Shown piece after piece: positions 1 to 64,000 of a DNA stretch of 64,000 nt. This DNA is from Macrostomum hystrix (Eukaryota > Animalia > Platyhelminthes). A program made the position numbers and the translations under genes. Numbering within the stretch: the first letter of the stretch is position 1; each line of letters starts with the position of its first letter. The stretch is from assembly GCA_950097015.1 (NCBI GenBank), contig CATNEN010000005.1, positions 310,001 to 374,000 on the forward strand, written 5' to 3'. A model generated the notes under the pieces. It searched no databases, was not told the origin of the DNA, and saw only the letters and a list, made by a program, of their open reading frames with translations.

Positions 1-53
1 ATGTCAGGTTGAAAGTATGAGTAAAGAATCAAAAGTGATTAAACTGTTCTCAC

Positions 54-3000
54 AATCTTTAAGCCGCAGACCAATGATGAGTTCGTCCGCTTGTCGCAGC
101 AGGCCGGCTGCTGAATTGGCTCCTCCGTCCTCGGCTGCGTCTCCTTTGCTTCTAACAGCCTCAGCCGCTGCCTCCAATGCGTCTAGTCGACCCCTCTGCA
201 GGCACTCCTTCAGCGTGGCCAGCCTCGTCTTGCGCTCTTTGCTAGCTGCCTCCGCTTCTTCGCGCAATTGCCTGCGCTTCTCCTCCGCCTCCGCTTCCGC
301 TTGCTTCCGTTTCTCTTCTTCGTGCTTCCGATTCTCTTCTTCTTGCTTCCGATTCTCTTCTTCTTGCTTCCGATTCTCTTCTTCTTGCTTCCGATTCTCT
401 TCTTCTTGCTTCCGTTTCTCTTCTTCTTGCTTCCGTTTCTCTTCTTCGTGCTTCCGATTCTCTTCTTCTTGCTTCCGTTTCTCTTCTTCTTGCTTCCGAT
501 TCTCTTCTTCTTGCTTCCGTTTCTCTTCTTCTTGCTTCCGATTCTCTTCTTCTTGCTTCCGATTCTCTTCTTCTTGCTTCCGTTTCTCTTCCGCTTCGGC
601 TTCCTCCTGCTTCCGTTTCTCTTCTTCTTGCTTCCGATTCTCTTCTTCTTGCTTCCGATTCTCTTCTTCTTGCTTCCGATTCTCTTCTTCTTGCTTCCGA
701 TTCTCTTCTTCTTGCTTCCGATTCTCTTCTTCTTGCTTCCGTTTTTCTTCCACTTCGGCTTCCTCCTGCTTCCGTTTCTCTTCCTCCTGCTTCCGTGTCT
801 CTTCCTCCTGCTTCCGTTTCTCTTCTTCATGCTTCCGTGTCTCTTCCGCCTCCGCTTCCGCCCGTTTCCGCTCCTCAGCTTCCGCTTGCTCCCGCTGCCG
901 CTTCTCCTCCGCCTGAACGGCCTCCTCCTCAGTCAGTGGTGGCAGCCCCGAGCGCTGCCTGGCATAGTCGGCCTGTCGTCGTCGACGGCGAACAGCTTCG
1001 GCTAGTCGGCGAGAGCGTGATGTCTCGGCTTCCTGACGAGTGGCTTCGCGATTGGCCAAATCTGCCGGAGTCTCGTAGCGGAATGTGAGCAGGGTCGCTG
1101 GTGGCTTGGAGGCGGAGGCTTCAACGGATTCCAGCGTGACCGGCGACCCAGCTTCCTTTGCGTGCTGCGTGGGACGGGATGATCGGGGTTTGAATCTGAT
1201 GAGTCACGTGAGTCACGTGATGCTTTTAGAAAGTCGCGTGATGCTTTTAGAAAGTCACGTGATGCTTTTAGAAAGTCACGTGATGCTTTTAGAAAGTCAC
1301 GTGATGCTTTTATAAAGTCACGTGATGCTTTTATAAAGTCACGTGATGATTTTTTCAAAATCACGTAATTATTTTTTAAGTAACGTTTTGTTTTTTTGAA
1401 GTTTCTTGTTGCTTTTATAAGCAACTTGAGGCATTCTAATTATTCAGCCTTAAAAAAGTCACGTGATGCTTCTAAAGCCCACGCGATAATTTTAAAAGTC
1501 ATGTTCGTCCATGCCGTTCCATGATCACCTGATACCTAAATCACGTGATGCTTTGCTGGAGTCTAAGTTTACATTTCGCAGAAAAAAGCTTTAAGAGTCT
1601 TTCGTAGTCAAAAATTTAATAATTGAGCACATAAAGTTCGTAGAAACTTTCTGATTCCAGCATACCTTAGCAGCCGGCACAGTAGCCTCCAAAACGCCTT
1701 TACTATCTGTGCCCTTGAAAGCGATCAGTTCACCGTTTGGCAGCCGGAGTTTGAGTCGTTCCGTTGCCATAGCAACAGCCGACTCGGCAACGGCCAGCTG
1801 CACCACGGTGGGCGCATCAGCTCGCAACAGAAGCTGCTGGGGAGTCAAGAGCCTGCAGGAATCCGTCAGCCACCAACTCGGTCCGACAAAGGGAAACTGT
1901 TCCGCAGCGACAGTTCGTGACACCCCGACAGCTCTGACCAAATAGTTGAAGAAGCACTTCTCTTCTGCCTTGCCATTGTCTGTCTCGTCGTCTAGCGATG
2001 TCAGTCGAGCCGTCAGCCGCAGCATATAATTTCCGGGCTTCGGGAAGCGAGCAATAAATGCGATTTGTTGACTATCATCCTTGCTGTCGTCACCGTTTTC
2101 TGGTTGGACGAATGTCAAGCCGTCAAGGATTCGATCCCCGCCGCCGACTTCCTTGCCGTCCGCAACGTCCAACATCAGCAGATCGCAGCTGAAACCTTTG
2201 AAGATCTTGTTCTCTGCTTCAGCTCCTTGATCCACGCGCCAGACGGTTTTGAGTTCGAATTCTTCAGTTCGAATGTACGGCTCCGGGTGCGTCACGGGCT
2301 GGAGTCGCTGCAGACGTTTATCACCGCCGTTCGTCGATCCAACGACCCGGCCAAGTTTCAACGCCGAAGCTGGCAAAATTGTCGGAGCGTCGAGGCATTC
2401 AACATCGGCGTCGATTAGGAACTGGCAGAGTGGCCAATCGGCGTCTCCGTAAATCACCAGGGCGTACTGTCCGGCCTCCTTGGCCAGGAAGTGAAACGTG
2501 CTGCCGTCACCAGCTTCCTGACGCCAGGCCAGCAGCTTGCCAGAAGCGTCAGTTTCGTCCTCAACACCGCGCACCGCGGCGCGCAGCGGCTTAGTCGAAT
2601 TCGGGTGCCGCAGTCGCAAAGTCGCCTCCCCGTCGCCGGCTAGAAGTTCGCCGGGCGAGTCGCTTTCAACGCCGGCTTCGGCGGCCCGTCGGCCGGCGCC
2701 GAACTCGCTGAGCTGGCGCGGATCGACCGCCTCGGGCAGGCGACGCGGGTTGGGAGACGCGCAGTGCAGCACGTACATGTACAGCGGGTAGACTGTGACG
2801 CGAACCTCCATACCGCCTGGCGCAATCTGTTCGCAGCGACCTTTGATCAGCAGCTGGTATTTGCCTTTGGCTGGCGGTGTACAGGACACCGTCAGGTCCT
2901 TGCCTGACCGAGAAACTCGAGTCAGCCTCTCCAGGCTGGGATCCTGAACCGCCTGTTTGATAGCCGCCGCGGCGGCCGCGTTGAACGAAGCGGTGTGTAC

Positions 3001-5908
3001 AAACAGCTCGACGCTGTACTCGCGAGTGTCCGGGCCGGCCTCGCGGAAGGTCAACGCGGCCAGACCGTTGGCGGGCACGAGGACAACGTTTCTGGGACAG
3101 TCGACCACTTCTAAGTTGAAGTTGCGCTCGAATTCAATGTTCACCTTGGTTTTGAAATTGGTTCGCGATCGGAAAGCTGGTTTTAGAGAGGGGATTGAGT
3201 GGCAGACCAGTCTGACGCGTTTGCCTCACGCACCAAAATCCACTAGATGGATTCCGCGGCGAGGCCACATTCACTTGGGACGCAGCCGCGGAGAGAAGGC
3301 TTGGGGGCTTGTCGTGCAATTTGCGCCATTGAGAGCCAACCTCCAAGGCACAGTGAGAGTGTACACTGCCTGACGATGAGAAAGTCAGGGCAGATATACA
3401 CACCAGCGTGTGTACATCGTGTGCCTGCATGTGCCTGCGTACAGTATCTGTGTGCGTGTGTGCTCAGGAGTCAGCGAAATGGGCAGAATTGCCTCCTCGC
3501 TGGCTGCGGGTCTGGTGTCACCATCCTTATCTACCTCTCATCCTTATCTACCTCTCATCCTTATCTACCTCTCATCCTTATCTACCTCGATCTCATCCTT
3601 ATCTACCTCTCATCCTTATCTACCTCTCATCCTTATCTACCTCTCATCCTTATCTACCTCTCATCCTTATCTACCTCTCACCTATTTGGGGCGCAGCCTC
3701 GGAGAGAAGGCTTTGGGGGCTTGTCGTGTAATTTACGCCCTTGAGGGCCAAATCTAAGGCACAGTGATAGTGTAAACTGTCTGACAATGAGAAAGTGTGT
3801 GTGCTGCGTGGTCTACTGTCATCCAATTAGTGTCCACAGTTTTGTAATATTTCCACCGCCCCTAGACAATGCTTCGGATTCGAACCTTGGGCATCTGGTA
3901 GAATTCTATGGCGGTCACCGGTCGCACCAGAAGCTGCCATTCGGCCGATTCCAACGGCAGGTGATCCTGAACAAACACGTCCGCATCAGTCAGGAAGTAC
4001 TCTTCGTTGCATTTGTACAGTTTGCTACCGGAGTTGGCTTTGGCGTCGGCCACCTCGCCGCTGGACTCGTCGATTCGTCGATAATTGCCGTCCGAGAAGT
4101 TGACGACAGCCGTGGAGCCCCAGTGCGCGTCGACTAGGCGCCATTCGCCGCGCATCCAGCAGGCGAACCAGATGCCAGTGGAGCGACACGCGTGACCGAG
4201 CTTGAACTCGATGCCCTTCTTGAAGCCGCGAAGTCGCTTGTAGGGAATCGAACCGGCGCTGTAATTGTAAAGTTTGAGAACGAGCGAATAAAGGAGGAAA
4301 GAATAAATGATTAAAAGTCAAAAGCTTGTAAGAACGTGAGTAATTAGAGGAGAATTAGTCGGGGAGGAGGAGGGGAGGTTGTAGCCTAGTGGTTAGAGCG
4401 TCGGACTCACGACTTGAAGGTCGGGGGTTCGATTCCAGACCCCCAACGTAAGAATTTGTGTCTTTTGCAAGATACATAACTCTGCATTACTTCAGTTCAC
4501 CCAGCTGTTAAATGGGTACCAGTATCACCTGGGGTAAATTAGGGTGGTTGTAGAGTCCCTAGTCCATGGACTCAAGTCCATGGACTCAACAGCCGTACGC
4601 AGCCTTCAAATGAGCCGCGCAATAGCTGCGGCTGTGCTGTCGGCTGCACATCTGGCCCAGCTAGAGGAAAGCGAGTAAGTACTTAGGGGAGAACGAGTGA
4701 GTAATTAGTAGAGAACGAGTGAGTAATTAGTAGAGAACGAGTGAGTAATTAGTAGAGAACGAGTGAGTAATTAGTAGAGAACGAGTGAGTAATTAGTAGA
4801 GAACGAGTGAGTAATTAGTAGAGAACGAGTGAGTAATTAGTAGAGAACGAGTGAGTAATTAGTAGAGAACGAGTGAGTAATTAGTAGAGAACGAGAGAGT
4901 AATTAGTAGAGAACGAGTGAGTAATTAGTAGAGAACGAGTGAGTAATTAGTAGAGAACGAGTGAGTAATTAGTAGAGAACGAGTGAGTAATTAGTAGAGA
5001 ACGAGTGAGTAATAAGGGGAGAACGAGTGAGTAATTAGTAGAGAACGAACGAGTAATTAGTAGAGAACGAGAGAGTAATTAGTAGAGAACGAGTGAGTAA
5101 TTAGTAGAGAACGAGAGAGTAATTAGTAGAGAACGAGTGAGTAATTAGTAGAGAACGAGTGAGTAATTAGTAGAGAACGAGTGAGTAATTAGTAGAGAAC
5201 GAGTGAGTAATTAGTAGAGAACGAGTGAGTAATTAGTAGAGAACGAACGAGTAATTAGGTAAGAACGAGTATTTGGGCACTCGATAAACGACTTAAACAG
5301 GGGCAGATTAATCTCAATCCAATGAATGTCCAAAGCGTCGAAAATTCTCACACTAGCAGCCTTTCAAACACATCGGACTGCATCGAATGGTCTCGCATTT
5401 TGGCCACAATGTCCATCGGGCCGCCTTTCAATGCGCCGGCTGAGTTTTTGCTAATTTTCGCCGGATCCGCGGTGCCAACAAAACAGAAGGCCGCTCTCAG
5501 CTTGTCCAACTCGTCGCGACAGCCTGAGAACAATTGCTCGCCGAATGACTCCCATGACTGTCTGGCTGATGGCAACTGACTCCTGGCCCGCCTGTCGATT
5601 TCGACAAAATCGGCCAAATTGAACAGATCCGATTTGCGACGCCGCGACGGCAGCGGCGCACCGGGCAGTGTCGACTCCTTGGGCGAACGACCGAACTCAA
5701 TCTGTCGTCTAGCCAACCAGTGAAGTGTGGGATAGGTGCCCTGTTTTACAGCCTCAATTAGATCTATCTCAGGCGGATAGCAATGCGACTCTAAAGGTAG
5801 TTCGTCAGTTTCTAGGACATAGTTGTAGGATTTCAGGTGATCAGGAAGCTGCTGCTGGTGGGTCTGCTGATTGGCAGGTTTCTCTTTCACATTTGTTGAA
5901 GATGCCAT
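54..5908 (-). CDS. KY (kyphoscoliosis peptidase)/hillarin-like transglutaminase-fold protein with Ig-like repeats and a charged coiled-coil repeat; multi-exon, continues beyond the left edge
   Basis: Exons about 5352-5908, 3886-4258, 1666-3144 and 54-~1195, with GT/AG junctions (GTGAG donor at 5347-5351, TACAG acceptor at 4259, GTATG donor at 1664, GTGAG donor at 49-53). Spliced FERLLV-AGSIPYKRLRGFKKG...WRLVDAHWGS...NEEYFLTDADVFVQDHLP...WQLL matches the KY pattern FERMCRLAG..GYSKG..WHLVDSTWGS..NEFYFLT..F..DHFP..WQLL. Some internal junctions are approximate. Confidence 0.8.
270..870 (-). repeat. Coding 21-bp minisatellite encoding (EEE[K/N]RKQ)n
   Basis: About 28 units of TCTTCTTCTTGCTTCCG(A/T)TTC inside the open frame 4..1059. 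Confidence 0.95.
1200..1350. repeat. 21-bp intronic tandem repeat (GATGCTTTTAGAAAGTCACGT)
   Basis: About 6 units, each containing CACGTG or a variant. Confidence 0.9.
1763..1776. promoter_or_regulatory. RFX X-box-like motif GTTGCCATAGCAAC inside a coding exon
   Basis: Matches the 14-bp X-box consensus GTHNYY-AT-RRNAAC; sequence match only. Confidence 0.35.
3190..3520 (+). mobile_element. tRNA-headed SINE family 2 copy (further partial copy at 3684-3800)
   Basis: Shares GATTCCGCGGCGAGGCCACA...CTGCCTGACGATGAGAAAG with 29000-29165 (-) and the body with 13500-13725 (+). The 29.1-kb copy shows A-box-like TGGCTGAGCGG and B-box-like GCTCGATTCC. Confidence 0.7.
3523..3680. repeat. 17-bp tandem repeat (ATCCTTATCTACCTCTC)
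   Basis: About 9 units, intronic. Confidence 0.95.
4377..4684 (+). mobile_element. tRNA-headed SINE family 1, near full length
   Basis: Head GGTTGTAGCCTAGTGGTTAGAGCG...GGGTTCGATTCC (A and B boxes), then core TTCAGTTCACCCAGCTG. Other copies at 10819-10925 (+), 15055-15215 (-) and 40660-40862 (-). Confidence 0.85.
4690..5262. repeat. 22-bp minisatellite (GAGAACGAGTGAGTAATTAGTA)
   Basis: About 26 units in an intron of the KY-like gene, directly after the SINE tail. Confidence 0.97.
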
Positions 5909-5984
5909 TGCTTTTGTTACGAGCTATTGTCGCTTTCCTAAAGAGTTAAATAAAGATTGAAAAAGACCACTTTTAAAAGATTAG

Positions 5985-8180
5985 ATAAACATGATCTTAG
6001 ACTGCTAGACATGATCCTAGACTGTTAGACATGATCCTAGACTGCTAGACATGATCCTAGACTGTTAGACATGATCCTAGACTGTTAGACATAATCCTAG
6101 ACTGTTAGACATGATCCTAGACTGCTAGACATGATCCTAGACTGTTAGACATGATCCTAGACTGTTAGACATGATCCTAGACTGCTAGACATGATCCTAG
6201 ACTGTTAGACATGATCCTAGACTGTTAGACATGATTCTAGACTGTTCGACATGATCCTAGACTTTTAGACATGATTCTAGACTGTTAGACATGATCCTAG
6301 ACTGTTAGACATGATCCTAGACTGTTAGACATGATCCTAGACTGTTAGACATGATTCTAGACTGTTCGACATGATCCTAGACTTTTAGACATGATCCTAG
6401 ACTGTTAGACAGAATCCTAGACTGTTCGACATGATCCTAGACTGTTACACATGATTCTAGACTGTTCGACATGATCCTAGACTTTTAGACATGATCCTAG
6501 ACTTTTAGACATGATTCTAGACTGTTAGACATGATCCTAGACTGTTAGACATGATCCTAGACTGTTAGACAAGATCCTGGACTGTTAGACATGATCCTAG
6601 ACTGTTAGACATGATCCTAGACTGTTAGACAAGATCCTGGACTGTTAGACATGATCCTAGACTGTTAGACAAGATCCTGGACTGTTAGACATGATCCTAG
6701 ACTGTTACACATGATTCTAGACTGTTCGACATGATCCTAGACTTTTAGACATGATTCTAGACTGTTAGAAATAATCCTAGACTGTTAGACATGATCCTAG
6801 ACTGTTAGACATGATCCTAGACTGTTAGACATGATCCTAGACTTTTAGACATGATTCTAGACTGTTAGACATGATCCTAGACTGTTAGAAATAATCCTAG
6901 ACTGTTAGACATGATCCTAGACTGTTAGAAATAGTCCTAGACTGTTAGACAAGATCCTGGACTGTTAGACATGATCCTAGACTGTTAGAAATAATCCTAG
7001 ACTGTTAGACATGATCCTAGACTGTTAGAAATAGTCCTAGACTGTTAGACATGATCCTAGACTGTTAGACATGATCCTAGACTGTTAGACAAGATCCTGG
7101 ACTGTTAGACATGATCCTAGACTGTTAGACATGATCCTAGACTGTTAGACATGATCCTAGACTGTTAGACATGATCCTAGACTGTTACACATGATTCTAG
7201 ACTGTTCGACATGATCCTAGACTTTTAGACATGATTCTAGACTGTTAGACATGATCCTAGACTGTTAGAAATAATCCTAGACTGTTAGACATGATCCTAG
7301 ACTGTTAGAAATAGTCCTAGACTGTTAGACATGATCCTAGACTGTTAGACGTGATCCTAGACTGTTAGACATGATCCTAGACTGTTAGACAAGATCCTAG
7401 ACTGTTAGACATGATCCTAGACTGTTAGACAGAATCCTAGACTGTTCGACATGATCCTAGACTGTTACACATGATTCTAGACTGTTCGACATGATCCTAG
7501 ACTTTTAGACATGATTCTAGACTGTTAGACATGATCCTAGACTGTTAGACATGATCCTAGACTGTTAGACATGATCCTAGACTGTTAGACATGATCCTAG
7601 ACTGTTAGACATGATCCTAGACTGTTAGAAATAGTCCTAGACTGTTAGACATGATCCTAGACTGTTAGACATGATCCTAGACTGTTAGAAATAGTCCTAG
7701 ACTGTTAGACATGATCCTAGACTGTTAGACATGATCCTAGACTGTTAGACATGATCCTAGACTGTTAGACATGATCCTAGACTGTTAGAAATAGTCCTAG
7801 ACTGTTAGACATGATCCTAGACTGTTAGACAGAATCCTAGACTGTTCGACATGATCCTAGACTGTTACACATGATTCTAGACTGTTCGACATGATCCTAG
7901 ACTTTTAGACATGATTCTAGACTGTTAGACATGATCCTAGACTGTTAGACATGATCCTAGACTGTTAGAAATAGTCCTAGACTGTTAGACATGATCCTAG
8001 ACTGTTAGACATGATCCTAGACTATTAGAAATAGTCCTAGACTGTTAGACATGATCCTAGACTGTTAGACATGATCCTAGACTGTTAGACATGATCCTAG
8101 ACTGTTAGACATGATCCTAGACTGTTAGACAGAATCCTAGACTGTTAGACATGATCCTAGACTGTTACACATGATCCTAA
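5985..8180. repeat. 20-bp satellite (ACTGTTAGACATGATCCTAG)
   Basis: About 110 units with recurring variant blocks. Confidence 0.98.
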
Positions 8181-8807
8181 ACTGTTTTACCTATATAAAA
8201 CGTATTGCAGTCTTTAAAGTTGCTGATTATCAAGTAGGAATTCAGACTAAACGGATTAATCTTGTTCCTCATTAGTTATCCTCTCCGACTAGAATTTATA
8301 TTTGACTATCATCTAAAAACTTTGTCATATGTCAATCAAAATAGCCTCGACAAAAAATGCTGGAAAGATTATTGAACTGCCTCCTTAATTAATCTATAGT
8401 CCTGTGAGTGCCACTGTAAACTGTTTACCTACCCAGACTCATAAAAAATATGAAAATATTAGTTTTTAACATACCCTCATGCAGGTTAGTCCATGGACTA
8501 ATTGAGTTGCTAACTAGCTGCTACAGGCAGGTAGATGCTTTCTGTGTAAAGTTAAATTTGCAATTATTAAGCTCAAAACGCGGGTGAGCACTGTCAAATA
8601 TTCTATCCGTTGTCTCTCCCCAAAAATTGCTTCTATAGAAGCAGTTTATTTATAAGGTCCACGCTATTCTACCCCACCCAAAACTACAGCCAATCTCGGA
8701 TCCCAAATCCCAAACCCATCTTGCTAGAGAGGCCATTGTTCCTACTAATTCTATTCAAATTCTGCTTCTCTAGAATGTGCCGGGGTGGTAAGAAGGGCTT
8801 TGTCACT

Positions 8808-8822
8808 GTTGCCTATGGCAAC
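8808..8822. promoter_or_regulatory. X-box-like palindrome GTTGCCTATGGCAAC upstream of the KY-like gene
   Basis: GTTGCC-N3-GGCAAC in unique non-coding DNA between two satellites. Confidence 0.4.
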
Positions 8823-9084
8823 CATTTTTTAAAGCATTGAGTTGATGTATTAGATGTATAGAGGTGATGCACATAGGCGAAAGAACGAGAGAGACCTAAA
8901 CGGCTATTTTGTTACTGTGTATAGCCTACTTTTGCCTGAAATATTATGTAAATTGAGTCGGTGCAGACACAATGGGCGACAAAATCAATAATACCTAGTA
9001 AATCAAGTTTATTGAAAAAAAGATTTTTAAAATAGGCAAAAGAAGCTAGACTAGAAAGGCAGCATAAGCGAAAACTATTAGATA

Positions 9085-9955
9085 GGTTCGATAACTGTTA
9101 GACATATCGATAACTGTTAGACATATCGATAACTGTTAGACATATCGATAACTGTTAGACATATCGATAACTGTTAGACATATCGATAACTGTTAGACAT
9201 ATCGATAACTGTTAGACATATCGATAACTGTTAGACATATCGATAACTGTTAGACAAGATCGATAACTGTTAGACATATCGATAACTGTTAGACATATCG
9301 ATAACTGTTAGAAAAGATCGATAATAGTTAGACAGGATCGATTACTGTTAGACAAGATTGATAATAGTTAGACAGGATCGATTACTGTTAGACAAGATTG
9401 ATAATAGTTAGACAAGATTGATAAACTGTTAGACAGATCAATAACTGTTAGACATATCGATAACTGTTAGACATATCGATAACTGTTAGACATAATGATA
9501 ACTGTTAGAAAAGATCGATAATAGTTAGACAGGATCGATTACTGTTAGACAAGATTGATAATAGTTAGACAGGATCGATTACTGTTAGAAAAGATCGATA
9601 ATAGTTAGACAGGATCGATTACTGTTAGACAAGATTGATAATAGTTAGACAGGATCGATTACTGTTAGACAAGATCGATAACTGTTAGACAGGATCGATT
9701 ACTGTTAGACAAGATTGATAATAGTTAGACAGGATCGATTACTGTTAGACAAGATTGATAATAGTTAGACAGGATCGATTACTGTTAGACAAGATTGATA
9801 ATAGTTAGACAGGATCGATTACTGTTAGAAAAGATCGATAATAGTTAGACAGGATCGATTACTGTAAGACGATAACTGTTAGACATAAGGATCGATAACT
9901 GTTAGACAGGATCGAAAACTGTTAGACAGGATCGATAACTGTTAGACAGGATTGT
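9085..9955. repeat. 19-bp minisatellite (ACTGTTAGACATATCGATA) related to the 20-bp satellite
   Basis: About 45 units sharing ACTGTTAGACA. Confidence 0.95.
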
Positions 9956-10818
9956 CACCTATTAACCAAAATGATTTAGGTCATTTTTATTTATGACTGC
10001 ACGTTTTCAAACATTTAATTAAAGTTCTTTTTTTTCTTTTATCCGAGATATATCGAAACGATACCAGTGTTTAAGTCAGAGCCAAGTTTAAGTGTATATT
10101 TTGAATGTGAAGTCGACAATACTTTTTTACTTGCAGCAGTAAAAAATATTTTGATTGACATTCTGAAATCGAAAGTAGAATTTTGTGGACTTGCAAATAT
10201 CTCATGGAAAAAATCAACTCGACAAAGAGGAAAACTATTTTTCTAGAGTTGCTTCCAGAAGCAAATGCTGCACATTTCCACAAGCTTAATTCAAGCTATC
10301 ATTTGAGTTGATATCTTTAGCTCAATTTTGCTTCTGTGTTTTAGCATCTGACACGGTTGACGAAGCAGGTTCTTGAGCAGATCTAGATCAGGGAGCTTTC
10401 GCGATCAGCCAAGTGTTTCTTGGAACAAAGCTGGTGGATTAGGGACAGGAGAGAAAAATAAATGGGAGAGAACAGGGCAGAAAACGCGGAGAGAACAGGG
10501 GAGAGAACGGGAGAGAACATGGAAGAGAAAACGGGGAAGAGAAAAGGGGGAGAGAGCAGGGAAAAGAAGATTAAAGTCGATTAGTCGCATCTGTGGACGG
10601 AAGTCATCGCCAGAGATCGTGTTGTGCAAAAAAAATTGTAACTAGGTAAAGCATTAAATTAATTTTACGTTAATAAACTTATACTCGTACACCTTTAAGT
10701 AGTCTGATAAGTAACGTCTCATTGTCTTAAGTCGCATGCAGACGTGCATAGCAGGTTGTCGAAACTGTCTGAGAATATGCCAAATACGCATAGTATGTTG
10801 CCTGCTTTCACAATTTGC

Positions 10819-10925
10819 ATTGCTTCAGTTCACCCAGCTGCTAGATTGATACCAGCAGTTTAAGATGAAGGCGTCCCGGCCCAGTCCACTGACTGAACAG
10901 CCGAATGCCGCTCAATTTAGAGCTG
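10819..10925 (+). mobile_element. SINE family 1 internal fragment
   Basis: GCATTGCTTCAGTTCACCCAGCTG core similar to 4482-4510. Confidence 0.7.
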
Positions 10926-12793
10926 CACTAGAATTTTTGCTTTATTATGCTGCTTCGAATACCCCACGAAACGTCAAGTTCCTCTGGCAAGTAACTAAGA
11001 TTCGATTTTAATTTAGGAAGTTCTGCTGTGATATTTTGACTTAGGTCTCTCTTTACGTTGAGATTCCTAAATGAGGTCGGGTGTCCTACTCTTTGTGAGA
11101 GATTCTCTTTTCGCAACTCGAAAATAACGAAGACAAGACGATTCAAATTCCCAGCTAAACAGCTGATATTTAAGTGTTAATTAGTAAATATGAGAAAGCT
11201 ATGATCACTGATCAATTCCCCTGGCAGCGCTCTTTTCGTCCCCTGCCAGGTACTGTACTTAATTCAATCCAATTCACAATTCGCACTAACAAAATCTCGA
11301 TAACCGCAACACAAAACACGAACTCTACTCGATAATACGACACGATAAATAACACAAATAAATCCTAGACAAACAGATAGTCCCTATAACAAACAAGATA
11401 AATAACGCGAAACCTAACCAAAATCCCTAACATAAAACCGAGGCGACCAGCAAGCACTTCTGCACTATGGCACAACGATAGTTCTATCGTGCCACACCTA
11501 ATGTCTGTTCGACGGCGTCCCACCGATGATTGTCGGCGATATGGAGAGTGCTTCCGTGCTTGCCAATCCCTATCTAACACTCCGTCAGCAGTTGGCCAGA
11601 CGTACCGAGCTCAGCGCAAGCTACTTACTGACGTGGGGTTGAGTGTGGGGGTTTTCTTTGACTAACTAGTTGGACCGGTTTACCTGTCCCGGTATCTATT
11701 TACTAGGATGCATAACACGAATGAGAACAATATCAAGATCAAGAGCAAGAGCGAGGTCAAACGCGAGACCAGAATCACATGAGAACAATATTTCAGCGCA
11801 ATAGTCAGTTTTATAGTCAAGCGCCCGCCCCAGCCCTCATCAAAGCCTGGGTGCCGGCCGCGCCGCTTGTTCTTCTGCCAGGTCGACCCTGCCGGTTAAC
11901 GAACCGGCTGCTGATTGGCCCGGCTCGGGGTGTCGCACTTAAGTCGGTTCACTTCAATCGGCTAGCCGTCCTCCCATTGGTTGGGCCCACCAGACCAGGG
12001 CTAGTCTGATGCCTTGGCTGTAGAGCAGGGGTGACCGGCCGGTCGCGTGTTAGGCCTGGCTGGGGTGCGCATGTACAAACAACTAACCTATAAGATACAT
12101 TTAAAAAATTCATAATATTGACGTGCGCGAATAAGTTACTACAAGTAGAAATATACGCATTATAAAAACATGCCGACACTACACTGCCAACGCAAATTAA
12201 GACGTCTCTCTATCTAGACAGTCATATTGGCCTTTAAGAGTGGTCTGTGGTCGGAGGGATCAGTGAACCTTGGCGTTGCTTCCAGTCTAGATTTATCTAT
12301 ACAACTGAATGCTCTCTAGACCTAAAGAGCTGACTCATCGCCTGACACCACCTTGCTGTGGGTGAGTCCAGTCAGCAATATACTGTCTGGCTATGTTAGT
12401 CAGCTCAGGCTAAGAAATTCACAATAACACCGCCCTGTTAAAGAGGTCGAAACTAGGGCAGAGAAGCAAGGCTAAGAGAGGAAACATTATCGATCAATTC
12501 GGTTATGCTCACAAAAGCCTAAAAGAAAAAGAGGAACTACAGTACTTTTCTCGGAAATTAAAGACTAGATTAGATTCTAAATTATTCTAAATAAGCGCAA
12601 TTTCTTTCGAAACAATACAAATAAAGAACAAAGGATTTATTACAAAAAATATTACTTTTGTTTGATAAACTTGTCGACCTAACAACAATAAATTAAACCA
12701 TCTGTGTTAATCGCACAAAATGAAACTCTGCATTTGTATTTATTAAACAATGAAGCGCAGGCAATTAATCTAGCTATACAAAGTGCAGTGCAC

Positions 12794-13342
12794 CTATTTT
12801 ACAGAGCGCAGCCTCCACAGGCCGTCATTCAAACAGTGCACAGTCTCAATTCCTACGCCCTTATTCTTGCTGGCAATGTCTTCAGCGCTCATCGAAGTCA
12901 GGCCGACAGCCAAGGCGTGCTGCTTGCCTTCGGCCATGACTGCGACAACAGTGCCAGCCGGAACCTGGGCTAGCCGACCTCCTGGCGTGGTCAGGCCTGG
13001 ACACATCACATTGGACCCGTTGAGTAGGAATTTAATCGCTCCCTTGTCGGCTTGCATATGCGGCAGCATAAACGGATAGCGATGCAACAGTTTCAAGCTG
13101 GGATAAAGTGGAGAGTCGCGCTGCTTGAAGAACAGAACCTCGCCAGCCGGATTGGCATAGAGCTCGATGTGCTCGTGACACTTCACAACGCTAAGAGTCT
13201 CCTTCTTGGGTAGGATCTGATCAACGTACTCCGCACAGCCGGGATACTGGGATAGGATGGTGTTGCGAATGGCCTTCTGCACACTGTTCTTAGCATTGTT
13301 CACCGAGGAAATGTTCTCTTTTTCTTCGAATTTGCGAAACAT
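12794..13342 (-). CDS. MCTS1: Malignant T-cell amplified sequence 1 (MCT-1, PUA-domain translation re-initiation factor), intronless, 182 aa
   Basis: MFRKFEEKEN...KCHEHIE...YPSLKLLHRYPF...DKGAIKF...GSNVMCPGLT...MAEGKQHALAVG...NKGVGIE...LNDGLW aligns end to end with human MCTS1. AATAAA (minus) at 12739-12744. TTTTTTTAG acceptor upstream at 13421. Confidence 0.97.
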   Translation of the reverse strand: MFRKFEEKENISSVNNAKNSVQKAIRNTILSQYPGCAEYVDQILPKKETLSVVKCHEHIELYANPAGEVLFFKQRDSPLYPSLKLLHRYPFMLPHMQADKGAIKFLLNGSNVMCPGLTTPGGRLAQVPAGTVVAVMAEGKQHALAVGLTSMSAEDIASKNKGVGIETVHCLNDGLWRLRSVK

Positions 13343-13499
13343 GACGGCAGATTGGGGCTGCAATTTGTAACGACTCAAATACTGACTGTGCAATGTAGCA
13401 GTTGTTAATTTAGCATCCGTCTAAAAAAACAAAGCTCGAAACAGAAATTAGAAAATACTAAGTGGTTAGATAAAGAATTGTCGACCATTACAGTACACG

Positions 13500-13725
13500 A
13501 GTCTGAGCTCGATTCCGCATTAATTAATCTGGCATGCAGCCGCGGAGAGACGGCTGACAAGGGGCTCGTCGTGCAATTAACGTCATTCAGAGCCAACTTT
13601 TAAGGCATAGTTAGTGTACACTGCCTGACGAGGAGAAAGCGTGTGCCTGCGTACGGTATCTGTGTGCTCAGGAGTCAGCGAAATGTGCAAAATTGCTTTC
13701 TTGCTGACTGCGGGTCTAGTGTCAC
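13500..13725 (+). mobile_element. SINE family 2 copy
   Basis: Colinear similarity to 3240-3520. Confidence 0.7.
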
Positions 13726-14238
13726 CAAATAGTGTGTTACTTCCTGCAAACCTGAAACCACTATTATTTTATAACTAATGACCAAACTACTAAGTCCATG
13801 AGCTAACTAAAACATACAAAGAAAATACAAAGATAACAATTAACTTGCTTAACAATTTAGAAATTGGAAAACTGCATAACACAAAAGTTTACGACAACTC
13901 AAAGACAGATTTATTGTTATAAATAAAATCGTTAAGCATATAATACTGCTAAAATGTGATGATCACTTCGGGTGCAGTAAAATTGAACGTCAATACAAAA
14001 ATGTAGCAAAGGCTATAAAAATGCCATGTCAAAATTTTAAATAAAGTCAGAGACAGTTAAAATGCAGTCCTTGTGACAAATCGACTCAAGCAGGCACTTG
14101 GAGGCCAGCAGGCGAGACTAGAAGTAGATTCTGGAATAAAAGTGCCAGGTAAAATTGTTTTTCGATAAACGATTAATGAAACTTGTAAGTTACAAATTAA
14201 ATATGATAGTGTACATAATCGTTCACATCTAGCTGCCA

Positions 14239-14316
14239 TCAGAGAGAAGATTAGACGCCATTCATAGTCTATTGATATTAGACTCATATGGTTGATCCAT
14301 ATAAATATGTCATCAT
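14239..14316 (-). ncRNA. SNORD7: Box C/D snoRNA, mgU6-47-like (U6 Am47); D' guide complementary to the 18S 5' end (U8)
   Basis: C ATGATGA, D CTGA. D guide CTAATCTTCTCT is perfectly complementary to U6 A43-G54; the fifth nt from D falls on A47. D' guide GGATCAACCA + ATGA. Symbol reflects guide-level homology. Confidence 0.9.
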
Positions 14317-14361
14317 TTTGAGCTTACAAAACATGCGACTATGGAAGAAATAAAACACTAG

Positions 14362-14433
14362 TCAGAGATAATTAAAACCATTCATAATGTCTTGTAGACT
14401 CATATGGTTGATCCAAAAAAGCAGTCTCATCAT
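14362..14433 (-). ncRNA. Box C/D snoRNA, paralogue keeping only the 18S-U8 D' guide
   Basis: C/D boxes; 19-nt identity TGGATCAACCATATGAGTC with 14239-14316; U6 guide lost. Confidence 0.85.
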
Positions 14434-14641
14434 TAAATATAGCTAACAAATAATTATTGGTAAGCAGCTGTAAAGTATAGGACAAATTTTCTTACCTTAA
14501 ACGCAAAGATGACGCACAACCGTGACAAAAGCAATCAGGCATTAGCGGACGTCTGAAAATTTGAATGAAATAATGTAATCAGCGCATTCAAAGGTAAAAA
14601 AGAGCAAGTATAAAATAATATGAACTTAAGAACATTATATA

Positions 14642-14722
14642 TCAGATAGGGGCGTTTTTCCACAATTGCTTGTCTATTATTACAGAGCAAGGCGTCAGAA
14701 AGACTAATCAATAAATCATCCT
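14642..14722 (-). ncRNA. SNORD80: Box C/D snoRNA, U80/snR60-like D guide (28S Gm1612 human / Gm908 yeast) plus D' guide to AAAGACTAATC
   Basis: C AGGATGA, D' CTGA, D CTGA. Guides CGCCCCTAT and GATTAGTCTTT are complementary to 28S ATAGGGGCG and AAAGACTAATC. Confidence 0.85.
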
Positions 14723-14923
14723 GTTTTCGAAGGGTATAACAAACACCTAACGTGTGCAAAATAGTGAAAAATGACATACCTTCATAGAACAATGCCAACG
14801 ATTAGAAATCTCGACCTCCTCGAGCAAATGAACGCGTCTAAAACAGGACAGATCAGAATATTTAAAAGATATAAGCGATTAGTGCTATATGAAAATAAAT
14901 ATTATAAAATTTAAGCATTTCTA

Positions 14924-15000
14924 TCAGGTAGAGCTAATAACTAGTCCGCATTTACACGATTTAGTGAATCGGACAAGAGGTGTCAAAATTGTATCATCAT
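14924..15000 (-). ncRNA. SNORD44: Box C/D snoRNA, U44-like (18S Am166) plus D' guide to 28S CAAGAGGTGTCA (yeast Gm2791 equivalent)
   Basis: C ATGATGA; D guide TATTAGCTCTA + CTGA; D' CCGA preceded by TGACACCTCTTG. Confidence 0.88.
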
Positions 15001-15054
15001 TATATATTATTAAAGTACATTAAATTGTCACTAATATAAAATAATTACACCTGC

Positions 15055-15215
15055 CCTAATTAGGCCAGATGTGCAGCTAACAGCACAGCCGTAGCTATTG
15101 CGCGGCTTATCTGAAGGCTGCATACAGCGGTTCAGTCCATGGACTGGAGGGACGCCACACCCACTCTCAAATACCCCATAGCTGGGTCAACTGAAGCAAT
15201 GAAGATTTATTTAAT
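15055..15215 (-). mobile_element. SINE family 1 3' part inserted in the snoRNA host gene
   Basis: Reverse complement of the 4480-4660 body. Confidence 0.8.
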
Positions 15216-15517
15216 TGTCTTGCTAAACCACAAGGCTACAACCGCCTCTAACCACAAGGCTGCAACCGCCTCTAAGGATCGTAAGTATCCCTAAGTTTGG
15301 TTTAAAAGCGCAGCTGTGTGAAATATCAGTTTTATTGTTTGCTTAATAAAAATTAAGCATAGGTACAATTAAGTTAACTTACATACGATGGAATAATTCA
15401 TTGATTCTTTTGAAGCTGAGGCCTTGAAAATTCTGCAAAAATAGCGGGAAAGTTTGTTATAAAAAACTAAAAAACCTATTGGATAGATGGTTTCTGTTGG
15501 ACTAATGTATATTGCAA

Positions 15518-15577
15518 TCAGATTCGGGAAATTGTTCAATCAAATTATTTATCATCGTAGGTAAGAGAAGTCATCAC
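15518..15577 (-). ncRNA. Box C/D snoRNA, D' guide to 28S GTAGGTAAGGGAAGTC
   Basis: C GTGATGA, D' ATGA, D CTGA. Guide pairs 16 nt with one G-U. Short TTCGGGA match at D (U50/Gm2863-like, weak). Confidence 0.8.
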
Positions 15578-15768
15578 AATTATTAATCCGAATATATTCA
15601 CTAAATAGTTACTATTTATAGTAGAAATTTCAGCTATAACTTACTTTAAGTGAGCTCGATACTGATGACTACCAGGAATCTGAAGGAGTTATATATATAT
15701 TTATTAAAAATAATAACTTATAGTAGGACATGAATCCTAACAAAAGCAAACTATTATTTTTTTTGCGA

Positions 15769-15842
15769 TCAGAGCGCTGTAGTGCAATATCAGTTCCGTT
15801 TAATTGGATCACAGAAAGGTAAGCTTGACAGTTTCTCATCAT
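15769..15842 (-). ncRNA. SNORD48: Box C/D snoRNA, U48-like D guide (28S Cm1868) with unassigned D' guide
   Basis: C ATGATGA. D element CACTACAGCGCT-CTGA vs human U48 CACCGCAGCGCT-CTGA as I recall it. Paralogue at 18641-18715. Confidence 0.8.
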
Positions 15843-15990
15843 GAATATACATGGTTTACCTGTTTAAAAAAACGACTGAACCTGCCTAAACTACAACATG
15901 GCATAGTACATGTGGAGTACTTGTAAAAAGACAAAGTAGTAGACTAGTTCTTTACGAATAAAATATGCTAGCTTTCTAATAGAGTTGAAT

Positions 15991-16054
15991 TCAGCTGCCA
16001 AAGTTTAATTTCACGCTTTATCAAACAGCATGACGGTGTAAATAGGATCATCAT
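15991..16054 (-). ncRNA. Box C/D snoRNA family F copy 1 (D' guide ACACCGTCATGCTGT, near-complementary to 28S ACAGCAGGACGGTG)
   Basis: C/D boxes; guide identical in three paralogues. Confidence 0.8.
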
Positions 16055-16262
16055 GGATTCAATCTTTAGAAGCTAACTAACAATTAAAGTTAAAAAGGAA
16101 TATAAAACAAATTACCGTGGCCTACCTCAATCAGCTGGTGTTAACGTTCAGTTAGATGTCACTAAGTTGGCCCTTCGTGTTCTAAAACGAAAAGAAGGTT
16201 TACGGATCTAAAATTTTTGTCCGGATTTTAATACTTAAACGGTTTAACTAATTAAATCTACT

Positions 16263-16327
16263 TCAGATGGTGATGCATGGAAGATATATATCATTGTTAT
16301 CAAATGCAAAAGGTGATATCTCATCAT
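16263..16327 (-). ncRNA. SNORD33: Box C/D snoRNA, U33/snR55-like (18S Um1326)
   Basis: D guide CATGCATCACCAT-CTGA vs human U33 CATGCACTACCAT-CTGA; C ATGATGA. Confidence 0.88.
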
Positions 16328-16539
16328 ACTAAATCCCTTTTCTCAATTGTTGCTATGTTAAAAATTTTTAGTATATAATTTTTGCAAATAAGAAAACAAA
16401 ATTAGATTTTTTATGTTACCTTTGAAAGACATTTAGGACGTGTTTTTTTAGGCACCTGAAAAAATAATTTAAGAAAAATCTGGTAAAAACAAAGCGGATT
16501 TTTAATAACGTTAATAGAAGCTTATAAAATACGCTGAAA

Positions 16540-16605
16540 TCAGTTGAAGAAATTTAATCCGCATTTTTGTAAATTGGACAAAGGGTGTCAAATTTTTATC
16601 ATCAT
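16540..16605 (-). ncRNA. Diverged U44-like paralogue
   Basis: C/D boxes intact; TCCGCATT and GGACAA..GGTGTCAAA shared with 14924-15000; D guide degenerate. Confidence 0.7.
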
Positions 16606-16709
16606 GTTACAACTATTAGTCGCATTGTATGAAATCTATAGTGCTATTCTTGGCCTATAACTGAGATCTCTGGTTACTGCTATGCTATTTCTTGCAGTTA
16701 AATTGCAGT

Positions 16710-16771
16710 TCAGAACCCAGTGCTATCATCACCGAAAGTCAGGTCAAAGTGAAGATATTGAGTATCATCAT
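16710..16771 (-). ncRNA. Double-guide box C/D snoRNA: D to 28S Cm3680 (SNORD88/snR76 site), D' to Am3697 (U37 site)
   Basis: C ATGATGA, D' CTGA, C' GTGATGA, D CTGA. Guides complementary to CCCAGTGCT and GTCAAAGTGAAGA. Confidence 0.9.
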
Positions 16772-16825
16772 AATACGCAATGGTTATCGAAGTCTAATAT
16801 ACACCTCTAGAAAAGAATTAACACT

Positions 16826-16983
16826 GCATGTGAGCCACGCTCATCAGAAGCTGATATTAGGCAATAAAATTGAATAAAACAACTTCTGGATTTTAAGTGG
16901 ATCGGAAGAGCTTCCTAATCTAGCGACTAAATGAATCAGTCACCAATATACCTTAGTCGGTGATTGAAACGAGAAAGTCGCAA
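16826..16983 (-). ncRNA. Box H/ACA snoRNA; 5' pocket fits 28S Psi3801 (human ACA54/SNORA54 site)
   Basis: Hairpin 1 (16923-16981). H box AGATTA at 16916-16921, 14 nt from the pocket. Hairpin 2, then ACA at 16829-16831. Pocket strands pair with GAAUGGA-U-N-AACGAGA. Confidence 0.75.
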
Positions 16984-17162
16984 GCAATCGTGGGCAAATT
17001 TGAGATAAGTTTAACATAATTGTTACTCACTTTTAAAATTACCGACAGATATCCTTTCTCCGAATTGAACACTGGATAGTAACTGAAATGTCAATTTAAA
17101 GGCATCTTAGTATTGATAGCAAATCATTGATACTCTATTTGAGATGTTTTGGCACTTAAGAG

Positions 17163-17229
17163 TCAGATGGTGATGCATGAAAAAAAGATATATCATAGGT
17201 TCTCGAACAAGCAGGTGTTGTATCATCAC
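17163..17229 (-). ncRNA. Box C/D snoRNA, U33-like copy 2
   Basis: Same D guide; C GTGATGA. Confidence 0.85.
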
Positions 17230-17406
17230 ACTATTGTATTATGAAACTAAAATATTATATAAAGCAATTTACCTTTATAGAATCCCCTTAGATCACTAGC
17301 ACTTGGTTGCTTCACCAACCTGAAGAAGTTTACATGAACAAAATTGCTTGAGCTTGTAGCGAAAAAAAAACAAAATAAAATTTTATAATTTAAAAACAAA
17401 AACTAA

Positions 17407-17485
17407 TCAGGAATAAATATTTTGTTCATACTGTAGCACACTTGGCGCCAGAGATCATATGAACTATGCTAATTAAATTCATCAT
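17407..17485 (-). ncRNA. Box C/D snoRNA, U77-like D' guide (28S Am1521 human / Am817 yeast)
   Basis: C ATGATGA; guide GCATAGTTCA + D' ATGA, complementary to TGAACTATGC; D CTGA. Confidence 0.82.
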
Positions 17486-17703
17486 AAAATATATTACAAA
17501 ATAAAAGCATAGACAAAAATTACAAATATAATTTCGATTAGGATAAATAAGAAAGCAAGAAACTTACAGAATGAAATGAGATCACTAGGTAATTTGGAGG
17601 TAGAAGGAGCAAACCAAAAAGTAGCTGAAAGAATGGTGCAATTGTTATTAGAACTTTAATAATGGTCTATTAATTCTAATCTAAAAATCTAAACTGGTAA
17701 TGA

Positions 17704-17766
17704 TCAGAGTATTATTAATTTACAATCACATTCATATCATAGTAGGTAAGGAAAAGAATTCATCAC
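17704..17766 (-). ncRNA. Box C/D snoRNA, paralogue of 15518-15577
   Basis: TCAT-N-GTAGGTAAGG register conserved; C GTGATGA. Confidence 0.78.
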
Positions 17767-17977
17767 GTCACTGAACTATTAAAAACGGCTGTAGTAATAC
17801 ATATGTACTTACACATGTAATTCCTTGCCACCTCAGCCAGAATCATCTGCCTCGGACACCACAACATTCAAAAGGTCCATACGACTAGGACTATGTAACT
17901 GCAAAATAAAAGACCGATGTTAATGAGTGACAAAGAACAAAAGAACAAACAGTTGTGCGATAAAAATACGGATAAGC

Positions 17978-18065
17978 TCAGGTAGCAAATATCTCTTCAA
18001 GATTTTAGGGCGTCGAAATGTGCACAAATGCACACTCGACTTCCGACGGTAATTCCAATCATCAT
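17978..18065 (-). ncRNA. Double-guide box C/D snoRNA: D to 28S Cm2352 (U24 site), D' to 18S Um627 (SNORD65/snR77 site)
   Basis: Guides complementary to GTAGCAAATAT and CGGTAATTCCA; D' CGGA; C ATGATGA. Confidence 0.88.
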
Positions 18066-18134
18066 TGTGAATAACAAAAATATAATTACTAGACAACAAA
18101 TAGTTTTGCATAAATTAGCAACATGTCCAAAGCA

Positions 18135-18224
18135 TCAGCGGCCAATTTTTCATTGACGCGAGTAGTTTTACTGCATGGCGATATCATTTTTCAGAGTCGC
18201 TAAGCCAGGGATAACAATCATCAT
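18135..18224 (-). ncRNA. Box C/D snoRNA, snR38-like D' guide (28S Gm4362 human / Gm2815 yeast); possible D guide to the C2836 equivalent
   Basis: C ATGATGA; GTTATCCCTG + CTTA complementary to CAGGGATAAC; D guide matches CGGCCAA (7 nt only). Confidence 0.78.
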
Positions 18225-18305
18225 GTACTTTATTGCGGACGTGTGCTAAAACAAATTTAAGTTAAAAGTTGTACTAAACATAAAAACTACAAGTGTCTAT
18301 CCATC

Positions 18306-18369
18306 TCAGCTGCCATATGGTTCTTATCATGTGTGTCTAACAGCATGACGGTGTAATTAGGATCATCAT
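18306..18369 (-). ncRNA. Box C/D snoRNA family F copy 2
   Basis: C/D boxes and conserved guide. Confidence 0.8.
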
Positions 18370-18640
18370 TTAGATGGAACACTTAAGTCTTAGGAGTTAA
18401 TGAGCATTGGAAACAACACAATTTAAATTTCAAACGATTTAAGAAAAAATTTAACCTACCTACTAATATTGGCAAAACTGGCTTCTTGAGCCTGAGCCAA
18501 ATCTACTACTACTTTAAGTAGTCAGTCAGAAATCCACGTGAATTGTCGAATCTCAAGTCTAGAAAATTTGAAACGAAGTTCAAAATTTTGTTAAGAAACA
18601 TTTAAGGAGTCAATTTGATATTAATAAATGATACAAGACA

Positions 18641-18715
18641 TCAGAGCGCTGTAGTGACTTATCACATCCCTAATTAGGATCACAGAAAGGTAAGCTAGAA
18701 CGTAATAATCATCAT
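18641..18715 (-). ncRNA. Box C/D snoRNA, U48-like copy 2
   Basis: Both guides identical to 15769-15842. Confidence 0.82.
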
Positions 18716-18757
18716 GCAATTAGATAATACTTCAACTACAAGGAGTATGATTTGGGC

Positions 18758-18840
18758 TCAGACAGCAAATTATCTTCAGTGTTAGACTTTGATGTGCACA
18801 GTTGCGCACAACAAATTCCGACGGTAATTCCAATCATCAT
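18758..18840 (-). ncRNA. Box C/D snoRNA, paralogue of 17978-18065 (18S Um627 guide intact, Cm2352 guide degenerate)
   Basis: TCCGACGGTAATTCCAATCATCAT identical to the other copy. Confidence 0.82.
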
Positions 18841-18990
18841 AGCCCAAAACAAATTTGAAGGATTCACTGCAGGGGAAGGAAAAAAGAGGGTAAGAAATGA
18901 AATGACAGATAAGTGATAAGACTATTAGTACTTTAAATACGAACAAAGTCTTAATTTGAGAAAAAAAACCTAAGCTTGCATGCATCCATT

Positions 18991-19054
18991 TCAGCTGCCA
19001 TTAAATTAAAATCATGTGTTTCATACAGCATGACGGTGTAAAATTAATCATCAT
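18991..19054 (-). ncRNA. Box C/D snoRNA family F copy 3
   Basis: C/D boxes and conserved guide. Confidence 0.8.
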
Positions 19055-19344
19055 TTAATGGAGCATAGCGAAGCAAAATTAGTTGATAGACTACAAAATA
19101 AGAAAATAGTAAAGGAGGTCGGAAGCAAATTTAAACGGACGAAAATCATTAATTAACTGCAAAAAATATAATTACACAATGAGCGCAAAAATTTACCTTA
19201 TTTGCTTCTTTGGAATTGCTTAAACTCTTCTGTGTGCTTCAGCTAGTCTGTTTTCTGGAGTCTAAAACGGTTATTAAATAGGTCGCTTGTAATATTGAGG
19301 AGAAATTTAACTTGCCAGTTTTTAGTTTATATACTCTTGCGCAA

Positions 19345-19412
19345 TCAGATGGTGATGCATGAAAAAAGATTTGTCATAACAAAACTCTAACTATAGGTGA
19401 TTTTATCATCAT
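19345..19412 (-). ncRNA. Box C/D snoRNA, U33-like copy 3
   Basis: Same D guide; C ATGATGA. Confidence 0.85.
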
Positions 19413-19600
19413 TGTTTGTTAAATAGGACATTACATTTATATAACAGTAAATAAAGGCATAGAATACTACTTACCAGTATAATCATGTACTCCGAGCGAA
19501 AAGTTTTTCTGAAATTTGTGAGAATAAATAAATATAACCAATTTGTGTTAGATGTTAACGGTAAAACCAAGCACTTGTATTCTTCGATATAAAAATGCCA

Positions 19601-19674
19601 TCAGATAGGGGCGTTTGTCTACACAGAGCACTAATAAGCACACATAAGAAAGACTAATCATACAAGTTCATCAT
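19601..19674 (-). ncRNA. Box C/D snoRNA, U80-like copy 2
   Basis: Both guides as in 14642-14722; D' CTTA. Confidence 0.85.
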
Positions 19675-19907
19675 TAGGAACTAAAGTTTTGGCTCTACTT
19701 TGTTAAGTACAAAGAATTAGGTCGACAGTACTAAACTAGTTTAAAAACAGTGATAACAATTTAAACATACTTACACTTTTAAAGCATGTTTTAATTCCTC
19801 GACTTAGCTAGTTATAAGGCATCTAAAATAAAATAATGAGATTTATTAATTAAAGAAAACAATATCAGTGGTTGAATGGACCTTACTTTAAATATTTAGA
19901 ACACATA

Positions 19908-19980
19908 TCAGGAAGAGCTAATAGTCCGCATGAATAAATGCTAAACAATTATTTGGACTAGAACAATGTTTTAACATCAT
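19908..19980 (-). ncRNA. U44-like paralogue (18S Am166 guide intact, C box ATGATGT)
   Basis: TATTAGCTCT guide + CTGA; D' guide degenerate. Confidence 0.72.
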
Positions 19981-20069
19981 TCTGGGCATTTAACTTAAAT
20001 TAAGTCAACTATTTTCTAACCTGTCGATTAAATTTCAGATATACAAAATACAGTTTGAGGCAACAGTTT

Positions 20070-20133
20070 TCAGAACCCAGTGCTACAATCATAAAATATC
20101 AGATCAAAGTGAAGAATGTTTGGATATCATCAC
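20070..20133 (-). ncRNA. Box C/D snoRNA, paralogue of 16710-16771
   Basis: Both guides conserved; C GTGATGA. Confidence 0.88.
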
Positions 20134-20483
20134 AAAATGTGCCTCATTTTGAATTCAATTACACTAAAATTAAATAATAACAAACTACTGTTTATAAATG
20201 TAAACACAAAAATGAAGGCTAACATAGTAATACAACTACTATTAAGATCTAATGACTAACATATTGCACAAAATTAATACAATTGAGTATAGGTAGAGTA
20301 CTTCAGAACCGAATTTTACATCCAAGCTGCTCTGTTTCAAAAGCATGTGCCCAGTACTGCCCTCAATATTTTAGATCCAAAGTACAAACTTGAAGTATAA
20401 AAATGGAGCTTCTTATAAGTACAAATAATTGTAGGATCATTTGGATATTGAAGCAGCAAAAAGGTGACACATTTTGGGAAGAT

Positions 20484-20577
20484 CCAGAGCCAAGTGTTTA
20501 CAACAGAGCAACAAAAAAATATGTAGCTCTGAGCATAACACTATAATAGCTTGCTCAGAGAATGGATTGTTCATCAT
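20484..20577 (-). ncRNA. Candidate degenerate box C/D snoRNA against the 28S A-loop region (GCCAAGTGTT / TGGATTGTTC)
   Basis: C ATGATGA and D' CTGA present; D is CTGG; both guides sit one nt off the +5 register. Confidence 0.45.
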
Positions 20578-20805
20578 ATCACTCTGTTTAAATATCGCAT
20601 ATGATCTATTAAAAACGAAGATGTCAAAATGTCATTTGACGATGTCGAACAAATTATAAAGCTACTTACCAACTAGATTGCTGTATAGATAGTAGGATTT
20701 TGCTATTGTGATATCGGCAAGGCGATGGCTTCTAAAATGGTTTAGGTGCTATACACTATTTTTTATTATAAAAATTAAAAAACTACAAAAGCCAGACATC
20801 TTTAA

Positions 20806-20877
20806 TCAGATGTATATATAGTATCCACAGTGGCATGAAAATGCAAATCAGACATATGCTTGTCAGTTATTCATCAC
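20806..20877 (-). ncRNA. SNORD27: Box C/D snoRNA, U27/snR74-like (18S Am27)
   Basis: C GTGATGA; GACAAGCATATG + D' CTGA, complementary to CATATGCTTGTC; D CTGA. Confidence 0.9.
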
Positions 20878-21070
20878 AAAAAATTAATATCAGAAGGTAT
20901 TGTTTAATATAGATAAAATAATAGAGAACTTACAATTTGTGATTCTCATGTGAATCTAGATATAGCACACTGAAGCAAACTGGCTGTTTCCTGCAGTTAA
21001 ATGGGTTTAATATAAAATTTATGCATTGAGCACGCTGAATAACAAAAACTAGTTTGTGTTTTGAAAGGTA

Positions 21071-21146
21071 TCAGATATCGTTTCAATTTTGACATTCACA
21101 GCTTAGCTCAAAAAGAACAGGCTCAAAACACGTTGGGTAACATCAT
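21071..21146 (-). ncRNA. Candidate orphan box C/D snoRNA
   Basis: C ATGATGT, D CTGA, size and orientation like its neighbours; no target recognised. Confidence 0.35.
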
Positions 21147-21737
21147 AAAGAGACAAAGCAGCTTAATATCCAACAATTATATTATAAATTCAGTTTCATA
21201 GATAATCACTATAGATAATCACTATCAACAATAATTACTTAACAAAACTTTGTAACTTAAAAGCAACCGCTTTACTTTTAATTACATGGTGTTACCCTAA
21301 AATAGTTTTGAGTGATACTTTACTATTCTAATGTGAAAATGGCATTATTTGGTCAAAACCTACTATACAACATGTTTTTACTAGTTTAAATGAGTACAAT
21401 TGTACAACTATATGTTTTGTGTTGTTAGAAACAGTTTTTCTAAAAAAGGGGGATTTAATTATTGATTTTATTTGTTTAAATTCTTATTTAATGCTGTACA
21501 CATCCAGCATATAAAGTTGTGCAATATAATTATATAAATTATTTGTCTTATATTGTATACTACTTTCTACTTATATTTATGGCTTTTTATTAAATCTTGG
21601 ATTTAATATTAAATATTGGAGCCGAAAAATGATATAAAAAGTTTTTACAGCTTTTTTGAATTGTTTTCTATGCAACTAACATTTTTTAGAGACCAGTTTC
21701 TGTATTGAACTTTTTTAAAGAAAAAGTATAGTTTAGC

Positions 21738-21995
21738 GCATAGTCAAAGCCTGAAATGAGGTTATTTAAACAGTGCGGAAAAAACCGCATAATTCACTGC
21801 ATAGTCAAAGCCTGAAATGAGGTTATTTAAACAGTGCGGTAAATTCCGCATAGTTCACCGCATAGTCAAAGCCTGCAATGATCGAGGTTATTTAAACACT
21901 GTGGTTTTTTAGATGTTATAAACAGTGCGGAAAAAACCGCTAACTTTACCGCAGGGTTATGTGTTGACATTACTATGCGGTAAAGTTAGCGGTTT
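21738..21995. repeat. Three ~61-bp tandem units followed by an 18-bp inverted repeat (possible Helitron/MITE-like relic)
   Basis: GCATAGTCAAAGCCTG at about 21738, 21799 and 21860; ACCGCTAACTTTACCGCA / TGCGGTAAAGTTAGCGGT. Confidence 0.6.
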
Positions 21996-23774
21996 TTACC
22001 GCGCAGTAAAATGTTGCCAACGTGGTCACATAGTTCTAAAAAGTCTTGGTCAGTCTTTTTTCTCTTAAACTAGGTAATAGTGCCTAATTCAGTAGAAGGG
22101 GGCACCAAAGCTATTCTTGGGGTATTGACGGTGCCACAAAAATTTTTCAAGTTGGCTTTCAAATAGAGCTGCACTTGTACCATGCATTTGACACAGCTTG
22201 GCGTTGGCGATCTGCAAAATCTTCAGCTACAGAATTTCTGTGTTTTAGCTTCCTGTTCCCACATATTTGCCAGATTTAGCTATTGACATAGATTAAAGTG
22301 TCAAGTCACGCCAAAACCATGTCAGCACAAATTTTTCAAACTCAGAATGCACGTGTGGCACGAATACAAACAAAAAAATAATATAACAAACAAAAGTAGA
22401 ACATTGCCCAAATGTCATTTGTATACTACTCTATAGATATCAGTCTTAATTCTATTCCATTATGCAGTTATCAATCATACTTTTATCTTATTCACTATAT
22501 TTAATCCAATTTATCACACCATTTTGCACATTGGCCAGTCCTATTCTTTTGTCTTCAATGACACCCATATAGAACAATTAGCATAATAGGCCTAGTGTGT
22601 GGATAAGCATGGGAGAATGAGTTCAAAACATCGTAGTTACCTTTATAAACACTATTTAGGCCCTATTGCTTTTCTTCCTTTATAAACAAGGGCAAGGCCC
22701 AGAACACTACAAGTCTTACACCATCTGAGTGGGGTCTGTGAATACAACAAACACCTTTATCCTCATGGTTACACTAACTTCACTAAGTGGTACACTGCTT
22801 CTACTCGCACTTCTAAAGCGCATAGCTAACATTTTGAAGCACTTGTGCATAAGCTTTTAGGTTTTCTATCATTCAAATAATAAAAAATGGAGCCAGACAT
22901 ATTCGAACACTCTGCATAGAACACCGTAGTTGGTTCTTAGTTAACTTAGATCTTAGGTCTTTTACTTTGGTTCTTAGGTGACAGATCCTTAGTGGACAAT
23001 GTGAGAAGAAGCTGAAGAATTATAGGGTGTGCAAAATATAAGGCATGTTTTAAAAGCGCTTGACATAAAATCTGAACAAGTTATCGCCAAATCTAAGGAC
23101 AAGGTGTCTAAAAATATTATTCACTTACCAGGTCCATTAAGTGCAGTCAGCGAGCATCAGTGATGCAGCTTTTCAAAAACAAAATCATAGATATGCAAAA
23201 AAAACTTTACAGAGCTGACTATCAGCCCCCATCTAGGAGATCGGCGTGAATTTATCGTGAAACGCTATGACGATGACGAAGGGCAGCGGAGCGTAGAGGA
23301 GAGCGCAGAGTGCAGCGCCTTTTACTTAAATTAGCGCAGATTTCTGGTCAAACCACTGCATTCGATTAACTTAAACAAAAATTTACAATTTTTCATGTTA
23401 TTAAATGATTTATTTGTCACTGTACTTTTTTACAAACTAAGTATATTTATTTAAAACTTACAAAAATAAAATTAATCTTTTGACAAAGTATTATGTTCGT
23501 TTTTTCACACTGTCCTATAAATTAATAAGTATCAGCCTTTTTTCGATTTGCTGCGATGAAGCCAAACGAACTTGGCTTCTATATTACTATATATAGTTTA
23601 TAAAAATTGATTTCATTCAAACCAAATTTTTCAAATACCTCCATAACTTACCAAAATATGCCAGTAACAGTAAATTGCTATTAGAACTAATATTTCACCC
23701 ATTTCAAGACAAATATCCAAATATTTCCTGTTCTATTGGCTAAAAATTAGACATAATAAACTCAACTATACTAC

Positions 23775-24200
23775 TCTGTGAGTGTGGTCCTGCAGTCCGA
23801 GGCCCTACCTGATCGCCAGAGGGCGTCGCTGTTCCAGGACGAGACCGTCCTGTTGTACAACGCCGCGAGACAGCTGGACGCTGACGGATTCGCTCGAACA
23901 GCAAGTCAACGCGGCGCACGCTGGCCTGCTGCGCGGTGACTCCAACTGGCACGTCACATGCATCATCCGCGCCGAGTCCTACTGCCCGCAGCCGGTGCAA
24001 GAGGTGCTGCTGCTAACGCTGTAGGCACCCGAACGGCGCGGCCAGGCCCGAACTCGGCGTTTCGTCGACTGCCTGCTGGCCGATGCTGGCGCCCGGACAC
24101 TGCCGGCGGTGCGCGGCCTTTGTTCGCGCGCAGGCTCTGGAAGCGTGCACTGTGACGCTGCTTTTTTCCACCTGACAGCGTATTTTGTTGTTGTTGTTGT
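23775..24200 (+). mobile_element. 5'-truncated, frameshifted non-LTR retrotransposon 3' end (RTE-like)
   Basis: Pieced-together translation SLFQDETVLLY..SWTLTDSLEQQVNAAHAGLLR..RAESYCPQPVQEVLLL..RRGQARTRRFVDCLLADAG resembles the post-RT region of RTE-type LINEs; ends in a (TTG)n tail. Confidence 0.65.
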
Positions 24201-24449
24201 TTCAACACTGCAACAAATATCTACTTTTTTATATTTATCCACTCAGAGCCTCATGTTTACTTTTAAAGTATATTTAGGAACAAGAACAAGAATTACTAAC
24301 GGAAAGACTAACGTTAAAGTCTAACGTAAACCTAACGGAAATTCGTTAGTCCTGTAACGTTTTTCTAACGTGCTTCTAACGTTAGACCTTGGACTAAGGT
24401 ATAGAGCTACTACTGAAACTTAAGCGAATTCATACCCTTTAAATTCACA

Positions 24450-24560
24450 CAAGAGTCGTGTAGACTATGGGGTAAAATGTTTGGAAACGAGCTTTTTCAC
24501 TATGCTTCTGAGTGCCCTATCTTACAAAAGACAAGGTTGAATCTATTCAACCAAAATACT
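24450..24560 (+). mobile_element. Possible degenerate LINE C-terminal zinc-knuckle fragment
   Basis: SCRLWG..FGNELFHYASECP resembles the CxxC..GDEFH...C motif. Confidence 0.35.
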
Positions 24561-25127
24561 TTAAATTTACAGCAATTCTGCAAACTTGGTTCTCTCTGTA
24601 ACACACTAAAAGTGGGGAACGAACCTCGCGCTTGCAGACCGAGACCGGTTTCTGGCTTGTTTGCCTTCGTCAGTCAGCCACACGCCGTCCTCTCCCACCA
24701 CTCTTAGTGTGCACAGAAGTCTGTTTTAAGCTTGCCGTTTTTATGGCGATACTTTTTCAGTGTTATGTGAGAGTTTTGCAGCCAAGTCTTTGCTTTTCTA
24801 CTGTTATCAGTAGTCTGAATTGTATCTCTCACACTCTCTGTAAATGAGAGCAGAATAAGGAAAGACCTTTTAGCAATTGAGAAGGTCTTTACGATACCTA
24901 ACAAATACCTAAGAAAACAAAGAGTAAAGCCAGCTGGGCATGTAAAGCTAGACATGCCTACGAATAGAATAATACATGCAGCCATCAACCAGTGTTTTAC
25001 ATATCCAGACTCAGCCATGCATGTTAACATATAAGATTCCCTCTACTGAATCAAACCCTCATTATGAAATGCATCTCAAAGTAATGAATATTCATGCTGC
25101 GCTCGTAAAAACATTTTTGCCCAATTG

Positions 25128-25715
25128 TTGGTTATTGGTTGTGGGCTGAGAGGGGCTGGGCTGGTTATTGGTTGTGGGCTGAGAGGGGCTGGGCTGGTTA
25201 TTGGTTGTGGGCTGAGAGGGGCTGGGCTGGTTATTGGTTGTGGGCTGAGAGGGGCTGGGCTGGTTATTGGTTGTGGGCTGAGAGGGGCTGGGCTGGTTAT
25301 TGGTTGTGGGCTGAGAGGGTCTGGGCTGGTTATTGGTTGTGGGGTGAGAGGGGCTGGGCTGGTTATTGGTTGTGGGCTGAGAGGGGCTGGGCTGGTTATT
25401 GGTTGTGGGCTGATAGGGGCTGGGCTGGTTATTGGTTGTGGGCTGAGAGGGGCTGGGCTGGTTATTGGTTGTGGGGTGAGGGGCTGGGCTGGTTATTGGT
25501 TGTGGGCTGAGAGGGGCTGGGCTGGTTATTGGTTGTGGGCTGAGAGGGTCTGGGCTGGTTATTGGTTGTGGGGTGAGAGGGGCTGGGCTGGTTATTGGTT
25601 GTGGGCTGAGAGGGGCTGGGCTGGTTATTGGTTGTGGGCTGAGAGGGGCTGGGCTGGTTATTGGTTGTGGGGTGAGAGGGGCTGGGCTGGTTATTGGTTG
25701 TGGGGTGAGAGGGAC
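25128..25715. repeat. 33-bp G-rich minisatellite (CTGGTTATTGGTTGTGGGCTGAGAGGGGCTGGG)
   Basis: About 18 units. Confidence 0.97.
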
Positions 25716-26384
25716 TGTTGGGTTGGGTTGTTGGGTTGAAAGATAAAAAACGCTAGGGTGTTAGTTGCGCATTTCACGTGACCAATCAGATCAGATCACA
25801 ACAAATCTAATCCATTATAAAGCTACTGCAAGGACCCTAATAACATGGACCCAATCACTGACAAGTCGCAGCCAATTGTGGCCATTCACGACATGAAGAA
25901 AAGTGGAGCAATAAACTTTTTAACTATCTTTCTGTACTTTTATTTAAGCGCGCATACACAATCACGTAAAAGTACACACAACAGCTTGATGTATTACTTC
26001 ATGCAGTGTGTGCGAAATAAAATCATTGATTTGTACTTGTTTCTACGCGTGATGGCTTGTACTTTCCAGACATACATTTTTTAGATATTACAGTCAAATG
26101 TGGGTATCAAACTAAGTCGTTTTAAAATAATTCAGTCCAGCTGAAAAGCCCTTTAAAAATTACATTTCGTGATTGAGACAAAGTTGACATGCAATGTGCA
26201 ATTTTAAACACTTCCAGCTTCGATTAAAGAATAACTGACCTATTTAAACCGTCGTAATTATAAAACTCGTTTTCAATTTCGAAAATTTCGGAGTGATCAT
26301 AGATAAAACATGACAAAATCACAAGTTGCCTAATTTTGTGTGAATAATGATCAGAAAAAATGGGAGAAGGCAGACGGAATCAGC

Positions 26385-27675
26385 AGGAGGATGGGATCAC
26401 GAGGTGGATGGGATCAGGAAGAAGATGGGATCAGGAGGAAAATAGGATCAGGAGGAAAATAGGATCAGAAGGAAGATGGGATCAGGAGGAAAATGGGATC
26501 AGGAGGAAGAGGGGATCAGGAGTAAGATGGGATCAGGAGGAAGATGGGATCAGGAGGAAGATGGGACCATGAGGAAGATGGGATCAGGAGGAAGATGGGA
26601 TCAGGAGGAAGATGGGATCAGGAGGAAGATGGGATCAGGAGGAAGATGGGATCAGGAGGAAAATAGGATCAGGAAGAAGATGGGATCAGGAGGAATATGG
26701 GATCAGGAGGAAGATGGGATGAGGAGGAAGATGGGATCAGGAGGAAGATGGGATCAGGAGGAAAATAGGATCAGGAAGAAGATGGGATCAGGAGGAATAT
26801 GGGATCAGGAGGAATATGGGATCAGGAGGAAGATGGGATCAGGAGGAAAATGGGATCAGGAGGAAGATGGGATCAGGAGGAAGATGGGATCAGGAGGAAG
26901 ATGGGATCAGGAGGAAAATAGTATCAGGAAGAAGATGGGATCAGGAGGAATATGGGATCAGGAGGAAAATGGGATCAGGAGGAAGATGGGATCAGGAGGA
27001 AAATGGGATCAGGAGGAAGATGGGATCAGGAGGAAAATGGGATCAGGAGGAAAATAGGATCAGGAAGAAGATGGGATCAGGAGGAAGATGGGATCAGGAC
27101 GAAAATAGGATCAGGAGGAAGATGGGATCAGGAAAAAAATAGGATCAGGAGGAAAATAGGATCAGGAGGAAGATGGGATCAGGACGAAAATAGGATCATG
27201 AGGAAAATGGGATCAGGAGGAAAATGGGATCAGGAGGAAAATAGGATCAGGAAGAAGATGGGATCAGGAGGAATATGGGATCAGGAGGAAAATGGGATCA
27301 GGAGGAAGATGGGATCAGGAGGAAAATGGGATCAGGAGGAAGATGGGATCAGGAGGAAAATGGGATCAGGAGGAAGATGGGATCAGGAGGAAGATGGGAT
27401 CAGGAGGAAGATGGGATCAGGAGGAAAATAGGATCAGGAGGAATATGGGATCAGGAGGAAAATAGGATCAGCAGGAAAATGGGATCAGGAGGAAGATGGG
27501 ATCAGGACGAAAATAGGATCAGGAGGAAAATGGGATCAGGAGGAGGATGGGATCAGGAACGAGATGGGATCAGGAGGAAGATTCGATCAGAAGGAAGATG
27601 AAACCAAGAGGAAAATGGGATCAGGAGGACGATGGGACCAAGACGAAGATGGGATCAGGAGGAAGATGGGAAGAT
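26385..27675. repeat. 17-bp purine-rich minisatellite (ATGGGATCAGGAGGAAG)
   Basis: About 75 units. Confidence 0.97.
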
Positions 27676-27828
27676 GAAGATGTGAAGTGTAAGTTTCCAG
27701 AAGGAGGAAAAGGAAATTATTTAATAACTGCAGAGAGTTATAGTGTCGCACTAGCACACCCTTCAGCAGCAGTACGTAGGAATCAGTCAATATACAGAAA
27801 AAAACGCTGTGCTTTTTTCAACTCAAGG

Positions 27829-30800
27829 TTAAAATGGCACGGCGTAGGCACTTTCAGCTGGCGAACCAGCTCTCTCCAAATTGTGCCTAGCAACAGACAG
27901 TAGTGTCTCTGCACCCGACAGTTTCTCAGAGAACAACGCCTGCGCCTCTTCGTTCGATAGTCTTTGTTCCAGCATATCCTTCAGTGCAGCGTAGCGACCT
28001 TTCCATCGTTCAACTTCCAAGTCGGCTTGGCTTCCAAGACCTCCGCTCTGGTGCAGGTACTGGTGATAGTAGCGAGCCTAAGACAGCGTTTGGGGTGACG
28101 AAACTGGTGACACTCCGATCAATCAAAACAGCTGACACTCCAATCAATCAAAACAGCTGACACTCCAATCAATCAAAACAAGTGACACTCCAATCAATCA
28201 AAACAGCTGACACTCCAATCAATCAAAACAAGTGACACTCCAACCAATCAAAACAGCTGACACTTCAATCAATCAAAACAGCTGACACTCCAATAAATCA
28301 AAACAGCTGACACTCCAATCAATCAAAACAGCTGACACTCCAATCAATCAAAACAGCTGACACTCCAATCAATCAAAACCTTTGGCAACTCTAATTAATC
28401 AAACAGGTGACACTAGTTAATCCAGAGTGTGACAACCAGTCAAGTAACAGCTATAGTGTTCATTTAATCCAAACCTGTCGGCTCTGGGCGGCCCACGGAG
28501 GTAATTCGGTAATCCAGAATTTGTTCAGCAATCTTTCTCGCTCCTCAGCATAGAATTGAATGCTAGACAATTCCCTGGCTAGATGCTTCAATAGGCTATA
28601 ATCTACACTTTGCGAGCGTTCCAATACGCCCAGACTCTTGTAGTGCAGCGTGCGTTCGTCGACTCGATTTCTGGCGCTGCGAATTTCGCGCAGATTTTCG
28701 CGCGACTCTTTGCGCAACAATTCGAAATCGTCCAGGCGACAGACGGCGTGCAACAGCAGCTCCGGCGCGTCCAGCACAGCAGGCCCAATACTGCGGCGTC
28801 CTAAAAACGACGGGCGAGAGTAAATAAAATATCATCGCGAACAAACTACACTACTGACAGTAGAAATATACGAGCTACCAAGATGTATTTGTGTACTATA
28901 TTTGTGTACTATATTTATTAATCTATGCATAAAAAAGATTATAACTACAATAAAAATTCCAGTAGGGCTGCAGGCAATTTCACACTATTTGGTGCCAGCG
29001 CAGGCACACGCTGACACAGTTGCCCTGACTTTCTCATCGTCAGGCAGTGTACAGCAGCCTCTCTCCGCTGCTGCGCCCCAATTTAATGTGGCCTCGCCGC
29101 GGAATCGAGCTCAGGGACCTCGGTGAGAGAGGCAAACGCGATTACCGCTCAGCCACACTGACCACTGGATATGGCTAAACTGACTTCATTTCGCGCCCAC
29201 TGTCGCGCCCGCTGTCATAGTCTATGGCAAAAACTCATGGAAGAAACTAATACTTAGGTATTTTTTTAGTTTAAAGAGTTGTTTGTCTTTTGGGGGTGCA
29301 AATTTCAACCATAGACAAAATGTCAAAAACGAGGTTGAAATGATTTTATCCCGCGGCCGATGTCTATGGTCGCAATATGGCAAAACGTAAAAAAATTTAG
29401 ATCGAAAGAAAACGCTTACTGGCGGCCAATGTGACGCTGCCTGCACCATTCCGCAGTCGCTCTCTAAGGCTGGCATTCTCCCTCTCCAGTCTGTGCAGCT
29501 GAGCTGCCAGTTCGCCGCCACGTTCGCGCATTCGACGAGAAGCCTGCTCAATGTCGGATAGGGTGTCGCCTAGACGATGACGCAGTTCGGCTAATTCAGA
29601 CACCCGCCGGCTCATTATTGATTGCCAATCGTCTGGTAGGCGGGAGACAAACTGGCCGAGATCCTCTTTTAGGGACAACTCGGCCTGTAGAGCCTCAACT
29701 AGGGCCTGGAATGAGGCAAATAAAGATAGTTATAAAGCGCCGAAGAAATCGAGTTTAGAGTGACCAATCACGAAGAAGGTGGTTCGTAGATTGACCAATC
29801 ACGAAGAAGAAGGAAGTCGGTAGATTGATCAATCACGAAGCAGATGGTTGGTAGATTGACCAATCACGAAGCAGATGGTTGGTAGATTGACCAATCACGA
29901 AGCAGATGGTTGGTAGATTGACCAATCACGAAGCAGATGGTTGGTAGATTGACCAATCACGAAGCAGATGGTTGGTAGATTGACCAATTACGAGGCAGAT
30001 TGGTACGAGTATCATAGCAAATCACTTAAGAGACGTGAGCCGCTCACCTGAAGCACTCTGGTGCGCAGGTGTTCGGCTTGTCCGCCACGCCAGCCAACAA
30101 TGGTAGCTCCGGAAACCTCGGACGTGGTCGATTTTGGTGACGGCGTGGCTGGCCTACTTCCGCCTCGACTGCCAGCTGACAGAGACCATTGCTGCTGCTG
30201 ATGCAGGTCGGGTGCAGAGCCGCCGAGAGAGCAAGTTGACTTTAGGACACTCGTCAAGCGACCAATTTGAGCCAGGAGATTTTGAATATGGCGGTTCTTC
30301 TCTTCTAGAATGCTGCGATAATTTTGTAGTAAAAATTTAAAACACTTTGCTTTTTAAACTACAATAGCAAAGGACATATTTGCGATGAAGCTAACAAGGA
30401 TTTAGGAAAAAATCCTGCGTAAAAATGTTCAGTCTACAGACTGAAAAGCAGCTATGCTTGCTTAAATTAATGTTTAAAGAAAAAAACAGACACTACTTAT
30501 GCTACTAAACAACGTGAGCAGTAGTGTAGTTAGCGCATACGTTTCAGAAATCGACTCGCTGACGCCGCCAAATTCGAGTGCAGTCAGATTGCGCGAGCCC
30601 GGCTGTTGCGCCTTGCGCAACAGATCGCGAAGGCGCGCATTCTCGGCCATGCACTGGTCGAGGCGGCTGGACAATTTATTGATTAACCAAATTATTACGA
30701 GTAGTAGAACTAATAAAATAAGACCAACAAATCATTAGGCATCAATTCAACTTACATAGCCCTACTGTTTAGCTTAGTTCTAAGCTCGATCGCAGTGCCT

Positions 30801-33800
30801 TGAAGTACAGAATTCTCCTCTAATGTTCGCTCCCATTTCTCCGATAGCTCAGTGAATGAACGCTGTACAGCTTCCAGCTGTTGATGCTGCTGTTCTACTG
30901 CGGCTGCGGCCGAACAATTGTTGCTATGGCAACCGGTGGCTATTTGAAGACGGAGGCGGTCGACTTCAACTTGAAGATCGGCTCGGTTTTGCTCTGTCTA
31001 GATTATAAAAAAAGGAAAGTGTTAAATTTATATGAAACACGAGCGATTTGCTGAAATCATTCAATATAAAAACTTATTAAAACTATAGGTTCTTGGAAAC
31101 AGTAGAAAGTATTTTTGAAAACAACTTGACAATCAGAAGGATAACCAAAGATGTCTTGGTAAAAAAGAACAGATTTCTTAGAAAAAAACTGACATCCATG
31201 AAGGAAGTGATTTTTTTAGAAAGAATAGATTTCTTAGAAAGAAATGATTTCTTAGAAAGAAATGATTTCTTAGAAAGAAATGATTTCTTAGAAAGAAAAG
31301 ATTTCTTAGAAAGAAATGATTTCTTAGAAAAATGATTTCTTAGAAAGACTAGATTTCTAAGAAAGAACTGACTTTTTAAAGAACAGATTATTCAGAAAAG
31401 GATTGATTTCTTGAATAAAACTCTTTTAGGAAAGAACTGATTTCTTAGAATTAACAGATTTTTTAGATAGAAGGAACTGGTGTCTTACAACTCATTTGCA
31501 ACAAAGAACAGATTTTTCATTTCATCGTTCTTCGCACGTTGGATCTAATTTTCCAAAATGACTAAGAAAGTAGACTACTCTATTATTAATCTATCTCAAC
31601 AGTCTCACCTGTTCCTTCTCCCAGACTATCCGGGTAACTTCGGATTCGCGTTTCTCCAATTCGCCACGCAGATCGTCCAGCTCAGTCTGCAGCCGGGTTC
31701 GCTCCGATTCTAAGGCTTCCCGCCTCTGGTCTAGGCCACGTCGCTCTTCTTCTAGTTGCAGACAGCTAGCCCGCCAGGTGGAAGCCTCAGCCTGGGACTC
31801 GCGCAGCTCAGCCTGCAGCCGAGCCCTGGCACCGTAGCCTGTTTCAACTTCGCCGCGAACCTGCGGTTTTTTTAACCATATACTACTTGTTGTGAAAATT
31901 GTAAGTATAAATATAGGCTATTTAGCTGCTAATTTTGTACAGAACTTCTAGAGGGTACGTTGGCTCATTGCAATCTGGAATAGTATACATGAACCTGGAT
32001 CATGTCTGCACATTTTACCTGTTCCAGTTAAATTAAAAACATCAAACTAGATCATGTCTAACATATCTACCTGGATCATGTCTAACACATCAGGATCATG
32101 TCTAACACATCTACCTGGATCATGTCTAACACATCAGGATCATGTCTAGCACATCAAACTGGATCATGTCTAACACATCAGGATCATGTCTAGCACATCT
32201 ACCTGGATCATGTCTAACACATCAGGATCATGTCTACACATCAGGATCATGTCTAACACATCAGGATCATGTCTAACACATCAGGATCATGTCTAACGCA
32301 TCAAACTAGATCATGTCTAACACATCAAACTGGATCATGTCTAACACATCAAACTGGATCATGTCTAACACATCAAACTGGATCATGTCTAACACATCAA
32401 ACTGGATCATGTCTAACACATCAGCCTGGATCATGTCTAACAGCGCGCATACCTCATCCCAGGCGTCAGTGAGGTCATCCAGTCGAACTTTGAGCTGATC
32501 TTTCTCAGCCAGCAGTTCCACAATGCGAGCCTCGGCTGATTCCAGAGCAGCGCATTGCTGCGAATGCTGCTCGCTCCATCGCACGCACGCGTCAGTGAGT
32601 TGAAGCTTCTGACGTTCCAGCTCGGCTGTGTGACTACTTAGTCGAGCAACCGACGCCTGTTGAGCAGCTAGCGACTCCTCAAGGGAAGCAGCTGCCTCCA
32701 GTGCGGCCTGATAGTCACGCTCGCGTTGAGTCTGGTAAGAACGAGCCTTTTCCAAGGCTTCCTGGAACGAAAAATCGACTTTAAATCCTCCAGAACACGG
32801 GCTAAGAAGTTTTCGCTCTATCCGATGAAACAACTTCCAGAAGCGCAAAACATCGTCATCGTCGTGATATTCAACGATTCTCGTCGGGGTGTGTGGTGGC
32901 GAAAACCAACCAATATAGGAATATTTTTTCTGGTTAAAAACTGTCATAAATGTGACTATCTCGGCTATTATTGCACTTTTATTTGTTAATTTTTTACATT
33001 TCCGGACCAATATGGATATAGTGAGCTGATACTGAGCATACTGAGCATACTGAGCATACTGAGCATACTGAGCATACTGAGCATACTGAGCATACTGAGC
33101 ATACTGAGCATACTGAGCATACTGAGCATACTGAGCATACTGAGCATACTGAGCATACTGAGCATACTGAGCATACTGAGCATACTGAGCATTGTTAGTT
33201 GTCCTTGCCACCAGGGTCTTCTGAGTCTTTTATTAACTCTCCCATAAGCGCTAGTGTATTTCATGTACCTCCTATACAAGAATTGGCACTGCGCCTCAGT
33301 GCGGCCTTGCCAGGCCTTAAAAATTGATCAGCGTGTCACCCGAATGTGCCTGCATCATCTCCGTCTTCGGTGGCCACCTAGACGGACTGCTGGACCTTCA
33401 AGGGCTACAACAGGTGGAACTAGGCCACTATGGACAGCCTGACGCGAATTTCTCCAATTTCACTGATGAAGCCTAAATATTAGGCGCAGCTCAACCACAG
33501 TACACCATCGCCTAGTCTGTCAACCAATCAGTCAACACCCAACGCTGTTGCTTGGCAGTCCTAGCTGTTAATAAAATCACCTGCGCCGCGTCTCTAGACT
33601 CAGCCAAACTTTCCGCTCGTCTCTCGGCCATTCGCAGCTGTTCAACCAACTCCTGGCAGCGAGTCTTTGTCGCCTCGGCTGTCGACGCGGCCGATTCGGC
33701 CAGTTGAAGTCGTTGACGAAATTCAACTCGCTCGCGACGCAGCAGCGCCAGCTCGGAGTTGGCTTCGGCGGAGGCTTCAGCTAGGCGAGACCTCTCGGCT

Positions 33801-36800
33801 TCCAGGGAGCTGAGCCGTTCGTGCAGCCGGTTCTTCTCGGAGCAGATCGCCTCCAAGCCGGCGAGAAGTTCGGCTTTGTCCGACTGCAGATCCGCTACGG
33901 CGGTCCGTAGTTCGCGTCCAGTTTCGACTGACTCAGCCGCCTCCGAACGGAATCGTTCCAGTTGACGACGGAGCTCTACTAACTCGTCCGACAGTCGCTC
34001 GTTTGCTTCCTGGATGTAAAAGTTTTGACTATCCCGATTAGCCTGGGAAATTGACCCGTGTACAAGTTCCCTCCCAATAGAACAAAGAGTCACTCCCCAA
34101 TGACTGATTGAAACAAAGAGTCACTCCCCAATGACCCATGGAACAAAGAGTCATTCCCCAATTACCGATTGAAACAAAGAGTCACTCCACACTGACCCAT
34201 GAAACAAATAATCACTCACTAATGACACATGGAATAACCCATAGAACCAAGAGTCACTCCACAATGACCCACGGAACAAAGGTCACTCCTTATTGACCCA
34301 TTAAGACAATCATTCTCACCGTGAGCTTCCGTCGCTCCTCTCGCAGCCGCGCCTCATCAGTCTGACTAGCAGTAAGCCTGGCCTGGACTCCGCGCAATTC
34401 AAAAGTCAGCTGACGAATCTCTTCGGTTCTGGCAGCTGATCGCCTGCCAACGGCTTGCTCCGCGTCGGCTAAGGCGGCTCGCAATCCAGCGATGGTCATC
34501 TCGCAGACTCGATGCTGATGCTGATGCTGCTGCTGCTGATGCTGATAATGGCTTACATCATAGTTCGTATTGGTCACAGTAGAGTGCTGCAGCTGCTGCT
34601 GCTGATGTTGACTTCGTCGATAAATACTCGACTGCGACGTCGAAGTCAGTGCCGCAGGACAGCCTGGCGAGTCGAATTGGTTGAGAACAGTTTCCACCTT
34701 TTTAGTACCAATGTAGATGTGCAATTTAGTAGATTGCAAAAGCGAGTGTTGCTCGTTAGGATCTTCTCTTGAATTGTCGTCATTGACAATTTCTTCCGAC
34801 ATTTTCTTCTTTTATCAAGTACAACATTAAGAAACTCTTCTGCTAACGAGTTACTTGAAGACTGCCTTCTAGAGGAAGCTAGTCGCCCCATCTCTCTTGC
34901 TCTCTTTCTATATTTCTGTGCTATTTAGCGGCACTCGAAAAATGCTCTTTCTTACCTGATTGGTTGGGCCAGGGAGTGGCGGTTAATAGTACACTGGGGG
35001 AGGGTGGGTTGGTGGGAGTAGGAGAGAAGCGAATAAGGGGAAAGAAATTTTCGAGTATACTCGTACTTAGTCGACGAATGACCAACACACTGATTGACGC
35101 ACCTAGAAGTACTATTTATAATATAGATGCGAGCTATAGTAATCTTAATGCGATATGATAAAAATGCATGAAAACAAGAGGCGCTAACTACCAGGTGAAT
35201 GATGAGTAGAGTTGTCACCCGCTACGGAAGCTGCCCTGCTTGTCGCTCGTTGCTCGTTGGTAAAGGCGGGCGAGTTGCGGCTGACACTGGCGCTGACGAT
35301 GGAATCTGAAATTTGTCAGATTCTGAATGAATGAAACTGGGAGAAAATGATAAAACACTGGGGGATAACAAGTACGAGTGTACATTTAAAGTCGCGAAAT
35401 GCGATAGGAGACTGGGAAGATAAGAAAAGAAAATGGGAAAATGGGATAAGACACTGGGAGACTGGGATAAGACAGAAGGAGAATGGGATAAGAGAGTAGG
35501 AGAATGGGATAAGAGATTGGGAGACTGGGATAAGAGATTGGGAGACTGGAATAAGAGAGTAGGAGACTGGGATAAGAGATTGGGAGAATGGGATAAGAGA
35601 TTGGGAGACTGGAATAAGAGAGTAGGAGACTGGGATAAGAGATTGGGAGAATGGGATAAGAGATTGGGAGACTGGGATAAGAGAGTAGGAGACTGGGATA
35701 AGAGATTGGGAGAATGGGATAAGAGATTGGGAGAATGGGATAAGAGATTGGGAGACTGGAATAAGAGAGTAGGAGACTGGGATAAGAGATTGGGAGAATG
35801 GGATAAGAGATTGGGAGACTGGGATAAGAGAGTAGGAGACTGGGATAAGAGATTGGGAGAATGGGATAAGAGATTGGGAGAATGGGATAAGAGATTGGGA
35901 GACTGGGATAAGAGATTGGGAGACTGGAATAAGAGAGTAGGAGACTGGGATAAGAGATTGGGAGAATGGGATAAGAGATTGGGAGACTGGGATAAGAGAG
36001 TAGGAGACTGGGATAAGAGATTGGGAGAATGGGATAAGAGATTGGGAGACTGGGATAAGAGACTGGGAGACTGGGATAAGAGATTGGGAGACTGGGATAA
36101 GAGAGTGGGAGACTGGGATAAGAGATTGGGAGAATGGGATAAGAGATTGGGAGACTGGGATAAGAGATTGGGAGAATGGGATAAGACACTGGGAGACTGG
36201 GATAAGAGAGTAGGAGAATGGGATAAGACATTGGGAGACTGGCATAAGAGAGTAGGAGAATGGATAAGAGATTGGGAGACTGGGATAAGAGAGTAGAAGA
36301 ATATAATAAGAAGCTGGGATAATGCGATAAGAGACTGGGATAATGGGATAAGAGACTGGGATAATGGGATAAGCGACTGGTACGAGTATAATGGGATAAG
36401 AGACTGGGATAATGGGATAAGTGACTGGGATAATGGGATAAGAGACTGGGATAATGGGATAAGAGACTGAGATAATGGGATAAGAGACTGGGATAATGGG
36501 ATAAGAGACTTGGATAATGGGATAAGAGACTGATATAATGGGATAAGAGACTGGGATAATGGGATAAGAGACTGGGATAATAGGATAAGAGACTGGGATA
36601 ATGGGATAAGTGACTGGGATAATGAGATAAGAGACTGGGATAATGGGATAAGAGACTGATATAATGGGATAAGAGACTGGGATAATGGGATAAGAGATTG
36701 GGAGACTGGGATAAGAGACTGGGAGACTGGGATAAGAGATTGGGAGACTGGGATAAGAGAGTGGGAGACTGGGATAAGAGATTGGGAGAATGGGATAAGA

Positions 36801-39800
36801 GATTGGGGGACTGGGATAAGAGATTGGGAGAATGGGATAAGACACTGGGAGACTGGGATAAGAGAGTAGGAGAATGGGATAAGACATTGGGAGACTGGCA
36901 TAAGAGAGTAGGAGAATGGATAAGAGATTGGGAGACTGGGATAAGAGAGTAGAAGAATATAATAAGAAGCTGGGATAATGCGATAAGAGACTGGGATAAT
37001 GGGATAAGAGACTGGGATAATGGGATAAGCGACTGGTACGAGTATAATGGGATAAGAGACTGGGATAATGGGATAAGTGACTGGGATAATGGGATAAGAG
37101 ACTGGGATAATGGGATAAGAGACTGATATAATGGGATAAGAGACTGGGATAATGGGATAAGAGACTGGGATAATAGGATAAGAGACTGGGATAATGGGAT
37201 AAGTGACTGGGATAATGAGATAAGAGACTGGGATAATGGGATAAGAGACTGATATAATGGGATAAGAGACTGGGATAATGGGATAAGAGACTGGGATAAT
37301 GGGATAAGAGACTGAGATAATGGGATAAGAGACTGGGATAATGGGATAAGAGACTGGGATAATGGGATAAGTGACTGGGATAATGAGATAAGAGACTGGG
37401 ATAATGGGATAAGTGACTGGGATAATGGGATAAGTGACTGGGATAATGAGATAAGAGACTGGGATAATGGGATAAGTGACTGGGATAATGAGATAAGAGA
37501 CTGGGATAATGGGATAAGTGACTGGGATAATGAGATAAGAGACTGGGATAATGGGATAAGAGACTGGGATAATGGGATAAGTGACTGGGATAATGAGATA
37601 AGAGACTGGGATAATGGGATAAGTGACTGGGATAATGAGATAAGAGACTGGGATAATGGGATAAGAGACTGGGATAATGGGATAAGTGACTGGGATAATG
37701 AGATAAGAGACTGGGATAATGGGATAAGAGACTGATATAATGGGATAAGAGACTGGGATAATGGGATAAGTGACTGGGATAATGAGATAAGAGACTGGGA
37801 TAATGGGATAAGAGACTGGGATAATGGGATAAGTGACTGGGATAATGAGATAAGAGACTGGGATAATGGGATAAGTGACTGGGATAATGAGATAAGAGAC
37901 TGGGATAATGGGATAAGAGACTGGGATAATGGGATAAGTGACTGGGTTAATGAGATAAGAGACTGGGATAATGGGATAAGAGACTGATATAATGGGATAA
38001 GAGACTGGGATAATGGGATAAGTGACTGGGATAATGGGATAAGAGAATGGGATAATGGGATAAGAGACTGGGATAATGAGATGAGAGACTGGGAGAAAAT
38101 TGATTTAGAAACTGGAAGAATAGTATAGCGAAAGGTAGGATTAGGAAAATGCATAGAGATGTAGAGAGGTATGATATGATATGATGATATGATGGGAGAA
38201 TTTGATGAGAGAGAGAGAGAAAGGGGAATGATTTCGGTATTTAATGACAGTCAAGAACTTTTATACTCAAAGCACTACTATAATTACTACTATAACAGAA
38301 AACTTCAAAGTCGGAATTGAGTTAGTGCCAATGAGGGGTGCCAATTTCCTGAAGTTGAGGCAGTTGAGGCAAATCCTTTGCTGTGGTTAGATAGCTCGCA
38401 TAAGCAGTAAAAGTACAGATGGAGAAGAAATTCTTCAACTTTGAAATATCAATGCGAGAAAATGTGGGATAAAATAGCACTAAATCTTCTGAGGGCTGAA
38501 TCCAGTATCCCAATGTCTCCCTTACTTGGCTATCGATCGATGATGGCTGGACGATACGAGTGGGACAAATGCCATTAATTCGATGCTGCTTTGGGAAAAG
38601 CAGCAGATGTTTTTACTATCGGAATTGATGAAAATATGCATGCACTGGCCAATGTATAGCTGACAAAGTGCATTTTACCTGCTAGAAACAAGTGTGAAGC
38701 GAAATGCAATTTCAAAGTGCATTTCAGGTAGAAATTTTAGAACCAATAACAGCAGTTAGTATAGGAAAATTCCATTGCTAACCAATTTTAACGAAATTTC
38801 CCAGTTTTTTTCAGATTGGTTCGATTCCTATTTTTTGCCCGGTTCGATACCACTATTTTTTGTTCGATTCCACCGATTCATATTTTTTTCCGGATCGATA
38901 CCACTATCTTTTGGTTCGATTCCACCGATTCATAGTTTTTTGCCCGGTTCGATACCACTTTCTCTTGGTTCGATTCCCCGAATCCTAGCTTTTTTGCTTC
39001 GTTCGATACCACTATCTTTTGGTTCGATTCCCCGATTCCTAGCTTTTTGCCCGGTTCGACACCACCATCTTTTGGTTCGATTCCACCGATTCCTAGTTTT
39101 TTGCCCGGTTCGATACCATCATCTTTTGGTTCGATTCCACCGATTCCTAGTTTTATGCCCGGTTCGATACCACGATCTCTTGGTTCGATTCCCCGATTCC
39201 TAGCTTTTTGCTTCGTTCGATACCACTCTATTTTGGTTCGATTCCACCGATTCCTAGTTTTTTCCTGGTTCGATACCACTATCTTTTAGTTCAATTCTCT
39301 AGCTTTTTTGCTTCATTCGATACCAGTCTATTTTGGTTCGATTCCACCGATTTATTTTTTCCGGATCGATACCACTATATTTTGGTTCGATTCCCCGATT
39401 TCTAGCTTATTTACTTCCTTAAATATCACTCTATTTTGGTCCAAGCTAATTGAAACCCCGGTTCGATACCACTATCTTTTGGTTCTATTCCACTAATTCC
39501 AAGTTCAGCTAGGTTCTTTCGATTCCACTACTTTTAGACAAATTTTAGCTGCAGTTTTTCAGTTTTTGAAGCTTTAAAATTGTAAATATTGCCTTAAACT
39601 GCAACAGAATTTGTCGAGAACTGACCGTGTCCCTGAGATTGCTGCTGCTGCTGCTGCCCCTCGCTTCCGTCATAGAGCCTGGCCTCCATGGCCATCAGAC
39701 TATTGAACTGCTGGCTGGCTTCAGTAAACACTGACATGGCCTGATTCAAGCTGTCAATCTGTCTCCGCAGTTTGTCCAGAGCGGGCTGTCTCGATTCAGC

Positions 39801-41542
39801 AGTAGCAGCAGCAGCAGATGAGCCAGTTACTGTCATCCTGGATGCTGTAGACTGTCTGCGAGATGTAGCGGCTGTGCTGGTGCCGCTGACAGCGCCGCCG
39901 CCGCCGCCGCCGCCTCCTCCAAGAGCGGCTAATTTGAACTCGTAAAAGTCCAACACTTGAACAGGATCGCAGGCTGCTAGCAGTGTATCCTCTCGACTCT
40001 GATAGTCGGTTGCTAAGCGACGGAGCTGACTTCGCAGCGACTCCAATTCGTTGTCGGGTCCAACGGAGGCGTCAGACGCGGAGAGAGATTCTTGACGATG
40101 CTGCAACTCAAGCTCGATTCTACGCTCCTCGAACTTTAAATAAAAATTTTCAAACTTCTCTTGAATTGTCATAGAAACAGGGCTACAAAAAACCGTAAAT
40201 TCATGATTGCAATTCTCAAATTCATGATTGCAATTCTCAAATTCATGATTGCAATTCTCAAATTCATGATTGCAATTCTCAAATTCATGATTGCTTTTAA
40301 TCTCAAATCCATGTTTTCAATTCTCATTCTTAACACCCACCCCCAAATCCATGGTTTCACCCACCCCCAAATCCATGGTTTCACCCACCCCCAAATCCAT
40401 GGTTTCACCCACCCCCGGAAATCCAGTGCGGACTCTCCCCAGTCCAGGTGTGAAATTGATCTATCTAAGCAACTCACCAAATACTGGCGAAGCAGATTTT
40501 TCAATTGGTCCAAACGCTGACACTGGCAATTGATATCGGAATCTGCACTCGCACACTCATTAGTAGCCCTGGTTTGGCTATCATTTTCTGCCTGAATTTG
40601 AAAGAAAAATAGACAGCATTATTACTATATATTTAGCATAGTTAATAATAATTTATTACACCTGCCAAAATTGGGTCAGCGCATCTGTACGGCTGTTCAG
40701 TCCATGGACTGGAGTGGGACGCCATACCCACTTTAAATTATCCCATCTTATCCTGTCACATATTTTAAAGCTAATGTGAACTGAAGCAATGCAGAATGCA
40801 GGATTCGAACCTCCGACCTTCAAGTCGTGAGTTCGCCGCTCTAACCGCTAGGCTACAACCCCCAAGCACTCATAGGTGCACGGGCTACTTAATTATGTAT
40901 TATAAGTAGTTAGCTGAGCCCTTATTGGTATATTTTTATTTAGAGTGGAATCTTTTTAACTGCACCGTACTTTTTCAATTAAGTCTATGGTCTCAACCCT
41001 AAGATTATTCGGGCTCCGCTCGAATCCTAACCTTCTAAGGGTAAGAGCAAGCCAGTGAATGCGAATTTAAACCAATTTAAAACCTTCATGTCCACACTCA
41101 CGTACTTATAGTAGAGATAAATGAAAAAATACGAAAAAATATATAAAATCAATTTAAAAAAATAGAAAATAAAATAGTAAAAACTAAAATCGAAAAAATG
41201 TTTTTGTAGCAACACAAACATAACACAGACCTGCATTGCCATTGTCTGATCCTCGTGTTTACTATTCGTTGAAGTCTTTAATTCTTGATCGTCTACAGAT
41301 TTGTAATCTGAATTGCCATTGTGCAGCAGAGCGGCATCTGCTGCGGCAATTTCGCCAGATCCTTCGGCAAAAATCTCGGACATTGTTTTTCGGGAATCGT
41401 CTGATTTGATTCGGCCAGAATTGGATCTCACAAGACGGACAACGCCCCCTTCAACTTGCATAGAAATTCTAGGGGAACTTTGAATGCTTAGAGTATTTAT
41501 ACCCAACTGACTTGAAGTGAATTCCAAATTAGGAATTTTGAG
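27829..41542 (-). CDS. Large multi-exon coiled-coil protein of unknown family
   Basis: Co-oriented GC-rich exons with GT/AG ends: about 41231-41542, 40413-40591, 39626-40133, 35219-35305, 34320-~34810, 33581-34042, 32453-32761, 31609-31860, 30756-30997, 30541-30667, 30048-30239, 29421-29704, 28475-28800 and 27829-28077. Heptad-rich translations (e.g. [18 protein letters not shown]). Single-gene linkage is inferred. Confidence 0.7.
28122..28380. repeat. 25-bp intronic repeat (AATCAATCAAAACAGCTGACACTCC)
   Basis: About 10 units. Confidence 0.95.
29000..29165 (-). mobile_element. SINE family 2 copy with tRNA-like head
   Basis: Reverse complement GTGGCTGAGCGGTAATCGCGTTTGCC...GCTCGATTCCGCGGCGAGGCCACA. 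Confidence 0.72.
29755..30003. repeat. 31-bp intronic repeat (GATTGACCAATCACGAAGCAGATGGTTGGTA)
   Basis: About 8 units. Confidence 0.93.
30920..30933. promoter_or_regulatory. X-box-like GTTGCTATGGCAAC inside a coding exon
   Basis: Exact reverse complement of the 1763-1776 motif. Confidence 0.35.
31225..31345. repeat. 18-bp intronic repeat (AATGATTTCTTAGAAAGA)
   Basis: About 6 units plus a degenerate flank. Confidence 0.9.
32045..32440. repeat. 19-24-bp intronic repeat (GGATCATGTCTAACACATCA[AACT])
   Basis: About 18 units; reverse complement shares TGTTAGACATGATCC with the 20-bp satellite. Confidence 0.93.
33030..33192. repeat. 9-bp repeat (TACTGAGCA)n
   Basis: About 18 perfect units. Confidence 0.98.
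34080..34295. repeat. 30-bp intronic repeat (GAACAAAGAGTCACTCCCCAATGACCCATG)
   Basis: About 7 diverged units. Confidence 0.85.
35440..38095. repeat. Compound 21-bp minisatellite with A-B-A-B sub-arrays
   Basis: GGGATAAGAGATTGGGAGACT and GGGATAAGAGACTGGGATAAT types; the junction ...GAAGAATATAATAAGAAGCTGG... recurs at about 36295 and 36950. Confidence 0.95.
38818..39490 (+). repeat. ~54-bp dimeric repeat built from Pol III B-box motifs (GGTTCGATTCC / GGTTCGATACC)
   Basis: More than 20 GGTTCGA cores about 27 bp apart. Confidence 0.9.
40200..40415. repeat. Adjacent 21-bp (TTCATGATTGCAATTCTCAAA) and ~27-bp (CACCCACCCCCAAATCCATGGTTT) short arrays in one intron
   Basis: 4-5 and 3 units. Confidence 0.9.
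40660..40862 (-). mobile_element. SINE family 1 copy with tRNA-like head
   Basis: Reverse complement GGTTGTAGCCTAGCGGTTAGAGCGGCGAACTCACGACTTGAAGGTCGGAGGTTCGAATCC. Confidence 0.85.
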
Positions 41543-41886
41543 CTGCACAAAAAAATACGGGAATAGAAAGACATCTTTTAGCAGCACAACAATCCCGCTG
41601 AGACTAGTCGGGATCTAAATCCCATTCTTTCACATATAACGAGTGGGCTAAAGCAAATAAAACATGCATGAGGAGCACAGCTTATTACATAAATAATGCA
41701 TAACAGGGCGTTGCATAGTCAGATAGTTCTATGTACTGATTGCACTGAGGAATTGGCATAAAACTTCATTTGAGAAGGCAGGATAGATCGCGTGGAATTC
41801 TTTTAGGACAATCAGCTAAACTAACCAAAGACAAGCACACACACACACATCACTAATAAGAGTGATGAGTCAGTCAGTCCTCCTCA

Positions 41887-44800
41887 TGGGAGAATAAGAG
41901 CTTCAATCTGAGGATCTGGGAGAATAAGAGCTCCAATCTGAGGATCTGGGAGAATGAGAATTATAATCTGAGGATCTGGGAGAATGAGAACTTCAATCTG
42001 AGGATCTGGGAGAATGAGAACTTCAATCTGAGGATCTGGGAGAATGAGAACTTCAATCTGAGGATCTGGGAGAATGAGAACTTCAATCTGAGGATCTGGG
42101 AGAATGAGAACTTTAATCTGAGGATCTGGGAGAATGAGAACTTCAATCTGAGGATCTGGGAGAATGAGAACTTTAATCTGAGGATCTGGGAGAATAAAAA
42201 CTTTAATCTGAGGATCTGGGAGAATGAGAACTATAATCTGACGATCTGGGATAATGAGAACTTTAATCTGAGGATCTGGGAGAATGAGAACTATAATCTG
42301 ACGATATGGGAGAATGAGAGCTTTAATCTGAGGATCTGGGAGAATGAGAACTTTAATCTGAGGATCTGGGAGAATGAGAGCTTTAATCTGAGGATCTGGG
42401 AGAATGAGAACTTCAATCTGAGGATCTGGGAGAATGAGAACTTTAATCTGAGGATCTGGGAGAATGAGAACTTCAATCTGAGGATCTGGGAGAATGAGAA
42501 CTTTAATCTGAGGATCTGGGAGAATAAAAACTTTAATCTGAGGATCTGGGAGAATGAGAACTATAATCTGACGATCTGGGATAATGAGAACTTTAATCTG
42601 AGGATCTGGGAGAATGAGAACTATAATCTGACGATATGGGAGAATGAGAACTTTAATCTGAGGATCTGGGAGAATGAGAACTATAATCTGACGATCTGGG
42701 ATAATGAGAACTTTAATCTGAGGATCTGGGAGAATAAAAACTTTAATCTGAGGATCTGGGAGAATGAGAACTATAATCTGACGATCTGGGATAATGAGAA
42801 CTTTAATCTGAGGATCTGGGAGAATGAAAACTATAATCTGAGGATCTGGGAGAATGAGAACTTTAATCTGAGAATCTGGGAGAATAAAAACTTTAATCTG
42901 AGGATCTGGGAGAATGAGAACTATAATTTGACGATCTGGGATAATGAGAACTTTAATCTGAGGATCTGGGAGAATGAGAACTATAATCTGACGATATGGG
43001 AGAATGAGAACTTTAATCTGAGGATCTGGGAGAATGAGAACTATAATCTGACGATCTGGGATAATGAGAACTTTAATCTGAGGATCTGGGAGAATGAAAA
43101 CTATAATCTGAGGATCTGGGAGAATGAGAACTATAATCTGACGATCTGGGATAATGAGAACTTTAATCTGAGGATCTGGGAGAATGAGAACTATAATCTG
43201 ATGATCTGGGAGAATGAGAACTTTAATCTGAGGATCTGGGAGAATGAGAGCTTTAATCTGAGGATCTGGGAGAATGAAAACTATAATCTGACGATCTGGG
43301 ATAATGAGAACTTTAATCTGAGGATCTGGGAGAATAAAAACTTTAATCTGAGGATCTGGGAGAATGAGAACTATAATCTGACGATCTGGGATAATGAGAA
43401 CTTTAATCTGAGGATCTGGGAGAATGAGAACTATAATCTGACGATATGGGAGAATGAGAACTTTAATCTGAGGATCTGGGAGAATGAGAACTATAATCTG
43501 ACGATCTGGGATAATGAGAACTTTAATCTGAGGATCTGGGAGAATAAAAACTTTAATCTGAGGATCTGGGAGAATGAGAACTATAATCTGACGATCTGGG
43601 ATAATGAGAACTTTAATCTGAGGATCTGGGAGAATGAAAACTATAATCTGAGGATCTGGGAGAATGAGAACTTTAATCTGAGGATCTGGGAGAATGAGAA
43701 CTTTAATCTGAGGATCTGGGAGAATGAGAACTTTAATCTGAGGATCTGGGAGAATGAGAACTTTAATCTGACGATTTAGGAGAATGAGAACTTAAGTCTG
43801 AGGATCTGGGAGAATGAGAACTTAAGTCTGAGGATCTGGGAGAATGAGAACTTTAATCTGACGATTTAGGAGAATGAGAACTTCAGTCTGAGGATCTGGG
43901 AGAATGAGAACTTTAATCTGACGATTTAGGAGAATGAGAACTTAAGTCTGAGGATCTGGGAGAATGAGAACTTAAGTCTGAGGATCTGGGAGAATGAGAA
44001 CTTTAATCTGACGATTTAGGAGAATGAGAACTTAAGTCTGAGGATCTGGGAGAATGAGAACTTTAATCTGACGATTTAGGAGAATGAGAACTTAAGTCTG
44101 AGGATCTGGGAGAATGAGAACTTTAGTCTGAGGATCTGGGAGAATGAGAACTTTAATCTGATGATCTGGGAGAATGAGAACTTTAATCTGACGATTTAGG
44201 AGAATGAGAACTTAAGTCTGAGGATCTGGGAGAATGAGAACTTTAATCTGACGATTTAGGAGAATGAGAACTTAAGTCTGAGGATCTGGGTGAATGAGAA
44301 CTTTAGTCTGAGGATCTGGGAGAATGAGAACTTAAGTCTGAGGATCTGGGAGAATGAGAACTTTAGTCTGAGGATCTGGGACAATGAGAACTTTAATCTG
44401 ATGATCTGGGAGAATGAGAACTTTAATCTGATGATCTGGGAGAATGAGAACTTTAATCTGATGATCTGGGAGAATGAGAACTTTAATCTGATGATCTGGG
44501 AGAATGAGAACTTTAATCTGATGATCTGGGAGCATGAGAACTTTAATCTGATGATCTGGGAGAATGAGAACTTTAATATGATGATGTGGGAGAATGAGAA
44601 CTTTAATCTGATGATCTGGGAGAATGAGAACTTTAATCTGATGATCTGGGAGAATGAGAACTATAATCTGAGGATCTGGGAGGATGAGAACTTTAGTCTG
44701 AGGATCTGGGAGAATTAGAACTTCAATCTGAGGATCTGGGAGAATGAGAACTATAATCTGAGGATCTGGGAGAATGAGAACTTAAGTCTGAGGATCTGGG

Positions 44801-47800
44801 ACAATTAGAACTTTAATCTGATGATCTGGGAGAATGAGAGCTTCAATCTGAGGATCTGGGAGAATGAGAACTTAAGTCTGAGGATCTGGGAGGATGAGAA
44901 CTTCAATCTGATGATCTGGGAGGATGAGAGCTTCAATCTGAGGATCTGGGAGAATGAGAAATATAATCTGAGGATCTGGGAGAATGAGAACTCTAATCTG
45001 AGGATCTGGGAGAATGAGAACTATAATCTGAGGATCTGGGAGAATGAGAACTTTAATCTGATGATCTGGGAGAATGAGAACTTTAGTCTGAGGATCTGGG
45101 ACAATGAGAACTATAATCTGATGATCTGGGAGAATGAGAGCTTCAATCTGAGGATCTGGGAGAATGAGAACTTAAGTCTGAGGATCTGGGAGGATGAGAA
45201 CTTCAATCTGATGATCTGGGAGGATGAGAGCTTTAATCTGAGGATCTGGGAGAATGAGAACTATAATCTGAGGATCTGGGAGAATGAGAACTCTAATCTG
45301 AGGATCTGGGAGAATGAGAACTATAATCTGAGGATCTGGGAGAATGAAAACTTTAGTCTGAGGATCTGGGACAATGAGAACTTTAATCTGATGATCTGGG
45401 AGAATGAGAGCTTCAATCTGAGGATCTGGGAGAATGAGAACTTAAGTCTGAGGATCTGGGAGGATGAGAACTTCAATCTGATGATCTGGGAAGATGAGAG
45501 CTTCAATCTGTGGATCTGGGAGAATGAGAACTTTAATCTGAGGATCTGGGAGAATGAGAACTTTAATCTGATGATCTGGGAGAATGAGAACTTTAATCTG
45601 ATGATCTGGGAGAATGAGAACTTTAATCTGATGATCTGGGAGAATGAGAACTTTAATCTGATGATCTGGGAGAATGAGAACTTTAATCTGATGATCTGGG
45701 AGCATGAGAACTTTAATCTGATGATCTGGGAGAATGAGAACTTTAATATGATGATGTGGGAGAATGAGAACTTTAATCTGATGATCTGGGAGAATGAGAA
45801 CTTTAATCTGATGATCTGGGAGAATGAGAACTATAATCTGAGGATCTGGGAGGATGAGAACTTTAGTCTGAGGATCTGGGAGAATTAGAACTTCAATCTG
45901 AGGATCTGGGAGAATGAGAACTATAATCTGAGGATCTGGGAGAATGAGAACTTAAGTCTGAGGATCTGGGACAATTAGAACTTTAATCTGATGATCTGGG
46001 AGAATGAGAGCTTCAATCTGAGGATCTGGGAGAATGAGAACTTAAGTCTGAGGATCTGGGAGGATGAGAACTTCAATCTGTGGATCTGGGAGAATGAGAA
46101 CTTTAATCTGAGGATCTGGGAGAATGAGAACTTTAATCTGATGATCTGGGAGAATGAGAACTTTAATCTGATGATCTGGGAGAATGAGAACTTTAATCTG
46201 ATGATCTGGGAGAATGAGAACTTTAATCTGATGATCTGGGAGAATGAGAACTATAATCTGATGATCTGGGAGAATGAGAACTTTAATCTGAGGATCTGGG
46301 AGAATGAGAACTATAATCTGAGGATCTGGGAGAATGAGAACTTTAATCTGAGGATCTGGGAGAATGAGAACTATAATCTGAGGATCTGGGAGAATGAGAA
46401 CTTTAATCTGAGGATCTGGGAGAATGAGAACTATAATCTGATGATCTGGGAGAATGAGAACTTTAATCTGATGATCTGGGAGAATGAGAACTATAATCTG
46501 AGGATCTGGGAGAATGAGAACTTTAATCTGAGGATCTGCGAGAATGAGAACTTTAATCTGAGGATCTGGGAGAATGAGAACTATAATCTGAGGATCTGGG
46601 AGAATGAGAACTTTAATCTGAGGATCTGGGAGAATGAGAACTTTAATCTGAGGATCTGGGAGAATGAGAACTTTAATCTGATGATCTGGGAGAATGAGAA
46701 CTATAATCTGACGATCTGGGATAATGAGAACTTTAATCTGAGGATCTGGGAGAATGAAAACTATAATCTGAGGATCTGGGAGAATGAGAACTTTAATCTG
46801 AGGATCTGGGAGAATGAGAACTTTAATCTGAGGATCTGGGAGAATGAGAACTTTAATCTGAGGATCTGGGAGAATGAGAACTTTAATCTGACGATTTAGG
46901 AGAATGAGAACTTAAGTCTGAGGATCTGGGAGAATGAGAACTTAAGTCTGAGGATCTGGGAGAATGAGAACTTTAATCTGACGATTTAGGAGAATGAGAA
47001 CTTCAGTCTGAGGATCTGGGAGAATCTGACGATTTAGGAGAATGAGAACTTTAATCTGAGGATCTGGGAGAATGAGAACTTTAATCTGACGATTTAGGAG
47101 AATGAGAACTTAAGTCTGAGGATCTGGGAGAATGAGAACTTAAGTCTGAGGATCTGGGAGAATGAGAACTTTAATCTGACGATTTAGGAGAATGAGAACT
47201 TAAGTCTGAGGATCTGGGAGAATGAGAACTTTAGTCTGAGGATCTGGGACAATGAGAACTTTAATCTGATGATCTGGGAGAATGAGAGCTTCAATCTGAG
47301 GATCTGGGAGAATGAGAACTATAATCTGAGGATCTGGGAGAATGAGAACTTTAATCTGATGATCTGGGAGAATGAGAACTTTAGTCTGAGGATCTGGGAC
47401 AATGAGAACTATAATCTGATGATCTGGGAGAATGAGAGCTTCAATCTGAGGATCTGGGAGAATGAGAACTTAAGTCTGAGGATCTGGGAGGATGAGAACT
47501 TCAATCTGATGATCTGGGAGGATGAGAGCTTTAATCTGAGGATCTGGGAGAATGAGAACTATAATCTGAGGATCTGGGAGAATGAGAACTCTAATCTGAG
47601 GATCTGGGAGAATGAGAACTATAATCTGAGGATCTGGGAGAATGAGAACTTTAGTCTGAGGATCTGGGACAATGAGAACTTTAATCTGATGATCTGGGAG
47701 AATGAGAGCTTCAATCTGAGGATCTGGGAGAATGAGAACTTAAGTCTGAGGATCTGGGAGGATGAGAACTTCAATCTGATGATCTGGGAAGATGAGAGCT

Positions 47801-50800
47801 TCAATCTGTGGATCTGGGAGAATGAGAACTTTAATCTGAGGATCTGGGAGAATGAGAACTTTAATCTGATGATCTGGGAGAATGAGAACTTTAATCTGAT
47901 GATCTGGGAGAATGAGAACTTTAATCTGATGATCTGGGAGAATGAGAACTTTAATCTGATGATCTGGGAGAATGAGAACTTTAATCTGATGATCTGGGAG
48001 CATGAGAACTTTAATCTGATGATCTGGGAGAATGAGAACTTTAATATGATGATGTGGGAGAATGAGAACTTTAATCTGATGATCTGGGAGAATGAGAACT
48101 TTAATCTGATGATCTGGGAGAATGAGAACTATAATCTGAGGATCTGGGAGGATGAGAACTTTAGTCTGAGGATCTGGGAGAATTAGAACTTCAATCTGAG
48201 GATCTGGGAGAATGAGAACTATAATCTGAGGATCTGGGAGAATGAGAACTTAAGTCTGAGGATCTGGGACAATTAGAACTTTAATCTGATGATCTGGGAG
48301 AATGAGAGCTTCAATCTGAGGATCTGGGAGAATGAGAACTTAAGTCTGAGGATCTGGGAGGATGAGAACTTCAATCTGTGGATCTGGGAGAATGAGAACT
48401 TTAATCTGAGGATCTGGGAGAATGAGAACTTTAATCTGATGATCTGGGAGAATGAGAACTTTAATCTGATGATCTGGGAGAATGAGAACTTTAATCTGAT
48501 GATCTGGGAGAATGAGAACTTTAATCTGATGATCTGGGAGAATGAGAACTATAATCTGATGATCTGGGAGAATGAGAACTTTAATCTGAGGATCTGGGAG
48601 AATGAGAACTATAATCTGAGGATCTGGGAGAATGAGAACTTTAATCTGAGGATCTGGGAGAATGAGAACTATAATCTGAGGATCTGGGAGAATGAGAACT
48701 TTAATCTGAGGATCTGGGAGAATGAGAACTATAATCTGATGATCTGGGAGAATGAGAACTTTAATCTGATGATCTGGGAGAATGAGAACTATAATCTGAG
48801 GATCTGGGAGAATGAGAACTTTAATCTGAGGATCTGCGAGAATGAGAACTTTAATCTGAGGATCTGGGAGAATGAGAACTATAATCTGAGGATCTGGGAG
48901 AATGAGAACTTTAATCTGAGGATCTGGGAGAATGAGAACTTTAATCTGAGGATCTGGGAGAATGAGAACTTTAATCTGATGATCTGGGAGAATGAGAACT
49001 ATAATCTGACGATCTGGGATAATGAGAACTTTAATCTGAGGATCTGGGAGAATGAAAACTATAATCTGAGGATCTGGGAGAATGAGAACTTTAATCTGAG
49101 GATCTGGGAGAATGAGAACTTTAATCTGAGGATCTGGGAGAATGAGAACTTTAATCTGAGGATCTGGGAGAATGAGAACTTTAATCTGACGATTTAGGAG
49201 AATGAGAACTTAAGTCTGAGGATCTGGGAGAATGAGAACTTAAGTCTGAGGATCTGGGAGAATGAGAACTTTAATCTGACGATTTAGGAGAATGAGAACT
49301 TAAGTCTGAGGATCTGGGAGAATGAGAACTTTAGTCTGAGGATCTGGGAGAATGAGAACTTTAATCTGATGATCTGGGAGAATGAGAACTTTAATCTGAC
49401 GATTTAGGAGAATGAGAACTTAAGTCTGAGGATCTGGGAGAATGAGAACTTTAATCTGACGATTTAGGAGAATGAGAACTTAAGTCTGAGGATCTGGGTG
49501 AATGAGAACTTTAGTCTGAGGATCTGGGAGAATGAGAACTTAAGTCTGAGGATCTGGGAGAATGAGAACTTTAGTCTGAGGATCTGGGACAATTAGAACT
49601 TTAATCTGATGATCTGGGAGAATGAGAGCTTCAATCTGAGGATCTGGGAGAATGAGAACTTAAGTCTGAGGATCTGGGAGGATGAGAACTTCAATCTGAT
49701 GATCTGGGAGGATGAGAGCTTCAATCTGAGGATCTGGGAGAATGAGAACTATAATCTGAGGATCTGGGAGAATGAGAACTCTAATCTAAGGATCTGGGAG
49801 AATGAGAACTATAATCTGAGGATCTGGGAGAATGAGAACTTTAATCTGATGATCTGGGAGAATGAGAACTTTAGTCTGAGGATCTGGGAGAATGAGAACT
49901 TTAATCTGATGATCTGGGAGAATGAGAACTTTAATCTGACGATTTAGGAGAATGAGAACTTAAGTCTGAGGATCTGGGAGAATGAGAACTTTAATCTGAC
50001 GATTTAGGAGAATGAGAACTTAAGTCTGAGGATCTGGGTGAATGAGAACTTTAGTCTGAGGATCTGGGAGAATGAGAACTTAAGTCTGAGGATCTGGGAG
50101 AATGAGAACTTTAGTCTGAGGATCTGGGACAATGAGAACTTTAATCTGATGATCTGGGAGAATGAGAACTTTAATCTGATGATCTGGGAGAATGAGAACT
50201 TTAATCTGATGATCTGGGAGAATGAGAACTTTAATCTGATGATCTGGGAGAATGAGAACTTTAATCTGATGATCTGGGAGCATGAGAACTTTAATCTGAT
50301 GATCTGGGAGAATGAGAACTTTAATATGATGATGTGGGAGAATGAGAACTTTAATCTGATGATCTGGGAGAATGAGAACTTTAATCTGATGATCTGGGAG
50401 AATGAGAACTATAATCTGAGGATCTGGGAGGATGAGAACTTTAGTCTGAGGATCTGGGAGAATTAGAACTTCAATCTGAGGATCTGGGAGAATGAGAACT
50501 ATAATCTGAGGATCTGGGAGAATGAGAACTTAAGTCTGAGGATCTGGGACAATTAGAACTTTAATCTGATGATCTGGGAGAATGAGAGCTTCAATCTGAG
50601 GATCTGGGAGAATGAGAACTTAAGTCTGAGGATCTGGGAGGATGAGAACTTCAATCTGATGATCTGGGAGGATGAGAGCTTCAATCTGAGGATCTGGGAG
50701 AATGAGAACTATAATCTGAGGATCTGGGAGAATGAGAACTCTAATCTGAGGATCTGGGAGAATGAGAACTATAATCTGAGGATCTGGGAGAATGAGAACT

Positions 50801-53800
50801 TTAATCTGATGATCTGGGAGAATGAGAACTTTAGTCTGAGGATCTGGGACAATGAGAACTATAATCTGATGATCTGGGAGAATGAGAGCTTCAATCTGAG
50901 GATCTGGGAGAATGAGAACTTAAGTCTGAGGATCTGGGAGGATGAGAACTTCAATCTGATGATCTGGGAGGATGAGAGCTTTAATCTGAGGATCTGGGAG
51001 AATGAGAACTATAATCTGAGGATCTGGGAGAATGAGAACTCTAATCTGAGGATCTGGGAGAATGAGAACTATAATCTGAGGATCTGGGAGAATGAGAACT
51101 TTAGTCTGAGGATCTGGGACAATGAGAACTTTAATCTGATGATCTGGGAGAATGAGAGCTTCAATCTGAGGATCTGGGAGAATGAGAACTTAAGTCTGAG
51201 GATCTGGGAGGATGAGAACTTCAATCTGTGGATCTGCGAGAATGAGAACTTTAATCTGAGGATCTGGGAGAATGAGAACTTTAATCTGATGATCTGGGAG
51301 AATGAGAACTTTAATCTGACGATTTAGGAGAATGAGAACTTAAGTCTGAGGATCTGGGTGAATGAGAACTTTAGTCTGAGGATCTGGGAGAATGAGAACT
51401 TAAGTCTGAGGATCTGGGAGAATGAGAACTTTAGTCTGAGGATCTGGGACAATGAGAACTTTAATCTGATGATCTGGGAGAATGAGAGCTTCAATCTGAG
51501 GATCTGGGAGAATGAGAACTTAAGTCTGAGGATCTGGGAGGATGAGAACTTCAATCTGATGATCTGGGAGGATGAGAGCTTTAATCTGAGGATCTGGGAG
51601 AATGAGAACTATAATCTGAGGATCTGGGAGAATGAGAACTCTAATCTGAGGATCTGGGAGAATGAGAACTATAATCTGAGGATCTGGGAGAATGAGAACT
51701 TTAGTCTGAGGATCTGGGACAATGAGAACTTTAATCTGATGATCTGGGAGAATGAGAGCTTCAATCTGAGGATCTGGGAGAATGAGAACTTAAGTCTGAG
51801 GATCTGGGAGGATGAGAACTTCAATCTGATGATCTGGGAAGATGAGAGCTTCAATCTGTGGATCTGGGAGAATGAGAACTTTAATCTGAGGATCTGGGAG
51901 AATGAGAACTTTAATCTGATGATCTGGGAGAATGAGAACTTTAATCTGATGATCTGGGAGAATGAGAACTTTAATCTGATGATCTGGGAGAATGAGAACT
52001 TTAATCTGATGATCTGGGAGAATGAGAACTTTAATCTGATGATCTGGGAGCATGAGAACTTTAATCTGATGATCTGGGAGAATGAGAACTTTAATATGAT
52101 GATGTGGGAGAATGAGAACTTTAATCTGATGATCTGGGAGAATGAGAACTTTAATCTGATGATCTGGGAGAATGAGAACTATAATCTGAGGATCTGGGAG
52201 GATGAGAACTTTAGTCTGAGGATCTGGGAGAATTAGAACTTCAATCTGAGGATCTGGGAGAATGAGAACTATAATCTGAGGATCTGGGAGAATGAGAACT
52301 TAAGTCTGAGGATCTGGGACAATTAGAACTTTAATCTGATGATCTGGGAGAATGAGAGCTTCAATCTGAGGATCTGGGAGAATGAGAACTTAAGTCTGAG
52401 GATCTGGGAGGATGAGAACTTCAATCTGTGGATCTGGGAGAATGAGAACTTTAATCTGAGGATCTGGGAGAATGAGAACTTTAATCTGATGATCTGGGAG
52501 AATGAGAACTTTAATCTGATGATCTGGGAGAATGAGAACTTTAATCTGATGATCTGGGAGAATGAGAACTTTAATCTGATGATCTGGGAGAATGAGAACT
52601 ATAATCTGATGATCTGGGAGAATGAGAACTTTAATCTGAGGATCTGGGAGAATGAGAACTATAATCTGAGGATCTGGGAGAATGAGAACTTTAATCTGAG
52701 GATCTGGGAGAATGAGAACTATAATCTGAGGATCTGGGAGAATGAGAACTTTAATCTGAGGATCTGGGAGAATGAGAACTATAATCTGATGATCTGGGAG
52801 AATGAGAACTTTAATCTGATGATCTGGGAGAATGAGAACTATAATCTGAGGATCTGGGAGAATGAGAACTTTAATCTGAGGATCTGCGAGAATGAGAACT
52901 TTAATCTGAGGATCTGGGAGAATGAGAACTATAATCTGAGGATCTGGGAGAATGAGAACTTTAATCTGAGGATCTGGGAGAATGAGAACTTTAATCTGAG
53001 GATCTGGGAGAATGAGAACTTTAATCTGATGATCTGGGAGAATGAGAACTATAATCTGACGATCTGGGATAATGAGAACTTTAATCTGAGGATCTGGGAG
53101 AATGAAAACTATAATCTGAGGATCTGGGAGAATGAGAACTTTAATCTGAGGATCTGGGAGAATGAGAACTTTAATCTGAGGATCTGGGAGAATGAGAACT
53201 TTAATCTGAGGATCTGGGAGAATGAGAACTTTAATCTGACGATTTAGGAGAATGAGAACTTAAGTCTGAGGATCTGGGAGAATGAGAACTTAAGTCTGAG
53301 GATCTGGGAGAATGAGAACTTTAATCTGACGATTTAGGAGAATGAGAACTTCAGTCTGAGGATCTGGGAGAATCTGACGATTTAGGAGAATGAGAACTTA
53401 AGTCTGAGGATCTGGGAGAATGAGAACTTAAGTCTGAGGATCTGGGAGAATGAGAACTTTAATCTGACGATTTAGGAGAATGAGAACTTAAGTCTGAGGA
53501 TCTGGGAGAATGAGAACTTTAATCTGACGATTTAGGAGAATGAGAACTTAAGTCTGAGGATCTGGGAGAATGAGAACTTTAGTCTGAGGATCTGGGAGAA
53601 TGAGAACTTTAATCTGATGATCTGGGAGAATGAGAACTTTAATCTGACGATTTAGGAGAATGAGAACTTAAGTCTGAGGATCTGGGAGAATGAGAACTTT
53701 AATCTGACGATTTAGGAGAATGAGAACTTAAGTCTGAGGATCTGGGTGAATGAGAACTTTAGTCTGAGGATCTGGGAGAATGAGAACTTAAGTCTGAGGA

Positions 53801-56800
53801 TCTGGGAGAATGAGAACTTAAGTCTGAGGATCTGGGAGGATGAGAACTTCAATCTGATGATCTGGGAGGATGAGAGCTTCAATCTGAGGATCTGGGAGAA
53901 TGAGAACTATAATCTGAGGATCTGGGAGAATGAGAACTCTAATCTAAGGATCTGGGAGAATGAGAACTATAATCTGAGGATCTGGGAGAATGAGAACTTT
54001 AATCTGATGATCTGGGAGAATGAGAACTTTAGTCTGAGGATCTGGGAGAATGAGAACTTTAATCTGATGATCTGGGAGAATGAGAACTTTAATCTGACGA
54101 TTTAGGAGAATGAGAACTTAAGTCTGAGGATCTGGGAGAATGAGAACTTTAATCTGACGATTTAGGAGAATGAGAACTTAAGTCTGAGGATCTGGGTGAA
54201 TGAGAACTTTAGTCTGAGGATCTGGGAGAATGAGAACTTAAGTCTGAGGATCTGGGAGAATGAGAACTTTAGTCTGAGGATCTGGGACAATGAGAACTTT
54301 AATCTGATGATCTGGGAGAATGAGAACTTTAATCTGATGATCTGGGAGAATGAGAACTTTAATCTGATGATCTGGGAGAATGAGAACTTTAATCTGATGA
54401 TCTGGGAGAATGAGAACTTTAATCTGATGATCTGGGAGCATGAGAACTTTAATCTGATGATCTGGGAGAATGAGAACTTTAATATGATGATGTGGGAGAA
54501 TGAGAACTTTAATCTGATGATCTGGGAGAATGAGAACTTTAATCTGATGATCTGGGAGAATGAGAACTATAATCTGAGGATCTGGGAGGATGAGAACTTT
54601 AGTCTGAGGATCTGGGAGAATTAGAACTTCAATCTGAGGATCTGGGAGAATGAGAACTATAATCTGAGGATCTGGGAGAATGAGAACTTAAGTCTGAGGA
54701 TCTGGGACAATTAGAACTTTAATCTGATGATCTGGGAGAATGAGAGCTTCAATCTGAGGATCTGGGAGAATGAGAACTTAAGTCTGAGGATCTGGGAGGA
54801 TGAGAACTTCAATCTGATGATCTGGGAGGATGAGAGCTTCAATCTGAGGATCTGGGAGAATGAGAACTATAATCTGAGGATCTGGGAGAATGAGAACTCT
54901 AATCTGAGGATCTGGGAGAATGAGAACTATAATCTGAGGATCTGGGAGAATGAGAACTTTAATCTGATGATCTGGGAGAATGAGAACTTTAGTCTGAGGA
55001 TCTGGGACAATGAGAACTATAATCTGATGATCTGGGAGAATGAGAGCTTCAATCTGAGGATCTGGGAGAATGAGAACTTAAGTCTGAGGATCTGGGAGGA
55101 TGAGAACTTCAATCTGATGATCTGGGAGGATGAGAGCTTTAATCTGAGGATCTGGGAGAATGAGAACTATAATCTGAGGATCTGGGAGAATGAGAACTCT
55201 AATCTGAGGATCTGGGAGAATGAGAACTATAATCTGAGGATCTGGGAGAATGAGAACTTTAGTCTGAGGATCTGGGACAATGAGAACTTTAATCTGATGA
55301 TCTGGGAGAATGAGAGCTTCAATCTGAGGATCTGGGAGAATGAGAACTTAAGTCTGAGGATCTGGGAGGATGAGAACTTCAATCTGTGGATCTGCGAGAA
55401 TGAGAACTTTAATCTGAGGATCTGGGAGAATGAGAACTTTAATCTGATGATCTGGGAGAATGAGAACTTTAATCTGACGATTTAGGAGAATGAGAACTTA
55501 AGTCTGAGGATCTGGGTGAATGAGAACTTTAGTCTGAGGATCTGGGAGAATGAGAACTTAAGTCTGAGGATCGGGGAGAATGAGAACTTTAGTCTGAGGA
55601 TCTGGGACAATGAGAACTTTAATCTGATGATCTGGGAGAATGAGAGCTTCAATCTGAGGATCTGGGAGAATGAGAACTTAAGTCTGAGGATCTGGGAGGA
55701 TGAGAACTTCAATCTGATGATCTGGGAGGATGAGAGCTTTAATCTGAGGATCTGGGAGAATGAGAACTATAATCTGAGGATCTGGGAGAATGAGAACTCT
55801 AATCTGAGGATCTGGGAGAATGAGAACTATAATCTGAGGATCTGGGAGAATGAGAACTTTAGTCTGAGGATCTGGGACAATGAGAACTTTAATCTGATGA
55901 TCTGGGAGAATGAGAGCTTCAATCTGAGGATCTGGGAGAATGAGAACTTAAGTCTGAGGATCTGGGAGGATGAGAACTTCAATCTGATGATCTGGGAAGA
56001 TGAGAGCTTCAATCTGTGGATCTGGGAGAATGAGAACTTTAATCTGAGGATCTGGGAGAATGAGAACTTTAATCTGATGATCTGGGAGAATGAGAACTTT
56101 AATCTGATGATCTGGGAGAATGAGAACTTTAATCTGATGATCTGGGAGAATGAGAACTTTAATCTGATGATCTGGGAGAATGAGAACTTTAATCTGATGA
56201 TCTGGGAGCATGAGAACTTTAATCTGATGATCTGGGAGAATGAGAACTTTAATATGATGATGTGGGAGAATGAGAACTTTAATCTGATGATCTGGGAGAA
56301 TGAGAACTTTAATCTGATGATCTGGGAGAATGAGAACTATAATCTGAGGATCTGGGAGGATGAGAACTTTAGTCTGAGGATCTGGGAGAATTAGAACTTC
56401 AATCTGAGGATCTGGGAGAATGAGAACTATAATCTGAGGATCTGGGAGAATGAGAACTTAAGTCTGAGGATCTGGGACAATTAGAACTTTAATCTGATGA
56501 TCTGGGAGAATGAGAGCTTCAATCTGAGGATCTGGGAGAATGAGAACTTAAGTCTGAGGATCTGGGAGGATGAGAACTTCAATCTGTGGATCTGGGAGAA
56601 TGAGAACTTTAATCTGAGGATCTGGGAGAATGAGAACTTTAATCTGATGATCTGGGAGAATGAGAACTTTAATCTGATGATCTGGGAGAATGAGAACTTT
56701 AATCTGATGATCTGGGAGAATGAGAACTTTAATCTGATGATCTGGGAGAATGAGAACTATAATCTGATGATCTGGGAGAATGAGAACTTTAATCTGAGGA

Positions 56801-59800
56801 TCTGGGAGAATGAGAACTATAATCTGAGGATCTGGGAGAATGAGAACTTTAATCTGAGGATCTGGGAGAATGAGAACTATAATCTGAGGATCTGGGAGAA
56901 TGAGAACTTTAATCTGAGGATCTGGGAGAATGAGAACTATAATCTGATGATCTGGGAGAATGAGAACTTTAATCTGATGATCTGGGAGAATGAGAACTAT
57001 AATCTGAGGATCTGGGAGAATGAGAACTTTAATCTGAGGATCTGCGAGAATGAGAACTTTAATCTGAGGATCTGGGAGAATGAGAACTATAATCTGAGGA
57101 TCTGGGAGAATGAGAACTTTAATCTGAGGATCTGGGAGAATGAGAACTTTAATCTGAGGATCTGGGAGAATGAGAACTTTAATCTGATGATCTGGGAGAA
57201 TGAGAACTATAATCTGACGATCTGGGATAATGAGAACTTTAATCTGAGGATCTGGGAGAATGAAAACTATAATCTGAGGATCTGGGAGAATGAGAACTTT
57301 AATCTGAGGATCTGGGAGAATGAGAACTTTAATCTGAGGATCTGGGAGAATGAGAACTTTAATCTGAGGATCTGGGAGAATGAGAACTTTAATCTGACGA
57401 TTTAGGAGAATGAGAACTTAAGTCTGAGGATCTGGGAGAATGAGAACTTAAGTCTGAGGATCTGGGAGAATGAGAACTTTAATCTGACGATTTAGGAGAA
57501 TGAGAACTTCAGTCTGAGGATCTGGGAGAATCTGACGATTTAGGAGAATGAGAACTTAAGTCTGAGGATCTGGGAGAATGAGAACTTAAGTCTGAGGATC
57601 TGGGAGAATGAGAACTTTAATCTGACGATTTAGGAGAATGAGAACTTAAGTCTGAGGATCTGGGAGAATGAGAACTTTAATCTGACGATTTAGGAGAATG
57701 AGAACTTAAGTCTGAGGATCTGGGAGAATGAGAACTTTAGTCTGAGGATCTGGGAGAATGAGAACTTTAATCTGATGATCTGGGAGAATGAGAACTTTAA
57801 TCTGACGATTTAGGAGAATGAGAACTTAAGTCTGAGGATCTGGGAGAATGAGAACTTTAATCTGACGATTTAGGAGAATGAGAACTTAAGTCTGAGGATC
57901 TGGGTGAATGAGAACTTTAGTCTGAGGATCTGGGAGAATGAGAACTTAAGTCTGAGGATCTGGGAGAATGAGAACTTTAGTCTGAGGATCTGGGACAATG
58001 AGAACTTTAATCTGATGATCTGGGAGAATGAGAACTTTAATCTGATGATCTGGGAGAATGAGAACTTTAATCTGATGATCTGGGAGAATGAGAACTTTAA
58101 TCTGATGATCTGGGAGAATGAGAACTTTAATCTGATGATCTGGGAGCATGAGAACTTTAATCTGATGATCTGGGAGAATGAGAACTTTAATATGATGATG
58201 TGGGAGAATGAGAACTTTAATCTGATGATCTGGGAGAATGAGAACTTTAATCTGATGATCTGGGAGAATGAGAACTATAATCTGAGGATCTGGGAGGATG
58301 AGAACTTTAGTCTGAGGATCTGGGAGAATTAGAACTTCAATCTGAGGATCTGGGAGAATGAGAACTATAATCTGAGGATCTGGGAGAATGAGAACTTAAG
58401 TCTGAGGATCTGGGACAATTAGAACTTTAATCTGATGATCTGGGAGAATGAGAGCTTCAATCTGAGGATCTGGGAGAATGAGAACTTAAGTCTGAGGATC
58501 TGGGAGGATGAGAACTTCAATCTGATGATCTGGGAGGATGAGAGCTTCAATCTGAGGATCTGGGAGAATGAGAACTATAATCTGAGGATCTGGGAGAATG
58601 AGAACTCTAATCTGAGGATCTGGGAGAATGAGAACTATAATCTGAGGATCTGGGAGAATGAGAACTTTAATCTGATGATCTGGGAGAATGAGAACTTTAG
58701 TCTGAGGATCTGGGACAATGAGAACTATAATCTGATGATCTGGGAGAATGAGAGCTTCAATCTGAGGATCTGGGAGAATGAGAACTTAAGTCTGAGGATC
58801 TGGGAGGATGAGAACTTCAATCTGATGATCTGGGAGGATGAGAGCTTTAATCTGAGGATCTGGGAGAATGAGAACTATAATCTGAGGATCTGGGAGAATG
58901 AGAACTCTAATCTGAGGATCTGGGAGAATGAGAACTATAATCTGAGGATCTGGGAGAATGAGAACTTTAGTCTGAGGATCTGGGACAATGAGAACTTTAA
59001 TCTGATGATCTGGGAGAATGAGAGCTTCAATCTGAGGATCTGGGAGAATGAGAACTTAAGTCTGAGGATCTGGGAGGATGAGAACTTCAATCTGATGATC
59101 TGGGAAGATGAGAGCTTCAATCTGTGGATCTGGGAGAATGAGAACTTTAATCTGAGGATCTGGGAGAATGAGAACTTTAATCTGATGATCTGGGAGAATG
59201 AGAACTTTAATCTGATGATCTGGGAGAATGAGAACTTTAATCTGATGATCTGGGAGAATGAGAACTTTAATCTGATGATCTGGGAGAATGAGAACTTTAA
59301 TCTGATGATCTGGGAGCATGAGAACTTTAATCTGATGATCTGGGAGAATGAGAACTTTAATATGATGATGTGGGAGAATGAGAACTTTAATCTGATGATC
59401 TGGGAGAATGAGAACTTTAATCTGATGATCTGGGAGAATGAGAACTATAATCTGAGGATCTGGGAGGATGAGAACTTTAGTCTGAGGATCTGGGAGAATT
59501 AGAACTTCAATCTGAGGATCTGGGAGAATGAGAACTATAATCTGAGGATCTGGGAGAATGAGAACTTAAGTCTGAGGATCTGGGACAATTAGAACTTTAA
59601 TCTGATGATCTGGGAGAATGAGAGCTTCAATCTGAGGATCTGGGAGAATGAGAACTTAAGTCTGAGGATCTGGGAGGATGAGAACTTCAATCTGTGGATC
59701 TGGGAGAATGAGAACTTTAATCTGAGGATCTGGGAGAATGAGAACTTTAATCTGATGATCTGGGAGAATGAGAACTTTAATCTGATGATCTGGGAGAATG

Positions 59801-60850
59801 AGAACTTTAATCTGATGATCTGGGAGAATGAGAACTTTAATCTGATGATCTGGGAGAATGAGAACTATAATCTGATGATCTGGGAGAATGAGAACTTTAA
59901 TCTGAGGATCTGGGAGAATGAGAACTATAATCTGAGGATCTGGGAGAATGAGAACTTTAATCTGAGGATCTGGGAGAATGAGAACTATAATCTGAGGATC
60001 TGGGAGAATGAGAACTTTAATCTGAGGATCTGGGAGAATGAGAACTATAATCTGATGATCTGGGAGAATGAGAACTTTAATCTGATGATCTGGGAGAATG
60101 AGAACTATAATCTGAGGATCTGGGAGAATGAGAACTTTAATCTGAGGATCTGCGAGAATGAGAACTTTAATCTGAGGATCTGGGAGAATGAGAACTATAA
60201 TCTGAGGATCTGGGAGAATGAGAACTTTAATCTGAGGATCTGGGAGAATGAGAACTTTAATCTGAGGATCTGGGAGAATGAGAACTTTAATCTGATGATC
60301 TGGGAGAATGAGAACTATAATCTGATGATCTGGGAGAATGAGAACTATAATCTGAGGATCTGGGAGAATGAGAACTTTAATCTGAGGATCTGGGAGAATG
60401 AGAACTTTAATCTGATGATCTGGGAGAATGAGAACTTTAATCTGATGATCTGGGAGAATGAGAACTATAATCTGATGATCTGGGAGAATGAGAACTATAA
60501 TCTGAGGATCTGGGAGAATGAGAACTTTAATCTGAGGATCTGCGAGAATGAGAACTTTAGTCTGAGGATCTGGGAGAATGAGAACTTTAATCTGATGATC
60601 TGGGAGAATGAGAGCTTCAATCTGAGGATCTGGGAGAATGAGAACTATAATCTGAGGATCTGGGAGAATGAGAACTTTAATCTGATGATCTGGGAGAATG
60701 AGAACTTTAGTCTGAGGATCTGGGACAATGAGAACTTTAATCTGATGATCTGGGAGAATGAGAGCTTCAATCTGAGGATCTGGGAGAATGAGAACTTCAA
60801 TCTGAGGATCTGGGAGAATGAGAACTTCAGTGTTAGGATGAGAACTTCAG
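41887..60850. repeat. ~19-kb 30-bp satellite (GAGAATGAGAACTTTAATCTGAGGATCTGG) with higher-order structure
   Basis: About 630 units; diagnostic variants recur at kb-scale periods. Confidence 0.99.
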
Positions 60851-60984
60851 TATGACAAAAAATGAGAACAAACACATGGTACAGAAATTTTGAGAAAAAA
60901 ATCTGTGATTAGAGAATGAGCAACCAGATTAGAAATCACCGAGAAATTACTGATTAGATTAGACATCCATGTGAGATGTCCTGA

Positions 60985-61230
60985 CAAACAGGCAGACAGA
61001 AAGACAGACAGACAGACAGGCAGACAGACAGGCAGACAGACAGGCAGGCAGACAGACAGGCAGACAGACAGGACAGGCAGACAGAAAGACAGGCAGACAG
61101 ACAGGCAGACAGAAAGACAGGCAGACAGACAGACAGACAGACAGACAGACAGGACAGGCAGACAGAAAGACAGGCAGACAGACAGGCAGACAGAAAGACA
61201 GGCAGACAGACAGACAGACAGACAGACAAA
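60985..61230. repeat. (GACA/GGCA)n microsatellite
   Basis: Direct. Confidence 0.97.
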
Positions 61231-62019
61231 AAACTTAAACAAATGCAAACACATATATTTTTGAAAACGTAAACGAGATAAATATAATACGTTGAGTGGT
61301 AGCAGCAGTAGTTGCATATATATTTAATGAATAAAAATTATTACCAGTTTATTACAAAAATTGCACTTTAAGAGCACAACTTAGAGGTTAGAAAAATACA
61401 TGTTCAGTGCGCTGATGTAGATAAATGAAAAGAACAAAAAACAGAACACATAACAACCGCCGCTGCTGCAGTTCTGGTAGCCGCTTTTCAGCTGGAGAAA
61501 CTGCGATTAGGGCGGACTCATTGACCGAATTCATTTTTTGAGTCGAATTATAACAGACAGATATACAGACAGGCGGATAAAAAACTTAAACAAATGCAAA
61601 CTTCTATTGATTCTAAAACGTTAACGAGATAAATATAATACGTTGAGTGGTAGCAGCAGTAATTGCGTACATATTTAATGAATAATAAATTAATAAAGTT
61701 AATTACAAATTACAAAATCTGCTGTTAAAAAAGCAGAGTATACAAAATACGAAAGGTTGAAAAAAATACACAATTTTATTGCACTGATTTAGATAAATTA
61801 GCAGAACATAAAACACAAATCAAGACCAGTTCAGTTAGGAAAACATATTTAACAAGTGGGTTCAACGCTGGACGGCAGATTCTCTGATCACCGAGCCGAG
61901 CCAGGAACCTGGCAGGCAGTTGGGATAAAATATGTTACAGAAACAGCTGATCATTGTCTTCATAGGCTTGGTTCTGAAGGTCTGGCCCCTTCATAAACAA
62001 TTTCCAAACTTTCCAAACT

Positions 62020-62352
62020 ATCCCCCTCCTTCCCAAACTACCCCTCCCCTTACCAAACTACCCCTCTCCTTCCCAAACTATCCCTCTCCTTCCCAAACTA
62101 CCCCTCTCCTTCCCAAACTACCCCTCTCCTTCCCAAACTACCCCTCTCCTTCCCAAACTACCCCTCTCCTTCCCAAACTACCCCTCTCCTTCCCAAACTA
62201 CCCCTCTCCTTCCCAAACTACCCCTCTCCTTCCCAAACTACCCCTCTCCTTCCCAAACTACCCCTCTCCTTCCCAAACTACCCCTCTCCTTCCCAAACTA
62301 CCACTCTCCTTCCCAAACTACCCCTCTCCTTCCCAAACTACCCCTCTCCTTC
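62020..62352. repeat. 20-bp repeat (CCCAAACTACCCCTCTCCTT)
   Basis: About 16 units in an intron. Confidence 0.97.
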
Positions 62353-62379
62353 ACAACAACTCCAAGAAACTTCACTCAC

Positions 62380-62738
62380 AGTTAAATTTGAAGCGACAGG
62401 CGGCAATTCGCGAATGGAGAATTTTTCTAGCATTCTCTTCCTCTGCTCAGAGTAGCACTGCATAGCGGCTAGTTCGCGTCGCAACGATCGCAGCAGATTG
62501 TAATCGGCGCTCTGAGCTCGCTGCAGTACAGGCAGGCTGGCGTAGTGACGCAGTCGGTTGTCGATGCGCAACAGGGCTGAATCTAATTCAGCGCAGCACT
62601 CGCGATTCTGACGTTTAAGTAGTTCAAGATCCTCTAGGCTGCCGATGCAGTGGAGGCGGTAGGACTCCTCGCGACTTTGGCAACGGGCGAACCGCTGCTG
62701 CTGCTGCTGTTTCGGTAGCTGCTTTTCAGTTGGAGGAT
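62380..62738 (-). CDS. Exon of a paralogue of the 28475-28800 coiled-coil exon; an upstream exon at about 63648-63960 continues off the window
   Basis: CGCAG acceptor and GTGAG donor. LHCIGSLEDLELLKRQNRE..IDNRLRHYASLPVLQRAQSADYNLLRSLRRELAAMQCYSEQRKRMLEKFSIRELPP aligns with [75 protein letters not shown]. Confidence 0.8.
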
Positions 62739-62799
62739 CTGCGATTAGGGCATAATCAAGGACAGAATTAAATTAACGAGTCAAAATAATAAAAAGAGA

Positions 62800-63022
62800 G
62801 ACAGAGACAGGCAGGCAAAGACAGACAGACGGACAGAAAGACAGAAAGACAGAGAGACAGATAGACAGACAGACAGACAGACACACAGACAGACAGGCTG
62901 ACAGACAGGCAGACAGATAGACAGACAGGCTGACAGATAGACAGACAGGCTGACAGACAGACAGACAGATAGACAGACAGGCTGACAGGCTGACAGGCAG
63001 ACAGACAGACAGACAGACAGAC

Positions 63023-63053
<31 letters not shown>

Positions 63054-63200
63054 TAGGTTGACAGGCTGACAGACAGACAGACAGACAGACAGACAGGCTG
63101 ACAGACAGGCAGACAGACAGACACAGACAGACAGGCTGACAGACAGGCAGACAGACAGGCTAACAGACAGGCAGACAGATAGACAGACAGGCTGACAGGC

Positions 63201-63239
<39 letters not shown>

Positions 63240-63245
63240 TAGTAT
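62800..63245. repeat. (GACA)n microsatellite
   Basis: Direct. Confidence 0.97.
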
Positions 63246-64000
63246 AGGAGATGCATGTAATTTTGAAACAACAGATGCAAAATAAAGGAAACTTAAAGCG
63301 AGGAAATAACTAGGCAATTATTTAAATCTAAAAAAACAAAAGACAACCTAATGATATTAAGCAATTTAACTAACCCCAAAAGTTACAAAGGAAAATAGAC
63401 GTGCAAACAACACTAACTGAACTACTAGCATGCCCGAGACATGCTACTTACAATCGTCAATTTGAACTAGATCGCGTTTTAAAGACTTAGGCCAAGGATT
63501 TGGCAATCGTTTGTAATATAGCCACAGCATGTTGTTACTGCTGCTGCTGTTGCTGTGACTCTCAGCTTTAAAAAGAAGACAAGTAGAGTGATAATTAAAA
63601 AATATAGTTTAAAAAATGATTTTTAAAAATACGATAAAAAACTCACCAGTTTTGGGACATTGTTGCACAGTCTGTGAAGCAGTCGATTTAGTAGCGAATT
63701 GGCAGATTCTATTCAGCCTAGTATTATTATCCGATTGTCTCAATTGTTTAACTAGCTGATCGGTGTCTAGAACAGCGGCAGTTAAACTGACTCGAAGACG
63801 CGCCAAAGCCGACGTCATGGTCAATAATTCGTCGCAGATTCCATTGTCGACTAATTTGTTATTATTTCTGTTGCCATTAGAAACCTGAGTTAGCAAAGGC
63901 AGAGGCGATAGGCTAAAATAATATGAGCCAGAAGAGCGAGACGACGAACTTGAAGTCGACGAAGAGCAAGACGACGAAAACGACGTGTCTTCGCCGTGAA

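Follow-up and report, generated by a model that had tools for sequence, protein, structure and literature searches.

The question raised by this locus of the flatworm Macrostomum hystrix is what kind of gene carries box C/D motif pairs recurring along a single strand, interleaved with short exons. It is very probably a non-coding snoRNA host gene, transcribed by RNA polymerase II from the minus strand and spliced, of the same type as UHG, GAS5, and Drosophila Uhg. Its introns hold 24-25 box C/D snoRNAs in approximately 13 families, plus one possible H/ACA RNA. Coordinates refer to the window, i.e., the whole stretch of 64,000 nucleotides that was analyzed.

Extent and splicing of the host transcript

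RNA contigs from four runs contain 13 GT-AG joints with a word depth of 38-65, all belonging to one spliced transcript. Combined with splice motifs, the contigs give a gene model with a span of approximately 9.4 kb and a spliced RNA of approximately 1.33 kb. A sequence-only reading had placed the gene at 13900-21150; the gene is there, but its start is approximately 2.2 kb further upstream, with exon 1 at 23315-23129. The GT-AG exons that it had drawn between the snoRNAs are matched by the 13 spliced joints, the spliced transcript that it expected from RNA-seq was found and is represented by the 18-exon model, and the RNA contigs agree exactly with its exon 17813-17898.

13890-23315, minus strand: whole host gene; 18 exons, 17 GT-AG introns (spliced joints, loose contig ends, gene model)
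23129-23315, minus strand: exon 1, at least 187 nt; a 155-186-nt loose contig end at 20991 maps to 23130-23159
20934-20990, minus strand: exon 2, spliced joints in RNA contigs
20670-20731, minus strand: exon 3, spliced joints in RNA contigs
19775-19822, minus strand: exon 4, spliced joints in RNA contigs
19475-19508, minus strand: exon 5, spliced joints in RNA contigs
19197-19261, minus strand: exon 6, spliced joints in RNA contigs
18460-18558, minus strand: exon 7, spliced joints in RNA contigs
17813-17898, minus strand: exon 8, exact spliced joints; stops in all three frames
17568-17624, minus strand: exon 9, joint (cut +2) and gene model
17273-17319, minus strand: exon 10, joint and gene model
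17031-17082, minus strand: exon 11, joint (cut +3) and gene model
16420-16455, minus strand: exon 12, joint and gene model
16126-16181, minus strand: exon 13, spliced joint in RNA contigs
15645-15679, minus strand: exon 14, spliced joint in RNA contigs
15383-15432, minus strand: exon 15, spliced joint in RNA contigs
14780-14837, minus strand: exon 16, start from a loose end at 15383 that opens with exon 16; end predicted, GTATGT donor
14496-14552, minus strand: exon 17, predicted from splice motifs; a loose end of 255 nt is of sufficient length to span it
13890-14130, minus strand: exon 18, predicted terminal exon of 241 nt; AATAAA at 13915-13910, 3' end predicted

An ORF scan of the gene model counted 26 or more stops per frame in the spliced RNA and found no long ORF: the longest ATG ORF has 39 codons and starts 583 nt in, behind several upstream ATGs, and the ORFs present are of 19-39 codons. 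Host genes of the UHG/GAS5/Uhg type characteristically have a 5'-terminal oligopyrimidine start and a short-lived spliced RNA. In the Macrostomum gene, pyrimidines make up 76% of the initial 45 nt of exon 1 as given by the longest contig, and the contig opens with CUGCAC, which is a contig end rather than a mapped transcription start site. No E-box (CACGTG) was found within approximately 400 nt of the host-gene start. The region of the gene is AT-rich, and its exons, down to 33-36 nt, resemble spacers that separate introns.

Box C/D snoRNAs and a possible H/ACA RNA in the introns

In 13900-21200, exact TGATGA-N49-79-CTGA pairs number 22 on the minus strand and 0 on the plus strand; 300 dinucleotide shuffles gave 0.45 on average and 3 at most. 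Across the 64-kb window, the minus strand has 24 RTGATGA motifs, and every one of them falls within 12-24 kb. A window-wide motif count (203 versus 26 expected) is not usable, since the motif is present by chance in a 30-nt satellite at 41.9-60.8 kb. Two RNAs with a one-mismatch C box, at 19980-19908 (AUGAUGU) and 14722-14642 (AGGAUGA), complete the 24 C/D snoRNAs that had been counted between 14239 and 20877, and a weaker 25th candidate lies in intron 1 at 21146-21071. The predicted RNAs are 60-90 nt long, with box C close to the 5' end and box D close to the 3' end; a simple scan found terminal stems of 5-7 bp in five of them and of 1-3 bp in the rest. Weak terminal stems are frequent among intronic snoRNAs.

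21071-21146, minus strand: weak C/D candidate, intron 1; C box AUGAUGU, D box 80 nt before the 3' splice site, sole rRNA pairing G-U rich
20806-20877, minus strand: SNORD27-like C/D; D' guide pairs 12/12 with 18S, site A28 (human A27)
20070-20133, minus strand: SNORD37/88-like C/D; D' to 28S A2185, D to C2168 (L001 numbering); 36.2 bits, E 0.0003
19908-19980, minus strand: C/D snoRNA with C box AUGAUGU; D guide to 18S A162 (U44-type site)
19601-19674, minus strand: U80-like C/D; D to 28S G893, D' to A902 (L001)
19345-19412, minus strand: SNORD33-like C/D; D to 18S U1272 (human U1326 type); 34.9 bits
18991-19054, minus strand: C/D family A; D' guide, 14 bp (1 mismatch), to 28S C1210 (L001)
18758-18840, minus strand: C/D snoRNA; D' to 18S U580 (human U627 type), D guide weaker
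18641-18715, minus strand: C/D family B; D guide CACUACAGCGCU, 10 bp with the GGCGC*UG site of L045 28S
18306-18369, minus strand: C/D family A paralogue, by paralogue comparison
18135-18224, minus strand: C/D snoRNA; 5' guide GUUAUCCCUG, 10/10 with 28S at G2782 (L001)
17978-18065, minus strand: C/D snoRNA; D' to 18S U580, D (12 bp) to 28S C1434 (human C2352 type)
17704-17766, minus strand: C/D family C; D', 14-15 bp with the 28S G1877 region (L001)
17407-17485, minus strand: snR60/U77-like C/D; D' (12 bp) to 28S A802 (human A1521 type); 31.6 bits
17163-17229, minus strand: SNORD33-like paralogue, by guide pairing and Rfam alignment
16826-16981, minus strand: H/ACA candidate; H box AGAUUA, a pair of pocketed hairpins, and ACA placed 3 nt before the 3' end
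16710-16771, minus strand: SNORD37/88-like paralogue; 33.5 bits
16540-16605, minus strand: C/D snoRNA; D (10/10) to 28S A2191 (L001), 6 nt after A2185
16263-16327, minus strand: SNORD33-like paralogue, by guide pairing and Rfam alignment
15991-16054, minus strand: C/D family A paralogue, by paralogue comparison
15769-15842, minus strand: C/D family B paralogue, by paralogue comparison
15518-15577, minus strand: C/D family C; D', 17 bp (15 Watson-Crick and 2 G-U) with 28S in L060
14924-15000, minus strand: C/D snoRNA; D (11/11) to 18S A162, D' (16 bp) to 28S GCAAG*AGGUGUC
14642-14722, minus strand: U80-like paralogue; C box AGGAUGA
14362-14433, minus strand: tandem copy of the U6 guide snoRNA; D guide degenerate, 18S 5'-end element kept
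14239-14316, minus strand: U6 guide C/D; D guide CUAAUCUUCUCU, antisense to the U6 ACAGAGA region (+5 = A47), D' 10/10 with 18S nt 5-14

All 25 C/D candidates are intronic, and each of the 17 introns contains a snoRNA. The last snoRNA of an intron lies 74-108 nt from the 3' splice site in all 17 introns, and 74-92 nt from it in 16. Six introns hold two or three snoRNAs, against the usual one per intron, with within-intron spacers of 43-151 nt. Each half of the RNA at 14924-15000 resembles a different paralogue.

The single H/ACA RNA that had been proposed is well formed in its hairpin-hinge-hairpin-tail layout, H box and ACA. Its pockets are 14 and 13 nt from the boxes and the fold has a z of −3.1, with the lower stem of the 3' hairpin paired manually, not by the minimum-free-energy fold. 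The pockets have no target conserved in the four rDNAs used below, and a comparison with Rfam gave no H/ACA match up to an E of 10; the RNA therefore counts only as a structural candidate.

Guides, targets, and Rfam families

Guides were scored as duplexes of at least 10 bp that end 0-2 nt before D or D', with the fifth paired position as the target. The target set consisted of four Rfam-verified eukaryotic rDNAs, in place of the worm's own rRNA, and a site had to be conserved in at least three of the four. The locus yielded 21 in-register duplexes with conserved rRNA, whereas 100 shuffles averaged 1.55 and reached 6 at most, and 17 of the 25 C/D RNAs have at least one such duplex with the rDNA of the four other eukaryotes. 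Some guides have no conserved target in the four rDNAs. The spacing of predicted sites is like that of known pairs: 28S A802 and G893 are 91 nt apart, and C2168 and A2185 are 17 nt apart, as are human A3697 and C3680. The claim that the guides fall on known methylation sites held for in-register pairing with conserved rRNA and U6, but the human site numbers are inferred, from this spacing and from Rfam family alignments. Guides of the U44, U77/U80, and U27 types, which the sequence-only reading had recognized from the vertebrate GAS5/UHG hosts, are present as judged by guide pairing. In the U6 guide, 12 nt across ACAGAGA are identical to published U6 antisense probes, and the complementarity points to U6 A47 as its target.

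The Rfam comparison that the earlier reading called for divides in two. The locus RNAs align with SNORD37, SNORD33/32/Z195, snR60/Z15, and SNORD27 on the boxes and guides of the consensus, and their predicted sites equal the corresponding conserved rRNA positions. At the gathering score there were no matches in the locus: the SNORD37-like RNA reached 36.2 bits (threshold 45), the SNORD33-like 34.9 (44), the snR60-like 31.6 (41), and the SNORD27-like 29.2 (52). With scores of 29-36 bits against thresholds of 41-52, and a second guide often unlike that of the family, the RNAs share guides with the Rfam families at the sequence level, yet are not members by the Rfam criterion. The SNORD37-like RNA additionally bears a SNORD88-type D guide.

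Nine families have two or three diverged copies. Most pairs of paralogues have identical C and D boxes and share at least one guide exactly, whereas their spacers and 70-nt flanks are no more alike than background, which argues for selection on each copy. Three RNAs have a degenerate look: 14433-14362, 21146-21071, and 18840-18758 in its D guide. The locus could be mostly a graveyard of duplicated snoRNAs, with one working copy per family and the rest decaying pseudogenes swept along by segmental duplication. The nine multicopy families, the guide lost in 14433-14362 (compared with 14316-14239), the D guide lost in 18840-18758 (compared with 18065-17978), and the mismatched C box of some copies would fit such decay, but identical boxes and guides amid background-level spacers and flanks would not, nor would the canonical 3' splice site distance of a snoRNA in every intron, and we consider it unlikely.

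Two other readings concern the transcript rather than its introns. An intronless MCTS1-like gene (Pre-PUA and PUA) lies downstream at 13342-12794 on the same strand, approximately 550 nt beyond the predicted poly(A) signal. The snoRNA exons might be its long 5' leader or an upstream operon cistron, making the host a protein-coding translation-factor gene; translation genes are typical snoRNA hosts, there is a good acceptor at 13421, and 39-54% of sampled words of the spacer 13430-13885 were found in the RNA runs. However, the 241-nt terminal exon is closed by its own AATAAA, the segment of the spacer that is rich in GC may just as well serve the MCTS1-like gene as promoter and non-coding first exon, and 17 introns in a 5' leader would be very unusual, which leaves this reading improbable. 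Among the 13 joints, which come from outside 12700-14200, none connects the host exons with the MCTS1-like gene. Least probable is that the spliced RNA is a micropeptide mRNA or functional lncRNA with the snoRNAs as passengers: the RNA is stable enough to assemble at the depth given above, and short ORFs are present, but the longest begins late and after several upstream ATGs, every frame is riddled with stops, and the shortest exons are spacer-like. The non-coding snoRNA host gene that the sequence-only reading had envisaged is supported by the spliced RNA, the lack of a long ORF, the snoRNA in every intron, and the in-register guides.

Proposed maturation and comparison with known host genes

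In a non-coding host gene the useful products would be the intronic snoRNAs. By the known pathway, fibrillarin, Nop56, Nop58, and Snu13 would assemble on the C/D motifs during splicing, a timing favored because of the fixed distance of approximately 80 nt to the 3' splice site. The spliced-out intron would be debranched and trimmed by exonucleases to the protected snoRNP, and snoRNAs sharing an intron would require an extra endonucleolytic cut or an alternative splice for their separation. The snoRNPs would then 2'-O-methylate, in rRNA or U6, the nucleotide that pairs with the guide five positions upstream of D or D'.

This kind of gene was known before from flies and vertebrates, and the Macrostomum locus is a large example; no description of it was found in the literature searched. 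It can be likened to vertebrate GAS5, SNHG1 (UHG), and the other SNHG genes, non-coding hosts whose transcripts are spliced and polyadenylated and whose snoRNAs lie approximately 70-80 nt ahead of the 3' splice site. In vertebrates, U44 and U77/U80 reside in GAS5 and U27 in SNHG1; human U33 is hosted by RPL13A, U24/U36 by RPL7A, and U37 by EEF2, with separate hosts for U48 and U6-47. Guides spread over at least six human hosts are thus found in one worm gene, and therefore the grouping is not conserved and the organization arose independently. Plant and yeast polycistronic clusters, including plant intronic ones, likewise place several different snoRNAs with short spacers in one precursor segment. 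Most plant and yeast clusters are transcribed as units of their own and cleaved by an RNase III-type enzyme, whereas the Macrostomum clusters sit in introns of a spliced host, with the last member at an animal-type distance to the 3' splice site. Vertebrate hosts mostly carry one snoRNA per intron (PMC11028025), in contrast to the six Macrostomum introns with two or three.

In Drosophila, 42% of the remaining C/D snoRNAs reside in seven Uhg lncRNAs (PMC11014333), and Uhg1 alone carries 16 (PMC4430873). The Uhg genes (Uhg1-5, 7, and 8) are likewise non-coding and multi-exon, without a recognizable ORF and with C/D snoRNAs in their introns. The Macrostomum gene is without sequence similarity or synteny to them, and differs in its approximately 25 snoRNAs and in having more than one in 6 of 17 introns. 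As in the Macrostomum locus, the Uhg genes often contain several isoforms of one snoRNA.

Box C/D units and the host transcript

On the minus strand, the AT-rich DNA of 13.9-21.2 kb (G+C 30-34%) contains 22 exact pairs of the form TGATGA-N49-79-CTGA, compared with none on the plus strand and with 0.45 on average, and never more than 3, in 300 dinucleotide-preserving shuffles of the region. All 24 RTGATGA motifs found on the minus strand of the 64-kb window lie within 12-24 kb. Two more units possess a C box with one mismatch (AUGAUGU at 19980 and AGGAUGA at 14722); with these two, the count agrees with the 24 C/D box pairs claimed between 14239 and 20877 from the sequence alone. The locus as modeled here contains the following features.

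~23315 to ~13890, minus strand: host gene, introns numbered 5' to 3'
23315-23129, minus strand: first exon of the host gene
21146-21071, minus strand: 25th, weaker C/D unit
20550-20590, minus strand: possible C/D remnant in intron 3
16981-16826, minus strand: H/ACA candidate in intron 11
15060-15330, minus strand: GC-rich insert in intron 15
12794-13342, minus strand: intronless MCTS1-like gene

Motif enrichment was finally counted by region and strand, replacing a count over the entire window (203 matches versus 26 expected) that was dropped because a 30-nt satellite at 41.9-60.8 kb carries the same short motifs (CUGAUGA...CUGA), making that statistic unusable. The satellite is a 19-kb tandem array on the plus strand (41887-60827) of approximately 630 copies of the unit TGGGAGAATGAGAACTTTAATCTGAGGATC, with a strong G-over-C skew, and is a source of long spurious ORFs as well as false C/D matches. 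Other minisatellites of 17-33 nt are abundant in the window, e.g., at 5989-8186, 26368-27671, and 35398-38094. The possible remnant in intron 3 has AUGAUGA, a CUGA 13 nt on, and a hairpin, but over 115 nt there is no terminal D box; a decayed snoRNA is one possibility, and this element may be among the two weaker candidates listed in the sequence-only reading.

Transcript evidence came from contigs of four RNA runs of one organism, each contig being at least 99% identical to the window, and 23-28% of sampled words of the region were present in these runs. The contigs contain 13 joints whose skipped parts are CT..AC on the plus strand, i.e., GT..AG on the minus strand, with a word depth of 38-65 at the spliced joints versus only 2-12 for unspliced contigs across introns. 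The joints reproduce the boundaries of an exon proposed at 17813-17898 exactly, and this exon contains stops in each of the three frames. Past 20991, a loose end of 155-186 nt aligns at 23130-23159, which places the first exon at 23315-23129, followed by a 2.1-kb intron 1; the gene begins upstream of the previously proposed span of 13900-21150. A second loose end (255 nt, below 15383) opens with the exon at 14837; apart from this, the three terminal exons are predictions based on strong splice motifs and on an AATAAA at 13915-13910. In all, the model comprises 18 exons (34-241 nt) and 17 GT-AG introns, giving a spliced RNA of ~1.33 kb. We conclude that this RNA is non-coding because its ATG-initiated ORFs reach 39 codons at most, with at least 26 stops per frame. 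No E-box was found near the gene start.

Two introns contain further features. The insert in intron 15, ~270 nt of GC-rich sequence within otherwise AT-rich surroundings, contains a 25-nt tandem duplication (TTAGAGGCGGTTGYAGCCTTGTGGT); none of the four RNA runs gives it any depth, and Rfam has no hit there. In intron 1, at 21737-22010, a 61-nt tandem repeat (2.6 copies) adjoins a long perfect-looking palindrome (21920-22009) that gives sub-threshold microRNA-family hits on both strands; a MITE-like foldback element is the probable identity, not a microRNA.

Guides and their predicted targets

As rRNA references we used eukaryotic rDNA from metagenome contigs, fetched by the conserved 18S 3' end, rather than the worm's own; four diverged loci with complete 18S, 5.8S, and 28S were verified with Rfam. 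A guide duplex had to span at least 10 bp, 9 or more of them Watson-Crick, and to stop 0-2 nt short of a CUGA-like box; its fifth position had to form a Watson-Crick pair, and the duplex had to be conserved in three or more of the four rDNAs. Twenty-one duplexes in 17 of the 25 RNAs passed, by pairing with the rDNA of other eukaryotes, versus 1.55 on average and 6 at most in 100 shuffles of internal sequence; at 11 bp there were 13 duplexes against 0.42 in shuffles. This D/D'-register search replaced an unconstrained complementarity search, which separated poorly (19 hits versus 2-10 in shuffles).

Predicted rRNA targets, numbered as in one of the four reference rDNA loci (L001). Each snoRNA is named by its first minus-strand coordinate; D and D' denote the guide beside that box; families A and C are groups of paralogous C/D snoRNAs.
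18S A28: 20877 D', 12/12 paired
18S A162: 19980 D and 15000 D
18S U580: 18840 D' and 18065 D'
18S U1272: D guide of three SNORD33-like copies
28S A802: 17485 D'
28S G893 and A902: 19674 and 14722, D and D'
28S C1210: three family A copies, 14 bp with one mismatch
28S C1434: 18065 D
28S G1877: family C, up to 17 bp
28S C2168 and A2185: 20133 and 16771
28S A2191: 16605 D
28S G2758: 15000 D'
28S G2782: 18224

Some spacings agree with those of known site pairs: A802 and G893 are separated by 91 nt, as are human A1521/G1612 and yeast A817/G908, and C2168 and A2185 by 17 nt, as are human C3680/A3697. These equivalences, like the human numbers first assigned to the locus, are based on Rfam alignments and known site numbering rather than on a human reference. 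The human-numbered target list first drawn up for the locus largely held, with guides in register, except at the C1868-type site: assignment of the family A D' guide to it was rejected because in each of the four references this guide pairs ~85 nt downstream of GGCGC*UG, and the D guide of family B, another paralogous group, is the better fit. The CGGA within AUGCGGA was dropped as the D' box of the 19980-19908 snoRNA, together with an assignment to 28S A2283; it is read as a degenerate C' box since the motif is common to three paralogues at the C' position. Two tandem snoRNA copies, 14316-14239 and 14433-14362, both keep a 10-nt element, a perfect complement of 18S nt 5-14, beside an AUGA box, and U8 of 18S is its predicted target. 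No methylation of 18S U8 or of 28S A902, C1210, and G1877 is known to us from either yeast or human.

The D guide of 14316-14239 is CUAAUCUUCUCU, with CUGA immediately after it, and the guide's fifth position falls opposite the final A of ACAGAGA in U6, which we take to be A47 in human numbering. Twelve nucleotides of the guide are identical to published antisense U6 probes for human and rice (PMC6239192, PMC9905475); the comparison was made against these probe sequences, and viral contigs scanned for a U6 reference contained none. Rfam, suggested earlier as a check on the locus, gave no hits in the window at gathering thresholds, but in E-value mode it returned sub-threshold C/D hits with alignments exact on boxes and guides: SNORD37 (two hits, 36.2 and 33.5 bits), SNORD33 (three hits, ~35 bits), snR60/Z15 (31.6 bits), and SNORD27 (29.2 bits).

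The single H/ACA snoRNA that had been proposed is retained as a structural candidate. Its predicted fold has two hairpins with internal pockets (z-score -3.1), the H box AGAUUA, and an ACA three nt from the putative 3' end, with 14 and 13 nt between pockets and boxes. A search of the four rDNAs for a conserved bipartite target found none, and no Rfam H/ACA family matched. Scanning introns 1, 3, and 15 revealed no further convincing candidates.

Intron sharing and paralogous guides

Every one of the 17 introns contains at least one C/D unit, and the end of the last unit's D box is 74-108 nt upstream of the 3' splice site (74-92 nt in 16 introns). This is the spacing at which, in mammals, intronic C/D snoRNAs have their snoRNP assembly coupled to splicing. 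Eleven introns contain one snoRNA and six (introns 3, 6, 7, 11, 13, and 17) contain two or three, so departing from the one-per-intron rule that predominates in animals (PMC11028025). Splicing, debranching, and exonuclease trimming would not suffice to free all of the latter, because 14 snoRNAs share the six introns, with spacers of 43-151 nt. They could be separated by a plant- or yeast-like endonucleolytic cut, or by minor alternative 3' splice sites. Alternative splicing may give some snoRNAs an intron of their own, since exon 6 is joined in one minor contig to an acceptor at 18867/18866, between the first and second snoRNAs of intron 6 (seen in run X2 as a loose end of 9 nt at 18868, depth 3.3). 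Two spacers, of 43 and 46 nt, leave no room for an exon, and at least those pairs would need to be separated otherwise. These introns offer a chance to test endonucleolytic separation of intronic snoRNAs in animals.

The snoRNAs form ~13 families, nine of which are present as two or three copies. Members have identical boxes and at least one identical guide, while their spacers and 70-nt flanks are alike only to the AT-rich background level, which argues for old duplications with guides under selection; in global alignments AT-rich flanks give 56-66% background identity, and it is the block pattern, not the percentage, that is informative. The 5' half of 15000-14924 is that of 16605-16540 and its 3' half that of 19980-19908. 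The three SNORD33-like copies have a common D guide and 5' halves that all differ, and 14433-14362 has kept the 18S 5'-end element and lost the U6 guide of 14316-14239. It is conceivable, though we rate it somewhat improbable, that the locus is an animal "super-host" combining two biogenesis modes, in which paralogues such as 15000-14924 swap guide halves.

Relation to known host genes and to the neighboring gene

The locus is well supported as a non-coding snoRNA host gene that would work like those known from flies and vertebrates. Seven Uhg lncRNAs are known in Drosophila (PMC11014333), among which Uhg1 hosts 16 snoRNAs (PMC4430873); the flatworm locus is larger and has multi-snoRNA introns, and it unites guides that human spreads over several different hosts. 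It demonstrates that non-coding hosts carrying many snoRNAs evolved more than once, here with a different guide set, and does not overturn current understanding. Full-text literature searches found no description of a Macrostomum snoRNA or host gene, and none of the papers listed ties snoRNA host genes to flatworms. The near-complete, RNA-supported model describes a single gene that is the predicted source of a large share of the rRNA-methylation guides of this regeneration and stem-cell model, and that also houses the predicted U6 A47 guide. It provides a single target for knock-down or deletion work on ribosome modification, of the kind done on Drosophila Uhg1.

Approximately 550 nt downstream, on the same strand, is the MCTS1-like gene, with Pre-PUA and PUA domains and a strong acceptor at 13421. 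Transcriptional linkage of the two, by read-through or as an operon, would fit the presence of about half of the 456-nt spacer (13430-13885) in RNA contigs (39-54% of its words in the RNA runs). However, a poly(A) signal precedes the spacer and the downstream gene has a GC-rich putative promoter and first exon, so that two separate genes are more likely. Of the spacer's words, 15% also occur in an RNA run from 2024 of another organism (coded B), which suggests that sequence data exist for a close relative, either a strain or a species. Elsewhere in the window, a 517-codon ORF on the minus strand (1591-3144) encodes a KY-like immunoglobulin-like domain (Pfam PF23265, E 9e-12).
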